64,000 nucleotides of DNA from an uncultured bacterium. GTDB taxonomy: Bacteria; Patescibacteriota; Minisyncoccia; UBA6257; GWB1-50-10. Positions 1 to 64,000 of this stretch are shown here, one piece after another. The stretch covers positions 216,420 to 280,419 of the forward strand of contig CAVYJB010000001.1 of NCBI GenBank assembly GCA_963768835.1. The letters are read 5' to 3'. The translations under genes were made by a program, and so were the position numbers. The number at the start of each line of letters is the position of its first letter. Within the stretch, counting starts at the first letter, position 1. Below the pieces are notes generated by a model, which was not told the DNA's origin, searched no databases, and saw nothing but the letters and a program-made list of their open reading frames with translations.

Positions 1-51
1 ACGCTCTCCAGACCTGATGTGTTTTGGTCTAGATTTGGAGCAAGTTAGTCA

Positions 52-570
52 CTATTCTTTTTTGGTATTCAAATCTTCCACTCGCTTTGCCAACTCGGAT
101 AATGGTCGCACGTGGAAGCGGGCGCGCTCTTCGTCAGTAATAGAAGGATCGACTTGGTATAAGTACCATGGCCCCTCCATAGTGTCCCTCTTGCTCTGGG
201 TTCCATATAATTGTGGTTTTCCTTGAGACATTAGGCTCCTATCTTTTGCTGCAGCGGCGAGCCAGAGCGGGTTCACCTCGCCCACTTCAGGAACATAGCC
301 TTGATCAGCAGCCTTTTGTGCAAGTTCATGAGCCAGCTCATAATGGCGGGTTTCTGAGCCGTGTTGCAGGATCATTGCGGCGTGAAGAAAATCCGACGGC
401 TTTACCAGTTGATCGTTCTCAACCAGTTCTAGAACCTTCCTTAAACGAGACAAATCTCTTTCCGCCATCAGTTCAGGATCTTTCTCCCACAACCTCTCGG
501 TCCTGTCTTTTTGATCCTCGTCGTAAATAATGCCCAACTCGCTTCTCATGGGTTTTTCGAAACTAGTCAT
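52..570 (-). CDS. hypothetical protein
   Basis: 172-aa intact ORF; no diagnostic motif recognised. Confidence 0.45.
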   Translation of the reverse strand: MTSFEKPMRSELGIIYDEDQKDRTERLWEKDPELMAERDLSRLRKVLELVENDQLVKPSDFLHAAMILQHGSETRHYELAHELAQKAADQGYVPEVGEVNPLWLAAAAKDRSLMSQGKPQLYGTQSKRDTMEGPWYLYQVDPSITDEERARFHVRPLSELAKRVEDLNTKKE

Positions 571-661
571 ATCTTAAATAGTAAATTAGACAGCCTAATT
601 ATCTTTCTGCAATTGGTAGGGTGGTTTTTCGAGATTGCATTAGACTGCGGGGCGCCCGCGG

Positions 662-1153
662 TCAGGAACCGGTGGGGCGCATCAGCGGATGGATGCTCAC
701 CGTGTCCCCCACCTGAACTCCCAGCGACTGCACGCGTCCCGCTGAAAGTTCGAGAACCTTATCGACCGGAGAGGACGGATAGTAATTCCGAAGCTCCGCA
801 TCGGTCGCGCCAATCTGAGGGTCGACGTTCTGCTCGAACCCGACAATGCGATTTCCCGCGATCCAGACAAAATCGAGAGGGAAACGCATGTCCTTCATCC
901 AAAAGCCATAGAGGTCCGCCGACGGGAAGGTAAAAAGCATGCCTTCGTTCGGCCCGAGACTCGCGCGACCACCCAGCCCTTGGTGCTGGGCCTCAGGTGT
1001 GCTCGCCACATCCACCGTGAGAGTCGAGTTGCCGATCTGCACCACCGCCTTGCCCGGCACCGCATTGTAGCGGTCGAGAAATAGCACCGCGACCACCACG
1101 AGCGCGATGGCGATACCGACGAGAACGACTCCAACCTTCAATCGGCCCGACAT
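662..1153 (-). CDS. DUF192 (ACR, COG1430-like) domain protein with N-terminal membrane anchor
   Basis: N-terminal TM helix then MLFTF...FPLDFVWI motif pattern typical of DUF192. Confidence 0.7.
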   Translation of the reverse strand: MSGRLKVGVVLVGIAIALVVVAVLFLDRYNAVPGKAVVQIGNSTLTVDVASTPEAQHQGLGGRASLGPNEGMLFTFPSADLYGFWMKDMRFPLDFVWIAGNRIVGFEQNVDPQIGATDAELRNYYPSSPVDKVLELSAGRVQSLGVQVGDTVSIHPLMRPTGS

Positions 1154-1421
1154 ATCGTTAGTATAGCGCGGGTGCGGTCTCTGAGGCGAGCCCTGCCCTC
1201 AAGGAATCTGAAAATAAAAAGAGCTCCGGGGACCATTGGTCCTACGGAGCTCCGCGGAAAGAGTGCACGGAGGGGCGCACCGCCGAGCCGGGGGGAGGCT
1301 CAGCAGCGACACCCCTCACCCGCCTCACCCACCCACCAGAAGTCGGGTGTTGCCCGTGCACCGCACCAGAGATCGGGCAAAACCTCGACCGAACTCGAGA
1401 ACTGCGTTCAAAGTACCAGAG

Positions 1422-1854
1422 TCATCGCGCGTGGTCAATTCTCCTCTCGCTGTGCCTCGCATCCTCGGCGGAGGGCGGCGGCTGCAGATAGAAATCGCCG
1501 AGCGAATTCTCGGCCACCGTGAAGGCGTAGGGCGGTTTCTCCTGGAAACCGTCGCAGATGCACCGGCTGCCCCGCTTGTCCTGCAGTAACGCATAGTACA
1601 TCCTGTGATCTCTGGACGGCCATGCCTCGATAACGACATACGGTTCTCCCTTCGGCAACTCGTCCCACGAATAGCTGGGGATTATGCCGCGCGAGCGTCG
1701 GACGAGCACGAGGACAACCACGATGAGCGTGAACATGACGAGAGTGTAGAGCCAAGACAGAGCATCGGAGCGATAGAGTGCGAGGGCTATGGAGATGAAA
1801 AAAGCGAAGCAGATACCTCCGCATAATAACAGAGCGAGACGAAAAGGTTTCATG
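1422..1854 (-). CDS. hypothetical membrane protein
   Basis: ORF 1422..1919; probable start at internal MKPFRLALLL (atg at 1854-1852); two hydrophobic helices. Confidence 0.5.
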
Positions 1855-1930
1855 GCGTCTCTGGTTGATAGTGAATAAACGGTGAACGTACTGAATTCTT
1901 TGTAACATATACAATACAATTATGTCAAGC

Positions 1931-1971
1931 TGTGCGAAAGAAAAGGCCCCGACTTAAAAAGAGTCGGGGCC
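1931..1971 (-). terminator. rho-independent terminator downstream of the minus-strand tRNA
   Basis: 10-bp GC stem ggccccgact/agtcggggcc with 7-nt loop, followed on the minus strand by ttttctttcgc. Confidence 0.6.
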
Positions 1972-2041
1972 GAAGATTGTGCGGCGGACGCGCACCGCAT
2001 CCGTGTATCCCCCGATCTTGGGACGGAGCACGCCGCCGCCG

Positions 2042-2137
2042 TGCGAGAGGCAGGGTTCGAACCTGCGACCTTCGATTTCGAGATTGCCGCGTAACCGGTT
2101 CTCTCTAACGCTGCTCTACCAACTGAGCTACTCCCGC
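2042..2137 (-). tRNA. tRNA-like gene with ~20-nt insertion between D-arm and T-arm (isotype undetermined)
   Basis: reverse complement gives GCGGGAG acceptor, canonical D-arm GCTCAGTTGGTAGAGC, T-arm GCAGGTTCGAACCCTGC and 7-bp acceptor closure with G4:U wobble; 45 nt instead of ~22 between D- and T-arms; no encoded CCA. Confidence 0.5.
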
Positions 2138-2395
2138 TGCACAACAAACAGGTGTAAATAAAGAAGGAGGGCGAGGCTGAACTCAGCCCCGAACCGCGCC
2201 GGCCAGGTACGGTCGCGCCGCAGGGGCCGCAGTGTTCCTTCCCGTCAGCCAACACCGCCTACCCCGATTGTCTTGCGTCGCCTCCTTCCTCGTATATGCT
2301 GCGGGGCAGTGTACCGAAACCCGTCTTAGGTGTCAACCTAGTGTATTCAACAAACCACTCACGTCGCCATGTTGCGAGCACCTCTGCGCTCGGCG

Positions 2396-2950
2396 TTAGC
2401 ATCGCATGAAGATGCGCCCGCCGCGATGCCGCGCGGGAGGTCTATTACACTCAGCGCGCAGAATCCAGATTCCTCTTTTCTTGTACCAGCGTGCCATCAC
2501 GAAGGCCATGGTACCCACATTCTCGAGAACGTAAAAGACGTTGTACTCCCCCTCTACATGCAGGTCTCCTTTTCTCCCGTCCGATTGTTTCGAGAGCATC
2601 CCATATAAGATATTCAAAATCTGTGTTTGGGTGAAGAAATACTGATGGTCGTGGAACTTCGCCTGGATCTCGGCATCTGTCATGTCCCTTGTGTTTTCGT
2701 ATGCACTGACGAAATCGCTGTATGCGGGTATCATGACCGGAGCCTGCGGAACAATCTGGAAGGCAAACGAGTCTTCAGGGTGGACTTTTACCCCGAGCTC
2801 CGATAAAAGAAATTGTTCTTTCCGGAATTCTCTTGTCCCCACCTCGATGCGCGGCGCCAACAGTTTAAGATCAGCGTCGCCCATGAAGCTGGAGCGCGGT
2901 ATCTGTGCCTCAGTGCGTCCCATAAGTACGACCTCCTTGATTCTGGCCAC
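2396..2950 (-). CDS. hypothetical protein
   Basis: 184-aa ORF in AT-richer stretch; no motif recognised. Confidence 0.4.
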   Translation of the reverse strand: MARIKEVVLMGRTEAQIPRSSFMGDADLKLLAPRIEVGTREFRKEQFLLSELGVKVHPEDSFAFQIVPQAPVMIPAYSDFVSAYENTRDMTDAEIQAKFHDHQYFFTQTQILNILYGMLSKQSDGRKGDLHVEGEYNVFYVLENVGTMAFVMARWYKKRGIWILRAECNRPPARHRGGRIFMRC

Positions 2951-3140
2951 ACGCCGCTTCTTACTATTTTTCGGAAGGGGTGGGTGTGCCGTTATTAATT
3001 TGCCTGTTTTCTTATACCATAACTGAATATCAACGTCAATATGGTCAATATGTTTGACCCCACCCGCCTTCCGGCATACCCTGATACTAGCAACCTGCGA
3101 TACCTAACCAATCATCTATCACAATATAAGGAGCGCGGCC

Positions 3141-3626
3141 ATGAGCGCTGTCGCTGAAGCGCCTGTCATGCAGGAGAAACGAGCGGTCTTACCCTACAAG
3201 CCTCTCGTCTCCGGCAAACTGTGGAACCGGCTGGTCGGTCGAATTCAAAAGGACCACCCGGAGATAAAAAAGAACGAAGCGGAAGCCATCATGGATGCGG
3301 CGCTGGGTTTCCTGAAACTCTGCGCGAATCATCCGGAGAATCGGTTTGCGCCTTCGGAGAAGGTGGATATCGGATGGCATACTTTCCTGATGTACACGCG
3401 GGAATACCACGAGTTCTGCAGGGACCTTGGCGGGAACTACATCCACCACGTCCCGAACGACGATCCGAGGGTACCGCAGGAACGCGGAGCTCTGGGCAAG
3501 ACGGTCCGGTTCATGCGGACCAACGGTGTCACCTTCAGCCCTCGGCTCTGGTTTGGGAATGCCGACTGCACGGTGGACTGCAGGGATGACTGCTCGAATT
3601 GTTCACAGAATAGCTGCACCAAGTAA
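3141..3626 (+). CDS. hypothetical protein with Cys/Asp-rich C-terminus (DCTVDCRDDCSNCSQNSC)
   Basis: AGGAGC RBS 8 nt upstream; intact 161-aa ORF; C-terminal C-x-x-D motifs resemble the downstream precursor core. Confidence 0.55.
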   Translation: MSAVAEAPVMQEKRAVLPYKPLVSGKLWNRLVGRIQKDHPEIKKNEAEAIMDAALGFLKLCANHPENRFAPSEKVDIGWHTFLMYTREYHEFCRDLGGNYIHHVPNDDPRVPQERGALGKTVRFMRTNGVTFSPRLWFGNADCTVDCRDDCSNCSQNSCTK

Positions 3627-3713
3627 CGGGCATGTGTAGGAGATAAAACGAAGGGGCCGGTACCGAAAGGTTCGGCTCTTTATTTTTGTACGGGCAGACC
3701 CTATGATTGAGCC

Positions 3714-4292
3714 ATGCCGAACTCGTGGGATGAGACATTCTCCTCCGGACGGGAGTTCCCTCCCCTGAACCGCTTATTCCTGAAGAAGCTCCTTTCGGCT
3801 GTCAGCCCGAACCCGAAGACTGCGCTCGACCTGGGCTGCGGCACAGGGGACGATCTCGTCCTCCTCGCATCGGCGGGACTTGCAGTGAAGGGCGTGGATG
3901 GCTCGGCGGTGGCCATCAAGAAAGCTAAAACTAAGACGGCCGGCCGGGGCATCGAATTAATTGAGCATGACCTTGAAACCCTCACGGCGGCGGATTTGCA
4001 GAATCGGAACTTCGATATCGTCCTTTGCAAGCTCACTATCGCATTTATCACGGACCGCGAGCGGTTCCTTGGCCTCATGGCGGAGTTTCTCTCCCCCGCC
4101 GGCACCTTCGTACTCATCACGCCGGTGGTCTACGCCGGAGAAACGTACGCCGAGCCGCGGGTCAAGAAGATCTCGGTGGAGTTCAACGAGACTCTCTCGC
4201 TCCTGAAACGTCATTTCAAGACCGTCTCGGTCTTCCAGGAAGATTTCGCGGGAGCAGAGGAGGTGAAAATCGCCTTCTTGGCCCGCAACTAG
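3714..4292 (+). CDS. class I SAM-dependent methyltransferase
   Basis: LDLGCGTGDDLVLLA glycine-rich SAM-binding motif I. Confidence 0.8.
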   Translation: MPNSWDETFSSGREFPPLNRLFLKKLLSAVSPNPKTALDLGCGTGDDLVLLASAGLAVKGVDGSAVAIKKAKTKTAGRGIELIEHDLETLTAADLQNRNFDIVLCKLTIAFITDRERFLGLMAEFLSPAGTFVLITPVVYAGETYAEPRVKKISVEFNETLSLLKRHFKTVSVFQEDFAGAEEVKIAFLARN

Positions 4293-4403
4293 TATCACAA
4301 CAACAAGCTGTCGGACCGCGCGGTTTTTGATTTGACGCACTGCGGTGTTGTTGTATAGTCAGGCCAGCAGAATCCACACAATAAAACATGGAAGGGGTGC
4401 GCG

Positions 4404-4658
4404 GTGGAAACGAGCAAGAAGAAGAAACAGCCTTTTCTGGTCCGGTGGCTATCGAGGATTTGGAGTTGGCTCATAAAACCTTTCCCAATGGAGATCTCAG
4501 ATTCCAGAAAATCTGGGGAGGCGGAAGATCCAGAACTCGGGGGCTCCTACTACAGCCCGCTTAATGGCAGGGATTACAAAGAAAGAGGGCGACGTGAGAA
4601 TTTCGAGAATTACAGCGGCCCAGAAAGAGATTCTCCCGGCAGAGACGAGTTCTTCTAA
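4404..4658 (+). CDS. small hypothetical protein (GTG start, low complexity)
   Basis: 84-aa ORF, Lys/Arg/Glu-rich, weak signals. Confidence 0.25.
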   Translation: METSKKKKQPFLVRWLSRIWSWLIKPFPMEISDSRKSGEAEDPELGGSYYSPLNGRDYKERGRRENFENYSGPERDSPGRDEFF

Positions 4659-4794
4659 ACGGAGGTGTCGAGGAAAGACATGGGACGCACCGCACCAAGG
4701 ACATAACGGTGACAACACAAAAGGCCTGACGGGGTAATCCCATCAGGTCTTCCTTTTCATATCGTTTCTCTACCGATTTCGCAGCTATAGGGCC

Positions 4795-4824
4795 TTGACT
4801 TACGACAGCAATTATTGGTATATT
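4795..4824 (+). promoter_or_regulatory. sigma70-like promoter upstream of RiPP precursor gene
   Basis: TTGACT - 17 nt - tgGTATATT (extended -10) about 50 nt upstream of precursor ATG. Confidence 0.5.
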
Positions 4825-4872
4825 GTTCCTAGCAATGCACTTCACAAACGAAGAGAAAGGAGGCAAGCGGAG

Positions 4873-5139
4873 ATGAGCAAAAAAGGAAGCGTAGCGATTG
4901 AGAAATTGGACAGAATCGCTTCTCGTAGCGCTCGGCTTTCGGCACAGCACAGTGCTATCGGTAACGCATCGGGATGTCCGGTTGATGATTGCAGATCCGA
5001 CGGCGAGGGCTGCCAAGTCGATGTCGACCCAGGACAGTATCGTCCTGGTATTCCGTTCGCAGACAGCTGCGAATGTGAAGACGACGGCTGCTTCGGAGAC
5101 AAGGACAGCTGCGGAGAATCGGGATGTAGTTCTGTCTGA
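4873..5139 (+). CDS. RiPP precursor-like peptide, Cys/Asp-rich core with four C-x-x-D repeats
   Basis: AAAGGAGG RBS 9 nt upstream of ATG at 4873; 88 aa; leader-like N-terminus then CPVDDCRSDGEGCQVDVD...CECEDDGCFGDKDSCGESGCSSV; immediately upstream of a radical SAM/SPASM gene. Confidence 0.6.
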   Translation: MSKKGSVAIEKLDRIASRSARLSAQHSAIGNASGCPVDDCRSDGEGCQVDVDPGQYRPGIPFADSCECEDDGCFGDKDSCGESGCSSV

Positions 5140-5146
5140 AACTCAT

Positions 5147-5171
5147 GCGAGGGGGTAGTATACCCCCTCGC
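5147..5171 (+). promoter_or_regulatory. perfect 9-bp hairpin between precursor and radical SAM genes (attenuator/processing site candidate)
   Basis: gcgaggggg-tagtata-ccccctcgc directly after the precursor stop and before the RBS of the next gene. Confidence 0.5.
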
Positions 5172-5194
5172 TCATTACTATAGGAGGTGGGAAA

Positions 5195-6475
5195 ATGGTT
5201 TCTAAGAGATTTAAACTCTTCAAAATCCCGGAAGGTGGGGATACTGTTGTTTTTGTCCCTGCGCTCGCGAGAGTGTACAGAATTCCAGAGAAAATCGCTG
5301 CGGCGTTACCGAATTTTGTCACCGCAGAGATGGCTATTGCCGAGGATGCGGAATGGAAATCTCATGATCGAAATTTCACATCTGTCGTTCTGGCGCTGAC
5401 AAATAAATGCAATCTGCAGTGTGTTTACTGCTATGGCGATTTCGGACGCCCGAGAAACGGGACCGGGATAGTGATGGAATCAAGAATCGCAAGGGCTGCA
5501 ATCGACTACATCGTCGAGCAGGCTAGAGGAACAGACAGGAAGAGAGTTCATCTGGGCCTGTTTGGCGGCGAGCCCACACGCGCCTGGGAACTTCTCATCG
5601 AATCGGTGGGTTATCTCCGCTCTACAACACATCGCAACGGACTCCAGAGTACGGCCGGGATTATCACGAATGGCTTTATGAATTCCAAGATGGCCGGCTG
5701 GTTGGCGACCAATTTGGACGGCGTCACCATTTCTTTTGACGGCTATAAATCTATCCAAGATTCACAGAGAAGCGGCAGTTTCGAGAGAGTATTTGCTACC
5801 GCCAAAAAGATTTATGGCTTAAGTCCAAAGAAATTAACTTTCAGGGCCACGGTCACCGAATCAAGCGTGGGTTCATTGAGGGAAATAGTCGAGTTCTTCG
5901 GGATCAACTTCCCTGGATGTGTCCAAAGGTACGAGCCATTATTTCCGATGGGTAGAGGCGTAGGTTCCGGCACCGACGGGAAATCACTGCATTCAGTATT
6001 CTTCGATAAATTTCTGGAAGCAGTACCAACGGCGCGGAAATACGGTTCAAAGCTAAAGACGTCCGTATTGCGATTAAGGGGCGGAGAACACGATGTTTTT
6101 TGTGGTGCATCCGGCAGGAATTTTCTTGTGACTTACGATGGCAGCGTAGTGTCTTGCAATCGAATGATGGAAGCTAATATCAACGAGGCCTCCGATTTCT
6201 TCCACTATGGCCGCTTTGATAAGAAGTCGTGTAGCTTCATCTTCGATGAAGAAAAATACGCGAGACTCAAAATCCTGTCTCTGAAGACAGTTCCTGACTG
6301 CGAGAATTGCTTTGCACAATTCAGCTGCAAGGGAGATTGCCCAGCCAATAAGGCCGTAACCCTCCCCTCTTCTTTCTGGAAGGAAAAAAGTTATCGGTGT
6401 AGCGAAATACGTGATTTCCTACAGAAAGTCCTTTCTTATGTTCTAGATAATGGAACTGATGGGCTGTTCATCTGA
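5195..6475 (+). CDS. radical SAM/SPASM domain peptide-modifying enzyme
   Basis: CNLQCVYC (CxxxCxxC) cluster, GGEPT SAM motif, C-terminal SPASM-type CENCFAQFSCKGDCP; ~60-aa N-terminal extension (possible RRE). Confidence 0.9.
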   Translation: MVSKRFKLFKIPEGGDTVVFVPALARVYRIPEKIAAALPNFVTAEMAIAEDAEWKSHDRNFTSVVLALTNKCNLQCVYCYGDFGRPRNGTGIVMESRIARAAIDYIVEQARGTDRKRVHLGLFGGEPTRAWELLIESVGYLRSTTHRNGLQSTAGIITNGFMNSKMAGWLATNLDGVTISFDGYKSIQDSQRSGSFERVFATAKKIYGLSPKKLTFRATVTESSVGSLREIVEFFGINFPGCVQRYEPLFPMGRGVGSGTDGKSLHSVFFDKFLEAVPTARKYGSKLKTSVLRLRGGEHDVFCGASGRNFLVTYDGSVVSCNRMMEANINEASDFFHYGRFDKKSCSFIFDEEKYARLKILSLKTVPDCENCFAQFSCKGDCPANKAVTLPSSFWKEKSYRCSEIRDFLQKVLSYVLDNGTDGLFI

Positions 6476-6582
6476 ACAGCTCATTTTTTTATGCCATCAA
6501 GAGGACCGCGGGCGTAAGCCCGTGAAGTTTCATTTGTCAATTGATTTTTCTTATGGTTTAATAGGTACAGGTAGATACAAGG

Positions 6583-7836
6583 ATGCTGAGTTTTAAGAGG
6601 TTAGAAAATCGAGGTACGCCCATCTACTGGATGGGTATGAATTCCGCCGAATCGCTCGCCATCGGTATATTTGTCAACGCCGGGACACGCGATGAGCGGT
6701 GGCCTGAGGAGGCCGGGCTGGCTCATGCACTCGAGCACATGAATCTGCGAGGGACCAAGAAATTCCCTACAAGCGAATCCTTGAACAGCTATATTGAGGG
6801 AGTCGGGGGAAACAAGGGTGCGTGGACGGACAAGGAAGGGACTTTCTACTACGGCCGAGCTCCCTACCAATACCGAGAGAGACTGTTCGAGGTCCTTTTT
6901 GAGGCAGTTCAAAATCCCCTGCTTCTCGAGGAGCGTATCTCCGTAGAAAGGGGAAGTATCCTGAAGGAAATAAGAAGGAAGATCGATAATCCGCCTGAAA
7001 CGCTTTATGACCTTACGCTAGATTTCATATTCAAGGAACACCCGCTTTCGCGAAAGACACTGGGAACTGAGGAAGCGGTGGAAGGATTCCAGAGGAAGGA
7101 TTTCGTGAAATTCAGAGAGAAATTCTACAACTCGGCGAACTATGTTATTTTCTTCATCGGCAACGCAGGAGAGAACGAGGTAATAGAATTGGTGGAAAAA
7201 TACTTCAAGAATGAAAAGTTCTCCGGAAAGAACATACGAAAGGAAGTGGCCTGGAAACCGGGGAGTGAGCAGGCGCTCTATAAGCACCGGGATGTAAGCC
7301 AAGCCTATTTCTCTTTGGCAGCACCCTTCCGCGAGACACCGCGCGATTATAGCTCATTAAGGGCGCTGGATATGTTCTCAGTTATGATATCGGGCGGCAC
7401 CGCTTCTCCGCTGTTCCAAGAAATGAGAGAGAAGCGGGGGTTGTGCTATACAGTCCAATCCGGTGTCCGGCATTTCTCGGATCTGGGCTTCTTCTACATT
7501 CAAGCCGGTACAGATCCAAAGCAATACAGGGAAGCTATCGACACGGCACGCAATGTTATGGAGAGAAGCAAGAAGGATGATGCGTTGCTCCAGAGAACCA
7601 AGAAATACCGGCTCGGCCAGTTGCGGTTGGGCTACGAGAATACCGGTGATATCCTGGGCACCGCGGCGCACCAAATGCTTTCGTACGGAGAACCGAGGGA
7701 TTTCTTCAAGATAGAGAAAGAGATCAATGATTTTAAAATCAGCGACATCGAGAAAGTTGTAGATTCATACCTAAAACCCGATCTGATAAAGGAAGTTGCT
7801 ATATTCCCGAAGCAAAGCGAAGCCCCTTCGAACTGA
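6583..7836 (+). CDS. M16 family (pitrilysin/insulinase-like) zinc peptidase
   Basis: inverted zinc motif HALEHM (HxxEH) near the N-terminus, 417 aa. Confidence 0.85.
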   Translation: MLSFKRLENRGTPIYWMGMNSAESLAIGIFVNAGTRDERWPEEAGLAHALEHMNLRGTKKFPTSESLNSYIEGVGGNKGAWTDKEGTFYYGRAPYQYRERLFEVLFEAVQNPLLLEERISVERGSILKEIRRKIDNPPETLYDLTLDFIFKEHPLSRKTLGTEEAVEGFQRKDFVKFREKFYNSANYVIFFIGNAGENEVIELVEKYFKNEKFSGKNIRKEVAWKPGSEQALYKHRDVSQAYFSLAAPFRETPRDYSSLRALDMFSVMISGGTASPLFQEMREKRGLCYTVQSGVRHFSDLGFFYIQAGTDPKQYREAIDTARNVMERSKKDDALLQRTKKYRLGQLRLGYENTGDILGTAAHQMLSYGEPRDFFKIEKEINDFKISDIEKVVDSYLKPDLIKEVAIFPKQSEAPSN

Positions 7837-7857
7837 CCCGGGACAATCAAAAGAATA

Positions 7858-8526
7858 ATGGTTTATAAGTTGAGCCTGACAAAATCCAGCGACAGGTTTG
7901 TCGAAGGGGTCTTTTGTAAGTCCATGAAGGATCTCGGTAAATTTTATGCCATCCACTGGACAACAAATACACCCAAAATTGTCTTACTGAAAGACAGAAA
8001 AACAATTGACTTGTTGCGTGCGAGAAAAACTGAACCGTGGCTCGTCGGTTGGGCCAACGGAGAAATGCGGATTGTTTTCGTATTGGACAGAAGGAGTCTG
8101 GGGAAATACAGTTCCCACAAATACTCTAAGGAGCATTATTCCTCTTTGATCAAACACGAACTCAGCCACCTATTCTATAAAATACTCACCGGCGACAAAC
8201 GGGGCCCCGTATGGCTGTCCGAAGGCGTGGCAATTTATACCTCTGGCCAACATAAATCGAGAACAGTGCCTAGCGAATTCAAGAATTTCTTGACGTTTTA
8301 CAGTCATGGCGGTTCTGGAGTATACGCAGAATCGGGCTTCGTTGTTGAAATACTTGTTAGAAACTTTGGCAAGAATAAATTACTTAAACTTATAAAATCT
8401 TTGCGAAGCATATCCGATGAAAAGCAATTCAATAGGGTCTTTAAAAGAATTTATGGATTTCAGATTAGTTATAGAAGCATAAATAACTATTATACAAACA
8501 GCTCTCCTCCACGATTAAGAACATGA
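7858..8526 (+). CDS. HExxH zincin-like protein, paralog 1 (peptidase MA-like)
   Basis: HELSH followed by WLSEGVAIY (gluzincin third-ligand-like). Confidence 0.65.
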   Translation: MVYKLSLTKSSDRFVEGVFCKSMKDLGKFYAIHWTTNTPKIVLLKDRKTIDLLRARKTEPWLVGWANGEMRIVFVLDRRSLGKYSSHKYSKEHYSSLIKHELSHLFYKILTGDKRGPVWLSEGVAIYTSGQHKSRTVPSEFKNFLTFYSHGGSGVYAESGFVVEILVRNFGKNKLLKLIKSLRSISDEKQFNRVFKRIYGFQISYRSINNYYTNSSPPRLRT

Positions 8527-9215
8527 GGAAGCTCCGCTTCTATTTCAACAGAAATCTAGACAAGTTCATGGCTGCCCAGTTTCTCGACGAAAAAATGGGC
8601 GGCATTGATTTTGGGGTAAATATTGTTAAGCTCCATCCCCTACTAAGGTCCTCCAAAAAGGATCGGGGGGCGAGAAAGAAAACATTGGATAAATATTTCA
8701 AACAATACTACCGTAGCCATCGCCGTGAAATGTCTCAGAAGGCATCGAGGATAAAAGAGGCGTGGCGTGACGTCGAGGACGAGTTTGTGATCACGACGGA
8801 ACGTTTGTTAGGTGGATTCCGTTTCCCATCCGGCCGGTACATCGCATACCCCTCGATTGTGGACTGTAACCCCCGCTTTCTGGTATCAAAAACGTTCCAG
8901 TTCTACTATCGGAAGGTCCCCACGGATGCCGTGCACACCATTGCCCACGAGCTTCTGCACTTCATCTTCTTTGCATTCGTCAAATCGAGGTTGAAGAATG
9001 CCATCAAGAAACTTCCTGAGGAGAAGCTCTGGGACCTCTCGGAACTTTTCAACGTCATAATTCTTCAATCGCCGTCTTACCGGAAACTCATCAATCCGCA
9101 CTATGCCCATCCCTATCCAGACCACCAAAAGTACGTCTCTCGATTTGAGACCGCCTATCGAAAGTCCCGCGCCATAGAGGAATTCATCCGGAACGGGATC
9201 GCAATTATAAAATGA
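8523..9215 (+). CDS. HExxH zincin-like protein, paralog 2
   Basis: HELLH motif; ATGA start/stop overlap with upstream gene. Confidence 0.6.
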   Translation: MRKLRFYFNRNLDKFMAAQFLDEKMGGIDFGVNIVKLHPLLRSSKKDRGARKKTLDKYFKQYYRSHRREMSQKASRIKEAWRDVEDEFVITTERLLGGFRFPSGRYIAYPSIVDCNPRFLVSKTFQFYYRKVPTDAVHTIAHELLHFIFFAFVKSRLKNAIKKLPEEKLWDLSELFNVIILQSPSYRKLINPHYAHPYPDHQKYVSRFETAYRKSRAIEEFIRNGIAIIK

Positions 9216-10036
9216 AGCACAAGAAGAGCATCGGCAGCATGAAAACACCCAGACTCGAATATAGAAATTCCTATGAAGTGTTCGTTCTTTTCGCTGCCCT
9301 GAACGCGCTGGGGTACGACGATGAGAGCCGGATCAGCGGGATGTCCCTTCTCCGAAGGAGAACAAGAGGGTCCCTGCGCAGGCATGTTCGGAGCCAAAAA
9401 TACCCTCAGCTGAAGAGATTCTTTCATGCACACAGCCCGTGGCATCTTCTGATCTTCACGCTCCGCGGCAGTTCAATCCCGGCCCTCCGGAGTTTCTCTA
9501 AAGAACCAGCAGTGCGGGCGCTATGGAGGGAAGCGCGAACGCGCCAAGAGGCGGAGTTGGGAAAAATCTCCACGCTTTTCGCGCGTGAAACGGTGCGCCT
9601 TATTCGACTCGTCGGAAAACCGGTTCGCCCCATCGACCGAATTGTGCTTATCCCAAATCTCCTTGATGCGTACTGGCGCGGATACTGTCTCCGCGTGAGG
9701 CGGGTCTGCTACATCGTAGTAGGGCCAGGGGCCGAGAAGAACGGCGGCGAGCTTATCCGGCACGAACTCCTGCATCTCCTGGCCCCGAATATCCACCTCC
9801 CGCTCCCCGCTCACTCGCCCAAAATCCGTGCCCGCCTTTCGCGCCAGGGTTACTCTAACCAATCTATTATTAATCGTGAGTATGTCGTCCGCGGCCTAAA
9901 CCTTCTCTATGAGTCAGAGTTTTTGAGTAAGAATATCCGCGCATCAGTCGTACGAGAACGAAGAAATTTCCCCTATATTAGGAAGGTTATAAAATCTCTG
10001 AAAACAAAGATGGGGCTGGCATTTTCGAAATCATGA
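9212..10036 (+). CDS. HExxH zincin-like protein, paralog 3
   Basis: HELLH motif; translationally coupled. Confidence 0.6.
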   Translation: MKHKKSIGSMKTPRLEYRNSYEVFVLFAALNALGYDDESRISGMSLLRRRTRGSLRRHVRSQKYPQLKRFFHAHSPWHLLIFTLRGSSIPALRSFSKEPAVRALWREARTRQEAELGKISTLFARETVRLIRLVGKPVRPIDRIVLIPNLLDAYWRGYCLRVRRVCYIVVGPGAEKNGGELIRHELLHLLAPNIHLPLPAHSPKIRARLSRQGYSNQSIINREYVVRGLNLLYESEFLSKNIRASVVRERRNFPYIRKVIKSLKTKMGLAFSKS

Positions 10037-11040
10037 AACTCTTCATCCAAATCTCAAAATTACATAACTACTTCTTCTTTGTTTCGAACCTTGCCGAGTG
10101 GAGCCCCTATTGTCGAAAGCAATACAACGAAGTCTGGCTTCGCGGTAATCCTCTCACTGCACCAGAGCGGACAGCGCTTAAAAAGGTGGCTGGTGTCTTT
10201 AAGAAGCATGGGTTCTCGGATCGATTCGCCTCATCCGAATCTCCTGATGTGATATGGGACACCATCGCGAAAACTCTGAAACCGGATGAGTATGCGGCAC
10301 TTCGGAACGCTTTTGCTACGCTCACTCCGCGATTTGAGAAGGTATGGCGGCGCGAGAAGGGAAATCTAATGCGGGTGCAAAAGGAAATGAAGAAATCGCT
10401 CTCGCTCTCCAAAAGAGCTCTTGGTGTGTTAGAAACTCTTTACGGCGCTCCGTCAAAAAGTTTGACCCTCGAGATATTCCTCCTCACAAATCCCATCTCC
10501 AAGCGCCTAGTGGGAGGCGGAAGCGGCATCGGGGAAAACAAAATCGAGCTTGAGTGCTCAAGGGTGACGAAACACAACAACCCAAAAGGGTGGCTGGGCA
10601 GGGTTATACTCCATGAATTCGTCCATGTGGCGCTTGAGAAAGAACTCCGAGACAAGATCGGGGCCTTTGTAGGCAGCAAGGATTTCCGAAAGCGCCACGA
10701 ACCGTTTTTGAAGCACTCCGCTATCTATTGTGAGACTCGATCGTTCGTCGGACCTATCAAGGAGATGGTTGCTGTATCCCTTCTCCCCGAAGGATATCTA
10801 GCCGAGAAGATTTATGGCGCGCGCGTCGTCGAGAGCCTGAAACAGCGGAACGCGGTCCGGACCCACACCTTCCGGAAGGACTACTACGACCTGATGCTTT
10901 TCTCTCTGTGGGGGCTCTATGATATCGCCAAGGAGTACTCCGACCAGCGGAAGCCGATTGACAGGAGGTACATCGAAACCGTGGTGCGGAATTGGGAATC
11001 CTTCGAGAGCATGGATCTTTCGAGGTTTGACCCCGAATAA
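10033..11040 (+). CDS. HExxH zincin-like protein, paralog 4
   Basis: HEFVH motif; translationally coupled. Confidence 0.6.
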   Translation: MKLFIQISKLHNYFFFVSNLAEWSPYCRKQYNEVWLRGNPLTAPERTALKKVAGVFKKHGFSDRFASSESPDVIWDTIAKTLKPDEYAALRNAFATLTPRFEKVWRREKGNLMRVQKEMKKSLSLSKRALGVLETLYGAPSKSLTLEIFLLTNPISKRLVGGGSGIGENKIELECSRVTKHNNPKGWLGRVILHEFVHVALEKELRDKIGAFVGSKDFRKRHEPFLKHSAIYCETRSFVGPIKEMVAVSLLPEGYLAEKIYGARVVESLKQRNAVRTHTFRKDYYDLMLFSLWGLYDIAKEYSDQRKPIDRRYIETVVRNWESFESMDLSRFDPE

Positions 11041-11041
11041 A

Positions 11042-11077
11042 AGGCACGCGACATCTTTTCAGATAGCGCGTGCTTTG
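11042..11077. terminator. bidirectional terminator-like hairpin between convergent genes
   Basis: aaggcacgcg...cgcgtgcttt: 7-bp GC stem flanked by A-run and T-run. Confidence 0.4.
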
Positions 11078-11162
11078 GGGCCCAATGCTTGAGTGATATG
11101 CCCGAAAAGCGTTCTTTGATTCTCAATAAACTCTTTGACTAGCCGGCTTCTTTAGCGATTAG

Positions 11163-11930
11163 CTATTTCAGATACCCCCTTAATATCGGTTCATGAAGAA
11201 AGGAGTGCCCACTTCCACACACCACAAAGAGGCTCTTGCCTGTGCCCCACTCCTTCCTAAGCCGTTTCAGAATTTCCGCATCTCGAATATCGTCTGAGGT
11301 TCTCGTGATTTGATTCACAATGGTGTCCGCTCGATTCGGATTAACCATTCTATTGAAGAGGCGCAGGTTGTGAAGGCTGAAGGCCTTCCCCAACAGCCTT
11401 TTATGCACAGCTTTCATTTTCGGAAAGGTGAAATCTTTCCAACCGAATTGTCTGACATATATCGCCATGACCTCCGCCATCCATTTCTTAAAGTCCGGTC
11501 GAGGGTTATGACGTCCCCAGGTATCTACCAAGCCCGCAAACCAGTGATAATAGATCTCATCTTTTGAAAACTCCTTCTTAAGAGCGGCAGCGACTCTGTC
11601 GCGGGAAGGCTCGGGGCAAATGATCGGGATATTCGCATGGTGAGCCCAGAGCGTCACGACCGAACCTTCGGCCCCGCTTTCTATCGCCGCCTTTTCGTTA
11701 GCGTGAACCTTACGCAAGTTTCCCTCAATGACTACTAATTTCTTGGTACTCCGCGTTTTCAGGAACGTTTTCCAGAATTTCCGCAGAATGGAGTATTGCT
11801 TATCTTTCGGATCGTGGCTGTGATTCGCACCGAAATAGAAAAGGACTTGATTCCGTTTCTTGATCTCAAAGCAGTAGGGCACGGGCTTGCCTCTGCTTAG
11901 TTCTTCGTATTTCTCGCGATCAACTTTCAT
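11163..11930 (-). CDS. hypothetical protein (possible TraB/GumN-family-like)
   Basis: 255-aa intact ORF; LFYFGANHSHD resembles the TraB/GumN N-terminal motif; weak. Confidence 0.5.
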   Translation of the reverse strand: MKVDREKYEELSRGKPVPYCFEIKKRNQVLFYFGANHSHDPKDKQYSILRKFWKTFLKTRSTKKLVVIEGNLRKVHANEKAAIESGAEGSVVTLWAHHANIPIICPEPSRDRVAAALKKEFSKDEIYYHWFAGLVDTWGRHNPRPDFKKWMAEVMAIYVRQFGWKDFTFPKMKAVHKRLLGKAFSLHNLRLFNRMVNPNRADTIVNQITRTSDDIRDAEILKRLRKEWGTGKSLFVVCGSGHSFLHEPILRGYLK

Positions 11931-12047
11931 TGTCTAGTTACTATGAATTAAAACGGTTTCCGACGGGGATACTGTCAATATACCCCGACCTGTGGATAAC
12001 TCGCTTCAAAAATACCGCGGCGCGAAACAAGCATGAGGCTTGGTCTG

Positions 12048-14570
12048 CTAAGAAACGGGATTGGACAGCCGCCTTCGCCGCGTTCTGCGGAACACAGAGA
12101 ACCCTAGGAATCCAATGATACCGGCGCCGGTAAGGATAGAAAGCCATTCCCCGACCGTGGCATCCATCCCCGCGCGGTAGGTAAGCGTCGTCCGTCCGTT
12201 CGAAAGCACGAGCATTTGCCCCGGCGTCACAGGGAACACGCGTCCCCCGTCCGTCCGCCGCCAATACGGGAAGTACCCGAGATTCACGATCGTGGGGCCC
12301 TCGGAGTAGAAATCGACCGTGTGGTCCGAAAATTCACCAATCGGCACGGATGTGCTCGCAACCGGATTCGGAACCGCATTGGAATGAATGAAGGTGTCGA
12401 GAGCGCTGAGCGCGTTAAGATTCGGCTGCGTCACCCCCCCTGCCCCGTCGCTTAATGAAACCAATTCTGCTCCATCCGCTTCCTGCGTGGAACTCGGAGC
12501 GCCTCCGAGCCCGAGCGGCGTTGTCCCCGTGTTCAGAACGAGAATCGGCTTCCCAAAACTCTCCAGGTATTGCAGAAGGGACGGATTGGGGCGCGAGAGG
12601 CCGACAATGATGAAATTGAAAGGACGCGCCGCATCCGCGGAAAGCGCATCGGTCGCGCCGGGCCACCCCGCGACGGGATAGGAGAGAAGATCCGGTTCCG
12701 AGTACCAGCCGAGCGCGAAGATGCGGAACGGAATCGAGCCGTCCGCGTCGAGGTAGAGGCCGGGCATGTGGTCCGCCGTATACACGAACGGCTTGCTCCC
12801 TTTGACCCAGAAAAGCGCGAAGGTGCCGTACGTTTGGACCAGCGTGGTTCCCGGGATGGCCTGCGACTGGAGGGTGAAACCGGGCGTCGCGCTCAGGAAG
12901 TAGTTGACCCCGAAGAGCCGCAGCCGGTCCACCATGCTTTCGGGAGTCTGCCCCTCAAAATAGTTGTTGTTCTCAAGATAACTCACCTTCCCCCACTCCA
13001 TATGGTCGCCTGTGAGCGCATTGGTCGCCGGGAAAATGAACGGAAGCTGCCAGGCCGACTCGGCATAGAGACCGAAAATGGAACGCTGGCCGTTCAGGAG
13101 CGGCAGAAGCGAATTGAAGAAGTGCATCGAACCGAGATCTCCGGATTCCGACTGGACCATGGTAGGCAACACGCGTCGCACGGGCTCGGGAAGGGCGGTC
13201 TCTCCCCCGAGAGTTTTGATGATCGCCATCCCGGGAGCAAAATCCTTGAATTGGTCGAACGTCCAATAATACGGGATGTCCTCCGAGATTCCCGACACTC
13301 GCGCTTTATCGGGGACATCATTGGAGCCGGCACCCAGGTTATATTTCCCCACAAGATTCACGAGGCCGAAAAGAAAAACTCCGAGGACGACATACCCTAA
13401 GGCCTTTTTCCGCTGCGCCAACACGTCGTAGGTTCGCACGAGCCCCCAGGCGGCAACCGCAAGGAGTACCGCGAACTCTCCGCTGAAAAACCGGTAGTAG
13501 TGGAGCGTGAGGTCAGGGAACATCGCGTTCAGGTAGTCGAGTTCGAGGATCACGAACGAAACACCGACCAGGAACGGCAGGAATGCATCGTGCTTCCGGA
13601 TGAGCCCCCACGCGCCTATGAAAAAGAGGAGCGCCAGGAAGAGCCAACCGTAGTCGACCGTGAAAAAGTGGCCGGCCACAAGTTCGCCCAGATCAAATGG
13701 GAAGAGCCCGGACAGGGGGGTCCGCGAATAGCTGACCGTATCGATCCGCTCCGCCGACGTAAACGATTGATGGAGCGCAAACGGTATAAGCCAGAACGCA
13801 GAAAGAAGCGCCCCGATCATCGCAACCGCCACAAGCATTGCAATCCTCTTCCGGTCAAAGAGCGCGCGCACGTGGTAGAGGACAAAAAGAATGGTCCAGA
13901 TAAACGCGAGGACAAGGGTAAGCGTGTGTGCGAGGACAAGAAGTGCGAGGGCGGCACCACCGGAGACACAAAGACCGAATTGAAATTTTTGACCTTTTAG
14001 AATCCGACGCAACACCATGAGGTACCAGAGAAGAAAATTGACGGCAAGGACCTGCGAAAAAAGCCCGAAAAACACAGCTCCGGCCGCTCCCACGCCGCTT
14101 GAGCTGGGAAGTTTAGGGAAAAACACCCAGAAGAACGAGAACCAAAGCCCCCAGCGCGCCACGCGGGCACCGTAGTATTCCTTCGTAAAGAAATAGAACG
14201 CGATGGGGAAAACCGCGAAGGTCAGGAACACAAACCAACGGAAAATGAGCAGGAGCGGTAACGCCGGACCCGTTAGAAGCGCAATGCCGCCCATCACAAG
14301 GAATGAGAGGGGCGCATAAAAGAGAAATAAAGGGGACCCCCCGAACCAGGTGCTGGAGTAGGTGAAGAAATGCCCCGAAGCGAGCTCAGGGAGATACTCG
14401 TTCAGCGCGAGGTAGTGCCCTACGGTGTCCCAGCCGGGCAGAAGCTCGTTTGTGAAGAGAAGGCCTTGGAATCGGAACAAGAGAACACCGATGTAGATGG
14501 CGATAAAGGCGTAGAGCCATGCCCTACGCCTTATCTCTCCATTGAATCGCCGGAGTATCGCTAACGGCAC
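12048..14570 (-). CDS. large polytopic membrane protein (about 14 TM helices plus ~350-aa extracytoplasmic C-terminal domain); possible glycosyltransferase/YfhO-like
   Basis: ORF extends to 14648 (ATG, 88-nt overlap with upstream gene); GTG at 14570 avoids the overlap; many hydrophobic helices. Confidence 0.65.
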   Translation of the reverse strand: MPLAILRRFNGEIRRRAWLYAFIAIYIGVLLFRFQGLLFTNELLPGWDTVGHYLALNEYLPELASGHFFTYSSTWFGGSPLFLFYAPLSFLVMGGIALLTGPALPLLLIFRWFVFLTFAVFPIAFYFFTKEYYGARVARWGLWFSFFWVFFPKLPSSSGVGAAGAVFFGLFSQVLAVNFLLWYLMVLRRILKGQKFQFGLCVSGGAALALLVLAHTLTLVLAFIWTILFVLYHVRALFDRKRIAMLVAVAMIGALLSAFWLIPFALHQSFTSAERIDTVSYSRTPLSGLFPFDLGELVAGHFFTVDYGWLFLALLFFIGAWGLIRKHDAFLPFLVGVSFVILELDYLNAMFPDLTLHYYRFFSGEFAVLLAVAAWGLVRTYDVLAQRKKALGYVVLGVFLFGLVNLVGKYNLGAGSNDVPDKARVSGISEDIPYYWTFDQFKDFAPGMAIIKTLGGETALPEPVRRVLPTMVQSESGDLGSMHFFNSLLPLLNGQRSIFGLYAESAWQLPFIFPATNALTGDHMEWGKVSYLENNNYFEGQTPESMVDRLRLFGVNYFLSATPGFTLQSQAIPGTTLVQTYGTFALFWVKGSKPFVYTADHMPGLYLDADGSIPFRIFALGWYSEPDLLSYPVAGWPGATDALSADAARPFNFIIVGLSRPNPSLLQYLESFGKPILVLNTGTTPLGLGGAPSSTQEADGAELVSLSDGAGGVTQPNLNALSALDTFIHSNAVPNPVASTSVPIGEFSDHTVDFYSEGPTIVNLGYFPYWRRTDGGRVFPVTPGQMLVLSNGRTTLTYRAGMDATVGEWLSILTGAGIIGFLGFSVFRRTRRRRLSNPVS

Positions 14571-16108
14571 GATTGCGTAAACGGAGTGTTGTTCGGAGCA
14601 CCGGGCCGACCATAACCGCCGGCCGCGAGCGATGCCTGGAACGCACAAGAGTTATTGCTTGACGGACCGCCGCCATTCGGCCATCCACAGTAGACGGTCT
14701 GGATCTTGGTACCAGGATCTGTTGCGCCGCAGGGGAGCACCATCGCCGACGCATAAACAACATTGTTGTTGATATGATCCACGACGGTGCCGTTGATCGT
14801 AGGGCAAAAGAGCTGGCCCGAAGTATAATATCCGCAGTAGTCGGCGGATCCGTAGGTGGTTATCTCAGCACCTCCCGCACTCGCATCGTAAAGATGGACC
14901 TTCTGTATCAACGTGCCTCCGTTATAGGTTTGCTGCCCCGCCCAGTCCGTTATGTAGTAGGGATCGTAGTACTGCACCACTCCGCTGCAGTTGTAGTCCC
15001 AACTGCCGCCGCTTGAAGAAGTAAACCATGCGGTTTGCCCAGGGAACACATTCCCGTCCGAATCTTTGCAATCGAGAGTGGGAGCCGCACTCGTGACGTT
15101 AGCCTGGTTTGGCAATACGTTTGCACCCGAAACATAGCCGCTGCCGCACGAAGAAGATTGTGGGACAACGTTCGCGCTCGGAGTATATTTATCTCCATCC
15201 GCATCGGTGTAACAGACGTAATTCTCTTGCATAGCCCCTGATCCCGCGATACCAACCTGGGCCGAAGCTCCCAATGTCATGGCAGTACCAGGACTCTTTG
15301 CGAGTATGGCGGTGCCAGAAAGATTGATTGAAACATTGGAAAGCGTCGAGTTCCCATCGTAGCCGTAGCCGCCGGTTGAGACAGTGCAACTAGCCAAAAG
15401 TTGTCCGGAGCTGTTATACGAGCACGTGGGGTCAGACCATGGAATAGACCAGGCATCTTGGCGGTTCTGGTTATCGGTTGCTACGAAGCTCGTGCGGTAG
15501 GTGGTCTGGTGCGTATCGTGCACAGTCCAAGAACCTTCGTAGGTGTATTCCATCGCACCTTCAGCGTTCGCAGAGGAAATGAGCGAGGCGATAACGCTCG
15601 CGATCTCGCTCTTTGTGGCAGGAAGTGTAGCACCGTTATTTATCACAACAACGCCCTTCTGATCCACTAGGATTTCCCTATTCTGAAGCTCATTCTCCGC
15701 CATCGCCTTTGTACCCATAAGTTGCAACGGAACCGTATCTTCCCCGTTGTCATGTTGGACGGTGGCGACAACAGATTGGGGCTGTCCGATAGAGAGGACC
15801 ACCACCGTCATCGTCTGCGTGCTTCCGGGCCGCGCGTCCACGGGATCTACCTTTCCAGAGAGAAAGCGAGGGTAGTTGTCGGGGCGTGAGGAAACCTGGA
15901 ACTCTTCCGAGCCTTTGGGAACTTGCCAAGCTTTCCCCTGCGCATTCACATACGTGGTCCATTTCCCAGGCATGATCTGCAAAGCTAATGTGTTCAAAAT
16001 AGTTGGCTCACCCTTGGAACCGAAAGCGGAGAGGGCCCAAGCTGTGACCGCAAGAAGAACCACGATGAGGATGGCCATGTAGATAACCGTGTCCTGACGC
16101 TTTTTCAT
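14561..16108 (-). CDS. secreted Thr/Ser/Gly/Cys-rich protein
   Basis: N-terminal signal anchor MAILIVVLLAVTAWALSAF; 515 aa with repeated Cys-containing segments. Confidence 0.7.
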   Translation of the reverse strand: MKKRQDTVIYMAILIVVLLAVTAWALSAFGSKGEPTILNTLALQIMPGKWTTYVNAQGKAWQVPKGSEEFQVSSRPDNYPRFLSGKVDPVDARPGSTQTMTVVVLSIGQPQSVVATVQHDNGEDTVPLQLMGTKAMAENELQNREILVDQKGVVVINNGATLPATKSEIASVIASLISSANAEGAMEYTYEGSWTVHDTHQTTYRTSFVATDNQNRQDAWSIPWSDPTCSYNSSGQLLASCTVSTGGYGYDGNSTLSNVSINLSGTAILAKSPGTAMTLGASAQVGIAGSGAMQENYVCYTDADGDKYTPSANVVPQSSSCGSGYVSGANVLPNQANVTSAAPTLDCKDSDGNVFPGQTAWFTSSSGGSWDYNCSGVVQYYDPYYITDWAGQQTYNGGTLIQKVHLYDASAGGAEITTYGSADYCGYYTSGQLFCPTINGTVVDHINNNVVYASAMVLPCGATDPGTKIQTVYCGWPNGGGPSSNNSCAFQASLAAGGYGRPGAPNNTPFTQSCR

Positions 16109-16241
16109 ATTAGTTCTATTATATCATATTTCCCTTGAAAATCCTTGAAAAACTTGACTTTTCTGCTCTTGTTTGCTATAATGGAGACAGAAATAAGTTT
16201 GTAAACCGAATATTCACTTTAGCGATAGAAGGGGGTGTGGA

Positions 16242-17897
16242 ATGAAGAAATTAATTGTTTTAGTGCTCGGCATCGTTATGCTTGGCACAATCGGTGGGCG
16301 TGCGGGTCAGAAAACCGCTACGACGCTCGCAAACGGCGCTACGGTCTTGAATGTGGATGGGCGAATCCTTTCGTCCAACCCCGTGCTTGACCCGAACTAC
16401 AGAAATATTCTCGACCCTGCGTCAAACCTAGCGAAGTCCTCTGGGTTCACGGAAATTCCACAGAACATAACCCAGGTATGGACGGATTCGTTCACACTCG
16501 GAGGGACACAGGATGTTCCGCTTTTTGTGAAAGTGGACGGGCTCGGGAACTCGTATGTCAACGGGTGGCGATCGGTTTATCCTGCCCCTTATGACTACGC
16601 GCGTGCGGTACTCCGGAAGTTCTCGCCTTCAGGTGTCCCTCTCTGGTCCATACAGACCATGCAGGACACTACCGCCTCCGGCTGGAACCAGATAACCACG
16701 CTCTCCGACAATTCTGTTGTGTGGGCATGGTCCGGGTTCATCAACATCGACAGTACGCACATCGAGAAGCTTTCCCCGACCGACGGTTCGCTCATCTGGC
16801 AGACCGCTATCCGTGGAGACGTCCTCTTGGGTTCATACGGGAATACAGTCATCGCGGTGCAATGCAGCTACACGAGCGGCAGAATCTTCCTGCTCGACTC
16901 TACGGGAACGATCTTCCGAAGTTTCCCGACGAGCAATGATTCGGCAGGCTCCGCAGTGACGGGGAATGTCACAACTCGCGTCTGGAACGGAAGGCTCTAC
17001 TTGTTTGCTGGGCGTCCAGGCGGGGTCGCGATTTCTCTTTCCTCGTATGCGGCCTGCTATGACCTCGCGTCAGGCTCGTTTCTCTGGAGACAGGATTTCG
17101 TGGACCTCGAGCGGCTCTTCGGCGACGTCGACATCGATGGTAACGTCTATGCCGGAGGCAGCTTATGGACCGACGATTTCCCGCAGTTCGGCAATATGCG
17201 CTTCGTCATGAAGAAGTTCTCTCCGGACGGAGCACCGCTCTGGGCAACAGGATGGTTTCCGAAGTCCAATCCGGACGGCAACTGGGAAAACTGGGGGAAC
17301 GGAATCGCCGTTTCCCACCAGAGCTCTCCGGGGCAACGGGTCGTCGTTCTGCTCGGAATCACCGAACGGGATACAGTGGACACGGGAGCTCGCCTGAACT
17401 ACGTTCTAGGACGAAAGGCTTCAACCGGCGATTCACTCTTCGTCATGACCTGGGAGTATGGCACGGATGCGATCGTGAACGGGGTGAACGGTGGTCAGTT
17501 CGATTCAGACAATGACCTTATCGTTCTCGGACAAGAGTACCGAGGCTCTGGGCCTGTTTGGGGATACGGACATCTGCATAAGTTCGAAGGAATTGTTGCT
17601 TCTGTAGAGGTGTTGCCGGGTCTCGTGCCAACCAGTTTCATCCTCCATCAGAACTACCCCAACCCCTTCAACCCTTCGACCGTCATCCGGTTCGAGGTGA
17701 AGAAGGAAGTTCCTGTCTCACTGTTCATTTACAGTGTCACGGGAGCGAGGGTGGCGACTCTTCTGGAGAACGAGCGGAAGGCTTCGGGAGTCTATGAAGT
17801 CTCCTGGAACGCTTCGCAGTTCGCTTCGGGGATCTACTTCTATCGCCTTATCGCTGGATCGTTTGTTGAGACGAAGAAGATGGTGTTCCTGAAGTGA
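16242..17897 (+). CDS. secreted protein with T9SS-type C-terminal sorting domain
   Basis: signal peptide; C-terminal ~80 aa (NYPNPFNPSTVIRFEV...GIYFYRLIAGSFVETKKMVFLK) match the Por/T9SS CTD pattern; GGGTG RBS. Confidence 0.85.
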   Translation: MKKLIVLVLGIVMLGTIGGRAGQKTATTLANGATVLNVDGRILSSNPVLDPNYRNILDPASNLAKSSGFTEIPQNITQVWTDSFTLGGTQDVPLFVKVDGLGNSYVNGWRSVYPAPYDYARAVLRKFSPSGVPLWSIQTMQDTTASGWNQITTLSDNSVVWAWSGFINIDSTHIEKLSPTDGSLIWQTAIRGDVLLGSYGNTVIAVQCSYTSGRIFLLDSTGTIFRSFPTSNDSAGSAVTGNVTTRVWNGRLYLFAGRPGGVAISLSSYAACYDLASGSFLWRQDFVDLERLFGDVDIDGNVYAGGSLWTDDFPQFGNMRFVMKKFSPDGAPLWATGWFPKSNPDGNWENWGNGIAVSHQSSPGQRVVVLLGITERDTVDTGARLNYVLGRKASTGDSLFVMTWEYGTDAIVNGVNGGQFDSDNDLIVLGQEYRGSGPVWGYGHLHKFEGIVASVEVLPGLVPTSFILHQNYPNPFNPSTVIRFEVKKEVPVSLFIYSVTGARVATLLENERKASGVYEVSWNASQFASGIYFYRLIAGSFVETKKMVFLK

Positions 17898-17918
17898 GCT
17901 GAAAATCTGTAGATTTAA

Positions 17919-17960
17919 CAAAAAGGCCCCGATACGTTATGTATCGAGGGCCTTTTATAT
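17919..17960. terminator. bidirectional rho-independent terminator between convergent genes
   Basis: caaaaa-ggccccgatacg-ttat-gtatcgagggcc-ttttat. Confidence 0.65.
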
Positions 17961-17976
17961 TGCTTGAAATCGGGGG

Positions 17977-19638
17977 CTACTGCGCCAGATATTTGTCCAG
18001 GTTCAAGCCTTGGACATTTGTATGAGCAGTGTTCGGCCAGTTGGCGGCATCGAAGCGGGGCGCCGTCAGGCGGTAGGAGACCTGTCCGGCAGCGCTCCCA
18101 CGAATGGTGAGTGTCTCGCGGGAGACGTCCTTCTCGTACCACACGTCCCCGTCGAAGGACGGGAGAAGGAGCACCGCCACTTGCCTGAAGTTCGAAGCAA
18201 GATTCGCCGCGTTGGCGAAAAGCCAGAGATCGGATCCTTTCGGCGCGCCAGCAAGGTCAAGGGTTGCCGCATAGCCATTCCCCTGTTTTGTGAGCGTCGC
18301 CGTCCCCGCCGTCTCCTCCTTCTGCCCCGTCATACCGGTTCCGTAGGTCGCGTACTGTTTGCCACCAATGGTGTAAACCGGGTCCCAGGTAGCGACTGTG
18401 ATCTTCCCCCCGGCCAAGGAAAGCCATCCGCCGGCCGCGCTCGTAAGGGTCATGTTGCCGCTCGTGCCCGCCTGGAACCAGAGAGTCCCACCGTTGATAC
18501 CGATGGCATACTTGTTCGAACCATCATCCCAAAGAATGAGCCGGTCGCCACTTGCAATAGCTCCCGCCCCGCCGGGCCCAGAGTAGCCGCCATTGGAGAT
18601 AAGGACGGCGCCGTTTACATATAACGCCTCACCCACCACCGAAGAGTTCCCGACATCCATCTTGTAGCCGGTGGAATTGGGGTAAAGACCGCTTCCGGAG
18701 AGGGTCCAGTAAGGCGATGCAGCGCCCGCGGAACCCGTGGGGCCAGCGGGGCCGTTCGCGCCCGCGAAACCTCCGGTAGGACCTCGCGGACCGGTAGAGC
18801 CCTGCGCACCCGCGAAACCTCCGGTCGGACCTTGCGGACCGGTAGGGCCGTTTGCGCCCGCGAAACCTCCGGTCGGACCTACGGGCCCGGTCGAGCCGTT
18901 TGCTCCGTTCGTGCCGGTCGGACCTCGCGCACCCGTCGGACCCGCGGGACCCGTCCCGCCCGCAGAACCGTTCGTCCCGGCGGCTCCCTGTGGACCCTGC
19001 GGACCTGTTGCTCCGTTAGAACCGTTTGAGCCAGTAGGCCCCCTGGCGCCCGTAACTCCTCCGGGACCGGTTGCGCCGATCGCGCCGTTCGTGCCGGTCG
19101 GACCTTGGGCACCCGTAGGACCGCCAGGGCCTGTACCGCCAGTAGAACCGTTCGCGCCATTCGTGCCAGTCGGACCCCGCGGACCGGTCGGACCAGTTGG
19201 GCTTGCGCCATTCGCTCCCGCAGGACCTCCGGGGCCTGTGGGGCTCGTACCGTTCGCGCCCGCGGGCCCCGTGGAACCTGTGGGGCCCTGCACGCCAGTC
19301 GGACCCGCGGTCCCCGAAGGGCCGGTAACACCGGCGATTCCCTGGGGACCCGTTGGAGAAATTCCATTCGTGCCTGCAGGCCCCATGGGACCCGAAGGGC
19401 CAGTCGCACCTTGCGCTCCATGCCAGTTCACCCACGATGAACTGTTGCAAATTAAGTGTGACCCCGTCGTGGAGGAGAAGTAAACCGTACCGGCGTTAGC
19501 TGAGTTGCAGGTGACGGGCGGCGTCGAGGTCGGCACAAAATTGAGCGTTGTAAGTTGCTGCCCGCTCGCAACCAAAGCGACGCCCATTCCGGCAATGAGG
19601 ATGACGCCAGCGAGGTTGTGGAGAGTGCGTCGATCCAT
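17977..19638 (-). CDS. collagen-like triple-helix repeat protein (GPT/GXY repeats) with conserved C-terminal globular domain
   Basis: signal peptide, about 80 Gly-X-Y triplets rich in GPTG/GATG, C-terminal ~240 aa shared with 19651..21369 and 31237..32307. Confidence 0.8.
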
Positions 19639-19650
19639 AGCAGTACAGGC

Positions 19651-21369
19651 TTATCGGGAAAGGAACGTGTCGAGGTTCAGCCCTTCTGTTGCTTCGTTGG
19701 AGGTATTCGGCCAGTTGGCACTGTCAAAGCGAGGTGCGGTCAGACGATAGCTCACCTCGTACGGTCCGGCATCGGAAGCGCTGCTGTTCTCTCGGCCGAG
19801 AATCGTGAGTGTCTTCGCAGCTATGTCCTTCTCATACCACACGCGACCGGGGAACGAGGGGGTCACGAGTGCCGTGAGCCCGTCGAAAGCGTTCACAAGG
19901 TTGGTCGCCTTTCCGAAAAGCCAAACGTCCGAACCCTGGGGGAGATTATTAAAATCAAAAACGTACGCGAGGAGACCTGGCGTACCCGTCGGCTGGAGAT
20001 CGACAAGCCCCGCCGTCTCCTCCTTTTGTCCTGTCATACCGGTTCCGTAGGTCGCGTACTGTTTGCCACCAATGGTGTAAACCGGGTCCCAGGTACCCAC
20101 GGTAATTTTCCCCGCCCCTCCATAAGGACCGTTGCCCACGGTGAGTGTGCCCCCAGAGCCGTTTGAAAGACTCATATATCCGCTCGTGCCCGCTTGGAAC
20201 CAGAGGTTTCCACCGACGATCCCGATGCTGTACTTGTTCGAACCATCATCCCAGAGGATAAGCCGGTCGCCCGTGCTGATACTGCCCGCGGCTCCTGGGC
20301 TGTTCACCGTGCCGGGGTTTATGAGCGCAGCGCCCGTGACATTCAGTTTATAATTCCCCGGCGAGGAGTTCCCGATACCGACATTGTAGGTAGTGGAATT
20401 CGGGTAGAGACTGCTTCCGGAGAGGGTCCAGTAGGAACTCCCTGCGCTGCCCCCAGGACCCGTGGGGCCGGTCGAACCGGTTGGGCCCGCAGGACCCTGA
20501 ATACCTGTAGGACCAGCGATACCGGTTGGGCCCGCAGGACCCTGAATACCTGTAGGACCAGCGATACCGGTCGGACCCGCAGGACCCTGGATACCCGTAG
20601 GACCTACGCCACCGTTCGTGCCTGCAGCACCTTGAAGACCCGTGGGGCCGTTGGGACCGGTAGGGCCTACACCACCGTTAGAGCCGTTCGAGCCTGTATT
20701 GCCAGTGGGACCGGTAGGACCCGCACCACCGTTGGAACCTCCGGCGCCTGTAAGACCCGTGGGACCGGTGGGACCGGTGGGACCCCCACCGCCATTGGAG
20801 CCGGCAGAACCCGTGAGCCCCGTCGGGCCTGTGGCACCCGTGGGACCTGCACCACCGTTAGAGCCGTTCGAGCCTGCTGCACCTTGAAGACCTGTCGGGC
20901 CTCCCGGACCTGTTGAACCATTGGTTCCTGCGCTTCCCGTCGGACCTGTCGGGCCTGTTGAACCGTTCGAACCTGCACCTCCCGTGGGACCTGCCGAGCC
21001 AGTAGGTCCGGTCGGACCCTGCCCTTGACCCGTAGGGCCGGTCGCACCCTGAAGACCTGTGGGACCGTTCGAGCCGTTCGCGCCCGCCGAGCCTGAGGGA
21101 CCCGTAGGGCCGGTCGCGCCTGTGGCGCCAGCGTAGGTACTCCACCCTACACCATTACAGATGTACTCATTATTATCTGTGCCGAAATAGACAGCTCCTT
21201 TATTGGATCCGCCGCTGCAGCTGAGAGGCGCCGAAGCCTGAGGCACGAATTTAATGCTTTGAAGCAACTGGGCCTGCGCAAGGTAGGCAACACCGCTTGC
21301 GACAACTGCAAGCGCGAGTCCGATAACGACATGCTCGATCCTAAAATGTTTCCGCATGCGGGGGAACAA
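19651..21369 (-). CDS. collagen-like triple-helix repeat protein, paralog
   Basis: same architecture as 17977..19638; conserved [28 protein letters not shown] block. Confidence 0.8.
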
Positions 21370-21375
21370 TATCCG

Positions 21376-21858
21376 TCACTTCGCAAGACTGAGACATGAA
21401 GCGACCCGCGTTTTATCGGTGAGGGTCGAGCAGAGGGACGGGTTTTTGGAATCGCGCGCCATCACAATGATCGTGCTGTCCACACACCCACTTTGATAGA
21501 CCGGATTTTCTATATTGTTACAGATGGAAGTGTTCTTTGCGTCTCCTGCCTGCGCCGTAAATACGGCGACGCGGCAATATTCTTTTGAAGAAGAAATCCC
21601 GATCATATCGCACTTTGTGAGGTCGCGGTTGTTCTGCGCATCCGTCGTCATCGCGCGGATGGCAGCCGGGTCGGTCACAAGAGGCACTGAAGGCACGGGC
21701 TGCGGAGATACGGCTGACCCTCCCCCCGCGCCAGGGTTCATCTGCCCTGACCCGATGACACCACCAAGATAAAGCACCGCGACGAATGCGAAGACGATGA
21801 CCGCAATGACGCCTGCTAGAACCTTAGGATCCTTTTTCCAATCAGCTCCGTTTTCCAT
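21376..21858 (-). CDS. small membrane-anchored Cys-rich protein
   Basis: ORF runs to 22305 but overlaps the + strand gene; start at MENGADW (21858) gives 160 aa with one TM helix. Confidence 0.45.
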   Translation of the reverse strand: MENGADWKKDPKVLAGVIAVIVFAFVAVLYLGGVIGSGQMNPGAGGGSAVSPQPVPSVPLVTDPAAIRAMTTDAQNNRDLTKCDMIGISSSKEYCRVAVFTAQAGDAKNTSICNNIENPVYQSGCVDSTIIVMARDSKNPSLCSTLTDKTRVASCLSLAK

Positions 21859-21987
21859 AAATAAATGTGTTTTCTCGCGTATGAAAATTCCGAGGACCTT
21901 TCTATTTCCTCTATTATAGCACACGCCACTCACCGCCTGATGCGGGAGACGGGAGAATAGTCTCAAGCCTCCACTGGAACCGAAAAA

Positions 21988-23766
21988 ATGGGATATACTT
22001 ACCGCATGGAATCCCGACCGCGCATGCCCGCACGCACCCGAACCTTCGTGGCGTGTGCCCTCGGGGTACTCGCGCTCACCATTCTCGCCTACTCGAATCA
22101 CTTCGGTAATACCTTCCATTTCGACGATACGCACACCATCGTGGATAACGCCTATGTCCACGACATCACGAACCTCCCCCGCTTCTTTACAGACGTCCGG
22201 ACAAACAGCGCGACACCGAACAACCAGGTCTATCGTCCTCTCCTTCTCTCTCTCTTCGCGCTTGACTACTGGATCGGCGGCGGGCTGAACCCCGTCGTTT
22301 TCCATCTCACAATCTTCGCATTCTTCCTCCTTCTCGGTTTCCTTCTCTTTCTTGTCCTCAAGAAGGTGATGGACCAGGCGCGCCCAGGACCCCGGAACGA
22401 TATCATCGCACTCATCGGGACCGCGCTCTTCCTTCTCTCCCCCGCAAACACCGAAGGTGTGAACTATATTTTCTCAAGCTCGGAGGTCCTGGTGACCGTG
22501 TCCGTACTCGCTGCGTTCGCGCTCTACCTCTACCGCCCTGCGTGGAGGAAGTATTGCCTCTACCTCATCCCCATCGTCCTCGGCTCGCTCGTGAAGCTCT
22601 CGACTGTGATGTTCGGCCCGCTCCTTTTCGTCTACCTCTTCTTCTTTGAGCATGAGGACCCCACACCGCGTTTCGCGCGCCGCTTCGCCCGCGCACTCGC
22701 GCAGTCGGCGCCCGCCCTGATCCTTTCGGGCATCCTTTATCTTTTCGTCCGTTCGATGGACGCGCCCTGGGTCGTCCTCTCGACCACGCCGGTCTGGAAC
22801 TATCTCATCACGCAGCCGTTCGTTCTTTTGAGCTACGTCACGACGTTTTTCCTCCCGATCCATCTCTCGGTCGACACGGACTGGGGTGTCGCGACCGGCG
22901 TGCTCACCCCCGGGGTGCTCATCGGCGTCGCGTTCATTATTCTCTCGCTCATCGCCGCCTACCGTACCTCCCTCAAGCGCGAAATGCGGCCCATCGCGTT
23001 CGGCATCCTCTGGTACTTCATCGCCGCGCTTCCCACCTCAAGCATCGTCCCTTTCTCCGAGGTGACGAACGACCACCGCGCTTTCTTCTCCTACGTCGGG
23101 CTCGTGCTCGCGCTTGTGTGGTCCCTCTATCTTCTCTTCGAGCGCCACCACGAGCTGTTCGCCCGCGACCGGCGCCTCCGAGCCCTCCTCTACGCTCTCA
23201 TCTTCGCGGTCCTCGCGGCGAGCGCCATCGGAACGTACAACCGTAACAAGGTATGGAAAACCGAGGAATCGCTCTGGCAGGACGCCGCGGAAAAGAGTCC
23301 CTTGAACGGCCGGGCACTCATGAACTATGGCTTAACGCAGATGGCGAGGGGGCACTACAGCACGGCGAAGGAATACTTCGAGCGGGGGCTCACGCTCCTG
23401 CCGGCGTATCCCTATCTCGAGATCAACCTCGGCATCGTGAACAACGCGCTGGAGAACACCGCGGACGCGGAGGCGCACTTCGCCCGCGCGTACGCGCTCG
23501 CGCCCGACCTCCCGCAGGCAGCATTCTACTACGGGCAGTTCCTTTACACGCACGGTAGCTCGACCGACGGGTTCCCGCTTCTCGCCAAGGCGCTTACGGA
23601 GAGCCCCGGAGCACTCGACGCGCGGGATTCCATTATGCAGACCCTCGCCGACGCCCACGATTACGCGCGGCTCGCGGACATCGCACGTCAAGTCCTTGCG
23701 TCCTCACCGAACGACCCGACCGCCCTCCGGTACCTCGGGATGGCCGCAACATCCACCGCGCCGTAG
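21988..23766 (+). CDS. polytopic membrane protein with C-terminal TPR repeats (GT-C/PMT-like glycosyltransferase candidate)
   Basis: about 11 TM helices then TPR-like ALMNYGLTQMARGHYSTAKEYFERGL repeats. Confidence 0.7.
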   Translation: MGYTYRMESRPRMPARTRTFVACALGVLALTILAYSNHFGNTFHFDDTHTIVDNAYVHDITNLPRFFTDVRTNSATPNNQVYRPLLLSLFALDYWIGGGLNPVVFHLTIFAFFLLLGFLLFLVLKKVMDQARPGPRNDIIALIGTALFLLSPANTEGVNYIFSSSEVLVTVSVLAAFALYLYRPAWRKYCLYLIPIVLGSLVKLSTVMFGPLLFVYLFFFEHEDPTPRFARRFARALAQSAPALILSGILYLFVRSMDAPWVVLSTTPVWNYLITQPFVLLSYVTTFFLPIHLSVDTDWGVATGVLTPGVLIGVAFIILSLIAAYRTSLKREMRPIAFGILWYFIAALPTSSIVPFSEVTNDHRAFFSYVGLVLALVWSLYLLFERHHELFARDRRLRALLYALIFAVLAASAIGTYNRNKVWKTEESLWQDAAEKSPLNGRALMNYGLTQMARGHYSTAKEYFERGLTLLPAYPYLEINLGIVNNALENTADAEAHFARAYALAPDLPQAAFYYGQFLYTHGSSTDGFPLLAKALTESPGALDARDSIMQTLADAHDYARLADIARQVLASSPNDPTALRYLGMAATSTAP

Positions 23767-23772
23767 CAGCCG

Positions 23773-25956
23773 CTACGGCGTTTTCTTCATGGCGGCGGTC
23801 AGCTGGTCCAGGTTATTCTTGGCCCGCGTGAAGTCGGGCTTCAGGGCGAGCGCTGTTTTGTAGGCTGCGAGAGCGCTGTCGTCCATCCCCTTCGACTGGT
23901 AAACGAATCCGAGATTGTTGTAGGCCTCGGCGTAGGAGGAATTCTCCCGTATAGCCTCTTTGGTGGCCGCGAGCGCGGTATCCCAGTCACCCGCCTCGAT
24001 GGCCACGAAGCCGAGATTGAAGAAATTCTCCGGCGTGGGAGTCGCGTCCGCGACACGCTGCGCGGTCGCGACGTTCGCGGCGTTCTGCGCCGCGATGCCC
24101 GGCGCGGTGTCATTGATATAGTACACAAAGATGGAGTGGCCGATGGTCGTGACGGGCCGGTAGGCTCCGAGCCATCGGTAGGAATCGCTGGACCAACCGT
24201 TCCTCGGGCCCGGTTCTGTCTGTCCCCACGCGAGCGCGCGGGCCGGGATCGCGACCCATCCCAGGACCGGGGTTGCAGGAGGAAGTTCGCGGTACCGGTT
24301 CCCGAGGTAGTACGGGAAACTGGAGCTGAACGCGGCGGCGGAGAAAAGCCCCGGCGTGCCCTCGTACGAGACGGCGACCTGCGACGCAACCTGGATGGTC
24401 GGAATACCCTGAGCCCCGACCCAGTCCGCGAGACGCCGGGCATCCTGTCCCCAATCGAGATCGGTGTCGACCACGTAGCGGTAGCCGCCATCGGGGCCGC
24501 CCACGAGTTCGTTGAAGTAGGCGAGGAAGGAGGGATAGACCGAGGCAACCGCGATCACCTGCCACGCGATGAGCGCGGTCACCACGATGACGCGCCAGAC
24601 TTTGCCGTTCTCGAGCCATTGGGCGACTCCGGCGCCAATCAGGAGAAACACGAAGGGGAGCGTCGGGATGAGATATCGGACGCCGGTGTTGATGGAATTC
24701 GGCACGATGAGAACGAACCAGTAGAAAAGTACCCAGAGGACCGCCGCGGCCGTGAAGAGATGTGCGCGGATCCACGGCGCGACGACGGTGGTGTAGGTCT
24801 CGCGCACTTTCTTGCGCGTGAGCGCTCCGAGCCCGACGAGAATCGTGATCAGCGTGAGGATATGGAATGCGAGCGGCTCCTTGATGGCGTACCCGACCGG
24901 GAAGAAAAGCGGGAAACCGGTCGTCGAGCCCTGGCCCTCGAAGTACGCGAACGCGGATCCTCGCGTGTACTGCCAGAGAACTCCGGTCAGGTATTCGGCG
25001 AACGGCCGCAGCACCGGAACGGTCGCGAGCGACGAGATCTCCGGCGCAAGAGGCGCCCATTTTGTCGAGGTTATGATGGTCCGGATATCGTCGGCCTGCT
25101 GCCCGGCCGGGTACCGGGCGATGTGGAGCTGGTAAACGGCTCCCACCACCACGATGCAGACAAGCCCTATAAGGAGTAGTTTGGGGAGAATCGCCCGGAC
25201 GCCCTTCCAGAAGGAACGCCACCCTGCGCTCCGCGCGACGGCCCACACGACCACGAGCAGAAGGAAGAACGGAATGAGGAGGAGGAGCGAGAACTTCACA
25301 AGCTCCGCGATGCCGAGCACGACGCCGGCGGCGAGCGCGGTCTTGCGGGTGGGCGAACCGAGAAACCGGACAAACCAGTAGGTCGCCAAGAACGCGGCGA
25401 ACGCCGTCATCACGTCCGTCGTCACGAGACGCCCATGCCCCAAGATGAGCGGCGAGGTCGTGAAGAGCGCAAGCGCGATGAAGCCCGCGGTCGTTCCCCA
25501 GTGCCGGCGGGTCAGCGCGAATACGCACCACCCGAAGAGGAGTGTGAGAAGGATCATGGGCAGGCGAGCCCACCAGAGAATCACATCGACCGGCTTCGTC
25601 TGGTTGAACAGGAATTGCTCACCAAAGGACCACACCGCATCGCTCAGGTTGGTGCCCGGCGGAAGATTCAAGAAATCGGAGGCGGGACGAAGGTTGAGAA
25701 ACAGGAGCGGAATCGCCGCGATATCCCGCACGAGGGGCGGGTGCTCGAACCCGACACGCATCGTCTGTTCCGTAAGATAGAGATAGCCGGTGGGAAGATA
25801 GAGGGACTCGTCCGTCGTATAGGTATCGCCATGCACGGAGAACGCCATCGCGGTCCCCATCCCGAGGAGCAGCGCGCACGCGAGAACCGTTTGCCAGGAG
25901 GGCTGCCGGAACCTCTTTTTCGGATGCTCGTCCACGCTACAGAGTATACTCGACAA
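23773..25956 (-). CDS. GT39/ArnT-PMT-like membrane glycosyltransferase with C-terminal TPR repeats
   Basis: N-terminal multi-TM domain typical of polyprenyl-phosphate-sugar dependent GT-C enzymes; C-terminal TPR (AYNNLGFVYQSKG...). Confidence 0.75.
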   Translation of the reverse strand: MSSILCSVDEHPKKRFRQPSWQTVLACALLLGMGTAMAFSVHGDTYTTDESLYLPTGYLYLTEQTMRVGFEHPPLVRDIAAIPLLFLNLRPASDFLNLPPGTNLSDAVWSFGEQFLFNQTKPVDVILWWARLPMILLTLLFGWCVFALTRRHWGTTAGFIALALFTTSPLILGHGRLVTTDVMTAFAAFLATYWFVRFLGSPTRKTALAAGVVLGIAELVKFSLLLLIPFFLLLVVVWAVARSAGWRSFWKGVRAILPKLLLIGLVCIVVVGAVYQLHIARYPAGQQADDIRTIITSTKWAPLAPEISSLATVPVLRPFAEYLTGVLWQYTRGSAFAYFEGQGSTTGFPLFFPVGYAIKEPLAFHILTLITILVGLGALTRKKVRETYTTVVAPWIRAHLFTAAAVLWVLFYWFVLIVPNSINTGVRYLIPTLPFVFLLIGAGVAQWLENGKVWRVIVVTALIAWQVIAVASVYPSFLAYFNELVGGPDGGYRYVVDTDLDWGQDARRLADWVGAQGIPTIQVASQVAVSYEGTPGLFSAAAFSSSFPYYLGNRYRELPPATPVLGWVAIPARALAWGQTEPGPRNGWSSDSYRWLGAYRPVTTIGHSIFVYYINDTAPGIAAQNAANVATAQRVADATPTPENFFNLGFVAIEAGDWDTALAATKEAIRENSSYAEAYNNLGFVYQSKGMDDSALAAYKTALALKPDFTRAKNNLDQLTAAMKKTP

Positions 25957-25987
25957 CCTTTCTTGATGGAACCTCAGGAATGCGGGT

Positions 25988-27028
25988 ATGATGAGACCAA
26001 TGACGACACCTCGTCACATCCTCGTGACCGGCGGCGGCGGATTCCTGGGGTCAGTGCTTGTCCCTCTTCTCCTCGACCACGGGTACCACGTGACTGTCCT
26101 TGACCGTTTCTTCTTCGGGCGTGGCACGCTTGCCGCGTGCTCCTCGAACCCCCGCTGCAAGCTTGTCGAAGCCGACACGCGCACCGCGCCGGAGACCCTC
26201 TTCCAGGGCATCGATTCCGTCGTCGACCTTGCGGCGCTCTCGAACGACCCCTTGAGCGAGCTCAAACCCGAAACGACCCTCGACATCAACTTCCACGCCC
26301 GGGTGCGCACCGCGACGCTCGCGAAAAGGCACGGAGTGGGACGGTACGTGCTTGCCTCGACCTGCAGCGTCTACGGGTTCCAAAACGGCGTTCTCACAGA
26401 GACCGCCGTTTTGAATCCGCTCACGACCTACGCGCGCGCGGCCGCGCGCGCCGAGGAACGCACCCTCGCGCTCTCCGACGGAACCTTTGCGGTGACCGCC
26501 CTGCGGCAGGGAACGCTCTATGGCCTTTCGCCGCGAATGCGCTTCGACATCGTGGTGAATACCCTCACGCTGTCGCTCTTCCGCGACGGGAAACTCCACC
26601 TCAACGGGGGCGACCAGTGGCGTCCCCTCCTCCATGTGGGAGACTCCGCCCGCGCGTTCCTTGCCGTGCTGGAGGCGCCCCCCGCGGCCGTCGGAGGCCA
26701 GGTCTTCAACGTCGGTGCAACAGCCCAGAACTTCCAGCTGAACCACCTCGCCACGCTCATCGTACGCACCCTCGATATCCCGCCAAGGATAGAGACGACG
26801 GAGGCGTACGACCATCGTTCGTACCGAACCTCCTCCGCGAAAATAGAGCGGACCCTCGGCTTCATGACGCAGAAAACGCCGGAGCACGGCGCGCGGGAGG
26901 TGTACGGGGCGCTCCGCACGGGAAGCGTCACTGCAGAAAAAAGCACCATCACGCTTGAGTGGTACAAGCATCTCCTCTCAGGCGACCCGGGGATTCTCGA
27001 TCCCCGCGATATCTCCCACACCGCATAA
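25988..27028 (+). CDS. NAD-dependent epimerase/dehydratase (SDR family)
   Basis: ILVTGGGGFLGSVLV Rossmann motif. Confidence 0.85.
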   Translation: MMRPMTTPRHILVTGGGGFLGSVLVPLLLDHGYHVTVLDRFFFGRGTLAACSSNPRCKLVEADTRTAPETLFQGIDSVVDLAALSNDPLSELKPETTLDINFHARVRTATLAKRHGVGRYVLASTCSVYGFQNGVLTETAVLNPLTTYARAAARAEERTLALSDGTFAVTALRQGTLYGLSPRMRFDIVVNTLTLSLFRDGKLHLNGGDQWRPLLHVGDSARAFLAVLEAPPAAVGGQVFNVGATAQNFQLNHLATLIVRTLDIPPRIETTEAYDHRSYRTSSAKIERTLGFMTQKTPEHGAREVYGALRTGSVTAEKSTITLEWYKHLLSGDPGILDPRDISHTA

Positions 27029-27034
27029 CGGCCT

Positions 27035-28312
27035 ATGACTACCACAGCTCTCCACGAAGGACGGGCGCCTCTCCGCCATTCCGCTGCATGTCTTATCTGC
27101 GGCGGCACGAAACTCACGCCGTACCTCGACCTCGGAAGGACCGCGCTCGCGAACTCGTACCTTACCCCGCGCGACCTCGGGAAACCGGAGTTCACGGCCC
27201 CGCTTGTCGTCCACTGGTGCCACACCTGCCACTTGGCGCAGCTTCTCGATATCGTGGATCGCGAGCTTCTCTTCCGGGACTACGCCTACTTTTCATCGAC
27301 CTCTCCGCAGCTTTTCCAGCATTTCGGCGAGTACGCCGAGGACGTCATGCGCCGATATCCGAACCAGGCCAAACGCCTCGTTCTTGAGATCGCCTCGAAC
27401 GACGGAATACTCCTCGAGCCGTTCAAGGCGCGCGGGTGCAAGGTGCTAGGCGTTGACCCGGCACGGAACGTCGCGGAGACCGCGAACGCAAAAGGGATTC
27501 CCACGATGCCTGAGTTCTTCGGTGTGAAATTAGTCCCCGAGATCCTCGCGCAGCATGGTCCGGCAGGAGTCGTGACCGCGAACAACGTTCTTGCGCACAC
27601 GGACACGCTCCATGATATCGTCGCGGGAACGAAAGCGGTCCTTGCGCCCGACGGAATCTTCGTCTTTGAAGCGCAGTATCTCGCTGACCTTCTGGACCAC
27701 AACGAATTCGACAATACATACCACGAGCACATCTGTTACTTCTCATTCTCCCCGCTTGAGTTTCTTCTCGAACGCCACGGCCTGAAGGTCATTGACGTAC
27801 AACACGTCGGCACGCAGGGCGGTTCTCTCCGCGTCTTTGCCTCGCACGCCGCTGCGACGTTCACAGAGACCTCCGCCGTCGGAGCGCTACGAGCCGTGGA
27901 GCACGAACGAGGCCTTGACCGTGCGGAAACCTTCCTCGCGTTTTCCGCTCGGCCCGCGGAGGTCAAAAAACGCCTGACGACGCTCCTCGGCAACCTGAAG
28001 AAGAACGGGAAGCGGATCGCCGGATACGGCGCGCCGGCGAAAGGCAACACCCTTCTTCAGTATTGCGGTTTGGGGAACGAAACCTTCGATTATCTTGTTG
28101 ATACCGCACCCTCGAAGCAGGGTACCTACGCGCCGGGGAGCCACATCCCCATCTTTCATCCCGACCACGCGAAAGGGAACCGGCCCGATTACCTCGTCAT
28201 CCTTGCCTGGAACTACGCGGACTCCATCCGAGAACGGGAACGATGGTTCACTGATGCGGGCGGGACGTTTATCGTTCCGATACCCGAGCCCCAAGTATTT
28301 GCAACCGCATGA
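27035..28312 (+). CDS. NDP-hexose C-methyltransferase-like class I SAM methyltransferase
   Basis: N-terminal Cys4 zinc-ribbon (CLICGG...CHTCHLAQL), central methyltransferase fold, C-terminal C-methyltransferase-like domain. Confidence 0.75.
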   Translation: MTTTALHEGRAPLRHSAACLICGGTKLTPYLDLGRTALANSYLTPRDLGKPEFTAPLVVHWCHTCHLAQLLDIVDRELLFRDYAYFSSTSPQLFQHFGEYAEDVMRRYPNQAKRLVLEIASNDGILLEPFKARGCKVLGVDPARNVAETANAKGIPTMPEFFGVKLVPEILAQHGPAGVVTANNVLAHTDTLHDIVAGTKAVLAPDGIFVFEAQYLADLLDHNEFDNTYHEHICYFSFSPLEFLLERHGLKVIDVQHVGTQGGSLRVFASHAAATFTETSAVGALRAVEHERGLDRAETFLAFSARPAEVKKRLTTLLGNLKKNGKRIAGYGAPAKGNTLLQYCGLGNETFDYLVDTAPSKQGTYAPGSHIPIFHPDHAKGNRPDYLVILAWNYADSIRERERWFTDAGGTFIVPIPEPQVFATA

Positions 28313-29142
28313 ACGCGCGAAACGACACGATCCTTCTGACCGGGGGAGACGGCACGGTGGGAAACCAGTTTCCGGCTGATGTAAAACCTCCGCGGAGCGA
28401 GTTTGATATTCTGGACCCCGAAAGTATTTCCCGAGCTCTCGCGCGGTACCGCCCCTCGGTCATTGTCCATCTCGCGGCAATGACCGACATGCTCGCGTGC
28501 GAGCAGAATCCGGATGCGGCGCACGCGACTAATGTCACGGGAACCGCGAATCTCGCGACCGCGTGCCGTGGACATGGCGTTTTCCTTGTATATGTTTCGA
28601 CATGCGCGGTATTTGACGGGTCGAAGGCCACTCCTTATACCGAGCAGGATAAGCCAAGTCCTCGCTCCGTCTACGGAAAAACCAAACTTCTCGGCGAGCG
28701 CGCCGCGCTCGAAACCGTTCCCCATGCGCTCGTCGTGCGGACGGGTTGGCTTTTCGGCGGCGCGGGCAAACAAGGCAACCACTTCGTGGAAAAAGCGATC
28801 GCGACATTCAAGCAAAACAGACCCGTCAGAGCGACCGATGACCGCTATGGCTCGCCGACCCTCATCTCCGACTTCGCGATCGCGGTCCGTTCGCTCATTG
28901 AATCCCGGGCGTCTGGCGTGCGCCACGTCGTGAATGACGGCTTAGCGTCGTACCTCGACATCGCGAATGCGATCCAAACCGCAGGGTCGTTTGCCGCGCC
29001 CGTCACCCCCGTTCCCGCGAAGGTCGTCGAAAATCCGGTTGTCTACCGCGGGGCGATGGAAGGACTCATTTCGGAGCATATGCGCTTGCGGCGCTGGAAT
29101 GATGCGCTCCGAGAATACATGGGAAGCGGGATGTTAGGATAG
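28309..29142 (+). CDS. dTDP-4-dehydrorhamnose reductase (RmlD)-like SDR
   Basis: ILLTGGDGTVG motif, 277 aa, overlaps upstream stop. Confidence 0.75.
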   Translation: MNARNDTILLTGGDGTVGNQFPADVKPPRSEFDILDPESISRALARYRPSVIVHLAAMTDMLACEQNPDAAHATNVTGTANLATACRGHGVFLVYVSTCAVFDGSKATPYTEQDKPSPRSVYGKTKLLGERAALETVPHALVVRTGWLFGGAGKQGNHFVEKAIATFKQNRPVRATDDRYGSPTLISDFAIAVRSLIESRASGVRHVVNDGLASYLDIANAIQTAGSFAAPVTPVPAKVVENPVVYRGAMEGLISEHMRLRRWNDALREYMGSGMLG

Positions 29143-29161
29143 ACCGCGCGAGGCGTGCGGT

Positions 29162-29908
29162 CTATTTCTTCCGCCGGAATAGCGCGTCGTGTATGAGCCC
29201 TACGCGGGCGAGAAGGTAGCGCGTGAGAATGGAAAGGTTCCAGGTTGCCGTCGGAAGCGCGGCGTGCCAGAAATTTTCGGAGGTATGCTCCCCCCGATAA
29301 TCGCATCGGACCGGGATCTCTTCGATCCGAAGGCCGAAATATTTTGCCTGGACGATGACCTCGAAGCTGAAAGCGTAGTTGTCGCCCGTCGGACTGAAAT
29401 CGAGTGTCTCGACAAGCCGCCGGCTGTACCCCCGAAAACCTGAGAAGAATTCGGAAAGCGGGATGCGGAGCACGATGCGACAGAGGAGGCTGAATGCTCT
29501 GTTTGTGGCATACCGGGAGAACGGCATCCCGTCGCGGAGGGCCTGGCGCGGATCGGAGAATCGCGTGCCGAGCAACATGTCGCATCCCGCCCGCATGCAT
29601 TCGAGCGCCGCAGGAATCACCGCCGGGTCGTACTGCCCGTCACCGTGGATCTCAATGCAGCAGTCGGCTCCGAGCTCCATCGCCCGCGCGAGCCCGTACT
29701 TGATATTCCCGCCATACCCCGTGTGCGGATGCTTGAACACCGTGAGACCGAGCTTTCGGGCGATCGCCACCGTACCGTCGGAGGAACCGTCATCGGACAC
29801 GATCACCGCGTCGAGCATCCCTTTCGGAATTCTCCGCACGGTGCTCTCCAGCATCGAGGCGCAGTTGTACGTCAAAATAATCCCTATCGCTTTGGAGGTA
29901 GTGGGCAT
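29162..29908 (-). CDS. GT2 family glycosyltransferase (polyprenol-phosphate sugar synthase-like)
   Basis: GIILTYN...VSDDGSSDGT...HGDGQYDP motifs of GT2 DPM1/ArnC-like enzymes. Confidence 0.85.
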   Translation of the reverse strand: MPTTSKAIGIILTYNCASMLESTVRRIPKGMLDAVIVSDDGSSDGTVAIARKLGLTVFKHPHTGYGGNIKYGLARAMELGADCCIEIHGDGQYDPAVIPAALECMRAGCDMLLGTRFSDPRQALRDGMPFSRYATNRAFSLLCRIVLRIPLSEFFSGFRGYSRRLVETLDFSPTGDNYAFSFEVIVQAKYFGLRIEEIPVRCDYRGEHTSENFWHAALPTATWNLSILTRYLLARVGLIHDALFRRKK

Positions 29909-29914
29909 GCAAAT

Positions 29915-31240
29915 TTAGAGAAATTTCACGTTGTATTCGAGCAGGATGCGGTCGATGACCGGCGACCGCTGAGTCGTCGTACCGGGCGTCATCCGGGCGC
30001 GCCAGAAAAACTGCGTCCCATGCGGATTGTCGAACACGACGGTTTCGCCCACGTGCGCAGCCTTCCATGCCACGCCGTCATTCGAGACCGAAAATTCGAT
30101 GGAGCCTCCCCCCGTCGTCGAATCAAGCTCACGGATGGTCGCGCCCCGCACTTCCGCATGGTAATTATTGATGTTTGTCGATACCACATCGACCGGGCGA
30201 CTGGTATCGAAACCCTCGTCCGTGAAACGGTAGACTCCGACCGTCCCGTCTTCGGAGCGCACCGTGACCGACAACTCCGAACCTCCCGCCGGGACGGCCG
30301 TGACCGTCCGGTTCTGGTTACCCGGGAGGACGAGCGGAGTCAGGTCGACGGCGCCTTCAATAGACCCGGCCCCGTTCTCGAACAATTTAATGAGGCGGGA
30401 GGTACCGAAGCTCGCGTTCGTCACGTACCAGGCATCGCCCTGACGCACAACCGCGGGAGTGAAACCTCCCGCCATCGCCCGCATATCGAAGAATTGAGAG
30501 ATGTCCTCATGGGAGCCGTCGCCTTTGAAAAGATCCGCGCTCCCGACCACTGAACCATAGAGCGCAATCCACGCATCTCCATCGCCGCCGATTCCAAACT
30601 CCGCAGGCGCGGACGAGTAGAAATGGTACGCCGCCCCGCTTGCAATGAGCGTAAAGCGGTTCCCGTCGAATCCGTAGAGCGACCCCTCATACTGTGACGA
30701 CATTTTTTCGACAAACCCCACGACCCAACGATCCCCCACCACCTGCGCGGTAATCGAGGTCACCTCGGCAGGGGTCACGCTCGGAGGGAAAGTAATCTCC
30801 TGGCCGTTCAGTACCAGATGCGAGGCATCGGTCCGAAGGCATGCGCTGCCTATGCAGGTTACGTGGCTTCCTCCCGCCGCTTGGTTCGCAGGAGCCGTGC
30901 TTGAGGGTTCCGGTTCCCACACGAACTTCGGGCGCAACATCACCGCGGTCTCCGACATATCCAGATACGCTGTCGTGGATGCTTCGTCGAGGCGCGCGTA
31001 TCCGGAGAAGAGATCGGTAAAGGTTGTCGGGACCACATCCTCGGGAGCCCCCGCGACGGATGTGGTCTTGACCACCCCGAGCCGGGTAAGAAAAGTGTCC
31101 GCGACAGAAAGATACGCGGCGTGGTCCAGATTGAGGAACACCAAGAGGAGAATGATCCCTCCTAGGACGAAAAGAAAACCGGCGGAACAGAGCCGCCGCA
31201 TTTTTGCATCGCGTTCACCGTTGAGCAACTCGCATCTCAC
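29915..31240 (-). CDS. secreted hypothetical protein
   Basis: signal anchor FLFVLGGIILLLVFL; ATGA overlap with upstream gene. Confidence 0.6.
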   Translation of the reverse strand: MRCELLNGERDAKMRRLCSAGFLFVLGGIILLLVFLNLDHAAYLSVADTFLTRLGVVKTTSVAGAPEDVVPTTFTDLFSGYARLDEASTTAYLDMSETAVMLRPKFVWEPEPSSTAPANQAAGGSHVTCIGSACLRTDASHLVLNGQEITFPPSVTPAEVTSITAQVVGDRWVVGFVEKMSSQYEGSLYGFDGNRFTLIASGAAYHFYSSAPAEFGIGGDGDAWIALYGSVVGSADLFKGDGSHEDISQFFDMRAMAGGFTPAVVRQGDAWYVTNASFGTSRLIKLFENGAGSIEGAVDLTPLVLPGNQNRTVTAVPAGGSELSVTVRSEDGTVGVYRFTDEGFDTSRPVDVVSTNINNYHAEVRGATIRELDSTTGGGSIEFSVSNDGVAWKAAHVGETVVFDNPHGTQFFWRARMTPGTTTQRSPVIDRILLEYNVKFL

Positions 31241-32307
31241 TGGCTAAGATTGAAACTTGCGGCTTCGGTCTGGTCTTTCACGAACGTTGGCCACGCGGCG
31301 TGATCGAAGCGTTCCCCGGAAAGCCGGTAAGAGAACTCGATTGGTTGATCCCCGCGGAACACGATCTGATCGTTGCCAATAGTGTAGTACATGTTTGCAA
31401 ACCCTCCATAGGGAGTTGCAATCGCATCGACGGTATCGCGCGAGAAATCCACGACCTTCCGCCACAGCCAAAGGTCGGAACCTTGCGGCAGGCTCGCAAA
31501 GTCGATCACGTATTCATACTCGCCCGCCGGGGTGTTCCCGTCCGCCGCAAGCTTCGCATGCCCTACGTATTCCTCGCGTACCCCTCCGGCGATCGAGGGG
31601 CCGAATGTCGCGTATTTCTTGCCCCCGATGTCGTAGAGCGGATCGACGGTCGTCACGGTTATCTTGCTGACCGCGGTAATCTGGTTGCCGTTCATGTTGA
31701 GGTTGCTCTGCGCCGCACCGCCCATGAACCAGCCGCCCGTCGCCCGGAACGTGCCTCCCACGTCAAGCAAATAGGAGGGTGAAACGACGCCAATCCCGAC
31801 GCTCGTCGCGAAGTACCCCCCGCCGTAGACCGAGAGTGCCTGAGGAAGTCCGAGGTTCGAAGAGGTGGAAACACCGAGGTTCCCCGGAAAGGCGTAGTGG
31901 CCATTCCCCGTGTTCGATCCAAAGACGCCAGATTGGACCCAGCCGGCCCCCACGGCGCCGGAGAACGGACCTATAAAGCCTAGCGCCTGCACGTTACCGT
32001 TCACGGTAAGCGCCTGAGGCGGCGTCGAGGTTCCGATGCCGACGTTACCGTTCGGAAAGAAAAGGATGTGTTGGTTCGAACCTCCCTGCGTGAGAAAGGT
32101 CATTGTGGGTTGCGTCGAGTAGATGGTCGTGGTGCCGATGCCGAGAGCTCGTGATGAACTCGCGAAGAGAAGCCAGCAATTGCCGGAAGGCGGCGTGGCA
32201 CAGGGCCCTTGGAAAGTTTGCGCGTTCGCGAGAGGGATCAATGTCGCGAATGCGCCCACGAGAAGGACTCCTAATCCGATACTGAAATGCTGAAGATTGA
32301 TTTTCAT
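31237..32307 (-). CDS. secreted Gly-rich protein sharing the collagen-like proteins' C-terminal domain
   Basis: signal peptide; C-terminal ...TVDPLYDIGGKKYATFG...LPQGSDLWLW aligns with C-termini of 17977..19638 and 19651..21369. Confidence 0.65.
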   Translation of the reverse strand: MKINLQHFSIGLGVLLVGAFATLIPLANAQTFQGPCATPPSGNCWLLFASSSRALGIGTTTIYSTQPTMTFLTQGGSNQHILFFPNGNVGIGTSTPPQALTVNGNVQALGFIGPFSGAVGAGWVQSGVFGSNTGNGHYAFPGNLGVSTSSNLGLPQALSVYGGGYFATSVGIGVVSPSYLLDVGGTFRATGGWFMGGAAQSNLNMNGNQITAVSKITVTTVDPLYDIGGKKYATFGPSIAGGVREEYVGHAKLAADGNTPAGEYEYVIDFASLPQGSDLWLWRKVVDFSRDTVDAIATPYGGFANMYYTIGNDQIVFRGDQPIEFSYRLSGERFDHAAWPTFVKDQTEAASFNLSQ

Positions 32308-32311
32308 GGAA

Positions 32312-32845
32312 TTAGGGGATGACTACGAAAAGCCCTTTTATTTTCCCCGACGAGGGGCATAAGTCTCGGCACTGGAAGTCGAAGGAACCCACCGCAGTCG
32401 CTTGGAAACCGACCAACTGCGTTTCTCCTTTGCGTATCGTCTGGTAGATGCCGAGGTATGGAAACTCGATATCATAGTTGCTATCCTTGGCCGTGATGGC
32501 TATCTGCACGTCCGCGCCCTTCCGGACCGTGATTAACGAGGGACTAAATCCTCCCGCATCCACCGTCATAGTGAAAAATTTGAATGCGGCGCTCAAGTTC
32601 TGCGACGGAGAAGGAATGACATTCGTCGGCTTTGTGGGGACGACACCTGCAGGCGTCGCGTCCACGTAACCCTGCGGAGCGACGGTAGGAGGCGCAGCGG
32701 CTTCATTTATTCCGCTCCCCGCGGGGACGGTCGCAACGGGCGCAGTGGTGGGAGAAGAAGAACGGAGCAAAAGCACCGCGAGTAATACGATGATAACCAA
32801 CCCCCCGATGGTCCCACCCACGATGGTGAGTTGCTCGCGCTTCAT
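32312..32845 (-). CDS. membrane-anchored hypothetical protein (possible cupredoxin-like fold)
   Basis: N-terminal TM helix, Pro/Thr/Ala linker, ~100-aa beta-rich C-terminal domain. Confidence 0.5.
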   Translation of the reverse strand: MKREQLTIVGGTIGGLVIIVLLAVLLLRSSSPTTAPVATVPAGSGINEAAAPPTVAPQGYVDATPAGVVPTKPTNVIPSPSQNLSAAFKFFTMTVDAGGFSPSLITVRKGADVQIAITAKDSNYDIEFPYLGIYQTIRKGETQLVGFQATAVGSFDFQCRDLCPSSGKIKGLFVVIP

Positions 32846-32960
32846 GTCTTTCTATTATAGCACAGTGCTCCAAGACCCTTTTCTCCTTTCGCTTCCGTAA
32901 AATTACCGGCGGGGCCAGGAACGCTCTGTCAGCCGCCGGCGGGTCTGATATAATAAACCC

Positions 32961-33926
32961 ATGAAGGCGCACCGCGCAGCGCTCCTCTATGCAGCCGCCA
33001 TCCTCCTGGTGCTGGCGTTCCCTATTCTTTTTGCCCCGCGAGCCGAAGCTTCAACAAATATAAGCGCGGTCGCCACGGAACACTTCTCCTGGAACGACGC
33101 TATCGGCTGGATGGATTACTACGGAGATGGGGTGACGCAGAACGTGAATGTGACCGGTATCGCCCTTTCCGGCTACGCCTCATCCAGCATCGGCCCCATC
33201 TCTCTCGACTGCGCCACCTCCCCCAGCGGGAACATCTGCGTTTCCAAATCGAACTACGGCGTCTGTAACGGACGGTCGGGCGTGCACCAGACCAACGGCA
33301 CCTGCACGGGCGGCGAGGGCGACGGGAACCTCTCCGGCTACGGATGGAACGATCAGGTGGGGTGGATTAGCTTCAGCTGTGCAAACCGAGGGATAGTCCC
33401 CTGCAGCCAGGAACAGGTTAGCATCGACTCGAACGGCAATTTCACGGGATGGGCATGGAATGACACGGTGGGATGGATCAGTTTTAACTGCTCGGACCCG
33501 GGCGTCTGCGGAACCTCAACCTACAAGGTGAAGAGTACGTGGGCTCCCACAAGCACCGTCGCGACACTCGATTCGCAGGTTCTGGACACCCAGATTACGA
33601 CCGGCGCGACGCTCAATAGCCTCCAGTGGGCGGGCTTGAGCCCGAACGCCACCTGTGTGAACTTCCAGGTCGCCGGTTCCATGACCTCAAGCGGTCCCTG
33701 GACCTTCCAAGGCCCGACGGGCGACACCACCAGTTGGTACGGCGCCCTCTGCAGCGTGAGCATCTGGGGTGGGACAGGCTGCGCGCCGCCCTCGACCGCC
33801 ATTTGCGTGAACCCCCAAAACCTCTCGGGCTATCGCTACTTCCGATACCGTGTGCAACTCCAGACGAACCCGCAGGGCACCTCCTCACCGCGCATCGATG
33901 ACGTCATTTTGAACTGGTCCCGCTAG
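32961..33926 (+). CDS. secreted Trp-rich repeat protein
   Basis: signal peptide; three repeats WNDxxGW(I/M)(S/D)FxC. Confidence 0.65.
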   Translation: MKAHRAALLYAAAILLVLAFPILFAPRAEASTNISAVATEHFSWNDAIGWMDYYGDGVTQNVNVTGIALSGYASSSIGPISLDCATSPSGNICVSKSNYGVCNGRSGVHQTNGTCTGGEGDGNLSGYGWNDQVGWISFSCANRGIVPCSQEQVSIDSNGNFTGWAWNDTVGWISFNCSDPGVCGTSTYKVKSTWAPTSTVATLDSQVLDTQITTGATLNSLQWAGLSPNATCVNFQVAGSMTSSGPWTFQGPTGDTTSWYGALCSVSIWGGTGCAPPSTAICVNPQNLSGYRYFRYRVQLQTNPQGTSSPRIDDVILNWSR

Positions 33927-33929
33927 AAC

Positions 33930-34832
33930 ATGGTAACGAAAACCACCATCAACCCCGCGCTCACGTGGATCCATCTCACAAACCCGCGCGAGGCGGATGT
34001 GCGGGCCTTGAAATCCTACCTCAATATCCACCCCATTATCCTTGATGAGATCATGGGGCCCTCCGATCGCACGCGCGTGGAGCAGCACGAGGATTATCTG
34101 TTCCTCGTTTACCATATCCCTATCTACAACGAGATAGACCGCACCTCGCGGCGCGCGGAAATCGATATGATCGTTGGGAAAGAGCTCCTCATCACGGTCG
34201 TGTACGAGAAGCTCGAGCCGATGGCGACCTTCGAGCACCGTGTCGCAGGCACCCTGGCCTCTTCCCTCACCTCCACGGCCCAGCTCGTCTACTACCTTCT
34301 TGAGGATGTAAACGAGTACTCCATGCGTCAGCTGAAGCACGTCGAGAAAAAACTGAACTTCGTGGGGCATCAGCTCTTCCAGCGGCAGAACAGTCATCTT
34401 CTGGAAGAGATCTCCTACATCCGCCGCGACCTCCTGGAGTTCTCCATCGTCGCCGTCCCGCAGCGCTCGAACCTTGAGTCGCTTCTCGAGGCGAGTTCGT
34501 TCTGGGGCCCGCGCTACCGCGTCTATTTCACGGACCTCATGGGCGACTTCCTAAAGGTTCTCTACCGGCTCGAGAACCTGAAAGGCACCATTGAGTCCTA
34601 TAGCGATACCCTTTCGCAGATTTTCGAGTTCAAGACTTCTGAGATCGTGCGGCGTTTCTCCATCCTTGGCTTCCTCACCTTCCCTCTCATCCTCTACACG
34701 TCCATTTCTCTCCAGCCAACGGTGGAGGGAGCTATTATCAAGAGTCCCTCGGATTTCTGGATACAATTCGGAGGCGTAACGGCGCTTATCTTGCTCGTAG
34801 CCTGGATCTACCGCCGGAAGGGGTGGCTGTAA
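33930..34832 (+). CDS. CorA-family transporter (divergent, no GMN motif)
   Basis: N-terminal IHPIILDEI and EDYLFLVYH blocks, two C-terminal TM helices ending RRKGWL. Confidence 0.75.
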   Translation: MVTKTTINPALTWIHLTNPREADVRALKSYLNIHPIILDEIMGPSDRTRVEQHEDYLFLVYHIPIYNEIDRTSRRAEIDMIVGKELLITVVYEKLEPMATFEHRVAGTLASSLTSTAQLVYYLLEDVNEYSMRQLKHVEKKLNFVGHQLFQRQNSHLLEEISYIRRDLLEFSIVAVPQRSNLESLLEASSFWGPRYRVYFTDLMGDFLKVLYRLENLKGTIESYSDTLSQIFEFKTSEIVRRFSILGFLTFPLILYTSISLQPTVEGAIIKSPSDFWIQFGGVTALILLVAWIYRRKGWL

Positions 34833-34885
34833 AGACCGGACACCATTTCATTGCACCTGCCACGCTGACCCAGTAGAATGGGGGC

Positions 34886-36373
34886 ATGCGCATCTGGAAC
34901 ACGCTCACAAGGAAGAAGGAGGAGTTCCAGCCTATCCAAGCCGGCCATGTCGGCCTCTATACCTGCGGGCCGACCGTCTATAACTACGCGCACATAGGGA
35001 ATCTTCGGACCTACATTTTCGAAGATATCCTTGAGCGTACCTTGGTACTAGAAGGGTACCGCGTGAAACGGGTGATGAACATCACAGATGTGGGGCATCT
35101 GACCTCGGATGCGGATGCCGGGGAAGATAAGCTCGAAAAGGAAGCGAAGAAGGAAAGCCGCTCGGTGTGGGACATCGCAAAATTCTATACGAACGCGTTC
35201 TTCGAGGACCTCACGGCGCTGAATATCAAAAAACCTGAATTCATCGAACCGGCTACTAGTTTTATCCAGGAGCAAATCGCGATCATCGAGCGCCTCTTCA
35301 AGAACGGATACGCCTACGAGACACCGACGGCGGTATACTTCGACGTTTCAAAATTCAAGAACTACACCGCGCTTTCGCGCCAAAAACTGGAAGGGAAGGG
35401 TACCGCGGTCCGCACCGAGGTTGTGGAAGACTCCTCCAAACGAGGATCGCATGACTTTGTCCTTTGGTTCAAACTGGTCGGTCACTTCGCAAACCATACG
35501 ATGCGGTGGCCTTCGCCGTGGGGCGAGGGATTCCCCGGCTGGCACATCGAGTGCTCGGCCATTTCCTCATCTCTCCTTGGGCAACCCTTCGACATTCACA
35601 CGGGCGGCATTGATCATATCTCCGTGCACCACACAAATGAGATTGCGCAGTCGGAGGGCGCATTCGGAAAACCCCTTGCACACTATTGGATGCACGGTGA
35701 ATTTCTTATCATTGACCAGGCGCGGATGGGAAAATCCCTCGGAAACTTCCTGACGCTTGCGACGTTGCGAGAGAAAGGGTTTAATCCCCTCGCCTACCGT
35801 TACTTCGTACTCACCGCGCACTATCGATCACCCCTTAACTTCACCTGGGACAATCTTTCGGCGGCCGAAGCCGCATACCGAAAACTTCTCGGGAAAATCC
35901 AACTGGTAGCGGGCGGCGGAGGTGAAGAGCCGCAGAAAACCGAAAGCGCCTCTGGGGTTGAGAACCTCATTACGGCCTTCACGGAGCGTTTCGAGACGGC
36001 TCTCGCGGACGATCTAAACACTCCTCAAGCTCTCGCCGCGCTTCATGATCTGGTAAACGACCTGTTGACCCTGAAAGCGAAGGGGTCACTCTCGCCCGTG
36101 GAGAGCCTCTCATTCCTCGCTGCCGTCAAAAAAGCGGACTCGGTTCTCGGCCTCGACCTCGCCGCGGCAGCCAAGATCCCGGCCTCTGTCCGGAAGCTTG
36201 CGGAGGAGCGGGAGTTATGCAGGAACCGTAAACAGTTTACCCCCGCCGACGACTTGAGGAAACGCATACGAGCGCTAGGATATGAGGTGGACGACACCCC
36301 GCTCGGGCCTTTCGTTCACCCCATCTATGGCAGCCACAACGAACCCGGGAAAACTCCCGCCGCAGGATCTTGA
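34886..36373 (+). CDS. cysS: cysteine--tRNA ligase
   Basis: CGPTVYNYAHIGN (HIGH-class) and RMGKSLGN (KMSKS) motifs. Confidence 0.95.
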   Translation: MRIWNTLTRKKEEFQPIQAGHVGLYTCGPTVYNYAHIGNLRTYIFEDILERTLVLEGYRVKRVMNITDVGHLTSDADAGEDKLEKEAKKESRSVWDIAKFYTNAFFEDLTALNIKKPEFIEPATSFIQEQIAIIERLFKNGYAYETPTAVYFDVSKFKNYTALSRQKLEGKGTAVRTEVVEDSSKRGSHDFVLWFKLVGHFANHTMRWPSPWGEGFPGWHIECSAISSSLLGQPFDIHTGGIDHISVHHTNEIAQSEGAFGKPLAHYWMHGEFLIIDQARMGKSLGNFLTLATLREKGFNPLAYRYFVLTAHYRSPLNFTWDNLSAAEAAYRKLLGKIQLVAGGGGEEPQKTESASGVENLITAFTERFETALADDLNTPQALAALHDLVNDLLTLKAKGSLSPVESLSFLAAVKKADSVLGLDLAAAAKIPASVRKLAEERELCRNRKQFTPADDLRKRIRALGYEVDDTPLGPFVHPIYGSHNEPGKTPAAGS

Positions 36374-37694
36374 GGCCGAGCGCTCCGTGCTAGGAGCGCT
36401 CATGCTCGACAAGAACGCGATCATCCGGGTCGCGGATCTTCTCACATCCACCGATTTTTATCACCCCGCGCATCAGAAGATCTACGACGCCATTCTAGAT
36501 CTTTTCGCGCGCGGAGATCCCATCGACCTCCTGACCGTCACGCATACGCTCCGAGCTAAGAAGCAGCTTGTGGGAACCGGCGGCAGCGACTATCTCGCGG
36601 AACTTGTGGGCGGCGTTCCCACCTCCGCACACGTAGAGCGCTATGCGGAAATCGTACGGGAGAAGCGGGTGCGCCGCGACCTTCTTCGTGCCTCTTCCGA
36701 GATCACCGAAGAAGCGACGGAGGCGCGGGATTTTGAGGAGCTCCTGGACGATGTCGAAGCGAAGATCTTCTCCATCTCGGAGCGCTCGCGGCCCCAGAAG
36801 TTCGTGCCCCTGAAGGAGGAGCTTATCGCCGCCTACGAACGGTTAGAGAAGCTCCATAAGGGCGAGGGGCCCAGCACCCGCGGAGTCGCGACGGGATTCC
36901 CCCAGCTCGACAATCTTCTTTCAGGCCTCCAGCCTTCCGATCTCATTATCGTCGGAGCGCGCCCCTCCTACGGGAAAACCTCCTTCGTTCTCGACATCGC
37001 GCGGTATGCGGCGCTCCACGACAAGAAGGTGGGGGTTTTCTCCATTGAGATGTCGAAGGAGCAGATCATCGACCGCGTCATCGCAAGCCAGGCGCAGGTG
37101 AACCTTTTCAACCTCCGCGCGGGGCGGCTGAAGGACGAGCTCGAGTTCGCTCTGGTCCAGCAAGCCCTGGACGAGCTCTCGAAGGCCTCGCTTTTCATCG
37201 ACGACAGCGCGTCCCCGAACATCCTCCAGATGCGCTCGATGGCGCGGCGCCTCCAGATTGAGCACGGCCTGGATCTTCTCGTCATCGACTACCTCCAGCT
37301 CATCCAGCCGCGCACGAACTCAGACAATATCGTCCAGCAGGTGACGGAGATATCCCGCGGCCTCAAATCCCTCGCCCGCGAGCTCGGCGTTCCCGTTCTC
37401 GTGGTCTCTCAGCTCTCCCGTGAGGTGGAAAAGCGGGAAACTAAGATCCCCCGCCTCTCCGACCTCCGCGAATCGGGCTCCCTCGAACAGGACGCCGATG
37501 TGGTCGTCTTCATCTACCGCAAGGACCGCGATCGATCCGATCTTCCGGAGGAGGAAAAAAACATCGTGGACATCATCATCCAAAAACATCGGAACGGACC
37601 TTTGGGAAGCTTCCAGCTCCGCTTTGATCCGGAGAAAATCAGTTTCCGGACCATCGATACGACGCACACGCCCGAGGCGGGGATGATAGAATAG
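36327..37694 (+). CDS. dnaB: replicative DNA helicase DnaB
   Basis: EAERSVLGALMLD N-terminal block, Walker A GARPSYGKTSF, RecA-like C-terminal domain; ORF begins 36282, probable start 36327. Confidence 0.9.
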   Translation: MAATTNPGKLPPQDLEAERSVLGALMLDKNAIIRVADLLTSTDFYHPAHQKIYDAILDLFARGDPIDLLTVTHTLRAKKQLVGTGGSDYLAELVGGVPTSAHVERYAEIVREKRVRRDLLRASSEITEEATEARDFEELLDDVEAKIFSISERSRPQKFVPLKEELIAAYERLEKLHKGEGPSTRGVATGFPQLDNLLSGLQPSDLIIVGARPSYGKTSFVLDIARYAALHDKKVGVFSIEMSKEQIIDRVIASQAQVNLFNLRAGRLKDELEFALVQQALDELSKASLFIDDSASPNILQMRSMARRLQIEHGLDLLVIDYLQLIQPRTNSDNIVQQVTEISRGLKSLARELGVPVLVVSQLSREVEKRETKIPRLSDLRESGSLEQDADVVVFIYRKDRDRSDLPEEEKNIVDIIIQKHRNGPLGSFQLRFDPEKISFRTIDTTHTPEAGMIE

Positions 37695-37706
37695 TCTTCA
37701 AAACGT

Positions 37707-38306
37707 ATGGTTCCCGAGAAGATACAAAAATTCATCGACGCGTTTTCCCGCTTGCCCTCTCTGGGGCCGCGGCTTGCCACCCGGCTCGCGTTCTTTCTGA
37801 CGGGCGCGGACCCCGCGACACTCCACGAGCTTGAGGGGGCTCTTGCCGGACTGAAGTCGCTTGCGCGCTGCGAGCGATGTTTCTTTCTCCGCGACGCAAA
37901 GCAAAAACTCTGCACGTTCTGCGCGGACCCGCGACGAAACCCCAAAATCATCGCCATCGTGGAGAAGGAGATGGACGTTCTCGCCCTTGAGCGCACCGCG
38001 CAGTTCAGGGGGCAGTACCTCGTGCTGGGGGAGCTCCCCGAGAAAGGGGTCCTAGAGAGCGCACAGCGTCTCCGGTTGGCAGCCCTCAAATCCCGCATCC
38101 AGAACGAACTCGGAGGGCAGGCCGAGGAGATTATCCTCGCGGTAAACTCCACCACGGTCGGAGATTTCGCGTTCGACCTGGTCCGGCAGGAATTCAGAGG
38201 CCTCGCGGGGAAAATCACCCGCCTCGGGCGCGGTATCCCGACCGGCGGCGAGATAGAGTTCGCAGACGAAGAAACGCTCTCGAGCGCATTGGAACGGAGA
38301 GTATAG
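37707..38306 (+). CDS. recR: recombination protein RecR
   Basis: LGPRLATRLAFFL HhH motif, C4 zinc finger CERCFFLRDAKQKLCTFC, Toprim domain. Confidence 0.9.
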   Translation: MVPEKIQKFIDAFSRLPSLGPRLATRLAFFLTGADPATLHELEGALAGLKSLARCERCFFLRDAKQKLCTFCADPRRNPKIIAIVEKEMDVLALERTAQFRGQYLVLGELPEKGVLESAQRLRLAALKSRIQNELGGQAEEIILAVNSTTVGDFAFDLVRQEFRGLAGKITRLGRGIPTGGEIEFADEETLSSALERRV

Positions 38307-38367
38307 GAATAAGGATGTAGAAAAGAGCGCCGACTATGAAAGTCGGCGCTTTAGGTATCCCCGCATA

Positions 38368-39558
38368 TCATCCCGCAGGCTTCGCGATCCGCTTCTGGTA
38401 GGAACGATAACTGAGAAGCCCCAGGCCAAGAACCGCCATCCCGAGAATGGTAAGGGAACGGAGCAGATCGAGCTCGTGGATCATGAACCCGAATCCCGCC
38501 AACCCAACGATGGCGACGAGATTCGAGGTGGAAGACTGCACCGAAAGCACGGTGGCGCGTATCTCGCTCGTGATGTGCCGGTTCAGATAGTCTCCCACGA
38601 AAGGGCGCATGAACCCCCGCACGATGTTCTGCACGATCACGAGGTACGCGAACGGGCCTATCGGCACGAGCCCCATCAGGAGAATCGGAACCCCGATGCA
38701 CAGCACCATGCCAAGCAGGCAGCGCCGTTCCCCCACAATGCGTTCCAGCTGATACGCATGGGAACTCGCGAGCCACGCGACGGCGTTCAGAAGAAAGAAG
38801 ATGAGGCCGTACTGAGCGATGTCCACGCCCACGAGCTCAAAATAAGGATTGTACGTGAAGAACCACAGCTTCGAGGTCGTGGCGAGAAGCGCCGCAAACC
38901 CCACCATCCATCGAACTTCGACGGAGCGGGCCACGAAGGCACCTCCCCCTTTCAAGATCCCCAGCTGCCTTCGTATGGAGTAGCGTTCCGTCCGCACAGG
39001 CTCCTTCCAGAAGAGCGACGCGGCGAGCGGGATAAGCAGGAAGGGCAGACCCAGATAAATCGGAAAGCGAAGATTGATGCGCGCCAGAAAGCCCACCCCA
39101 AGCGAACAGAAGGCGACGAGGATTAGGCGCGACCCGATCGCTCCTCCCTCAATGCGCTTGTACTCACCCTGCCTCCCCTGCTCCTTGAGTGTATCGTAGA
39201 GCAGCGCCGTGTCCGCCCCCGACTGCAGCGAGAAACCGAATGCCCAGAGAATGTCCGCGATCCAAGCCACAAGCGGGCTCGACATGACCGCGAAGAGGAC
39301 GGCACTCCCCAGCAGAAACAGTCTCCCGATCGTAATGGTCCGCTGTCGACCAATGAGGTCCGCCAGGGCTCCTGACGGGACATCGGTCAGCACGCAGATA
39401 CCGAGTACCACCGCCTCCATATAGTAGATGTCCGGCAAGGACATCTGGGCCAGGCTCCGGAGCGCGGTGATGAGGATAGGACCCCAGAAAAGAGGTTCGT
39501 TGAAGATGGCGTAGAAGCGGTACAGAGAAACATTCCGGTTGCTTTCGTTCTCGTTCAT
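38368..39558 (-). CDS. MFS transporter
   Basis: 12 predicted TM helices, 396 aa. Confidence 0.8.
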   Translation of the reverse strand: MNENESNRNVSLYRFYAIFNEPLFWGPILITALRSLAQMSLPDIYYMEAVVLGICVLTDVPSGALADLIGRQRTITIGRLFLLGSAVLFAVMSSPLVAWIADILWAFGFSLQSGADTALLYDTLKEQGRQGEYKRIEGGAIGSRLILVAFCSLGVGFLARINLRFPIYLGLPFLLIPLAASLFWKEPVRTERYSIRRQLGILKGGGAFVARSVEVRWMVGFAALLATTSKLWFFTYNPYFELVGVDIAQYGLIFFLLNAVAWLASSHAYQLERIVGERRCLLGMVLCIGVPILLMGLVPIGPFAYLVIVQNIVRGFMRPFVGDYLNRHITSEIRATVLSVQSSTSNLVAIVGLAGFGFMIHELDLLRSLTILGMAVLGLGLLSYRSYQKRIAKPAG

Positions 39559-39845
39559 GACGTCCTCCTAGTGGATGAATGTGAGTTGTAAAGGAACTGG
39601 CTGAATAAAAACCTCGGCTTCTATTCAGCCGAGGTTCTTCTAAGAGGACGATGAATGTGTTTCCTTAGGAAGAGATATAAAAACCGCGGCTGAATACAAT
39701 TTGTTCACCATTGCCATCGACAATGGAGAAGGACGCCCACGACTGCGGGGCGGTATACTTCATATTCAGGCTGCAATTTTTCCTATGCATGATTCTATTA
39801 ATCCATACCCCTGAAGATGTGTCAACCGGGGGGCTTGTGGCGCCA

Positions 39846-39878
39846 GACAAAAAGAGCGCCCCGATTCGTCGGGGCGCT
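39846..39878 (-). terminator. rho-independent terminator downstream of rplU
   Basis: agcgccccga-ttcg-tcggggcgct hairpin followed on the minus strand by ctctttttgt. Confidence 0.75.
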
Positions 39879-39880
39879 TT

Positions 39881-40189
39881 CTAGATCTTCGTTACCTCCA
39901 CCTCGGTGAAATCCTGGCGGTGGGTCTTTTTCTTGCGATAGCGGGTCTTCGCATGATAGCGAAAAACGATGACTTTCGGCGTGCGACCAATCCGCAGGAC
40001 CTTCGCTTCCACTGCGGCGCCCGGAAGATAGGGCGTGCCGATCTCGGCGGAGCCCGCCTTGCTCTTCAAGAGCACTCGGTCAAATTTGACCGACGCCCCC
40101 GCCTCCCCAGGGACGATCTCCACCCGAAGCTTCGTGCCGGGGGATACCCGGTACTGTTTTCCCCCAGTTTCGATAATAGCGAAATCCAT
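39881..40189 (-). CDS. rplU: 50S ribosomal protein L21
   Basis: MDFAIIETGGKQYRVSPG...KVIVFRYHAKTRYRKKKTHRQ; ORF extends upstream but L21 homology starts at 40189. Confidence 0.9.
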   Translation of the reverse strand: MDFAIIETGGKQYRVSPGTKLRVEIVPGEAGASVKFDRVLLKSKAGSAEIGTPYLPGAAVEAKVLRIGRTPKVIVFRYHAKTRYRKKKTHRQDFTEVEVTKI

Positions 40190-40241
40190 AGCAAGGAGAG
40201 TGTAGCATAGGGGGGCCCGCCAATGCAACCCAGAAACGAAC

Positions 40242-40272
40242 GCCGCCCCGACGTCTGTCGGGGCGGGTTTTG
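40242..40272. terminator. terminator-like 10-bp GC hairpin
   Basis: ccgccccgac-gtct-gtcggggcgg then gttttgc; lies between the membrane-protein gene and rplU. Confidence 0.45.
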
Positions 40273-40293
40273 CAATCGATTCTGCGCGAAGGC

Positions 40294-40977
40294 CTAGTGG
40301 GATTCCAACCGGTCCTTCAGACGACCAATAAGAGTCTCCGCATAGCCCTTGCCGCCCAGCCCGAACGCGATACCTCCGCCGATGGCAATCATGGCCACGA
40401 TGCCCGTCACGAGGGACTGAATGATGGCCGACGCGATGCCCAGCTGCTGAAGAGCGGCCAGGAATCCGAATACCACCACCGCCCACCACGTGAGCGAGGA
40501 AAGGAAGTGCGATCCGTTGAGCTCCGCGCTCTTCACAGAGGCCCGGACGATGTGCCGGAGGAAGTTCCCCAGCACGAACGCCGCGAGCATGATAAGGACC
40601 GCCGCGATGACGTTCGGAACATAGAGAAGCGCCGCATTCAGGAAGTTCGAAAGCGAGTAGAAGCCGAGGACGTTGCTCATGACAAGCAGCGTGAGGACGA
40701 CAAAGAACCAGTACACCAATTTCCCTAGGAAATGGGAGCTGTTAATCTGCATCCCCGCTCGGTCAAAGAACGACTTAAGGCCCAGACTCACCAGAAACTT
40801 ATCGAGTTTCGCGAGCCGCACCAGCCGCTCCACAAGGGCCCCAATACCACTGGCAACAATAAGGCCCACCACGAGCACGATGAGTGCCCCGATGATGACC
40901 CAGAGGGTTCCAATGAAGCCGGACCAGAGATTCACAAGCGAACTCACGATAACCGACGCCCAATCTTGAACAACCAT
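40294..40977 (-). CDS. membrane protein with repeated TM helices (MscS-associated TM-helix-repeat-like)
   Basis: 227 aa, about 6 TM helices, Gly/Ala-rich. Confidence 0.65.
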   Translation of the reverse strand: MVVQDWASVIVSSLVNLWSGFIGTLWVIIGALIVLVVGLIVASGIGALVERLVRLAKLDKFLVSLGLKSFFDRAGMQINSSHFLGKLVYWFFVVLTLLVMSNVLGFYSLSNFLNAALLYVPNVIAAVLIMLAAFVLGNFLRHIVRASVKSAELNGSHFLSSLTWWAVVVFGFLAALQQLGIASAIIQSLVTGIVAMIAIGGGIAFGLGGKGYAETLIGRLKDRLESH

Positions 40978-41046
40978 GTCTTGTTAGATGTATTTCTGTG
41001 TACGTATCGACCTTTGGCTACCCAGTGGTTATAGTATAGCATACCG

Positions 41047-41814
41047 ATGGCCCCTTCGCCGACGAACCGCGGCGCGAGCGGAAACCCCTCAGGATTTTCA
41101 AGCAGAATGAAACTCAAAGCGAATCTTCATCTTCATACATCCGACGATCCCGAAGATGCCGTCTCCTACACCTGGCACGACGCCGTGGATGAGGCGCAGC
41201 GGCTCGGCTTTGACGTCCTTGCCCACTCCTGCCACCACGTATTCATCGACCGCCCCGAGTATCGGGCCTACGCAGCCGAACATGGTGTTCTCTGCATCCC
41301 TGGCGTCGAGCGTGACATCGAAAAACGCCACGTTCTCATCCTGAATGCGGACCGTTCCATCGAGTCCGTCAACACGTTTCAGGGCCTTGCAGCATACCGT
41401 GCCAACCACCCCGAAGCTTTCGTCATCGCCCCGCACCCTTTCTACTATGGAGATTTCTCCCTGAAGGAGAAGCTGGAGCCTAATATCCGCCTCTTCGACG
41501 CCATCGAGGAGTCTTGGTTCTACTCAAAGTGGTTCAACCGTAACCTCCGCGCCGCGCGGGTCGCGGAACGCTACCACCTTCCCTTCATCACCACATCGGA
41601 TACCCACGTTCTCCGGTTCCTCGGCGTGAGCTACGCGGAGATCGACGCAGAAGCAAAGACCGTCGAGGCCGTGTTCGCGGCCATCCGCGCGAAGCGGTTC
41701 CGGAACGTGAACGAACCTCGACGGTTCTGGCACGACATGGTCGGAGATACCCTTGTCCCTGAAGTCATGAAGCGCCTTCGGCGCACTCTCGGTCCGAAAA
41801 GCCCCCCAAAATAA
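41047..41814 (+). CDS. PHP-domain metal-dependent phosphoesterase
   Basis: LHLHTSDDPEDAVSYT...AHSCHH histidine clusters typical of PHP family. Confidence 0.75.
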   Translation: MAPSPTNRGASGNPSGFSSRMKLKANLHLHTSDDPEDAVSYTWHDAVDEAQRLGFDVLAHSCHHVFIDRPEYRAYAAEHGVLCIPGVERDIEKRHVLILNADRSIESVNTFQGLAAYRANHPEAFVIAPHPFYYGDFSLKEKLEPNIRLFDAIEESWFYSKWFNRNLRAARVAERYHLPFITTSDTHVLRFLGVSYAEIDAEAKTVEAVFAAIRAKRFRNVNEPRRFWHDMVGDTLVPEVMKRLRRTLGPKSPPK

Positions 41815-41861
41815 AACGCGGCGCAACTCAGAGAGCGCGCCGCGCCGCAAAACCCATCCCG

Positions 41862-42575
41862 CTACGGGTGCCACCGCTCCAAACCCGTTTCATCCATCCG
41901 ATCATACTGGTACCCTCTCCCATCAAGAGAATCGAGGAGGGTCGGCAAGGCGTCCACGATGCACTCTCGCTCCGGAAAAACGAGAACGTGGAAATATCTT
42001 CCTTTCCGCTCGCGCTCTCGGACCAGCTCCCAGGCTCGCTGGAACGCCGCCAGCGGCGTGAACCCGGGGTCGGTGTAGGAGGCGGCCGCCACGTACGGGC
42101 TGTTCGCATCCAGAACTGTTAGGTGGTACTTTTCCATCAAGAGATTATCCAGCGCGGGAGAGGACTTCCAGAACGGAGGAAGGAAGAATCGCGGTGGGCG
42201 CCGAGTCGCTTCCCTAATAACATCCGCTGTCTTCTGGATTCCCTCGACTGCCGTGTCCGGATTCTCCCGATACCACTTTGCAATATCGATGTGTTCCCAA
42301 CCGTGACTCTCCACTTCATGCCCCTCATCATCCTCTCGCATGACCCATGTTTCCTCCTGTTCGGCCGTCTCGCCAGTGACGAAAAATGTCGCTCTGATGT
42401 GCCGCTTTGCCAGCAGCGGAAGAAGTTTTTCTAGAACCTCAGGCTCCGGCCCTCCTGTGAAGACCAGGGCTACGCGCCGAGTCCGATCCTCGCGTTCCAA
42501 GCAGCGGAACTCGAGGAAAAGCAGCCCGACTGCGAAAACCACGAACACGACCCAGGTAAAGCGTCCTTTTCGCAT
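41862..42575 (-). CDS. polysaccharide deacetylase (NodB-fold) with N-terminal anchor
   Basis: VFTGGPEPE, ATFFVTG and HGWEH motifs of the CE4 family. Confidence 0.8.
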   Translation of the reverse strand: MRKGRFTWVVFVVFAVGLLFLEFRCLEREDRTRRVALVFTGGPEPEVLEKLLPLLAKRHIRATFFVTGETAEQEETWVMREDDEGHEVESHGWEHIDIAKWYRENPDTAVEGIQKTADVIREATRRPPRFFLPPFWKSSPALDNLLMEKYHLTVLDANSPYVAAASYTDPGFTPLAAFQRAWELVRERERKGRYFHVLVFPERECIVDALPTLLDSLDGRGYQYDRMDETGLERWHP

Positions 42576-42648
42576 CGCAGGACCCTTTCAGATTGTTACC
42601 GAATGCTGCAATGCTTATACATCGAACACGCGCATGCGTCAAGATTAG

Positions 42649-42676
42649 TTGACCACCAACGGATTTTGCCCTATGG
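42649..42676 (+). promoter_or_regulatory. candidate promoter for tRNA-Pro
   Basis: TTGACC - 16 nt - TATGGT, about 18 nt upstream of tRNA 5' end. Confidence 0.35.
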
Positions 42677-42693
42677 TTGATGATGCTCCTGCT

Positions 42694-42764
42694 CCGGGGC
42701 GGAGTATGCCGGTAGTACGCACGCTTCGGGTGCGTGTAGACTGGGTTCGATTCCCAGCGCCCCG
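42694..42764 (+). tRNA. tRNA-Pro (anticodon CGG), C1:G72, no encoded CCA
   Basis: manual fold: 7-bp acceptor CGGGGCG/CGCCCCG, D-arm GTAT-GCCGGTA-GTAC, anticodon arm CACGC-TTCGGGT-GCGTG (U33, CGG, G37), T-arm CTGGG-TTCGATT-CCCAG. Confidence 0.8.
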
Positions 42765-42769
42765 ACACT

Positions 42770-43444
42770 ATGAAGGTTCTCATCTTCGGAAAAGAGGATG
42801 CTGTCATCCCGAAACTTGCGCAGGACGCCGGCCTCGAGGTCGTGTCTTCCAACCCTGAATTCGTTCTTTGCTATGGAGGCGACGGGACTCTGATGCAGGC
42901 GGAACACGCATTCCCTGGTATCCCCAAGGTGCTTCTGCGCGGGAGCGCCGTTTGCAAGAAGTGTTCGCGGCTTCCCAACGATGAGGTTCTACGGCGCATC
43001 GTGAAGGGAACCTACCGCATCGAGGAGCTCCCCAAGCTCGAGGCGCGCGCGAAGGGAAAGGCGCTTTGGGCGTTGAACGATATTATCGTGCACAATCAGA
43101 ACCCCCGGCACGCAATTCGGTACCGGCTCACGGTGGATGAGACACCAGAAGGAGAAGAGATTATCGGAGATGGGGTGGTGGTCGCAACCCCGTTCGGGTC
43201 GAGCGGCTACTACCGCAGCATCACGGACAGTTTCTTCGAGGTTGGCATCGGACTCGCTTTCAATAACTCGACGGAACAGTCCGACCACATGGTGCTCCGG
43301 GACGACCGGACCGTCCGACTCACGATCCTCAGGGGCCCCGCGGTGGTCTATGCAGACAACCAAGAGGAGAACATCGCGCTCGCCGAAGGCGACGTGATCG
43401 AGGTGAAAAAATCGGAAAAGCTTGCTAGAATGGTAGCCGTGTAA
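42770..43444 (+). CDS. nadK: NAD(+) kinase
   Basis: GGDGT motif (VLCYGGDGTLMQA) and NE/DD catalytic regions; 224 aa. Confidence 0.9.
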   Translation: MKVLIFGKEDAVIPKLAQDAGLEVVSSNPEFVLCYGGDGTLMQAEHAFPGIPKVLLRGSAVCKKCSRLPNDEVLRRIVKGTYRIEELPKLEARAKGKALWALNDIIVHNQNPRHAIRYRLTVDETPEGEEIIGDGVVVATPFGSSGYYRSITDSFFEVGIGLAFNNSTEQSDHMVLRDDRTVRLTILRGPAVVYADNQEENIALAEGDVIEVKKSEKLARMVAV

Positions 43445-43518
43445 GGGCCTATGGTTCAGTGGTAGAACGCGGCATTCGCATTGCCGAGACGGGAGTTCGA
43501 TTCTCCCTAGGTCCACCA
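43445..43518 (+). tRNA. tRNA-Ala (anticodon CGC), CCA encoded
   Basis: manual fold: acceptor GGGCCTA with G3:U70, D-arm GTTC-AGTGGTA-GAAC, anticodon arm CGGCA-TTCGCAT-TGCCG, T-arm GGGAG-TTCGATT-CTCCC, ACCA 3' end. Confidence 0.9.
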
Positions 43519-45013
43519 AAGTTCATCTCTCTCAAAAATATTTTGGACGCTTCGCGTCTTCTCCTGCGTTTCGGCCAGAGAGGAAAAGGGTTTTTTGAAA
43601 TCCACTACGAGCGTTCCCGAGGCAAGGCGGCGGTTCGAGCCGATGGCGGCAAGAAAATCTTTCATCGGTATCGGATTTTCTTGGTTAGTCAGATTTAGGG
43701 CTTGGTTGGCTTCGATTATCCAGTTTCTGAAAAGTCCGAGCCAACGATTTCCCTTTCGCTCAAAATCGCCCAGTTGCTCGTCGAGCGTCTTCTTTTCGGA
43801 CAGGAGCCGGTTCTTCGTCTCCTGATATTCTTGAAGCTCGAACGAGCCGGAAAGATAGCCGTCGTTGAGGCGGTCAATCTTCATTTTAACGGCGGCTATC
43901 TTCGTCCTTAGATTTTGCGCGAAAGCGTCCGACGAGCGGCGGGCTTCGCCCGTTTCCCCGTCCAGTTTCAATAAATATTTATCTCGCCACTCGTCGGGCA
44001 AAGAAGCTTTTTGGACTAGCTCCTTAACTTGTCCGGCAAGAACCTCCTCCCGCACAAAGCGGGTTTGCGAACAGACCTGCGTCTTGCTCTTGAAGGTGCA
44101 GTGATAGTAATGGTAAGTCCTGCCGTTCTTCTTCACCTTCCGCTCGCCCGTGATGGCATAGCCGCACTCGCCGCAGAGTCGCAAACCCGAGAAACGGGAA
44201 ATTCTTGTCGCCGCGCTTTTTGCGGGGCTTGCCGTTCAAGACCAGTGCCTCCTGTATCTCATCAAAAAGCTTCTTGGAAATCATCGGCGTATGCGAACCC
44301 TCGTGCACCTCGCCACGATAGCGGAAATGGCCGTAGTAGAACGGGTTGGTCAAAATCTTCTGAATGGAGGATAAGGCGAGGGGTTTGCCGTCCCTGCTCG
44401 TGAGCCCCACGGAAAACATCTTGTCCCGTATGGCCGTCTTCGTGTACCGCCCCGTGGCAAAAGCTTCAAGACATTCCTTCACTTTATTAAAAGTATTTTT
44501 ATCCGGCTCGATCGTACGCAAGCGCGGCTCGTTGAAATATCCCATCGGAGCTTTTGCCGACAGCTCGCCCCGCCGTATCTTCTGCCGTATGCCCCGCAAG
44601 ATGTTTTCCCGCAAATTGTCGGTGTAATACTTGGCCTGCCCGAACGCGACCGATAACATAAATTTTCCTTGCGGGGTCGGCTCAAACCAGAAGGTAGGAA
44701 ATTTGAGCGAAACAATATTGCCCGTGTCCACGAGATAGATGACCCTGCCGCCGTCCACGCTATTCCGTGCCAGTCGGTCGGGGTTCCACGCCAAGATGCC
44801 GGAAGCGACGCCCTGCTCAATCTGCGCCACCATCTCGCCGAACACAGGGCGGCCGGGTTCCTTCGCACTCTGGCTCTCGGTGTATTCGCGGACGATGAAA
44901 AGATTATTTTGCTCCGCGAACGCGCGAAGTTCGGCGAGCTGGGCTTCAATTGAAAGCACTTGACGCTCCTCGTCCTCCGACGACTTCCGGCAATAGATAA
45001 AATATTTATTCAT
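43507..45013 (-). pseudogene. large serine recombinase, frameshifted (N-terminal resolvase/recombinase domains 44024..45013; C-terminal zinc-ribbon/coiled-coil 43507..44184)
   Basis: N-ORF has [10 protein letters not shown] catalytic Ser region; C-ORF starts with zinc ribbon [12 protein letters not shown]; frames differ by 1 nt near 44175-44195 within ccc/aaa/ggg runs; C-terminus reads DELWWT through the tRNA-Ala 3' end. Confidence 0.8.
43513..43636. repeat. inverted repeat A, left copy (~125 bp, starts on tRNA-Ala CCACCA)
   Basis: reverse complement matches 45092..45216 with 1 mismatch seen. Confidence 0.85.
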
Positions 45014-45091
45014 AAGTTTGTACCGACAATTTTATAAATCTTCGCCGCCATCGGCTCTTGCGCGGATGAGCGCAAAACAAATTCCATTTGT

Positions 45092-45216
45092 AGAACCGCC
45101 GCCTTGCCTCGGGAACGCTCGTAGTGGATTTCAAAAAGCCCTTTTCCTCTCTGGCCGAAACGCAGGAGAAGACGCGAAGCGTCCAAAATATTTTTGAGAG
45201 AGATGAACTTTGGTGG
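45092..45216. repeat. inverted repeat A, right copy (ends in TGGTGG = inverted CCACCA)
   Basis: reverse complement of 43513..43636. Confidence 0.85.
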
Positions 45217-45478
45217 TGTTTGTATCATACAATTCGGACGCATTTCAAGCAAAATTCCTGACCGATTTACCCCATCACTTACCCCATCATGCGCTACCCC
45301 TCGGAGTGATGGGGTAGCAAGTCGAGATTGATCTGAAAAATATGGGCTTCGGGATGTCGCCGGAGAAAATCCAAAGTCCTACTTCACTCCGCTAGACCCC
45401 CTCCGAGATGGTGTGCTCAGCCCCTCGGCCTGCTGGCCTCGGGACTTCGCGTATGGCGCGCCCAAATTCCTCCCCCAA
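45211..45478. repeat. inverted repeat B, left copy (~268 bp, begins at the inverted CCACCA)
   Basis: reverse complement matches 48199..48465; contains internal palindromes (gctacccc...ggggtagc). Confidence 0.85.
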
Positions 45479-45528
45479 AAATAATATACCAAACTGGTAT
45501 ATTCCACAATCGATTATAACGTGTTAGT

Positions 45529-45753
45529 ATGTCTATGTCGAAGAAATACCAGCCAAAGTATCGGAAGCTAACACAGAAACTCCGCGCAGCACGCCTAGAA
45601 GCAGGATTTACTCAGGTAGAGGCGGGTAAGCGATTGAAAAGGCCGCAGGCTTATCTATCAAAAATCGAACGAGGTGAGCGCGGCGTGGATGCGGTAGAAT
45701 TGGCAGAGTTTGCAAATGTGTACGGCAAGAATATTAATTATTTCATAAAATAA
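45529..45753 (+). CDS. XRE-family helix-turn-helix transcriptional regulator
   Basis: LRAARLEAGFTQVEAGKRL...YLSKIERGER HTH_3 pattern; AT-rich. Confidence 0.85.
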   Translation: MSMSKKYQPKYRKLTQKLRAARLEAGFTQVEAGKRLKRPQAYLSKIERGERGVDAVELAEFANVYGKNINYFIK

Positions 45754-45758
45754 ACGGC

Positions 45759-47375
45759 ATGGAAGGAAGTGAGGATAACAAGGTTTTTTCCACTAGAACC
45801 ATCGTCATTACGATATTAATTATCGTGGGAGTTGTGTGCCTGGTAGCTTATATTAGCAACTCCTTTAGTAATAATGGAATTAGTACAAATAACAACACCG
45901 CTAACCAAAATTATTATTCGGCGCAAGGAAACTTCTCCGCCTATTTCCCCTCGCAACCAACATACTCGACTGCTTCTCAAGAATTAACCGCTAACAATGA
46001 AGTCGTTGAAGACGATTACTCTTGGGGACAAAGCGATGGATTCTGGAAGTCCCAACTTGAAGCGACTTATGTCGCTTCACCTTTTCCAAATTCAGCGTTG
46101 ACGCCGCAAAAGAATCTTGAAAGCGAGATACAATATACGGGCAACTCGAGCGCGTTTAATCTCATTTCCTCTACCTCTACAACATTAGATGGTTTTCCGG
46201 CCATCGCTTATGCCATTCAATCCAAATCAAATCCAACCGAATACAATATCGGGAAAGATGTGCTTACCAATCATGGTTTGTATATGCTCGGATATTTTTA
46301 TAGCGGCCAAGAAAATAAACAGCTAGAAAATACTTTTCTCAATTCTTTAACCTTTGGGACTCCTATCAACGCGAACGCGCCGCAAGCACCATCATCGCCA
46401 TCGCAACAAAATACGCAACCAACAAACCAGCAATCGCAAAACTCCGCTCCGAGTACCTCTGGTAGCTTGACGACGACATTAATCAATCGGATTGAGCCAT
46501 CCATTGTTGAGATAAATTGCTATTCAGCAAATGACAGCGTAGTAGTGAGTGGATCCGGCACATCCAATCTCAATAACGGAGTTCTTCATATTACAACTAA
46601 TTATCACGTTTATAATGAAGCTAGCGGAGGAGGAACGCCCACTTGCTATGCTGTTTATCCAGAGCCGCCAGATTTTTCGTACAACGCAGAATATGGAGAT
46701 TATCAACTCGTATTAGTTAGCCATGAATATGATACCGATACCTATGAAGATGAAGCAGAATTTACCATCGGCGCACTATATCCCTCAGCAACGCCATTGA
46801 ACCCTCTGCCATCAATTAATAATTTGCCGCTCACGGGAAGTGGCGGGGTAGGTTGTCCCGATGCAACTGTTGGCGATACCGTAACCGTTTTCGGCTATCC
46901 GGCATCGGGCAACTTACTTGGGATTTCAGAAACGGTAACGCAAGGAACGATAGCCGGCATTCTCCCGGGGCCGATTTATAAATTCGATGGCGCAATTGAT
47001 CATGGTAACTCTGGCGGCCTTGCTGTTTTGAATAAAGATAGTTGCGTTTTAGGCATTCCAACCTTAGGGGACTCGGGGCTTACGGCAGGAATCGGTTATA
47101 TTCAATCATTTAGTCTTGCAAGCCAGCCAGTAACGCAAACTAATGCCCAAATATGTCAAAACAATTATGGTGCATATAGTGTATGGAATGGACAAACCAA
47201 CAGTACAGGTGGGCCGACATGCGATTGCGAAAGAGGTTATGAGTGGAACTCGAACCAGACGGCGTGTGTTGCGCTTACGCCAGATCAAATATGCGAACGA
47301 GATATTGGTGCGGGAAGTTATTATCTGGGCTATGATAATCCAAACGGCACCTTGGCGTGTAGTAGCCCTAACTAA
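45759..47375 (+). CDS. membrane-anchored secreted trypsin-like (S1 family) serine protease with Cys-rich C-terminal domain
   Basis: N-terminal TM anchor; TNYHV (His), D, and DHGNSGG (Ser) catalytic triad context; Asn/Ser/Thr-rich linker; 10 Cys in last 90 aa. Confidence 0.7.
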   Translation: MEGSEDNKVFSTRTIVITILIIVGVVCLVAYISNSFSNNGISTNNNTANQNYYSAQGNFSAYFPSQPTYSTASQELTANNEVVEDDYSWGQSDGFWKSQLEATYVASPFPNSALTPQKNLESEIQYTGNSSAFNLISSTSTTLDGFPAIAYAIQSKSNPTEYNIGKDVLTNHGLYMLGYFYSGQENKQLENTFLNSLTFGTPINANAPQAPSSPSQQNTQPTNQQSQNSAPSTSGSLTTTLINRIEPSIVEINCYSANDSVVVSGSGTSNLNNGVLHITTNYHVYNEASGGGTPTCYAVYPEPPDFSYNAEYGDYQLVLVSHEYDTDTYEDEAEFTIGALYPSATPLNPLPSINNLPLTGSGGVGCPDATVGDTVTVFGYPASGNLLGISETVTQGTIAGILPGPIYKFDGAIDHGNSGGLAVLNKDSCVLGIPTLGDSGLTAGIGYIQSFSLASQPVTQTNAQICQNNYGAYSVWNGQTNSTGGPTCDCERGYEWNSNQTACVALTPDQICERDIGAGSYYLGYDNPNGTLACSSPN

Positions 47376-47383
47376 TAAATCAA

Positions 47384-48043
47384 GTGATGGACTATCTATT
47401 ATCTAACCCTAAATACGAAAAGGAGTTATTAGACGAACTGCCGGAAAAACTGAAACCTACTTTTCAAGAGAAGTTGTCGAGGGTGATGACGGGCTATTGG
47501 AAAACTTTGGCCGAGGCAAGGGCCATCGTTATTTTTTTCAAAAAGCTCAAGTTGTTACCTCCCGAATTTCAGGATATTGATATAAAGACATTCAAAGATA
47601 AAGATGTGGATTTTGCCTTTCTTTTTGATAAAGAAAAAATCAACGTCGAGGTTAAAGGATTTAATCCCGACGACGAAGCGTCCGAAGATTATAGTAGCTT
47701 CGCTATCAACACCGGAGACGATGATATTCGTAGGGCGTTAAAAAGAGCAAACAATAAGTTATTAGAAAATTCTTACAACATCGTCATAATCGCAGACGAA
47801 GACACTTTGCATCCGCTTGGTAATAAGAAGCAGGACGAGTTAGATAAAATTTTTGAAGAGGATTTTTATAAAAAGATAAGTGCTTTTATAATTCTCGGCC
47901 CACTTTGGGCAGGCGACCCATTCAAACAATCCGATTTTCTATCCGGTCCTGCGTTCAAATTTACTAGCATCGCCTACAATAAAAATGCACAAAACCCCTT
48001 ACCCTCAAAGTTAAGGGATGCGCTGGATAAAAATAGGGAGTAA
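47384..48043 (+). CDS. hypothetical protein
   Basis: 219-aa Lys/Asp/Glu-rich ORF, AT-rich, same cargo segment. Confidence 0.6.
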   Translation: MMDYLLSNPKYEKELLDELPEKLKPTFQEKLSRVMTGYWKTLAEARAIVIFFKKLKLLPPEFQDIDIKTFKDKDVDFAFLFDKEKINVEVKGFNPDDEASEDYSSFAINTGDDDIRRALKRANNKLLENSYNIVIIADEDTLHPLGNKKQDELDKIFEEDFYKKISAFIILGPLWAGDPFKQSDFLSGPAFKFTSIAYNKNAQNPLPSKLRDALDKNRE

Positions 48044-48198
48044 TAATCGTCTCTTGCCCGCGCAATGGGAGAGCTGGGGCAAGGGCAAGAACCGCTTTCT
48101 TGAGGGTCAGGCACGCAAGACGTAGGATTTTCCCGCCAGACAGGAATAGGGTCGCAAAACGTGGAACTACCACCTCTGAGCGCGCCCCAAAGGAGGGG

Positions 48199-48465
48199 TT
48201 GGGGGAGGAATTTGGGCGCGCCATACGCGAAGTCCCGAGGCCAGCAGGCCGAGGGGCTGAGCACACCATCTCGGAGGGGGTCTAGCGGAGTGAAGTAGGA
48301 CTTTGGATTTTCTCCGGCGACATCCCGAAGCCCATATTTTTCAGATCAATCTCGACTTGCTACCCCATCACTCCGAGGGGTAGCGCATGATGGGGTAAGT
48401 GATGGGGTAAATCGGTCAGGAATTTTGCTTGAAATGCGTCCGAATTGTATGATACAAACACCACC
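48199..48465. repeat. inverted repeat B, right copy (ends CCACC)
   Basis: reverse complement of 45211..45478. Confidence 0.85.
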
Positions 48466-48510
48466 CGACACTGCTTATAAACCAACACCGCCCCCGAGGG
48501 CGGTGTTGCG

Positions 48511-49977
48511 CTATTTCACGTGATGCCTTTCCTTCATTTCCTCTTCCGCCCCCGCCTCGAACTCGTCTTTCTTCTCGCGGGCCTTGGAAGATAGCTTCTG
48601 GAGTTCCGCATCGGAGAGCATTCCAAGCTCCCGGGCTCGGGTTTCAAGATAAACCTTCTCGTTTCGTCTCGGATCGTCCAGCACGTCCTCGAGAAGGATA
48701 GAAAGAACGGCGCCTATTTTCGGTCCCGCCGGAATATTGAGCATCCGCATCACATCATCGCCCTTGACCGCAAGCATCTTCGGATGGATGGGGTCTCGGC
48801 GCACCTTATCGATCATGAACAGCAGGTGACGGAGTTTGTATGGGAAGGCCTTCGGGACGCCGGAGCCGATGCGATCAGCCTCGCGAACCTTCAAAAGATC
48901 GTCCACGTGCTCGGGGCCCACGCGCACCAGGAACCGCCGCACGCCGGCTTCGGTTACCTCCCCCACGTTGTAGTAGAAGAGATGGCAACGTACGAGATGA
49001 GTTACCTCTTCCACAATCTCTTTCGAGAAGCGCAACCGATCCAGTATTTTTGCAGTCATCCGTGCGCCCACCATCTCGTGGTTATAGAAAGTGGAGTCGG
49101 GTCCATCCCCGCCCTTCGTGCGGGGCTTCCCTACGTCATGCAGTAGCGATGCGAGCCGCACCACGAACGAGTAGTTCTTCTCGGCCGCGTAGTTCAAGGC
49201 CCGCACATTGTGATCGAAAACCGTGTAGATGTGGTGTTTGTTCTGGCCGCACCCGATGCCCTCGCGCAACTCGGGGACGATGAACTGGAGGAGTCCTAAC
49301 TCCTCAAGCAGCACGATTCCTTCCGCCGCGCGCGCCGTGAGTAACATCTTCGTAAATTCGTCTCGCACGCGCTCCTTTGCGATCATCTCAAGATGCGGGG
49401 CTCCTGCCTGGATGGCTTCCCGGGTCTTGGGCTCAATAGCAAAACCCAGCTCCACCGCGAAACGCACCGCCCGAAGAAGCCGCAGCGCGTCCTCCCCAAA
49501 CCGTGCGGCAGGGTCCCCCACCGTGCGGATGGTTTTCCCCTTGAGGTCTTCCCGGCCCCCATAGGGGTCGATGATGCTATCCGCTCTATCCCCCGCAAGA
49601 CTGAGGGCGAGGGCGTTCACGGTGAAGTCGCGACGCGCGAGATCCTCTTCGATGGTTTTCGCGAACTTTACTTCGTCAGGATGTCGCTGGTCCGTGTAGC
49701 GCCCCTCAATACGATAGGTGGTCACCTCGACGACTTTGAGTTTTGAGTCCTCGGACTCGGTCTTCACGCCCACCGTGCCGAAGGTGTTCTCGTAAACGGA
49801 ATCGGGGAAGAGCTTCTGGATTCCCTCCGGCTTCGCGTTCGTTGCCACATCCCAGTCCTTCGGGTCGCGTTTCAGGAGCAGGTCCCGTACGCACCCCCCC
49901 ACCGCATATGCCTCGAAACCGGCGCCCGTGAGCGCCTTCGCGATGGCCCGTACTTCCTTCGGAACCTTGAATTCCAC
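48511..49977 (-). CDS. cca: CCA-adding tRNA nucleotidyltransferase with HD domain
   Basis: N-terminal Pol-beta-like NT motif GGCVRDLLL...DWD, central HD domain, 488 aa. Confidence 0.9.
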   Translation of the reverse strand: MEFKVPKEVRAIAKALTGAGFEAYAVGGCVRDLLLKRDPKDWDVATNAKPEGIQKLFPDSVYENTFGTVGVKTESEDSKLKVVEVTTYRIEGRYTDQRHPDEVKFAKTIEEDLARRDFTVNALALSLAGDRADSIIDPYGGREDLKGKTIRTVGDPAARFGEDALRLLRAVRFAVELGFAIEPKTREAIQAGAPHLEMIAKERVRDEFTKMLLTARAAEGIVLLEELGLLQFIVPELREGIGCGQNKHHIYTVFDHNVRALNYAAEKNYSFVVRLASLLHDVGKPRTKGGDGPDSTFYNHEMVGARMTAKILDRLRFSKEIVEEVTHLVRCHLFYYNVGEVTEAGVRRFLVRVGPEHVDDLLKVREADRIGSGVPKAFPYKLRHLLFMIDKVRRDPIHPKMLAVKGDDVMRMLNIPAGPKIGAVLSILLEDVLDDPRRNEKVYLETRARELGMLSDAELQKLSSKAREKKDEFEAGAEEEMKERHHVK

Positions 49978-50093
49978 ATGTTCATTCTAACCGACTCTCC
50001 CCTAAATGGAAGTTTGCGACCAAAAGTTGACAGAGGGTCGTGCGCGCCCTACCCTGGGTGCAGATCATTGCAACTATAAGGAAGGGAATCGTC

Positions 50094-50483
50094 ATGGAAG
50101 AGATGGAGCATCTCACGAGGATTGTTGAAGTTCTACAGGAAGAGGTCAAGAAGGTCCGCGCAGGCCAAGGCATTTTAGTGGACATACGGAGATTTCTGGA
50201 TGCCACGGACCGCCTCGCCACGATGGCGATTGAATTTTCCGGCACCGTGACGGCCGTAGAGAAAGAAATCGCGGAACAAAAATCGCTCGCCGAGGACAAG
50301 ATCACGGAAGAGAAGGTAAGAACCCAGCATGAAGCCGGCAGCGTCATTGAACGTATCCTCCAGGAACAATCGGATCCCTCTCTCCGTCCTGCCCTTGAAG
50401 CGCTCAAGGACGCGCTCCGAAGGGGCAGCTACTACAAGGAACCAGACGAGCTTCTGTTCTTGGTCGGGAAGGAAATCGCCTGA
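50094..50483 (+). CDS. hypothetical coiled-coil protein
   Basis: ORF from 50040; likely start MEEMEHL at 50094. Confidence 0.45.
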   Translation: MEEMEHLTRIVEVLQEEVKKVRAGQGILVDIRRFLDATDRLATMAIEFSGTVTAVEKEIAEQKSLAEDKITEEKVRTQHEAGSVIERILQEQSDPSLRPALEALKDALRRGSYYKEPDELLFLVGKEIA

Positions 50484-50531
50484 CCGCCGCGGGGCTATCA
50501 CACGATTCATAAGCCGCCCCCGCGGCTTTTT

Positions 50532-52130
50532 TTATTCCCGCGAGCAGGATAGAATGCTTGAGAAGCGCCCGTAGCTCAACTGGATAGAGCATTTGCCTTC
50601 GAAGCAAAGGGTTCCAGGTTCGAGTCCTGGCGGGCGCACAAAGTGAGACGTTTCGCCGTCAAAGTCCCTGTTTAGCGAGAAGACAAGGGATAGTTCGGCG
50701 GTTCCAAATTTCCCGTCCGCAAAAGTTACTTTTTGCGGGAATACTAGGTTTTGGAACCTAACCTTGAGGGGGTACTTAAGCCGCCGCCACGTCTCGGATG
50801 AATTCCGGACGAACTGGAAGCAGTAATCGAGAGCCGCCTCCATGTTGAATTCCTCGATATGGTTTTCTCGCAAAAGGCGATGCTTCTCCGCAATTCGTTC
50901 GTTAATAATCGCTTTTTGTTCCGTAAATTCGTCGTCGGTGTATTTGCCCGCCCGGTGCAAATCAAACACCTTGAGCCGTTCCTGTTCTAGCTCTCCTATC
51001 TCCCGCCGGGTTCGTTCGCTAACCTCATTGAACTGCTTATAGTTCGTTTTCCATACGTCAAGGACCACAGCGCGAAATAGTTTTTCAAACCGCGCGGACG
51101 GGCTAATTTCCGTGAGATACTTGGCGAACTGGTCCTCAAACTCCTTTTGCGCGATGAACTTCGCCTCTGTGCATCCCTGAATATGGTGATGGTAATAGGC
51201 GTAGCGCTTGCCCTTGCGCCCCGTTGAGGTACTTCCTGTAAGCGCTCGCTTACACACGGGACAGTGAACGAAGCGCCGAAGGGGAAAGTCTGGGTTCGCT
51301 ACGTTGCGGACCAAAGGGCGCGCTCCGCCCTCGCGGACCAAGCGGCACTCCTCGAATACTTCTGGCGTCACTAAACTCTCGAACGTCCCATTGTTTCGTT
51401 CTCCAAATGCTTCAATGATGCCGCAATAGAGGGGGTTCTCTAGAACACGCTGAATAAACTGTTTCCTCGGTTTCTTGCCCGTCGTGGTCCGCAAACCGCG
51501 CTCAGCCATATACTCTGCTAACGATTCGTAACTGTGGGTTCCCTCGCGCCATTCGTCAAATATAAGCCGGTAAAGGTGCTTTGTTGCTTCAATGGGGGCG
51601 ATATTCGAGCCCTTTGCACCCCTTAGGGGCCGATAATAACCAGGTGGTTCTCTCCACTGCCAAATGCCCTTTCTAACATTTTCTAACATCCCGCTTTTAG
51701 AGCGCTCGGTACGCACGTTGTTATCGAACTCTGCAAAAACGGATAACATCCCCTCCATCGCCGCGCCTACTGGCGTGCTATCTATTGGTTCAGTTGTTGA
51801 GCAAAGCTCGGTGCCGTGTTTGTTGAGAATCGCACGGACCGTCGCGTGGTCATACTGCTTACGCGAGAAGCGGTCAATTTTGTAGACGATGAAATAATCT
51901 ACAGGGTGCCTTTTGTCCGAGCAAAACGCAATCGCTTTAAGGAATTCCGGTCTATTGGCGGTCTTCGCGGATTCTCCCCGATCCACAAACACCTTGAGTA
52001 ACTCGATACCGTTCCGGGCGGTGTACTCCCGAATGTTTTTCTCCTGCATTTCCAAGCTAGTGCCCTCCACTTGCTCTTTCGAGGAGACGCGGCAATACCC
52101 AATCCCAGTTTTCTTCTCTATGACGCTCAT
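50532..52130 (-). CDS. large serine recombinase (integrase); 3' end reads antisense through tRNA-Arg
   Basis: GYCRVSSKEQ catalytic Ser region, recombinase domain, zinc ribbon HCPVCKRALTG, coiled-coil; 532 aa. Confidence 0.85.
   Translation of the reverse strand: MSVIEKKTGIGYCRVSSKEQVEGTSLEMQEKNIREYTARNGIELLKVFVDRGESAKTANRPEFLKAIAFCSDKRHPVDYFIVYKIDRFSRKQYDHATVRAILNKHGTELCSTTEPIDSTPVGAAMEGMLSVFAEFDNNVRTERSKSGMLENVRKGIWQWREPPGYYRPLRGAKGSNIAPIEATKHLYRLIFDEWREGTHSYESLAEYMAERGLRTTTGKKPRKQFIQRVLENPLYCGIIEAFGERNNGTFESLVTPEVFEECRLVREGGARPLVRNVANPDFPLRRFVHCPVCKRALTGSTSTGRKGKRYAYYHHHIQGCTEAKFIAQKEFEDQFAKYLTEISPSARFEKLFRAVVLDVWKTNYKQFNEVSERTRREIGELEQERLKVFDLHRAGKYTDDEFTEQKAIINERIAEKHRLLRENHIEEFNMEAALDYCFQFVRNSSETWRRLKYPLKVRFQNLVFPQKVTFADGKFGTAELSLVFSLNRDFDGETSHFVRPPGLEPGTLCFEGKCSIQLSYGRFSSILSCSRE
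50565..50638 (+). tRNA. tRNA-Arg (anticodon TCG), no encoded CCA
   Basis: manual fold: acceptor GCGCCCG/CGGGCGC, D-arm GCTC-AACTGGATA-GAGC, anticodon arm TTTGC-CTTCGAA-GCAAA, T-arm CCAGG-TTCGAGT-CCTGG. Confidence 0.85.
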
Positions 52131-52414
52131 GGTGTAATTTTACCCTCGTCCTCTACACGATGTAAGCCCCAAGCGGGACTTTTGGAACCGCCCCCTATCC
52201 CTAAATATCCACCATTTTCCACCCAGTCATCGAACATAACACCCGCAAGCCCGTACAGTGCCCCCAATACGCGTTCCAATTCGTCGTCTGGGACGCTTTC
52301 TAGGCTTGGGTCTACCTTTCTAGCTTGGTCAACAGATAACATGGATTTCATAGGCACCCGCCAATCTACCAAAATCAACCATTTCCTACCGTTTACTACC
52401 GATAAAATCGGATG

Positions 52415-52855
52415 CTACATAACCTGCTCATCGGCCCATGTATGAGCCCTTTCACGCATATCTGTGATATTTTTTGCAACAAACATGAGAAACGCCGGAT
52501 TCTTAAAATAGCCGTTTAAGCCACCGACAATGACGACCTGTTTCTGTATCTCCTTGCACTCCCCGTAGGAGGCGGAAAACTCTTCATCTTGCTTTCTATA
52601 GCTCTCTAGGGTGTCAGCTGATACATTTATCGTCCGGGCAAAATCCCTAAAGAATGGAATCGCTTTCCGCTCGCTTAAATGATCGAGGCAATCCTCGAAA
52701 TAGCGGATCATTTCCTGTCCGAGCTCAGGCAAAGACTCTTTGGGGTAGGCGCGCGGCCTCCCTCCATTATTTCCAACTGCATATGTGTTTCCTTTTGGTG
52801 CTGGCATAAAAGAAAAACCCTCAAGAGAGGGCACAAAAACGCTTGCTTTGTGCAA
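52415..52855 (-). CDS. small-terminase-like DNA-binding protein (KGNxxAxGNxGGRP motif)
   Basis: probable start MPAPKGNTYAVGNNGGRPR at 52807; C-terminal FVAKN...W.DEQ resembles TerS tails. Confidence 0.5.
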   Translation of the reverse strand: MHKASVFVPSLEGFSFMPAPKGNTYAVGNNGGRPRAYPKESLPELGQEMIRYFEDCLDHLSERKAIPFFRDFARTINVSADTLESYRKQDEEFSASYGECKEIQKQVVIVGGLNGYFKNPAFLMFVAKNITDMRERAHTWADEQVM

Positions 52856-53244
52856 TCTCTTGAGGGTTTGCCACCGACAGCCTCTGCCGCTTACAAAAGT
52901 AAAGTTTTGTAAGGGCTAGGGAGGGCTCCCAACAGGCCAACTGCGGCTTTCGCCGCCGAGCTTGGGTTCATTTCCCTATGTTTTTCGTGTACCTCCTGTA
53001 ATGGTCAAGGCATTACACCTTCCATTAATGATTCTAGGTACCTTATCGCGCCCAACGTAATAGGTTTGGGAATTACGTTAAACTTGTCTCCGAAATGAGC
53101 TATCCAATCCTAGTACAAGTATAGCACGATTATTTGCGAAAATCAAATCGAGCTCGCCAAAAAATCGAGATTCCCTTAATTCTCTTATAAATTATATTAA
53201 AATATACCAATACTTCCGAATCTATGATTTCCCGGGTGTAAGTA

Positions 53245-55950
53245 TTAGAAAGCCCCATCAAATACCTTCTCGAATGCTGTTTCCTCATCGCGGTTGTAAA
53301 ACGGCAACCCTAAAACCCGATATTGATCCGTGTCTAATAGCGTCTTAACTAGACCTGCCACTTGAAGGTCTTTCAGAAAATTCTCTTTTGGCTTGTCCTC
53401 GGCCGACAAAAATTCACCTTTAGGCTCGATAAAAATCTGCCAAACACGATTTGCGCTCCGCTTACCGACTTTAGCTTTGCGTTGCACAAGACATAGAAGA
53501 TAGTCGGGCTGAAACGCTAGTCCTTCCTTAAAGGTGTAAAGCGTAATAACCCTCTCGTTTCGAATGAGATAAATCTCGCTGTAGCGCTTTTTTAATTTTT
53601 CAATGCGTCCATCGACAAATTTCACTAACCATTTTTCCTGATCTGTCCCAAAATCATCCTCATACACGTACCAATCACGCACATCAAGATTTAACCGCAG
53701 TGCTTGGTCTGTCGGCGGCACACGCACGCCATTCTTAGCCTCATATTCCCTACCGGACATAGAGCGTCCTCGCTCTTGTACTCCGGTCGGCATAGTCACC
53801 TGTATCTTTTTGTCGTTAATGAGCGTCGCTAGTTGTTGGGGTTTGAATTCCCTACTTCCGCGATATGTTGCTGTATGGGCAAGAATAGCGGTCTGTACTT
53901 CTCCTAAAATATGGACCAGTTGAATGAATACCTCGGAAGTCATCACCAAATCCCCGCCTTGCGGAATATGTATATCCACACGGATACGTCCGAGATATTT
54001 CGAGCCAGCAATAAATTCTTTGATGGAGGTGAGTTTGGGAAAATAGCGCCGGAGGTTGTCATAGTGGAAGAATGGCAACTTATCCATTGCTTTCCGTACA
54101 GCGTGCGCTGAGAGGTCGCCAAGCACCATACTAGTCGTCTTGTATTCGGGGTCCCTACCTCTGCCGTTCGTTTCGAATGCCGCTGTATCTCCGGAAAATC
54201 CCGATGCAACATGAATTTCAAGCGGCCTTCCTACCGCATCCGAAAATTTAGCAACCCCTATCCCAGTAGTTTCCTCCCGCGAATTCACAAAGACTCTTGC
54301 CCGACGGTAGAAGGGGGATTTTCGAAAATTACCCTTAAGCCGCAGGGGTAGTTCAACCGATTCATCAATCGCAAATCCTGTTTGTTTTAGAGCCTCTTTA
54401 AGTTCGCCAATATATCGGTGGTCCTCTTTGCTATGAAAATGCATCTGCTCCAGGGCCCGAAGCGGATTGCCTAAATCATTGTCGAACTTCCGTCGATCTA
54501 ACGGCTGACTGTCGTTCAATCGAAATGGCCAATATCGCGCTCCGCGCCCAATCAATTGAGCCTCGCGAATCGTGGCACGAATCCTACCCCTCTCGTCGTA
54601 AAGACGCACAATATCAAAGAGATTCAATACATCCCATCCCTCATTCAGAACCTCGACATCGAAAACTGCGCGAATTGGGTTGGTGGCATCTTCCAAATTT
54701 ACTAAGGTATTCAATAGTTTCGGATTGCGCCCAGTAATGGTGCCGTTAATAACCACACAGCGCTCGTGAGAAAACTCTGCCCTTAATATTCTCGCTAGCT
54801 GTGAATCAGAAATGTTGCTTTCTTCGTAAAACGTCAGGGCATCAAGCAGAATCCTGCTTTCAGATCGCCTCATCGCGATTTTCTTGAGCGCGGCAATATC
54901 TTTTGCTTCCAGGACATCAACCAATGCCCGGAATCGCTCGTAGTCATACTGTTGGGCATTAATGCGGTTAGATTTCAATAAAACCACGGGCTTAAGGGCT
55001 TTTTTGCGGCTTTCAGCAAGCTGTCGGCGGTATTCGGATATAACAAGTGCCTGGAGAATCCGCCCCTCAAGGCTTGCTTCTGAACGATGCAAAAACACAT
55101 CTTTTGAGTATCCGTCATTACGGAACTGTGGAAGGTCGTACTCAATAAGCACTCGTTCCGCATATTTCCGCGCGATGTTCTGATCGTTCCATCCAATGGT
55201 TGCTGTGAATTCTAGAAGCACGTTGTCCCGATGACTTTCAACAAGTTGTCGGATGGTCCATTCCCAAGAGGCCTCTAGCTCTCGTTCTTCCTGTTCACCG
55301 GCCCGAGTCAATGCATTAACGTGATGGGCCTCGTCAGAAATGAAAACCGTTTTCTCTCTTTTGAAGTCGTCCAAGGTAACGCTGTTTTCTTGAGAGTTGC
55401 GAATTCGGCTATGTAACCCGGCTAGCGTAGTGAAGATGATATTGATTGCATCAGGACTTCCAGATTCAAAGTTTTCTACCTCTCGAATCACAACCTCGTT
55501 CCCATGAATCACTACCGGGTCACGAAAAAGATATTTTGCGGATGATTTCTGTAAAAAATTATCCCTTGTTTTTAAGACAATGTTTGTCTTATCAACGAAA
55601 AATACAAAGTTACGGTAACCACGAGAATACAGATACAAAATCGCGCCCGCCATCACAACGGTCTTTCCACTGCCGGTCGCCATACTAAAGAGGAGTTCAG
55701 TGGGGCGTTTACGGTGGTCGTCCTTCTCAAGGTGGAAAACAAACCGAGAAAGAGCGGTTAGTTGGTACGGACGGAGGATGATCCCTGGCCGAAGATTTTC
55801 GGTAATGAGCCTCGGTATGGGGGTGACGCTACGCTCCTCAAGAACCTCATACCGCTGCGCTAGTCGTAGCGTGCTAGTGGTTGGCATAAAACGCTCGTGA
55901 ATGTTCTTTATCCTTTGCTGACACCTTGAATGTTGCGTCCTCCATGTCAC
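53245..55950 (-). CDS. res: Type III restriction endonuclease Res subunit (SF2 helicase-nuclease)
   Basis: helicase motif I ATGSGKT, DEAH box FISDEAHH, 901 aa, overlaps mod 3' end. Confidence 0.9.
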   Translation of the reverse strand: MTWRTQHSRCQQRIKNIHERFMPTTSTLRLAQRYEVLEERSVTPIPRLITENLRPGIILRPYQLTALSRFVFHLEKDDHRKRPTELLFSMATGSGKTVVMAGAILYLYSRGYRNFVFFVDKTNIVLKTRDNFLQKSSAKYLFRDPVVIHGNEVVIREVENFESGSPDAINIIFTTLAGLHSRIRNSQENSVTLDDFKREKTVFISDEAHHVNALTRAGEQEERELEASWEWTIRQLVESHRDNVLLEFTATIGWNDQNIARKYAERVLIEYDLPQFRNDGYSKDVFLHRSEASLEGRILQALVISEYRRQLAESRKKALKPVVLLKSNRINAQQYDYERFRALVDVLEAKDIAALKKIAMRRSESRILLDALTFYEESNISDSQLARILRAEFSHERCVVINGTITGRNPKLLNTLVNLEDATNPIRAVFDVEVLNEGWDVLNLFDIVRLYDERGRIRATIREAQLIGRGARYWPFRLNDSQPLDRRKFDNDLGNPLRALEQMHFHSKEDHRYIGELKEALKQTGFAIDESVELPLRLKGNFRKSPFYRRARVFVNSREETTGIGVAKFSDAVGRPLEIHVASGFSGDTAAFETNGRGRDPEYKTTSMVLGDLSAHAVRKAMDKLPFFHYDNLRRYFPKLTSIKEFIAGSKYLGRIRVDIHIPQGGDLVMTSEVFIQLVHILGEVQTAILAHTATYRGSREFKPQQLATLINDKKIQVTMPTGVQERGRSMSGREYEAKNGVRVPPTDQALRLNLDVRDWYVYEDDFGTDQEKWLVKFVDGRIEKLKKRYSEIYLIRNERVITLYTFKEGLAFQPDYLLCLVQRKAKVGKRSANRVWQIFIEPKGEFLSAEDKPKENFLKDLQVAGLVKTLLDTDQYRVLGLPFYNRDEETAFEKVFDGAF

Positions 55951-57673
55951 TGTAGTTCAGATATAGGTGGTTCATATCCAAACAATCAAGTAAGGCCTTT
56001 TTTTGGTGCAGGATGTCCAGCTTTTCAAACTTCTCTCTGCCGAACTTTTCCGGTCGCACAGGATAGCGGAAAAACGCTTCCTTCTGCATCTTTTTCCAAA
56101 TACTAAGTAAATCTTTTGTTGTTTTAGCATGTTCAATTTGTGTAACGTACCCAGCATTGAGTTGGTATAGTTCCATGTAAACAAAGCTACCACCTCCCCC
56201 CCAACCAACCTCCTGAGAAATTCCCGTCTGATCGCCCTTGATAATTTTTCTCAGTCTAGCGGTCGAATCGTTCTTGCTGTAATTGAGTTGCTCTATCCCG
56301 ATATAGCGACGTTTCATTTTGTGAGCTACCGCACAAGTCGTGCCACTGCCCAAATGATAATCCATCACTAAGTCGCCTTCGTTTGAGGCCATCTCTACAA
56401 TCCTTTTCAATAACTTTTCCGGCTTCTGAGTTAGAAATTCTTTGATTAGTTCAGTGTGATCTCTTTGGCTTTCTATGTAGGCTCGAGGATCTGCATAAAC
56501 TTGCCGAATATCAGTCCAAACAGTGGAAAGAGGGGTGCCCTTACTTTCATCAAGATACTGCTTAACCCAAATAGTCTTACCGTTTTTGTCGCGCCCGCGC
56601 ATTCTTTTTTGGTAACGCCTTCCATCCTCATCTACGTTTTTGAACCAGTCTTTTAGATACTTTTCTGAATACTCAATGTAGACCTTGTTTTGTTTTCGTT
56701 GAGTATAGTCTTTTGCATAATGCAGAATGTAATTGTGGATACCTACCGGCTTCGCTGTCGCGGCACGCCCACCGGAAGGTGAACCGTAGGACGAAACTAT
56801 CTCTTCAACAAAATTGTCTCTCCCAAAAACCTCATCGCACAGGACCTTGAGATAATGTGCTTCGTTGTCATCTATGTGAATAAAAATGTTTCCATCGCTC
56901 GATAAAAGATCACGAGCCACGCTTAGCCTATTCTTCATAAAAACCAACCAAGTAGAATGACTAAACTTGTCGTTGTACTTAAACTCATCCGAAGTGGTAT
57001 TAAAGGGTGGGTCTATGTATATCAGATTCACTTTTCCCCAGAAACGAGGCAAGAGCGAATATAGGGCCAAAAGATTATTGCCTCGAATGAGCAGGCTGTC
57101 ATTGGGACGAACGGTGTCAAGTGGCCACTTTCCTTTTTTATCAAAGCGCGTCCAGTTCGTGAGCACCTTCGGTTCGCGAAGTCGATCTACTTCGTCTGGC
57201 GCTAGTGTCGTGTTGTAAAAAATTTCCTCGCGCTTCTCGTCCGTTCTTTCCTGACCGCCCTCTAACACACAATCTTTATAGGGGAATGCTAGAACGACGT
57301 CGCGCGATTGCTTCAGTAAATCCCGGTCCGTCGTAGAAAGTCCAATATCGTTCCGAAATGCTGTGTACGAGCCGGGAAGAAAATCTGTCATTGCCACGAA
57401 GTCAATAAGTTTTTCTCGGAGCAGAACGGCTCCTACGCCAGGAACGGTTACAAAAAAATGTGCCCGTAAGACGGGCGCCGAGAATAACAACTTTACTAAT
57501 ATCGGATCAGCTCCGGCGGACAACTGTTCTAACTCCGTAATAAGCAACTGCGGCTTTTCGTCGTGGGACCACGATCGCTTATCTCTCCGCAGGACCGCAT
57601 CAAGAATAGCGCTTAGCTTCCCCCGTCCGCGACGACCACCGTCCTTCTTTTCCTCGTGTTTTTTGGTGGCCAT
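55874..57673 (-). CDS. mod: Type III DNA methyltransferase Mod subunit (N6-adenine)
   Basis: LIYIDPPF motif IV, SAM motif, 599 aa; 77-nt overlap with res typical of Type III systems. Confidence 0.9.
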   Translation of the reverse strand: MATKKHEEKKDGGRRGRGKLSAILDAVLRRDKRSWSHDEKPQLLITELEQLSAGADPILVKLLFSAPVLRAHFFVTVPGVGAVLLREKLIDFVAMTDFLPGSYTAFRNDIGLSTTDRDLLKQSRDVVLAFPYKDCVLEGGQERTDEKREEIFYNTTLAPDEVDRLREPKVLTNWTRFDKKGKWPLDTVRPNDSLLIRGNNLLALYSLLPRFWGKVNLIYIDPPFNTTSDEFKYNDKFSHSTWLVFMKNRLSVARDLLSSDGNIFIHIDDNEAHYLKVLCDEVFGRDNFVEEIVSSYGSPSGGRAATAKPVGIHNYILHYAKDYTQRKQNKVYIEYSEKYLKDWFKNVDEDGRRYQKRMRGRDKNGKTIWVKQYLDESKGTPLSTVWTDIRQVYADPRAYIESQRDHTELIKEFLTQKPEKLLKRIVEMASNEGDLVMDYHLGSGTTCAVAHKMKRRYIGIEQLNYSKNDSTARLRKIIKGDQTGISQEVGWGGGGSFVYMELYQLNAGYVTQIEHAKTTKDLLSIWKKMQKEAFFRYPVRPEKFGREKFEKLDILHQKKALLDCLDMNHLYLNYSDMEDATFKVSAKDKEHSRAFYANH

Positions 57674-57700
57674 GACTTATAAATCTTTAGCTCTTCATTG

Positions 57701-58141
57701 TTATTCTCTCAAGCTCTGCGGCCATATTATTTTCTGTACAATCCGGCGGGCAGGAATTACCCCCTCAATTCCGTGCTTCTTCGCAATTTCTAACGGGAGA
57801 TGGATAAGGATAGGAACAGGAAGTTGACGATCTGCTTCTGGGACCACAGCCTTATTCACGTAGTACCCGACCCGGTCAAGTATGTCCCGGCAGGCATTCA
57901 GTCTCACGCTCTCGCTCCGTGCCTTCTGCGAGAGGTGAAATACCATCGAGGCGACATCTCCCGCTCGTTCCTCCAAATACGCCCGAATGTTAGGTTTTGT
58001 TAGGTTCTCACTCCCCACAGAACGCGCTGTAGCCCTGTTCTGAGGCTTGTAGGCGCGGCTAGCGGCTTCTGTAGCGTTTCCCGTTTCAAGATAGGCGCTC
58101 GCAAATTTTCGCTGTTTTTTAGAGAGCCCCTCCATTTTCAA
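57701..58141 (-). CDS. terS: phage terminase small subunit (P27/Terminase_2 family)
   Basis: LSKKQRKFASAYLETGNATEAASRAY N-terminal signature. Confidence 0.8.
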   Translation of the reverse strand: MKMEGLSKKQRKFASAYLETGNATEAASRAYKPQNRATARSVGSENLTKPNIRAYLEERAGDVASMVFHLSQKARSESVRLNACRDILDRVGYYVNKAVVPEADRQLPVPILIHLPLEIAKKHGIEGVIPARRIVQKIIWPQSLRE

Positions 58142-58149
58142 GTTGTATT

Positions 58150-59261
58150 CTATTTGTCTTCAGCCCATTCAAACCTATCCTTGAGTCGGGCATATCTACT
58201 AAAAGGAATTTTTCCGAAGTGCTCAAGTCTGCCGATAACAATGCCCGTATCAATTTTTTCCTTCTCGGAGAATTTCTTTATGCATTCCATCGTATAGCAG
58301 TTGCCTTCTAGAAACTCATGAAAGTCTTTGCTTGGAATTAAGACCTCAGAAGCAAACTCGTTTGCCTTTAGCTCCTTCTCGCTTTTCTCATTAAGCCCAT
58401 TCTCAAAATCGATATTGAGCTCTCTTTTCCCATGAAGTAGGAGATGCCCTATCTCATGGAACAAACTTGAACCAAAATATATCGCATGACCGGTAGAGTA
58501 TACTCATTTGTATCATGGCTTTTTCTGGAGAAAGCCCACCTAGACACTCCATTGATGGGGGTGTTTTTTAGGCTCGGGGTTACAGTAAAGGCAACGCCAC
58601 ACTTCGATAAGATATTTTGGATCCCGTCTTGTATGGCCTTTGGTTTTTCAAGAATCAAGGCGCGGATTTGTGGTACGGCATCTCGAAGTTTTTCTGCATC
58701 GAATTTCTCTGTTGGAGCGCCCTGACAATCAACAATCCCTTTTCTCAGCCAAGCGGCCACAGATTGGGGAGATACCTTTCTTTTTTCAGACTTCCTGTAG
58801 AGTAAGGTGAGATCTCCCATTAACTCTCTCTTTACAACATCTTTTAAAGAAACGGCGCCGAAAAAGGAGCGAAGATTACCCACCATTTCAATCGAATCTC
58901 TTGTGGCAGGCACCCAATTCAGTTTCTCCATTTCAATATATGGGTAGGACGTTGAGATTTTTATCTCCTTACTCATAGCTTCTTGATCCCGAATTCTAGC
59001 TTTCACGTCCTGATAGTTAGATTCCAAGTTGTTCCAGACACCCGCGGGAATGCTCAAGACCTGTTCGAGTTGAATTACCGTCTCTGCAGTGATTGCTGTC
59101 TTGCCCTTTATAATTTCGTTTACCACTTGTAATGGCCGTTGCATTCTGCGGGCGAGATCGGCCTGGGTCATATTTCTTTCCTGAAGTGCCTCAAGTAAGG
59201 TTTCTCCCGGCGCTATCGGCAGTATTGGATAGTATGAAGTGAATTTTTTGAGCATGGTCAC
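58150..59261 (-). pseudogene. XRE-HTH / ImmA-IrrE metallopeptidase fusion (HigA-like antitoxin), frameshifted
   Basis: 58449..59261 carries HTH (MTQADLARRMQRPLQ) and peptidase N-part; 58150..58464 starts FHEIGHLLLH (HExxH); 16-nt overlap in different frames. Confidence 0.7.
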
Positions 59262-59605
59262 TTTTCCTTGTGGTAATTAATTTTTATCTCTGCGACTGAC
59301 AATGAGTCTATTTTATTCCAATCAACCCCCCCGTTCTCTTGAGTGTAAGTTCCAGGGTCGTTTTCAATATTAAAGATGATTCTGTCCGGCTCTACCAAAT
59401 GGACCCCAATTTGATGTTTCCTGTCATATTTTAACTCGTGCCACTTTCCTGGTGCATGCCGTAAATCAGCAAGGGTATTTGCGGAACGCGCTTGATCAAG
59501 TCGAAGAAAAATTTTCTTTGCCATAGGAACACCAAACGCTGCCTTGCATGTTCGGAGCGAAGTTAATTGGTGTCTGAGTTTCTGGGAAATAAAAACTTGC
59601 ATCAT
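59258..59605 (-). CDS. HigB-like (RelE/ParE superfamily) toxin
   Basis: PGKWHELKYDRKHQIGVHLVEPDRIIFNI matches the HigB killer-protein pattern; ATGA overlap with downstream antitoxin. Confidence 0.7.
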   Translation of the reverse strand: MMQVFISQKLRHQLTSLRTCKAAFGVPMAKKIFLRLDQARSANTLADLRHAPGKWHELKYDRKHQIGVHLVEPDRIIFNIENDPGTYTQENGGVDWNKIDSLSVAEIKINYHKEK

Positions 59606-60031
59606 TACTCAATTGGTGACTGATAGGTGGCCTAAGAATCGCTTTCTTAGCTTTGTCGGGTGAAAAGGCAATCATACTCATTATTATAGCATTCACCCTT
59701 TAGGTGAATACAATTGAAGCATATACGGCTCCGCTTTGCAAGAGCATACCTATACTGGTCGCTTCAAATCCCACTAGGCACTAATAGCCCCTGCCAGACC
59801 GACCTTTTTGGCTTCTCTTGCAAATAGCGCCCAATTATTCAACTCTAGTAGTATTGGGTTCCAACTTCGCATCACTTGGGGCACATGGTAGTGAGACCGA
59901 CCGAGGTGCGTCAATGCTGACGATTTCCGAGTCCGTCAAGGCGCACCCCGGAAGGACTCGAACCGAACCAAACGCTTTTTATCGGAAGGGTCGATAGGGG
60001 GTTCAGGTCTTGTTACCCGGATTTGAGCCCT

Positions 60032-61076
60032 TTATGTCCAGAACCAAATCTCGTTCTTGAGCCGCTCGCGGAGCGCATGGCCGTTCGCGTGCGAGAGCAC
60101 GCCAAGATACGACTGGAGCGATTGTTCGAGGCTTTGCATGCCGATGTCACCACGATGGTATTCCCGAATCCTTTCTCGGAACTTCTTGAATATCCGCCTC
60201 CTCGTTTTCGTGCGGACGAGACGGTGGTTCGGGAATACGTTGTATCCCAAGAAGTCCACCCCTTGATGCAGGGCGCGAATAGCAACCTTTTGCGGATGAA
60301 GCTCCAGCGAGAGCCGTTCCTTCAGAAAACGCGCAATCGGTGGTAGCATATCTTCCAGGTAGCCCTTGGTAGGAGAGACCACGACGAAATCGTCGGTATA
60401 TCGGAAGTAGTCCTTCACCCGCAGCTCGTGCTTCATAAAATGATCGAATTCGTGCATATATACGTTGGCGAAAAGCTGGGAGGTCAGATTGCCTATCGGC
60501 AATCCCTTGTGACTCTCTCTCTCTCGAGAGAGAGAGAGAGTAGCTCCCGACGATAGACTGGAGGAGCCACAGCGCGTTCTCGTCTGCTATCCTCCGTGCC
60601 AGGAGCGAGAGGAGGATTGCGTGATCCACGCTGTCGAAGAACTTCCGAATGTCACACTTGAGGACGAAGCACGGGCACGTGCCGTTCCTCCCGAGAGCCC
60701 GCGCACGTTCTTCAAGCCTCGCAACCCCCTTGTGGGTGCCGTAGCCCACGCGGCAGGAAAAGGAGGTCGGGATGAACGTTTCCTCGAAGATCGGGTTCAG
60801 GACCGCAACCACGGCGTGGTGCAGCACCCGGTCCCGCACCGTCGCTTTGTGGATGTGCCGCTGCTTCGGGTCGCGGATGTAGAAGCTTTGGTACGGGCCG
60901 TGCTGGTAGGTTTGGTTTTTCAGCTCGCGGTGGAGGCCGAAGATGTGCTCCTCAAGATGCCGCTCGAACCGCATGACATCGGGCTTATTCCGTTTTCCCC
61001 TCTTGAAGGAATCCCATGCTGAAAAGAGATTCTCCGGCGCGATGAGCCGGTCGAACAGGCCTCTATACACTTTCAT
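60032..61076 (-). pseudogene. DGR-type reverse transcriptase interrupted by a 28-nt palindromic insertion
   Basis: N-ORF 60147..61076 has RT motifs 1-3 (FVLKCDIRKFFDSVDH); C-ORF 60032..60502 has motif 4 LPIGNLTSQLFANVY (DGR-specific IGxxxSQ) and YTDDFVV; removing 60513..60540 restores frame. Confidence 0.85.
60513..60540. repeat. 28-nt (CT)6C/(GA)7G perfect palindrome inside the RT gene
   Basis: ctctctctctctc gagagagagagagag; exactly the length needed to explain the frame break. Confidence 0.9.
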
Positions 61077-61090
61077 GCTCTTATAAAGCC

Positions 61091-61441
61091 ATGGACGATT
61101 TCGACATCCCGATCTTCAAGAGAACCTACGACCTCTACAAAACCTTCTACGGGTACCGTGACGGCATCCAGAAGCAGGACCGCCACACCATCTGGCAGAA
61201 GTGCGAGAACATCATCCTCGAGATTCTCGAAGGGATACTCCTCGCGAGCCAGGCGTATAAATCCGAGAAGCTGCCGATCCTCGAGAGGGTCAGCGTGAAG
61301 CTGAATGTGCTGCGCGTCTTTCTCCGGCTGATGAAGGACGTCAAGATAATCGATAACAAGAAATACACGACCTTGGAGGGACTGGTGGACGAGATCGGAC
61401 GCATGCTCGGCGGGTGGATCAAGTCCTCGAGAGACCGATAA
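61091..61441 (+). CDS. avd: Avd-like accessory variability determinant (four-helix-bundle, 23S IVS protein family)
   Basis: 116 aa, IPIFKRTYDLYKTFYGY N-terminus typical of Avd/IVS proteins; located between RT and TR; divergent from RT with a 14-nt gap. Confidence 0.65.
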   Translation: MDDFDIPIFKRTYDLYKTFYGYRDGIQKQDRHTIWQKCENIILEILEGILLASQAYKSEKLPILERVSVKLNVLRVFLRLMKDVKIIDNKKYTTLEGLVDEIGRMLGGWIKSSRDR

Positions 61442-61487
61442 AAGAATGCCCCGCGTGGCGGGGCATTCAGCAATGGATGGAGGGGTG

Positions 61488-61607
61488 ACTGCCGGGCGGA
61501 GGCAAGACCGATGTTGTCGTTGCGGTTGTCGTCCCAGTTGTTGTTGACGTTCAAGCCGTCGGAATCGAAGTTGCCGACGTTGACCCGGTTGCCGTCCGAA
61601 TCCACAT
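61488..61607 (-). repeat. DGR template repeat (TR)
   Basis: 120 bp; differs from VR at 15 positions, all T on + strand (A on coding strand); coding-strand translation rich in AAC (Asn). Confidence 0.9.
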
Positions 61608-61962
61608 ATTGCCCGCTTCCGTCCGTGGCACCGGAGGTCGAGGGTTGCCGCTCAAAAGGAGCTTATATCCTCTCCCCCCTGAATTTCATTCGGGAGTAGC
61701 CCCTCCTGGGGCACCTCCACTAGAAGCGAGCAAGAAGTCCATCTCCATCCTTCGCCGCACGCTGCCGCAATCCGTGGACGGCGGCATTCTGGCGACATCT
61801 CAAAGGAGAGATATCTTGCGAGGCAAAGCCGTGACCGCGCCTGCATGAGCAAGATATGAAGAGTATAGCAAGCGGGCGTATGAAAAGAAATGAGCCTCCG
61901 GCGAAAATATCGCGCGGAGGCTCAAGGAATCAAGAGGGTCAAGCCCTCAAAGCTTCGAGGTT

Positions 61963-62739
61963 CTACCCGGACTTCCGGGCGGAGGCAAGACCGATGCTGT
62001 CGCCGCGGCCGCCGTCCCAGCCGCCGCTGACGTTCAAGCCGTCGGAACCGAAGCTGCCGACGATGACCCGGTAGCCGTCCGAATCCACATCCGAGGAGCG
62101 GACGTAGATCTTCTCGAAGAGCCGTTCGCCCGTCGCGAGGAAGTGGCCGATGATGGTGTAGACCATCACGCGTGCCGTGGGCACCTCCTCGTTCTTGCCG
62201 AGGAGCAGTTGCTGCTCGTCCCATGTCTTGCTCGTCGAGTTCTCGACCGGAGTCTTCCGCACAAGCTTCCATCCCATCTCTCCGCGATCCTTGGCGAAGG
62301 CCTGCTTGTTGTACCAATCCTGGCCATAGAACAGGCGCTGGCCGCTCGGGATTTTTCCGCCACGGATTTCGAGGATAGAGAGCGGGAAGACAACGACGAG
62401 AACGTGAGTGTCCTTGCAGCTCTCCAGCACGCCTTCCGTGAACGGGATCTCCGCGAGGGCGGCGAGTTGCTGCTTCGAGGGATTGAACCCGAAGTGCCCG
62501 ATCGCCTCCGCGACGCCGAAGAAGTTCTTGCCCATGATCTCGCAGGCACGCTTCTGACTCGTCGTCGGTTCGAAGCCACCGTTCTGGATCAGTCTCACCA
62601 CCTTCGTAGCGAGATCGTTCTCCTTCGAGATGATGACTTTCTGGGCGAGCTCGTCGGTGAGACCTGCGGCCTCGAGCTTCAGGAGCACTTCGTGTTCCTT
62701 ATGCACCGACAGGGTGCGGCTCATGATGGGTTCCATCAC
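61963..62739 (-). CDS. DGR target protein with C-terminal variable region (CLec-like ...GGWDGGRGDSIGLASA tail)
   Basis: 258 aa; AGGAGG RBS; VR encodes last ~40 aa. Confidence 0.8.
   Translation of the reverse strand: MMEPIMSRTLSVHKEHEVLLKLEAAGLTDELAQKVIISKENDLATKVVRLIQNGGFEPTTSQKRACEIMGKNFFGVAEAIGHFGFNPSKQQLAALAEIPFTEGVLESCKDTHVLVVVFPLSILEIRGGKIPSGQRLFYGQDWYNKQAFAKDRGEMGWKLVRKTPVENSTSKTWDEQQLLLGKNEEVPTARVMVYTIIGHFLATGERLFEKIYVRSSDVDSDGYRVIVGSFGSDGLNVSGGWDGGRGDSIGLASARKSG
61971..62090 (-). repeat. DGR variable repeat (VR) at the 3' end of the target gene
   Basis: 13 T-to-C and 2 T-to-A substitutions relative to TR (A-to-G/T on coding strand); palindrome cccggacttccggg at 61966..61979 at the VR end. 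Confidence 0.9.
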
Positions 62740-62808
62740 ATACCTCCTGTGGTTATAGATGACCGGAAATCTGTCCGGCGCAGTACCGCTTTTTCAAAGG
62801 GCAGTTAC

Positions 62809-62837
62809 ATTATACACTATAATATCGAGAATGTCAA
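62809..62837 (-). promoter_or_regulatory. consensus sigma70 promoter driving the DGR target gene
   Basis: minus strand reads TTGACA - 17 nt - TATAAT, about 65 nt upstream of the start codon. Confidence 0.7.
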
Positions 62838-63093
62838 ATCTAGCAGCAGGAGACCTGTTATGCTCAGCGGGCCGTCTTTCTAGGAGATTTTGACCTCCTT
62901 CTTCGCCATCGTGATCTTGCTCCGCAGGCAGGCCAAGAGTTCCCGCTTCTCAGGTATCGTCCCGTCCCGCAGGACGCATCAAATGGCACCAAGGAGTGGG
63001 GATCACCATTGCGCTCACCAGCGTGCTTATCCTTTTCGCTCTCACAGCACGATAACACACCACTTTTCAAACAGGATCGGATCGGTTATACAT

Positions 63094-63166
63094 AGGTAGA
63101 CATCCCCCCATAGCTCAATTGGTAGAGCTGCTCCCTCTTAAGGAGAAGGTTCTAGGTTCGAGTCCT
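63094..63166 (+). tRNA. tRNA-Lys (anticodon CTT), C1:G72, no encoded CCA
   Basis: manual fold: acceptor CCCCCCA/TGGGGGG, U8 A9, D-arm GCTC-AATTGGTA-GAGC, anticodon loop CTCTTAA, T-arm CTAGG-TTCGAGT-CCTAG; one G:A mismatch at 27:43. Confidence 0.75.
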
Positions 63167-64000
63167 AGTGGGGGGACCGAGATAGTCATGCGGCGCAGCA
63201 TTTTTGATCCAGCCCCCTTCCGAGGCTCCTTTTCTGTTTTTGGTCTCTTAATAGAGACTGCGGCAATCCCTATTTAATTGACACTGGGTTCTAGAGAGCG
63301 ATAGGATGGGAAAAGCAATTCAGTACCTTCCTAATTGAACAATCATGCGGAGGATCCCGTGCAAACTCGACCCAACAATGGGTTGCGCCAAGACGGAATC
63401 CTTGCGCAACTCTCGAAAGTAATCCGAGCAAATGGAGAACGGGTGCCACACTATCGAGGTGGCTATCTCTCTCTGCGCCAGATCAATGTCCTTGCGCAAC
63501 CCCGAAAAACGTTCGCGAATGTGCGCGAACTCGCAGATGATAATGCACAGAAAGGGCAGCTGCATCCGATCGTCGTTGCGCGATTCACCCGAAGCGGATG
63601 CGAACGATACCTCGCGCTCGTAAATGAGCTCTGGGGGACTTCATTCCGAATGTCCGACCTCGTCGTGAATCGGATGCGTCACGACGTGTTCTTCGATGTG
63701 CTCCTTGCCGGCGAACGGAGATACCGCGCGCTCTCGCTCCTCTGGAGGGAAGGGTGCTCGAAGTGCAGGGAAGAATACGGCCGCGAACTAAAGGGTCGAT
63801 GTTTCCGGAGGCATTTCGGCCGGCAGAATGATACGATCGAAGCCCGCATTTCGACGTCTATCATCCCTCTCCACGCGCTCTTCCTGCAACTCTCGGAAAA
63901 TACGCACATGGCGGTGCCTCCCCATGAAGAGGCACATGCGTATACTCTTCTTTTCCGGCTGATCCGACACGGGAATGCCGATTTCACACTCGCCGCATTC

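Follow-up and report, generated by a model that had tools for sequence, protein, structure and literature searches.

The 64,000-nucleotide stretch of DNA analysed here (the window) came from a candidate-phyla-radiation (CPR)/Patescibacteria bacterium and was found to carry, at the end of a tRNA-Arg gene, an island of 9,245 bp (positions 50,636-59,885) whose ends were fixed to approximately 2 nt. We are highly confident that this is a large serine recombinase (LSR) island with the att sites and the split integrase gene described below. It has probably been mobile recently, and we lean slightly towards the whole account, in which an LSR integrative island with defence cargo acts as a satellite-like 'hitcher'; that it is a phage-packaged satellite is put forward more tentatively and is somewhat doubtful. 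The features are listed in Table 1.

Table 1. Features of the island and its integration site (positions in the window).
Feature	Position	Strand	Evidence
LSR, integrated form, 532 aa	50532-52130	-	Pfam Resolvase 1e-31, Recombinase, Zn_ribbon_recom; phrog_95 integrase 1e-78
tRNA-Arg(TCG), integration target, intact	50565-50639	+	ARAGORN; Rfam RF00005, 72 bits
attL core GCACA	50636-50640	.	No other block lines up in register with attR; contig L112 terminates at 50640
83-aa gene, candidate recombination directionality factor (RDF)	52127-52378	-	Stop overlaps int ATG (ATGA)
TerS1, gp3-like small terminase homologue, 130 aa from ATG 52807	52415-52807	-	GP3_package, phrog_3064, phage matches
Hairpin, 23-bp arms, then T run; terminator-like, between res and TerS1	52815-52869	-	Inverted repeat I2, 91% complementary; terminator scan, not above chance overall
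Type III restriction subunit Res, 880 aa from ATG 55887	53245-55887	-	PADLOC REase_III 1e-120, near full length; Pfam ResIII
Type III methyltransferase Mod, 599 aa	55874-57673	-	PADLOC MTase_III 3e-162, near full length; Pfam N6_N4_Mtase, TypeIII_RM_meth
TerS2, Terminase_2 (SPP1/SF6 G1P-like) small terminase homologue	57701-58141	-	Pfam PF03592 2.5e-14; PDB 4zc3, 2cmp, 3zqp
XRE-HTH (HigA-like N-terminus) and M78/ImmA peptidase fusion with HEIGH	58150-59261	-	Pfam HTH_3, Peptidase_M78
HigB-like candidate toxin, 115 aa	59258-59605	-	phrog_3066 'toxin of TA system' 2.9e-6; toxin-first order
Displaced integrase 3' end, 35 codons, PQVMRSWNPILLELNNWALFAREAKKVGLAGAISA, P arm of attP	59777-59881	-	Tail HMM; tblastn
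attR core GCACA	59881-59885	.	Shared in register with attL; contig L112 starts at 59882

The 5-nt core GCACA was present at both island ends. At attL, it occupied the extreme 3' end of the tRNA-Arg gene and comprised the last acceptor bases, the discriminator and two bases beyond. A contig from an independent public assembly (L112) corresponded to 59882..50640 from end to end with 99% identity and ended inside the GCACA cores; it falls 2 nt short of a perfect circle and could be an assembly-graph edge instead of an episome. The spacing between tRNA-Arg and tRNA-Lys was 127-900 bp in relatives versus 12.5 kb here, and the GC content was 46.6% in the island versus 56-57% in the flanks. The att cores, the end-to-end match and the displaced integrase tail bear out the discrete integrative island at tRNA-Arg that a sequence-only reading of this DNA had proposed, and the GC values agree with its description as AT-rich. 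That reading had also suggested a search for a second, directly repeated copy of the tRNA-Arg 3' end. None was found in the window with a 23-mer (at most 3 mismatches), a 12-mer (at most 2 mismatches) or local alignment, because the shared core is only 5 nt; the LSR crossover falls within the last few tRNA bases, and the expected tRNA repeat is therefore absent. As the integrase is of the serine type, the lack of an att duplication, which the reading had named as grounds for rejection, is no valid refutation of the island. The reconstructed attP was in frame and contained CACTT/AAGTG dyad arms; 21-25-mers of this attP and of the empty attB junctions gave 0 matches to JGI metagenome contigs. 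An Rfam scan of the island revealed nothing besides the tRNA.

The integrase had been described as a large serine recombinase reading through the 3' end of the tRNA-Arg, and both parts of this description held: the Pfam domains identified the enzyme, and its ORF ran antisense through the whole tRNA. As in LSR elements, a Resolvase catalytic domain, a Recombinase domain and a zinc ribbon with a coiled coil were combined in one ~500-aa protein, and the att sites had a very short common core and a dyad-symmetric attP without a long direct repeat. The integrase body (M1-V498) was encoded at 52130-50637; from V498 on, the codons were the reverse complement of the tRNA, and the last 34 aa consisted of antisense tRNA and upstream flank. 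A tail HMM built from 13 long-tail homologues matched the six-frame translation of the window at 59777-59935 on the minus strand (E=3.8e-9). The displaced tail found there was an intact ORF that joined ...SHFV in frame, and the true attR marker is this displaced 3' end of the integrase gene. An AF2 model of the LSR homologue P0050 revealed a long helical hairpin (residues 342-420), and Foldseek matched it to full-length LSR structures with E-values down to 8e-20; the C-terminal tail was predicted to be helical with a pLDDT of ~90. An exact look-up of the window integrase returned no contig. The 83-aa gene kept its position immediately upstream of the LSR in 7/7 related loci and showed no family match among the profiles searched, which included Pfam; we infer that it likely encodes the directionality factor.

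In the proposed mechanism, the island's own LSR would have inserted it right at the 3' terminus of tRNA-Arg(TCG), using an attP that lies within the integrase ORF, ~35 codons ahead of the stop. Crossover would occur inside the shared GCACA core, with the dyad centre at GC. Insertion would keep the tRNA intact and fuse the integrase body to antisense-tRNA codons, and the conserved segment that encodes the C-terminal helix would end up at the far end (attR); excision would rebuild a 533-aa integrase. The circular attP form seen in a relative and the stand-alone island contig bear only indirectly on the predicted attP x attB catalysis and RDF-dependent excision.

The same arrangement was found in related loci. 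More than 1000 LSR homologues were identified; among 120 of them, 99 ended in antisense-tRNA sequence and 13 had a long tail. The integrase 3' end overlapped an antisense tRNA in L001, L003, L006, L106 and L107, and a displaced tail was present at the far end of L003, L006, L106 and L107 (E-values of 4.5e-11 to 1.7e-4), giving four related islands with the same split. Additionally, a circular contig of 4,013 bp carried an unsplit long-tail integrase gene, and its real attP was nearly equal to the attP reconstructed for L006. The LSR belongs to a large and apparently undescribed group whose members target the ends of tRNAs and are parted from their last 35 codons on insertion. Within this family, L088 carried a relaxase, TraG and a primase, L001 carried TraG, and other members were 4-kb circles with only a toxin-antitoxin pair. 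Since relatives with the same LSR have a relaxase and TraG in place of TerS, the LSR module alone does not imply a satellite. IMG/VR scans with the LSR, TerS1 and TerS2 revealed no close relatives; LSR alignments to IMG/VR reached only 22-34% identity, and relatives at 33% identity lay at the ends of 42-47-kb viral contigs, adjoining tRNAs.

Two small-terminase homologues of unrelated families were present, with the restriction-modification (R-M) genes between them. The TerS1 ORF as called (146 aa, 52415-52855) had the KGNxxAxGNxGGRP motif at its N-terminus, as noted in the earlier reading, and its TerS signals were weak: the Pfam GP3_package score was 26.9 bits (5.6e-6), under the cut-off of 29.4, phrog_3064 terminase was matched at 6e-7, and further matches were to a Vibrio phage 'DNA-packaging protein'. 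The true start is probably ATG 52807; the database copy of the protein also has 130 aa and was 100% identical over the aligned part. A PDB sequence search with TerS1 gave nothing, and a word-index homologue search gave only one other protein. TerS2 had been assigned to the P27 family and was found instead to belong to Terminase_2, with similarity to SPP1/SF6 G1P. It matched 176 phage records and was 46% identical over 134/146 residues, including the oligomerisation core, to a bona fide phage TerS encoded directly upstream of a GpA-type TerL; a second phage TerS showed 53% identity, and relatives were present on 35-44-kb phage contigs. The strong Pfam/PDB match was confined to the N-terminal DNA-binding part. 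TerS2 homologues were also found in L106 and L107, where, counted from the far end, TerS, the cargo, the small gene, the LSR and the tRNA follow one another as they do in the island, and TerS occurred in three LSR islands without any conjugation gene.

In an island otherwise free of virion genes, the TerS pair would most likely enable helper-phage packaging of the excised element, which would then enter the capsids of its helper by way of the helper terminase. In line with the earlier reading, searches including Pfam and PHROGs revealed no virion genes, with no capsid, portal or TerL in or beside the island. No replication module (primase/helicase-rep) was found among the 9 ORFs with Pfam, PHROGs and NCBIfam, there was no AlpA match, the only HTH candidate for an AlpA/Stl-type regulator being the frameshifted XRE-HTH/M78 fusion, and neither a pac or cos site nor a helper phage could be identified. 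The same three profile sets gave no relaxase, coupling protein or oriT-type gene, as expected of an ICE/IME, in the window island. The PICI-like satellite of the sequence-only reading thus stood in part: the defence cargo, the two TerS proteins, the recurring TerS and LSR architecture and the phage TerS homologues in TerL-containing packaging clusters speak for it, while the replication module, the regulator and evidence of a helper phage or packaging were missing. With neither a replication module nor a helper phage detected, the satellite reading is plausible but unproven.

The predicted defence cargo was recovered by PADLOC as Type III res and mod genes, which overlapped by 14 nt when res starts at ATG 55887, in line with the overlapping pair already noted. 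As in EcoP15I-type systems, mod lay upstream of and overlapped res, Mod combined an N6_N4 methyltransferase with a Type III N-terminal domain, and Res contained a helicase domain. No simple-repeat phase-variation tract was found in mod, and the promoter/terminator scan was overall not above chance. The intact R-M system would provide phage defence and addiction. The earlier call of a HigB-like toxin with an XRE-HTH/ImmA protein was upheld for the HTH_3, Peptidase_M78 and HEIGH features; the HTH-M78 gene is split by a frameshift near 58464-58475 into ORFs 58449-59261 and 58150-58464, a split also present in L112. Its N-terminus scored 45.6 bits to TIGR02607, below the 47.7-bit cut-off, and it gave partial PADLOC matches to capP/RmrA/PD-Lambda-2_B. 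The HigB-like gene overlaps it by 4 nt; the HigB-like protein had no Pfam match, and its identification comes from phrog_3066 and gene order only. The toxin/HTH-M78 module, which adjoins attR, may stabilise the island or serve as an induction switch, and it is possibly inactivated by the frameshift.

We compared the island, from genes alone, with SaPI/PICI satellites. Similarities included the small site-specific insertion, the integrase with defined att sites, an HTH regulator candidate, phage-related terS homologues (TerS2 strong, TerS1 weak), defence cargo and the lack of capsid, portal, TerL, tail, other structural and lysis genes. In contrast, the recombinase is of the serine instead of the tyrosine type, there was no primase/replicase-ori module of its own, Stl/AlpA-type regulator, capsid-size or ppi gene, two unrelated terS genes were present, and the host belongs to CPR/Patescibacteria. 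The PICMI satellites of Vibrionaceae have a core of tyrosine int, alpA and primase, lie beside fis and lack terS, and their iolg, a small gene overlapping int by ATGA, is essential for excision (PMC10803314). The island shares the very small gene content and the small gene overlapping int by ATGA, and none of the PICMI core (tyrosine int, alpA, primase, fis site) was found in it.

The LSR itself resembled PhiC31, Bxb1, A118/LI, SPbeta and SCCmec Ccr in domain order, fold, short core and dyad-symmetric attP, and the small partner gene could be an RDF here too. The known targets of canonical large serine integrases lie in protein-coding genes or between genes. Among the 297 S-Int elements of one survey, only 14 occupied t(m)RNA genes, a location termed previously unreported (PMC7192596), and tRNA goes unmentioned in a large survey of LSR att sites (PMC10083194). 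The island LSR differs in that its whole clade targets tRNA 3' ends and in that attP lies inside the int ORF. SSV1-type integrases are tyrosine recombinases of archaeal viruses that are split in the main body of the gene. Their attP lies inside the integrase gene, which is partitioned on tRNA-gene integration and restored on excision (PMC8371274). The island LSR works like such a split integrase and is not a member of that group, as it is a serine recombinase; only the 35-aa C-terminal helix is lost, whereas all catalytic and DNA-binding domains are kept. Integration of the phiRSM type also occurs into a tRNA gene. In phiRSM, too, site-specific integration relies on a recombinase of the serine family (cited in PMC7192596). 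That enzyme is a small resolvase-like 'S-Core' protein of a filamentous phage, whereas the island LSR has 500 aa and includes Recombinase, Zn-ribbon and coiled-coil domains.

Given the relaxase, TraG and toxin-antitoxin content of L088, L001 and the 4-kb circles, the island might instead be an integrative defence/addiction island outside the satellites, whose infrequent transfer would depend on conjugative mobilisation, on transformation or on generalised transduction, with the TerS-like proteins acting as HTH DNA-binding regulators or excision accessories and not diverting packaging. The confinement of the strong TerS2 match to the DNA-binding part and the absent replication module fit this explanation, which we nevertheless consider unlikely: the TerS2 alignment extends through the oligomerisation core of a bona fide phage TerS, the TerS-bearing LSR islands lack conjugation genes, and the window island has no detected relaxase or oriT-type gene. 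A decayed prophage, stripped of structural genes and left with the integrase, the terS genes and morons, is far less probable. It would accord with the distant LSR relatives at the ends of IMG/VR viral contigs beside tRNAs and with the one frameshifted island gene, but the att site at either end is precise, the displaced tail has kept an intact ORF and a second assembly contains the 9.2-kb island as a discrete unit. Moreover, L106 and L107 independently show the same minimal architecture, and terS genes of different families separated by R-M genes are unlike a packaging operon. We find it scarcely credible that the tRNA read-through of the integrase and the far-end 'tail' are a coincidence or an assembly artefact; although three frameshifted genes in 20 kb suggest long-read errors, the pattern was present in 6 independent loci and 99/120 homologues, the tail HMM match had an E-value of 4e-9, the real circular attP agreed with the reconstruction, and the pattern was replicated across assemblies.

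Serine integrases are prized genome-engineering tools whose natural targets had been thought to exclude tRNA genes. A large clade that splits its own gene and is directed to tRNA ends, which are short, conserved and ubiquitous sites, would extend the biology of these enzymes as well as the set of available tools. Mobile elements in CPR genomes are poorly charted; an LSR fused to an antisense tRNA at one end and a displaced tail ORF at the other offer a simple sequence rule for delimiting CPR mobile islands. Should the terS-bearing islands prove to be satellites, phage satellites would be indicated for the first time in this radiation, which is large and uncultured, and the islands would show a route by which Type III R-M and similar defence spread in CPR. 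A wider proposal, which we regard as speculative and rather improbable, is that a CPR-wide LSR clade (>1000 sequences) uses tRNA 3' termini as attB with attP in its own frame, that the helix-for-antisense swap at integration is a state-dependent aid to the directionality of integration and excision, and that mini-plasmids, conjugative elements and terS-bearing phage satellites of CPR are all built on this one chassis, with the island as the first such satellite example in Patescibacteria.

Other candidates for attR were rejected. The far boundary had been thought likely to lie near a tRNA-like fragment at ~59.95 kb; the end does lie close by, at 59.88 kb, but the fragment itself was ruled out as attR, being inverted relative to tRNA-Arg, similar to the 3' half of tRNA-Lys and just outside the island. 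An 11-nt repeat in L003 was likewise discarded and is probably a relic of an older event, because the tail HMM puts the real junction 85 nt further in. We also observed, in the window only, that the host side of attR resembled the int 3' end ('GRSHYH' versus 'GETSHF'), and descent from an older resident integrase was considered.

We found that the genes of the 9.2-kb island are all encoded on the minus strand and run to the right of tRNA-Arg(TCG). From V498 on, the codons of int, the gene of its large serine recombinase (LSR), lie on the complementary strand of the tRNA gene; the sequence-only reading of this DNA had described such a read-through of the tRNA 3' end. That reading also expected the 3' end of tRNA-Arg to recur as a direct repeat at the far boundary, near a tRNA-like piece at 59.95 kb. 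Searches of the window revealed no such repeat, and the piece itself was rejected as the island end, being inverted and tRNA-Lys-like, although the boundary does lie close by. An HMM of the C-terminal tail of int, built from 13 long-tail homologues, matched the window once (59777-59935, minus strand, E=3.8e-9), directly past the last island gene. Upon joining of the int body (...GETSHFV) to this segment, an in-frame 533-aa protein with the consensus tail was obtained. In the reconstructed attP, the site of the unintegrated element, CACTT/AAGTG arms flank a centre at GC and the junction carries CATCACTTGGGGCACAAAGTGAGACG; the empty chromosomal site, attB, would read tRNA-Arg…GGCGGGCGCACATGGTAGTGAG…. 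The tRNA-side end (attL) and the far end (attR) have only GCACA in common (50636-50640 and 59881-59885), a core made up of the final bases of the acceptor, the discriminator and the next two bases, and the crossover dinucleotide is predicted to be the GC within it. Nearly the whole tRNA thus remains encoded by the host, which explains the missing direct repeat.

A public contig of 9,263 bp from a different assembly (L112) aligned over its full length with window 59882..50640 (99% identity), beginning with the 35-codon tail ORF and finishing at int codon 497. In that assembly the island is therefore a self-contained unit, be it an episome, a variant by presence or absence, or a repeat edge, and its boundaries are confirmed to within 2 nt. 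The attP and empty attB junctions were not found in JGI contigs. As evident from these results, the island is bounded by its LSR and has precise att sites and a split integrase gene. We also observed that the host side of attR (window 59886-59905) encodes an antisense 'GRSHYH' resembling the 'GETSHF' of int, with GTGAGAC common to both. This stretch may be what is left of the 3' end of an integrase that resided there earlier, which would imply serial integration; a similar remnant beside attR was not seen in the related loci L003 or L006.

The 120 best LSR homologues (about 505 aa, 48-58% identity) were surveyed. The ending '...KSxLV-xPxG[FILV]EP...', which results when the acceptor and T arm of a tRNA are translated in antisense, was found in 99 of them, and the conserved tail '...LVxxVGxxWNxLxxELxxWxxFG...' ends another 13. 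One long-tail gene lies on a 4,013-bp circular contig with a 141-bp terminal repeat, and a permuted copy of this contig was found in another sample; this circle is the unintegrated attP form. Found in three samples (L089/L090/L091), it has no genes besides the long-tail LSR, a small gene, a PIN toxin together with a 53-aa gene, and two ORFs without known function, and it is a minimal integrative episome of bacteria of the candidate phyla radiation (CPR). The int 3' end overlaps a tRNA in antisense in five other loci (Glu-CTC, Lys-CTT and three Glu-TTC), and the displaced tail was found at the far end in four of the five (E 4.5e-11 to 1.7e-4), with a shared core of 5-7 nt at the tRNA terminus in each tail-bearing locus. 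Reconstruction of the L006 attP gave almost the same sequence as the real attP of the circle. Integration would split int, with the body passing to the tRNA side and the tail to the far end. This LSR clade, which targets tRNA ends and splits its own gene upon integration, is the best-supported new result and provides a practical means of delimiting such islands. At the ends of IMG/VR prophage contigs, more remote LSRs (about 33% identity) were likewise found next to tRNAs, so the tRNA-abutting habit may predate the CPR clade.

Comparison with known systems revealed that the island enzyme matches canonical LSRs in its domains and fold, but is atypical in its class of target and in the layout of its gene; a large survey of LSR att sites does not mention tRNA (PMC10083194). 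Within the searchable literature, a search for serine recombinases whose own gene contains attP gave just archaeal work on SSV-type integrases, which are tyrosine recombinases with attP inside the gene, whereas the island enzyme is a serine recombinase. The island works in a manner similar to PICI/SaPI elements but differs in its lack of a replication module and its serine integrase, and it is not a member of the PICMI.

Features of the island and of the adjacent diversity-generating retroelement (DGR), in window positions
Feature	Position	Strand	Remarks
tRNA-Arg(TCG), intact	50565-50639	plus	ARAGORN, Rfam
LSR, 532 aa	50532-52130	minus	Resolvase, Recombinase and Zn-ribbon domains; phrog_95 integrase, 1e-78
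83-aa ORF	directly upstream of LSR	minus	stop overlaps int ATG as ATGA
TerS1, gp3-like small-terminase (TerS) candidate	52415-52807	minus	score under Pfam cut-off
Type III res	53245-55887	minus	14-nt overlap with mod
Type III mod	55874-57673	minus	14-nt overlap with res
TerS2, Terminase_2 TerS	57701-58141	minus	SPP1/SF6 G1P-like; PDB 4zc3, 2cmp, 3zqp
XRE-HTH/M78 gene, one frameshift	58449-59261 + 58150-58464	minus	
Toxin candidate, 115 aa	59258-59605	minus	one PHROG match
DGR RT	60032-61076	minus	IGNLTSQ motif; split over two frames
DGR bAvd	61091-61441	plus	PF22296, 5e-20
DGR TR	about 61487-61606	minus	
DGR VR	about 61970-62089	minus	inside ORF 61963-62739

The Type III R-M system is intact, with the mod/res overlap noted from the sequence, and the island is indeed AT-rich (46.6% GC vs 56-57% in the flanks). 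The first TerS-like protein holds only as a candidate, and the second, previously placed in the P27 family, belongs elsewhere (Table). For the proposed HigB-like toxin and HTH-ImmA pair, the name 'HigB' derives from the single PHROG match and the partner gene is frameshifted; the pair could serve for addiction or as an induction module. Within 20 kb, three genes are frameshifted, namely the LSR gene of a second island (LSR2, 44.0-44.2 kb), HTH-M78 (58.46 kb) and the DGR RT (60.15-60.5 kb). The HTH-M78 frameshift sits at a T run and is also present in the independent contig L112; the three may reflect either real decay or systematic long-read homopolymer error.

The 83-aa gene matched no family, and it immediately precedes the LSR in all 7 related loci; its product would be the obvious candidate for the recombination directionality factor (RDF). 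The same LSR and small-gene module accompanies a relaxase, TraG and a primase on an 18-kb contig (L088) and TraG in L001, and both may be integrative elements of Patescibacteria that are conjugative or mobilisable. The cargo is a PIN toxin pair in the 4-kb circle and Gp49/HTH in L003.

As the sequence-only reading had claimed, no ORF in the island or adjoining it matched capsid, portal, TerL, tail or lysis families. The terS homologues are thus present without virion genes. A decayed prophage as the origin of the island is highly improbable. A TerS2 homologue occupies the same position in two other islands, L106 (59% identity) and L107 (39%), and the order in all three is attR, (toxin/HTH-M78), TerS, cargo, small gene, LSR and tRNA. 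TerS2 also resembles a TerS encoded directly upstream of a GpA-type TerL on a 43.8-kb phage contig (46% identity over 134 aa) and that of a 35-kb phage contig (53% identity), where TerL lies about 2.7 kb downstream. TerS1 and TerS2 are unrelated to one another.

The terS genes would redirect helper-phage packaging. In favour of this satellite step are the repeated occurrence of terS among such minimal islands and its homology to genuine phage TerS; the step is weakened because no replication module, known regulator or helper phage was found for the island, nor attP/attB junctions at JGI. Of the earlier description as a satellite-like defence island, the discrete island, the R-M cargo and the terS genes stand, while we retain the phage satellite as a tentative hypothesis. 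An integrative defence island that is not a satellite is somewhat unlikely. The contigs that carry the nearest phage TerS relatives of TerS2 (L109 and L110/L111, 35-44 kb) have Cpn60 beside the terminase genes, with Cpn10 too in L110/L111, and may be related to a helper phage.

The CCA-adding enzyme gene left of the site has its nearest relatives (60-73% identity) in Patescibacteria/Paceibacterota MAGs labelled Jorgensenbacteria, Wolfebacteria and Liptonbacteria, where the order tRNA-Lys(CTT), tRNA-Arg(TCG), CCA enzyme, tRNA-Pro, tRNA-Ala is conserved. The Arg-Lys spacing is often just 127-900 bp in these relatives, in contrast to 12.46 kb in the window, and 50640-63103 is therefore inserted DNA comprising the island and the DGR. 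The DGR (60032-62739) lies between the island and tRNA-Lys and is not syntenic in the relatives; its TR and VR are 86% identical, with all mismatches at TR adenines. The tRNA-Lys(CTT)-like piece is a 3' half with no 5' half (59933-59969, minus strand), 50-85 nt outside attR. It is inverted relative to tRNA-Arg, contains an 18-nt stretch identical to a relative's tRNA-Lys, and was probably left behind when another integration or inversion took place at this hot spot. In the relatives, short direct repeats of tRNA 3' ends, from the T loop or acceptor, were found at most a few hundred bp from the tRNA (the Arg-Lys gaps of L025 and L031; L003 5752-5762) and resemble traces left by elements that had previously integrated at these tRNAs. 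The tRNA-Pro/tRNA-Ala block (window 42695-50639 vs L008-L054) is inverted relative to the CCA-enzyme gene, against most relatives, and the tRNA-Lys/tRNA-Arg orientation also differs in several relatives, which suggests recombinase-driven inversions in the tRNA cluster.

The second island lies at tRNA-Ala(CGC) (window 43445-48465). Its LSR2 is of a different family (about 25% identity) and also abuts the tRNA 3' end; the gene is frameshifted in the window (44024-45013 + 43507-44184) and flanked by a 124-nt inverted repeat (43513-43636 and 45093-45216). An AT-rich segment of 2.7 kb that contains two ORFs without known function is enclosed by a perfect 267-nt inverted repeat (45212-45478 and 48199-48465) and may be an invertible cassette. 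The same layout was found in L013, another locus, together with an intact LSR2 copy of 97% identity.

Follow-up and report, generated by a model that had tools for sequence, protein, structure and literature searches.

A dinucleotide-repeat tract breaks the reverse transcriptase frame of a Patescibacteria diversity-generating retroelement and may act as a phase-variable switch

The described systems closest to the one reported here are the diversity-generating retroelements (DGRs) of CPR/Patescibacteria, 90% of which, in the set of Wu et al. (2018, PMC5758913), share the B3 architecture TR-(avd)-RT, and which make up DGR clade 2, a clade with lower-than-average activity (Roux et al. 2021, PMC8144416). 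The locus that we describe lies in a 64-kb stretch of DNA (the whole of which is referred to as the window) and resembles these elements in its gene order and inverted avd, in being cellular rather than viral, and in having a target of ~255 aa without a recognisable sequence domain; it differs from them in the repeat tract and frameshift of its reverse transcriptase (RT) gene, neither of which is mentioned in PMC5758913 or PMC8144416. The prototype, the DGR of Bordetella phage BPP-1, has the order mtd-avd-TR-brt. In the window, by comparison, an inverted avd separates TR from RT, a terminator-like hairpin follows TR, which does not run on into RT, the element is chromosomal, and the RT, besides being out of frame, has 10 tract-coded aa inserted ahead of motif 4.

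Two other kinds of genetic system bear on such a frame break. Contingency loci based on simple-sequence repeats (SSRs) are exemplified by the CT tracts in outer-membrane genes of Helicobacter pylori and by the type III mod genes of Haemophilus and Neisseria. Slipped-strand phase variation has been described for H. pylori sabA. The RT genes considered here are like these loci in possessing a perfect tandem repeat within the ORF whose unit length is not a multiple of 3, ON and OFF alleles that are otherwise intact, and one-unit polymorphism in near-identical strains, and unlike them in that the gene switched would be that of a diversity-generating enzyme, not of a surface or restriction-modification protein, and in that the hosts are CPR bacteria. 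Programmed frameshifting and transcriptional slippage, as in dnaX, prfB and IS elements, likewise join two overlapping frames into one essential protein, but in the loci described here the direction of the shift is not fixed, there is no heptameric slippery site, in-frame alleles occur and the tract measures 12-71 nt. In the literature on DGRs we found no report of an RT repeat tract, frameshift, phase variation, SSR or inverton, a prior description being nonetheless possible, and the literature searched yielded no report of phase variation in Patescibacteria/CPR.

The features of the locus, in window coordinates, are as follows.

60032..60511, minus strand: C-terminal part of RT (motif 4 PIGNLTSQ, motif 5 YTDDF, thumb), frame B; RVT_1 profile positions 119-205
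60512..60541, minus strand: dinucleotide-repeat palindrome A(CT)7CG(AG)6T inside the RT gene, the site of the frame break
60542..61076, minus strand: N-terminal part of RT (fingers, motifs 1-3), frame A; RVT_1 profile positions 8-102
61091..61441, plus strand: accessory gene avd, head to head with RT and on the strand opposite to RT, TR, VR and target
61444..61468, minus strand: intrinsic-terminator-like hairpin, 19 nt downstream of TR; 11-bp stem, then TTTTAT
61487..61607, minus strand: template repeat (TR), 121 bp, 30 adenines, 10 AAC codons
61963..62739, minus strand: target (variable protein) gene, 258 aa from GTG, with VR in its 3' end
61966..61979, minus strand: GC-rich hairpin at the VR 3' end, CCCGG-AAGT-CCGGG on the coding strand (plus strand cccgg-actt-ccggg)
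61970..62090, minus strand: variable repeat (VR), 87% identical to TR, coding for the C-terminal 40 aa of the target
62809..62837, minus strand: promoter-like site TTGACA-17-TATAAT upstream of the target, 12/12 consensus match

Collectively, the adenine-specific TR/VR pair, the position of VR at the 3' end of a gene for a CLec-fold target, the Avd and an RT of the DGR clade (whose motif 4 (I/L)GxxxSQ and YxDD are represented by PIGNLTSQ and YTDDF) identify this locus as a genuine chromosomal DGR of the CPR/Patescibacteria type. The initial annotation of this DNA had recognised the DGR signature, and its TR/VR pair, VR placement, Avd and RT relationship each passed a test of their own; it had also called the element complete, a description that fails in the assembled sequence, where the RT frame is broken at the dinucleotide palindrome. 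An origin from a phage was considered as well and was dropped because the combination of tract and PIGNLTSQ had 0 matches in viral contigs.

TR and VR are direct repeats separated by 483 bp, and they differ at 16 of 121 bp. Fifteen of the differences are at TR adenines of the coding strand, 13 of them A>G and 2 A>T, which agrees with the 13 T>C and 2 T>A changes first listed for the plus strand; the hypergeometric chance that all 15 would fall on A, given 30 A in 121 nt, is 2.9e-11. The earlier count of exactly 15 differences in 120 bp (61488..61607 and 61971..62090), each at a TR adenine, was correct for the adenine sites, but 16 differences lie inside those limits and the one at 61491 (plus strand G/T; coding strand C in TR, A in VR) is not at an adenine. 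Mismatches beyond TR adenines, which the initial annotation had named as grounds for rejecting a DGR, consist of this single exception, located at the terminal IMH/IMH* position, 4 nt short of the repeat's 3' end. The frame of TR is Asn-rich (...GNRVNVGNFDSDGLNVNNNWDDNRNDN...), the AAC codons having been pointed out from the start, and every adenine-site change in VR is non-synonymous (N to Y, I, S or G; D to G). At the level of sequence, the TR/VR pattern shows VR to have been rewritten at TR adenines by mutagenic homing. Apart from VR, the 64-kb window contains no TR-like copy, and neither a second VR nor a remote target was found there.

Near the 3' end of TR, a GC-rich stretch of 22 nt (61492-61513) is the same in TR and VR and may be an IMH/IMH*-like element. 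The palindrome that had been reported at the VR end was located at 61966-61979, overlapping the final codons of the target; its 5-bp stem and 4-nt loop are present in both the MFE and the centroid DNA folds, and the 61-nt fold around it is no better than that of shuffled sequences (z -0.2). The corresponding TR sequence reads CCCGGCAGTCACCC, in which pairing is impossible, and a comparable VR hairpin is found in 21/57 relatives. By analogy with the Bordetella DGR, the hairpin might have a role in target recognition.

The ORF at 61963-62739 on the minus strand bears out the initial proposal that VR codes for the C-terminal 40 aa of a 258-aa protein; read from an ATG at 62736, the product has 257 aa and is identical to a database protein (P0121). 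The TTGACA-17-TATAAT site is the only perfect one within 59600-63300, and its match to the consensus suggests that it functions as a promoter. The target sequence had no match in Pfam, NCBIfam, PADLOC or among PDB sequences. AlphaFold2 returned a pLDDT of 37 for the target with 35 close homologs, and a diverse alignment of 95 sequences was needed, with which the protein was modelled confidently. The check for a CLec/FGE fold proposed in the initial annotation came out positively: the modelled C-terminal domain matches FGE/C-type-lectin folds, including those of the DGR variable proteins TvpA, Mtd and TaqVP, and the variable residues are predicted to be displayed on the C-type-lectin fold. A Foldseek search of the target model against the PDB returned nothing significant.

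The Avd-like ORF that had been seen to adjoin RT lies on the plus strand and passes the cut-offs of both NCBIfam (NF033474 DivGenRetAVD, 84.4 bits, cut-off 80) and Pfam (bAvd PF22296, 72.4 bits, cut-off 40). Its start is 14 bp from that of RT (61076), and its inverted position is shared by 103/114 Avd matches in related loci. A look-up with avd also retrieved a second assembly of run ERR11594402 (Logan contig L204). The order on the minus strand is promoter-like site, target with VR, a 355-nt spacer, TR and terminator-like hairpin, beyond which come avd (plus strand) and then RT (minus strand); avd between TR and RT on the reverse strand is the B3 TR-(avd)-RT arrangement. The predicted RNA fold of TR and its flank (-68.1 kcal/mol, z -3.1) contains the terminator-like hairpin, and a comparable hairpin followed by a T-run comes after TR in 24/57 relatives. 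Rfam models detected only a tRNA-Lys in 59300-64000.

The initial annotation had placed an RT with IGNLTSQ and YTDDFVV next to these elements. Both motifs are present, but they do not belong to one gene: the RT is divided between two minus-strand ORFs (61076->60147 and 60502->60032) that overlap at the 60512-60541 tract, frame B being shifted +1 nt from frame A, and the window locus contains no intact translatable RT ORF. Neither of the RT ORFs corresponded to a called gene in exact-product look-ups. The N-terminal part aligns with 349-aa homologs up to ...IVGSY, and the frame would be restored by +2, -1 or -4 nt; one extra dinucleotide restores an RT of 348 aa, the gain of one AG/CT unit giving a perfect 32-nt palindrome and ...IVGSYSLSLSRERESHKGLPIGNLTSQ..., and the loss of two repeat units likewise restores the frame. 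Thousands of CPR RTs of ~349 aa, named ones from Parcubacteria, Minisyncoccia and Moranbacteria among them, share 60-67% identity with the repaired 348-aa RT. The closest solved relative of that RT is 8ub7_A (E 1e-46, with group II intron RTs at 2e-25), which we take to be the Bordetella phage bRT and against which the tract-coded loop before motif 4 appears as the 10-aa insertion. The tract itself has perfect 14-nt arms and a predicted DNA hairpin of -13.4 kcal/mol (z -3.2); its (CT)7 and (AG)6 are the only dinucleotide runs of at least 6 units in the window, and Logan contig L204 is 100% identical across it.

We regard the frameshift as the more interesting feature of the locus because the tract is a recurrent one in the RT family and most genes that carry it are out of frame. 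Metagenomes were searched with a frame-blind DNA pattern, with at least 120 matches, none of them in viral contigs; frame counts were taken over loci with both anchors, an (AG)n of at least 12 nt being scored as a tract. The RT loop before motif 4 is of low complexity and variable in length among homologs, and tracts of this kind occupy it in 91 loci, 69 of them out of frame (39 phase +1, 30 phase +2) and 22 in frame, as against 0/44 out of frame for loci with a short or absent tract. The perfect (AG)n runs of the relatives are 12-71 nt long. GTDB genomes have (AG)n runs of 10-71 nt at the identical site, and the only shifted loci among them (L060, L061 and L075) all have runs of at least 23 nt (Fisher p=0.001 for tract versus shift). 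Dinucleotide runs number 89 at the RT site versus 3 elsewhere in 831 kb of loci. In a phylogeny of 53 RTs, the 11 tract-bearers are accounted for by 9 parsimony changes, and the non-CPR outgroup is without the tract. Of the 91 tract-bearing loci, the window alone has the (CT)7 arm that creates a palindrome. One further locus, L139, was rejected as a case of tandem tract duplication, being an NN-joined scaffold, and was left out.

Natural variation in repeat number is found among alleles of relatives that are otherwise the same. Tract length is polymorphic in only one of three multi-member clusters, and in it L084 and L115 (18-nt tract, OFF) differ from L105 (20-nt tract, ON), over ~3 kb from target to RT, only by 19 VR substitutions and an AG indel; L084 and L105 share the same TR and the same ~3 kb of flanks, their VRs being distinct at 19 sites. 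The coding sequences of ON and OFF alleles are otherwise intact and under selection. Among shifted genes the N-terminal part is open in 51/52 and the C-terminal part in 50/52, and dN/dS between pairs of OFF loci is 0.08-0.13 for the N-terminal part and 0.06-0.19 for the C-terminal part downstream of the shift. TR/VR mismatches are at A in 93.3% of cases for OFF loci, 91.8% for ON loci and 93.8% for tract-less loci.

The reading that we consider probable is that a slipped-strand contingency tract gates the expression of RT and that the copy in the window is OFF (phase +1). The repeat sits in a loop just before motif 4 that tolerates insertions. When units are gained or lost, the downstream two-fifths of RT (motifs 4-7 and thumb) passes from one to another of three frames, and the full-length enzyme results from a single one of them. 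The frame changes with each unit because the unit is 2 nt, and the tract never makes a stop because (AG)n is (Arg-Glu)n in all three frames. Slipped-strand mispairing would presumably alter the length of the tract often and reversibly, so that production of RT, and hence hypermutation of the target, would be phase-variable, ON cells diversifying VR and OFF cells holding it fixed. The mutability of the window tract itself may be modest, its (CT)7 and (AG)6 being short in comparison with the tracts of many relatives. We infer that the tract has an adaptive role, and we lean slightly towards the wider proposal that hypermutation is phase-variable in many CPR bacteria through an evolved, frame-neutral (AG)n gate that is OFF in most cells and populations. 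OFF alleles may leak some RT through slips of +/-2 nt on the tract.

The strongest of the competing explanations, although we think it unlikely, is that the polymerase or the ribosome slips on (AG)n, in which case the DNA frame would be irrelevant and a low, tuned fraction of full-length RT would be made. A shift of +2 or -2 nt would re-pair perfectly on AGAGA, and the tract, being (RE)n throughout, is stop-free in every frame. The near-random distribution of frame states (17, 34 and 26 of 77), in which the in-frame state is not enriched and, at 17/77, is mildly depleted (binomial p=0.04 versus one third), fits a gate that is mostly OFF and fits equally a frame that is irrelevant because decoding slips; strong purifying selection downstream of the tract in lineages with an OFF consensus, and TR/VR pairs as fresh in OFF as in ON loci, would also be expected of such recoding. 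Known programmed frameshifts, however, fix one direction, whereas both shift classes coexist here with in-frame alleles (39, 30 and 22 loci), and there is neither a canonical slippery heptamer (X_XXY_YYZ) nor a conserved stimulator. Elongation slippage on dinucleotide tracts is, moreover, not established, the word "dinucleotide" not occurring in the text searched of a review on frameshifting, and the ON/OFF allele pair represents a change in the length of the DNA itself. Recoding could coexist with phase variation as a source of leakiness.

It is very improbable that the frame break is an error of sequencing or assembly, i.e. that the RT of the window is truly in frame and that the length called for its 30-nt hairpin repeat is one unit off. 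Polymerases are prone to errors on hairpins and on dinucleotide repeats, and the window and contig L204 derive from one run and are not independent sequencing, but the tract is far below the read length and two assemblers agree on it exactly. The break recurs, in both phases, in 69 other loci from many projects, identical OFF lengths have been obtained from separate samples (30 nt in L098 and L155, 17 nt in L118 and L135), and none of the 44 tract-less loci is shifted. We give equally little credence to the idea of a dead element, in which a chance microsatellite in an unconstrained loop killed the RT and left a decaying relic. The assembled sequence does give no full-length RT, the loop is of low complexity and differs in length from homolog to homolog, and the CPR clade has been assigned below-average activity (Roux et al. 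2021, PMC8144416). Against decay, the RT halves carry no other lesion in the window or in 50-51/52 of the shifted relatives, comparisons between OFF lineages give a dN/dS of 0.06-0.19 for the part that follows the shift, TR and VR of the window differ at no non-A site other than the terminal IMH position, OFF loci are as A-specific as ON loci, and a single unit change, of which the natural allele pair is an example, restores the frame. Separate translation of the RT halves, the second being re-initiated close to the I/L codon of G(I/L)PIGN, and their assembly into an active enzyme can be dismissed almost entirely: the purine-rich tract and an AAGGG just before the TTG at 60502 look like a ribosome-binding site, but the spacing to that TTG is poor, the relatives share no conserved start codon, in-frame single-chain alleles exist, and no RT divided between motifs 3 and 4 is known to us.

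The repeat has consequences for how these elements are counted and used. Surveys that rely on an unbroken RT ORF (DGRscan-, myDGR- or HMM-based) will split or miss a sizeable share of CPR DGRs or score them as pseudogenes, and the missed split RTs may contribute to the "lower activity" reported for the CPR clade. Tract-bearing RTs provide experimenters with an ON/OFF pair found in nature and suggest a design for targeted mutagenesis that can be switched. A repeat-length switch in RT would regulate DGR activity in a simple, heritable and reversible way. A stochastic switch placed on top of a hypermutator would amount to a second layer of bet-hedging, by which a lineage might diversify its CLec-fold target at some times and lock in a variant at others, and it would testify to contingency loci in CPR/Patescibacteria, whose conventional regulators are few.

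All parts of a DGR are present at this locus, and the frame of its reverse transcriptase (RT) gene is broken exactly within a dinucleotide repeat. We regard the identification as a DGR as virtually certain. Except for avd, all of its parts lie on the minus strand.

Parts of the DGR cassette and its RT gene
Upstream of the target gene, minus strand: putative promoter TTGACA-17-TATAAT, a perfect match to consensus
61963-62739, minus strand: target gene, an ORF of 258 aa whose last 40 residues are encoded by the variable repeat (VR)
61970-62090, minus strand: VR, a direct repeat of 121 bp, 87% identical to the template repeat (TR)
61966-61979, minus strand: VR-specific hairpin CCCGG-AAGT-CCGGG, overlapping the final target codons
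61487-61607, minus strand: TR, a direct repeat of 121 bp, 87% identical to VR
61468 to 61444, minus strand: strong terminator-like hairpin, 19 nt after TR
61091-61441, plus strand: accessory gene avd, 84.4 bits against an NCBIfam cut-off of 80
61076 to 60147, minus strand: RT N-terminal ORF (RVT_1 positions 8-102), whose genuine RT part stops at ...IVGSY
60512-60541, minus strand: 30-nt palindrome A(CT)7CG(AG)6T (coding strand), at the junction of the two RT ORFs
60502 to 60032, minus strand: RT C-terminal ORF, from PIGNLTSQ (RVT_1 positions 119-205)

TR and VR differ at 16 positions. At 15 of these the coding strand of TR has an adenine (13 A>G and 2 A>T); the probability of all 15 falling on A by chance is 2.9e-11 (30 A in 121 nt). 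The adenine-only pattern claimed in the initial annotation holds for all but one difference, at 61491, where TR has C and VR has A; this site is 4 nt short of the 3' end, where divergence between IMH and IMH* is expected. TR contains ten AAC codons, and the changes from TR to VR are all non-synonymous. The TR counterpart of the VR hairpin is unable to pair, the RNA of TR and its flank folds well (z -3.1), and the 64-kb window holds no further TR-like copy or target paralog. Two contigs, L203 and L204, of the independent Logan assembly of the same sequencing run (ERR11594402) end inside the TR/VR repeat (at window positions 61573 and 61598), an illustration of how short-read assemblies break up DGR cassettes.

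The target ORF bears out the assignment of VR to the C-terminal 40 residues of a 258-aa protein. Its family is very large and domain-less, with 1210 homologs at E<=1e-5 and 3097 clusters at 50% identity, and its variability concentrates at the AAC-templated positions. The CLec/FGE fold previously raised as a candidate is borne out by fold comparison, with matches to TvpA (7.7), Mtd (6.5) and TaqVP (5.5), all variable proteins of DGRs, and to many canonical CTLDs at about 5. Sequence methods gave no match for the target.

The Avd-like ORF noticed earlier is confirmed by its NCBIfam score. Its start is separated from that of RT (61076) by 14 bp, head to head, as in ~100 relatives with gaps of mostly 0-20 bp; the avd arrangement is common to 103 of the 114 Avd matches among related loci. 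Given this spacing, either the avd promoter sits within RT and the RT promoter within avd, or the TR transcript extends into RT, possibly by transcription past the post-TR terminator. The cassette matches architecture B3, "TR-(avd)-RT", which accounts for 90% of CPR DGRs (Wu et al. 2018, PMC5758913), as well as DGR clade 2, a CPR-restricted, cellular group of below-average activity with targets lacking known domains (Roux et al. 2021, PMC8144416). As a DGR, the element is an ordinary one of the CPR type.

The DGR adjoins a low-GC island (50532-59605; ~45% as against 56-60% GC) whose content resembles that of a mobile element integrated here, or of what remains of a prophage.

Features of the low-GC island
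Within 50532-59605: large serine recombinase, abutting tRNA-Arg (50565-50639)
53245-55950: type III restriction gene
55874-57673: type III methylase gene
57701-58141: Terminase_2-like ORF
58150-59261: M78 peptidase and HTH pair

On the other side lies a tRNA-Lys (63104-63178). A 19-nt inverted copy (84% complementary) of its T-arm/acceptor 3' end (63155-63173) occurs just downstream of RT, at 59946-59964, where neither ARAGORN nor Rfam calls a tRNA; the two sites, one on each side of the DGR, may be what is left of an old attachment site. Downstream of tRNA-Lys, at 63380-63502, the sequence TGCGCCAAGAC...CCTTGCGCAAC recurs in both direct and inverted orientation (families D3 and I8), the copies lying 90 nt apart.

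The initial annotation, largely right overall, had called the DGR complete; the parts are all there, but the RT consists of two ORFs in different frames, the C-terminal one displaced by +1 nt, and the label needs correcting. The palindrome at their junction, the only place in the window with dinucleotide runs of at least 6 units, forms a 13-bp hairpin as DNA (-13.4 kcal/mol, z -3.2). Addition of one AG or CT unit, or loss of 1 or 4 nt, restores an RT of 348 aa. Thousands of RTs of ~349 aa, of which those with a named source come from Patescibacteria, match it from end to end at 60-67% identity. The nearest solved structure is 8ub7_A (E 1e-46), which we take to be bRT of the Bordetella phage; compared with this structure, the tract encodes a 10-residue insertion, SLSLSRERES, directly before G(I/L)PIGxLTSQ.

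Several homologs carry RERE... runs at exactly this loop in the protein alignment. Among 80 species-representative GTDB loci found with an RT profile, nine have (AG)n runs of 10-71 nt at the site, and the only frame-shifted loci (L060, L061 and L075) each have a run of at least 23 nt (Fisher p=0.001 for tract versus shift); in L061 and L075, stops in both frames closely flank the tract. A frame-blind DNA pattern, (GA)6-N{5,35}-PIGNLTSQ codons, matched at least 120 metagenome contigs and no viral contigs. For loci with both anchors (LKCD..FF and PIGNLTSQ) among the GTDB loci and metagenome matches listed, 91 carry a tract of 12 nt or longer. The frame is lost in 69 of them (76%), with 39 loci in phase +1 and 30 in phase +2, as against 0 of 44 with no or a short tract. 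Once identical copies are removed, 17 of the metagenome matches listed keep the frame, 34 are in phase +1 and 26 are in phase +2, an in-frame share mildly below one third (p=0.04).

The tract is site-specific, with 89 dinucleotide runs at the RT loop and 3 elsewhere in 831 kb of loci. Its 11 carriers, out of 53 taxa, are dispersed over the RT tree and require 9 parsimony changes; the non-CPR outgroup lacks it. In 89 of the 91 loci it begins directly after C, giving C(GA)n, and in 33 TAA or TAG follows next, so that one OFF (out-of-frame) phase terminates right at the tract end; the (CT)7 arm is found in the window only. In in-frame alleles the tract is translated into (Arg-Glu)n, with as many as about 17 dipeptides in a row, and such a stretch might form a single alpha-helix. 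One scaffold (L139, 590-779) joins two different RT fragments by NN exactly at (GA)n tracts, so the tracts are also scaffolding or assembly break points.

A natural pair of alleles comes from different metagenomes: the tract measures 18 nt in L084 and L115 (OFF) and 20 nt in L105 (ON, in frame), with 200-nt flanks 100% identical. Over ~3 kb, from the target gene through RT, they differ only by 19 VR substitutions and by one AG unit (2 nt) of the tract, with no change in TR, avd or the remaining RT. Within the cassette, VR has therefore been rewritten, and the tract has slipped, faster than any ordinary substitution has arisen. Upstream of the target, at the L105 contig end, L084 1541-1950 and L105 1-400 show 54 substitutions in ~400 nt, a divergence that is not TR-related and may mark either the edge of a recombined stretch or a hypervariable segment. 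Two other clusters each show an OFF length of their own that is repeated in separate samples, and more distant relatives (85-90% identical) have tracts of 71 versus 35 nt, and of 18, 22 and 14 nt.

Recurrence, length polymorphism, intactness and purifying selection are family-wide, and the tract is very probably a hypermutable, length-variable site that toggles the RT frame. Slipped-strand mispairing would cycle it from ON, by gain of one unit, to phase +2, then to phase +1 and back to ON; the phase would set RT synthesis and hence make mutagenic homing phase-variable, the window copy being OFF and one unit away from ON. Whichever frame is used, (AG)n is translated as (Arg-Glu)n and so never adds a stop, and in-frame changes of length do no more than extend a surface loop. 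We lean towards the reading that the tract works as a functional phase-variation switch and is not circumvented by recoding. The chief competing reading is that OFF alleles are nonetheless decoded, through +/-2-nt slips of the ribosome or RNA polymerase; the near-random distribution of frames fits such slips as well as phase variation, and the two are not mutually exclusive.

Shifted RT genes are not decaying, and the view of them as dead relics is disfavoured. Of the 52 shifted loci whose contig spans the gene from end to end, 51 have an N-part open over 137 codons or more, and 50 a C-part open over 131 codons or more. For related lineage pairs that are both OFF, dN/dS is 0.08-0.13 in the N-part and 0.06-0.19 in the C-part past the shift. 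The share of TR/VR mismatches located at A is 93.3% in OFF, 91.8% in ON and 93.8% in tract-less loci, and 22 of 29 OFF loci show no more than one mismatch outside A. An enzyme split into two chains is likewise disfavoured, as is a sequencing error at the window tract, across which L204, from a second assembly of the same run, is 100% identical.

Neither PMC5758913, PMC8144416 nor full-text literature searches mention a repeat switch in the RT, Paul et al. 2017 lying outside that scope. The overlooked frameshift points to a family-wide simple-sequence switch in DGR RTs, apparently undescribed.

Follow-up and report, generated by a model that had tools for sequence, protein, structure and literature searches.

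Background

CT repeats in the outer-membrane protein genes oipA, sabA and hopZ of Helicobacter pylori, and tetra- and pentanucleotide repeats in the mod genes of Haemophilus and Neisseria, are simple-sequence-repeat (SSR) contingency loci. Programmed frameshifting is found in mobile elements and related systems, among them IS3-family transposases, retroviral gag-pol and the -2 frameshifting of arteriviruses, and rescue by transcriptional slippage is also known. General background on SSR contingency loci is available (PMC5084427, PMC4081817), as it is for slippage stimulated by structure (PMC5737552). In the candidate phyla radiation (CPR, Patescibacteria), the architecture of diversity-generating retroelements (DGRs) in which avd is inverted is known as type B3 (PMC5758913).

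The tract described here lies in the reverse transcriptase (RT) gene of a DGR, within a stretch of 64 kb that was analysed as a whole (hereafter the window). Like the SSR contingency loci, the tract is pure, short and inside an ORF, and its unit length is not a multiple of three. The number of its units varies between near-identical genomes, and alleles that would be ON and OFF both occur in otherwise intact genes. Those loci gate surface or restriction-modification proteins, whereas the gene that would be gated here encodes the RT of a retroelement. Placement differs too, the tract being mid-gene in a surface loop and at one site across many classes, and some of its alleles are palindromic. 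Finally, it belongs to uncultured CPR bacteria and the known loci to host-adapted pathogens, and switching here is a prediction from sequence.

The best reading of the mechanistic class of the tract, judged from the sequences compared below, is SSR phase variation applied to a retroelement RT in CPR. We found no description of a repeat tract, of phase variation or of repeat-based control in a DGR RT in the literature searched, which did not extend to the main survey of CPR DGRs, so that an earlier mention is possible. A repeat switch in a DGR RT is probably new.

The DGR cassette of the window

The window carries a standard CPR-type DGR cassette in which avd is inverted. Its features, and those of the tract, are as follows.

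60032..60511, minus strand: C-terminal half of the RT, from HKGLPIGNLTSQ through YTDD to the natural stop; an open frame of 159 codons with motif 4 and the catalytic YxDD
60486..60505, minus strand: second hairpin, 8 bp, GGAUUGCC-GAUA-GGCAAUCU, made by the codons of motif 4 (G-L-P-I-G-N-L), 7 nt 3' of the tract in the mRNA
60513..60540, minus strand: dinucleotide-repeat tract in the RT loop, (CT)7C from 60540 to 60526, then (GA)6G from 60525 to 60513
60540..61076, minus strand: N-terminal half of the RT, M1-Y179, with motifs 1-3, inside ORF 60147-61076
61091..61441, plus strand: avd accessory gene, 116 aa (PF22296 bAvd, E = 5e-20)
61487..61607, minus strand: template repeat (TR), AAC-rich
61963..62739, minus strand: DGR target gene, 258 aa, with the VR at its C-terminus and no Pfam match
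61970..62090, minus strand: variable repeat (VR), at the target gene's 3' end, differing from the TR at 16 positions

The RT has the features of the DGR type, with PIGNLTSQ at motif 4 and YTDD, and it matches RVT_1 with E = 2.7e-21. Its best match in the PDB is the Bordetella phage bRT (8ub7, E = 9.6e-47). The avd and RT genes are divergent, with 14 nt between the two start codons. The TR and VR differ at 16 of 121 nt, and the VR bears the signature of past DGR activity, with 15 of the 16 mismatches at TR adenines. About 1.5 kb separates the tract from the VR. The cassette shares three features with the DGR of Bordetella phage BPP-1 (bRT-Avd), namely the IGxxxSQ form of motif 4, the adjacent Avd and the adenine-specific differences between TR and VR. 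It differs in that bRT has no residues at the position of the tract. The host is a CPR bacterium, and its CysRS is most similar to proteins of named Jorgensenbacteria, Harrisonbacteria and Patescibacteria.

An earlier note on this DNA had suggested that the DGR may have been inactivated, in line with other decayed genes nearby. The RT is indeed out of frame, but decay is doubtful, given the pattern of TR/VR mismatches and a cassette that is intact apart from the RT frame, with Avd, TR, VR and both halves of the RT whole.

Sequence, position and fold of the tract

On the plus strand, positions 60513-60540 read CTCTCTCTCTCTC GAGAGAGAGAGAGAG. The tract separates motif 3 of the RT from motif 4 (IGxxxSQ), and its first base is the last base of the Tyr179 codon (...LLQSIVGSY). 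At 28 nt it puts the C-terminal half of the RT out of frame; 24 or 30 nt would be in frame. The N-terminal ORF as found continues out of frame to 60147, for a total of 309 aa, and the C-terminal half beginning HKGLPIGNLTSQ stands in another frame. As it stands, the gene cannot yield a full-length RT by ordinary translation. Re-reading of the sequence thus bore out the earlier note on the presence of the 28 nt and on the break between motifs 3 and 4. It was also correct that exact deletion of the 28 nt fuses ...LLQSIVGSY in frame to HKGLPIGNLTSQ.

The same note had called all 28 nt a perfect palindrome, which holds for 26 of them. The 28-mer differs from its reverse complement, as its CT part has 13 nt and its GA part 15 nt on the plus strand, and the perfect palindrome spans 60513-60538 with CTCGAG at its centre. 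It can alternatively be read as two 14-nt arms (60512-60525 and 60528-60541) that are 100% complementary and separated by a 2-nt spacer. The tract occurs once in the 64 kb, with 0 matches expected from 100 dinucleotide-preserving shuffles. The only further dinucleotide runs of at least five units in the window are (TC)5 at 22245 and (CG)5 at 26431.

A 76-nt segment holding the tract and the second hairpin is predicted to fold strongly, as a hairpin of -35.1 kcal/mol in RNA (z -3.5) and at -20 kcal/mol in DNA (z -4.5). No known RNA family matched positions 59600-61700 at E <= 1.

Artefact, footprint or insertion

An inverted-junction chimera formed in assembly or amplification, or the footprint of a mobile element, would each account for a near-perfect palindrome with a CTCGAG core, and this particular allele is specific to one lineage. 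We consider both very improbable. The Logan per-run assembly of ERR11594402, an independent k-mer assembly, contains a contig of 1718 nt that is 100% identical to window positions 59881-61598, palindrome included, although the GenBank and Logan assemblies may share reads. Both flanks of the tract are collinear RT coding sequence, not inverted copies, and five unrelated datasets have (CT)n(GA)n at the matching codon. The 22-nt core of the palindrome had 0 matches in 2.9 million viral contigs, which argues against a recurrent junction artefact, and no second copy was found in the window.

For a mobile-element footprint in particular, the borders TA|...|TCA lack a target-site duplication, there is no second copy in the window, and in homologues the site is filled by a loop. 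The related claim of the earlier note, that the 28 nt are a discrete insertion, did not hold up against these homologues. They normally have a loop here, mostly of 11 residues (for example SSSxSTLFERK), and removing the 28 nt leaves an RT of 338 aa, shorter than nearly all of them (341-356 aa). The same site carries pure (GA)n in more than 200 other RT genes.

Other alleles of the window RT were sought by exact look-up of the Avd and C-terminal ORFs, which returned the same Logan contig alone. Exact look-up of the target protein and the CysRS of the window found no record. The RT lineage of the window is known solely as the out-of-frame allele, and its only second copy, from Logan, is identical.

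A (GA)n tract in the RT genes of many CPR lineages

The family was surveyed with a pattern made of (GA)5, 0-30 nt and the codons for P-I-G-N-L-T; the pattern requires the tract, so loci that have none are left out of the counts that follow. It occurred in at least 120 stretches of metagenome contigs and gave 114 matches in species-representative genomes, almost all of them Patescibacteria/CPR by name. The lineages with the tract include Wolfe-, Berkel-, Uhr-, Doudna-, Harrison-, Andersen- and Peregrinibacteria, Paceibacterota and others. The pattern had 0 matches in the 2.9 million viral contigs, although the motif is common to viral DGR RTs.

Scoring was possible for 203 unique CPR RT loci, all with a pure (GA)5-35 in the loop between motifs 3 and 4. 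Loop lengths modulo 3 of 0, 1 and 2 were found at 46, 80 and 77 loci. The in-frame share is therefore 22.7% (46/203; 95% CI 17-29%), below the one third expected by chance (p = 0.0006), and 157 loci are out of frame. The share was similar across collections (25/108 and 23/109), and short and long tracts also agreed. The out-of-frame state of the window is therefore the common state.

The palindromic form, (CT)n(GA)n, was present at five of the 203 loci, at the same codon position and in unrelated datasets. On the coding strand these alleles read as follows.

L032: (CT)9(GA)10
L075: (CT)10(GA)15
L112: (CT)8(GA)13
L078: (CT)5(GA)5..., in frame
L163: (CT)8(GA)14

Dinucleotide repeats of at least six units were otherwise nearly absent, with just two others in the 1.26 Mb of DNA flanking the loops. 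The survey shows a real tract, specific to one site and polymorphic in length, that has been conserved over deep divergence. Ten in-frame tracts among 120 homologues, at about 23% in frame, suggest that roughly a quarter to a third of all CPR DGRs bear it.

The loop at the tract site

The best 120 homologues, which are Patescibacteria DGR RTs 60-66% identical to the window RT, were aligned at the tract site. All of them have a loop of variable length exactly there, most commonly of 11 residues, and in 10 of them the loop contains an in-frame RERE run. At the DNA level two of these homologues have pure repeats, (GA)17 in L002 and (GA)15 in L003/L004, rather than mixed Arg and Glu codons. The homologue closest to the window RT in the protein search is 66% identical.

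Adding 2 nt to the window gene gives an RT of 348 aa with the loop SLSLSRERES; the modal length of the homologues is 349 aa. This +2-nt allele is predicted to fold well, with a pLDDT of 89.7 and a pTM of 0.84 in the AlphaFold model. The sole weak block of the model is at residues 181-190 (pLDDT 58), and the loop encoded by the tract is 180-189. In the alignment with bRT (8ub7), a gap of 10 residues falls exactly at the tract position. Group II intron RTs (for example the GsI-IIC RT, PDB 6ar1) have the RT3a segment there. The tract encodes a variable surface loop at the position called RT3a in those enzymes. As with the RT3a of group II intron and non-LTR RTs, the loop lies between motifs 3 and 4, a position at which some RT families have additional residues and others have none. 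Unlike RT3a, which is conserved and structured, it is of low complexity, variable in length and encoded by a microsatellite.

Intactness of out-of-frame genes

The condition of the rest of the gene and cassette was compared between out-of-frame and in-frame loci, with the following counts.

C-terminal half open for at least 130 codons: out-of-frame 137/140, in-frame 41/42
YxDD present: out-of-frame 150/150, in-frame 43/43
N-terminal half open for at least 165 codons: out-of-frame 127/137, in-frame 40/41
A-biased TR/VR pair within the fetched stretch: out-of-frame 67/105, in-frame 19/32

Both halves of the RT are open in 93-98% of the out-of-frame loci, about equal to the in-frame loci, and A-biased TR/VR pairs are equally common beside the two. 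These counts show that the tract is the sole lesion in most out-of-frame RT genes.

They bear directly on a non-adaptive explanation, in which the loop is merely tolerant, a GA proto-repeat has grown there by slippage, and the out-of-frame alleles belong to freshly inactivated DGRs that are decaying; the palindrome would then be a template-switch inversion of the GA tract. Several observations are in keeping with such a hotspot. The loop is of variable length, with a gap in its place in bRT, it is a low-confidence coil in the +2-nt model, many homologues have ..FERK.. at the site as a possible GAGAGA seed, and in-frame alleles are not enriched. Decay should add lesions, yet the halves are open in the great majority of out-of-frame genes, YxDD is present in all of them, and TR/VR pairs are as frequent as beside in-frame genes. 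Pure tracts moreover persist at one site in many CPR classes, against the two other such repeats in 1.26 Mb, and their absence from viral DGRs with the same motif 4 speaks against a generic property of the loop. We regard the hotspot explanation as unlikely.

Changes of frame between related loci

Close relatives differ in tract length in ways that change the frame. L042 with (GA)10 is in frame and L162 with (GA)9 is out, while L200 with (GA)13 is in frame and L184 with (GA)14 is out; in each pair the 600-nt flanks are 100% identical. A change in unit number also flips the frame between L122, (GA)9 and in frame, and L019, (GA)7 and out, and between L040, (GA)5 and in frame, and L059, (GA)6 and out. 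The palindromic alleles L075 and L112 have the same flanks and differ in the lengths of both arms, CT as well as GA. The pairs L042/L162, L049/L067 and L125/L161 are from sites such as the SPRUCE peat, Hainich or Rifle. Related co-assemblies are the source of some pairs with identical flanks, and assembly noise may contribute to those differences.

Among pairs with 70-90% flank identity, 30-34% share a frame class, which is the random expectation. No lineage therefore has a preferred offset, and a lineage-specific direction of frameshifting was rejected on the same grounds.

In the C-terminal frame, a 'G TAA A' stop after the tract is avoided, occurring in 2 of 47 GTA-type loci. The C-terminal frame thus stays open as far as the tract, from which translation must be able to pass into the C-terminal half. 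In the N-terminal frame, read-through past the tract continues for a median of 11-20 codons before a stop, the same as in the control frame, and a functional alternative-frame product was rejected accordingly.

Possible recoding and related explanations

Full-length RT could also be made from out-of-frame alleles by recoding during expression, if the ribosome (in slips of +/-2 nt) or RNA polymerase slipped on the repeat. The phase of the DNA would then merely tune the amount of RT. On (GA)n, both GAG and AGA can pair again without mismatch after a shift of 2 nt, and the repeat encodes ERER in all three frames. Recoding is favoured by the predominance of loci that are out of frame but intact, the C-terminal frame that is open as far as the tract, and the lack of enrichment of in-frame alleles. 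In 29 of 140 loci a stable hairpin follows closely on the 3' side of the tract, and the window has one at 7 nt; a stimulatory RNA structure would be expected 5-9 nt downstream of a slippery site. As in programmed frameshifting elements, there is a slippery repeat, a hairpin a few nt downstream in some loci and a retroelement enzyme split over two frames.

The comparison fails on the frame relation. Known programmed frameshifts hold to one direction, whereas the tract occurs in 0, +1 and -1 relations, the last two in nearly equal number (80 vs 77), and the class is random among relatives; the one fixed relation expected of a programmed frameshift is not seen in the 46/80/77 distribution. An X XXY YYZ heptamer is absent as well. 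Nor is the downstream hairpin universal. The signal in the 30 nt after the tract, relative to a dinucleotide-shuffle control, came largely from the motif-4 codons, and the post-tract region alone gave p = 0.35 over 140 loci, with hairpins individually significant in the 29 mentioned. Across the family the codons of motif 4 tend to form hairpins, in part because those for I-P-I-G-N are self-complementary in themselves, and the motif-4 hairpin is to that extent forced by the amino-acid motif. Efficient slippage on GA dinucleotide repeats is not known to us from any bacterium. We regard recoding as unlikely.

Three further candidates were tried and rejected. For excision or intron-like removal, we considered removal of the tract only, of the tract with fixed flanks and of the maximal perfect stem; no single rule restores the frame at all loci. 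The combined pre- and post-tract lengths modulo 3 were distributed over 33, 32 and 43 loci, and hand checks on L053, L077, L007 and L006 were mutually inconsistent. Translational bypass of the T4 gene 60 or mitochondrial byp type calls for matching take-off and landing codons on either side of the skipped hairpin; it would take off from UAC, and the 3' border GAG UCA CAA has no UAC or UAU. A stem enclosing the tract was sought as a duplex between the pre- and post-tract flanks, which scored -9.50 against -9.08 for permuted partners (about 2.5 sd), a weak effect that is not universal.

A repeat switch as the preferred explanation

We conclude that the 28 nt are probably the local allele of a hypermutable repeat that would reversibly switch the RT, and hence DGR mutagenesis, and that is off here. 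That it acts as a selected ON/OFF switch is an inference, supported by three observations: a single site has kept the tract across deep divergence, repeats of this kind hardly occur elsewhere, and the OFF genes are intact. That a conserved, CPR-wide contingency locus gates DGR mutagenesis, OFF in most cells and stochastically ON in a minority, is in our judgement evenly balanced between being true and not.

The core element of the proposed switch is the pure (GA)n on the coding strand of the motif 3-4 loop. In the genome of the window and in at least five others, an inverted complement, (CT)n, precedes it and creates the palindrome. The CT arm is most simply seen as an inverted copy of the GA tract, and both arms slip. 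By slipped-strand mispairing, units of 2 nt would be gained or lost, and each step changes the frame. Neither (GA)n nor (CT)n contains a stop codon in any frame, and in-frame alleles therefore alter just a tolerant loop, in which they encode ...RERE... or ...SLSL-RERE.... With the 28-nt allele of the window the RT is OFF, and one unit more in either arm, to 30 nt, would give the 348-aa RT with its SLSLSRERES loop.

We infer that switching in vivo would be reversible and that the tract would serve as a contingency locus, under which DGR mutagenesis is off most of the time and on occasionally. The deficit of in-frame alleles fits a locus that is mostly OFF, and it could come partly from poor assembly of ON loci around diversified VRs.

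Some features of the tract sit less easily with the repeat switch. In-frame alleles are rarer than expected by chance, and an extra assumption is needed, either selection for OFF or the loss of ON loci in assembly. The strong GC hairpins just after the tract in 29 of 140 loci and the hairpin of the window have the geometry of ribosomal frameshifting, which a plain repeat switch does not need. The tract is also placed mid-gene, whereas many phase-variable tracts are near the 5' end.

Implications for DGR biology and annotation

DGRs raise the question of how cells hold a mutagenic retroelement in check. Regulators are few in CPR bacteria, and a stochastic switch built into the RT gene would be a simple answer. 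If the proposed switch is real, a hypermutable switch controls a hypermutator, and metagenomes would allow DGR activity to be predicted directly from the phase of the tract. Of the tract-bearing DGRs, about three quarters would then be 'switched off' rather than dead, and DGR finders that need an intact RT would miss them. The question can also be addressed from sequence alone, by comparing tract length in metagenomic reads with VR diversity. Were slippage during expression the true explanation instead, the tract would be a recoding signal of a new class, with a dinucleotide repeat as its basis. Gene callers divide tract-bearing RTs into two ORFs that resemble pseudogenes, and as a consequence approximately 77% of tract-bearing CPR DGRs are likely under-counted or annotated as decayed.

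Reading through the repeat tract and the sequences around it

In the window, the 28-nt dinucleotide-repeat tract in the reverse transcriptase (RT) loop (60513-60540, minus strand) puts the RT out of frame, giving an OFF allele. Past the tract, the frame of the N-terminal half of the RT stays open for 130 codons (60147-60512, minus strand), resulting in a 309-aa ORF. Among 156 other out-of-frame loci, the same frame meets a stop at a median of 11-20 codons past the tract, and none reaches 100. The higher G+C here may be the sole cause of the open read-through, or something more may be involved.

In some related RT loci carrying a GA tract, perfect GC-rich hairpins lie directly 3' of the tract, with stems of 5-10 bp and a 3-nt loop (TTC, TGC or GAA). 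The stems vary in sequence from locus to locus, and the hairpins are significant individually in 29 of 140 loci. Examples are those in L080, L159, L226, L121, L089, L050 and L018. On the other side of the tract, directly upstream, TGTGGATAA is found in one RT subclade (L025, L061, L115, L164, L173, L193, L199, L204, L206, L230 and L235). Read on the opposite strand, this sequence equals the DnaA-box consensus TTATCCACA; it could be mere coding for V-D-N. In L057 (596-772), another of the related loci, an 'NN' links two RT motif-4 regions with unlike GA tracts and flanks on one scaffold, which looks like two variants joined at the repeat by scaffolding.

Start codons of avd and the RT

The avd and RT start codons are divergent, with 14 nt between them in the window (61076-61091) and 3 nt in the related locus L003 (860-864). 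Each promoter must therefore sit within the opposite coding sequence.

Island-like neighborhood of the DGR

Downstream of the RT, a fragment resembling a tRNA 3' half (GGTTCGAGTCCTTCCGGGGTGCGCC; approximately 59940-59972, minus strand) has a 12-nt T-arm core in common with tRNA-Arg and tRNA-Lys. The independent Logan contig, a 1718-nt assembly of run ERR11594402, terminates at 59881. What is left of an attachment site may lie here, or the edge of an island. Island-like content adjoins the DGR (50532-59700):

50532-52130, minus strand: large serine recombinase ORF
50565-50639: tRNA-Arg, overlapped by the recombinase ORF
53245-55950: type III restriction enzyme res subunit (Pfam)
55874-57673: methyltransferase-like ORF (by eye only)
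after 55874-57673: terminase-small-like ORF and XRE/ImmA-like ORFs (by eye only)

Two of the XRE/ImmA-like ORFs (58150-58464 and 58449-59261), also recognized by eye only, overlap as though split.

Other features of the window

A 12-nt unit (TTACCCCATCAC) is duplicated in tandem at one of two sites, 45267-45289 and 48388-48410, and its reverse complement is likewise duplicated in tandem 3.1 kb away. Two ORFs (45759-47375 and 47384-48043) sit between the pairs, and the duplications may mark where a segment that can invert or move begins and ends.

The two tRNA lists differ: a 90-nt tRNA-Leu (26943-27032, minus strand) was called by ARAGORN and is missing from the Rfam list, and a 96-nt Rfam tRNA match (2042-2137, minus strand), missing from the ARAGORN list, is possibly an intron-containing tRNA.

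Tandem repeats with periods of 9, 45, 54, 63 and 90 are densely packed in 18750-21120, within two large ORFs:

17977-19638, minus strand: large ORF housing tandem repeats
19651-21369, minus strand: large ORF housing tandem repeats

These repeats look like collagen-like Gly-X-Y repeats.
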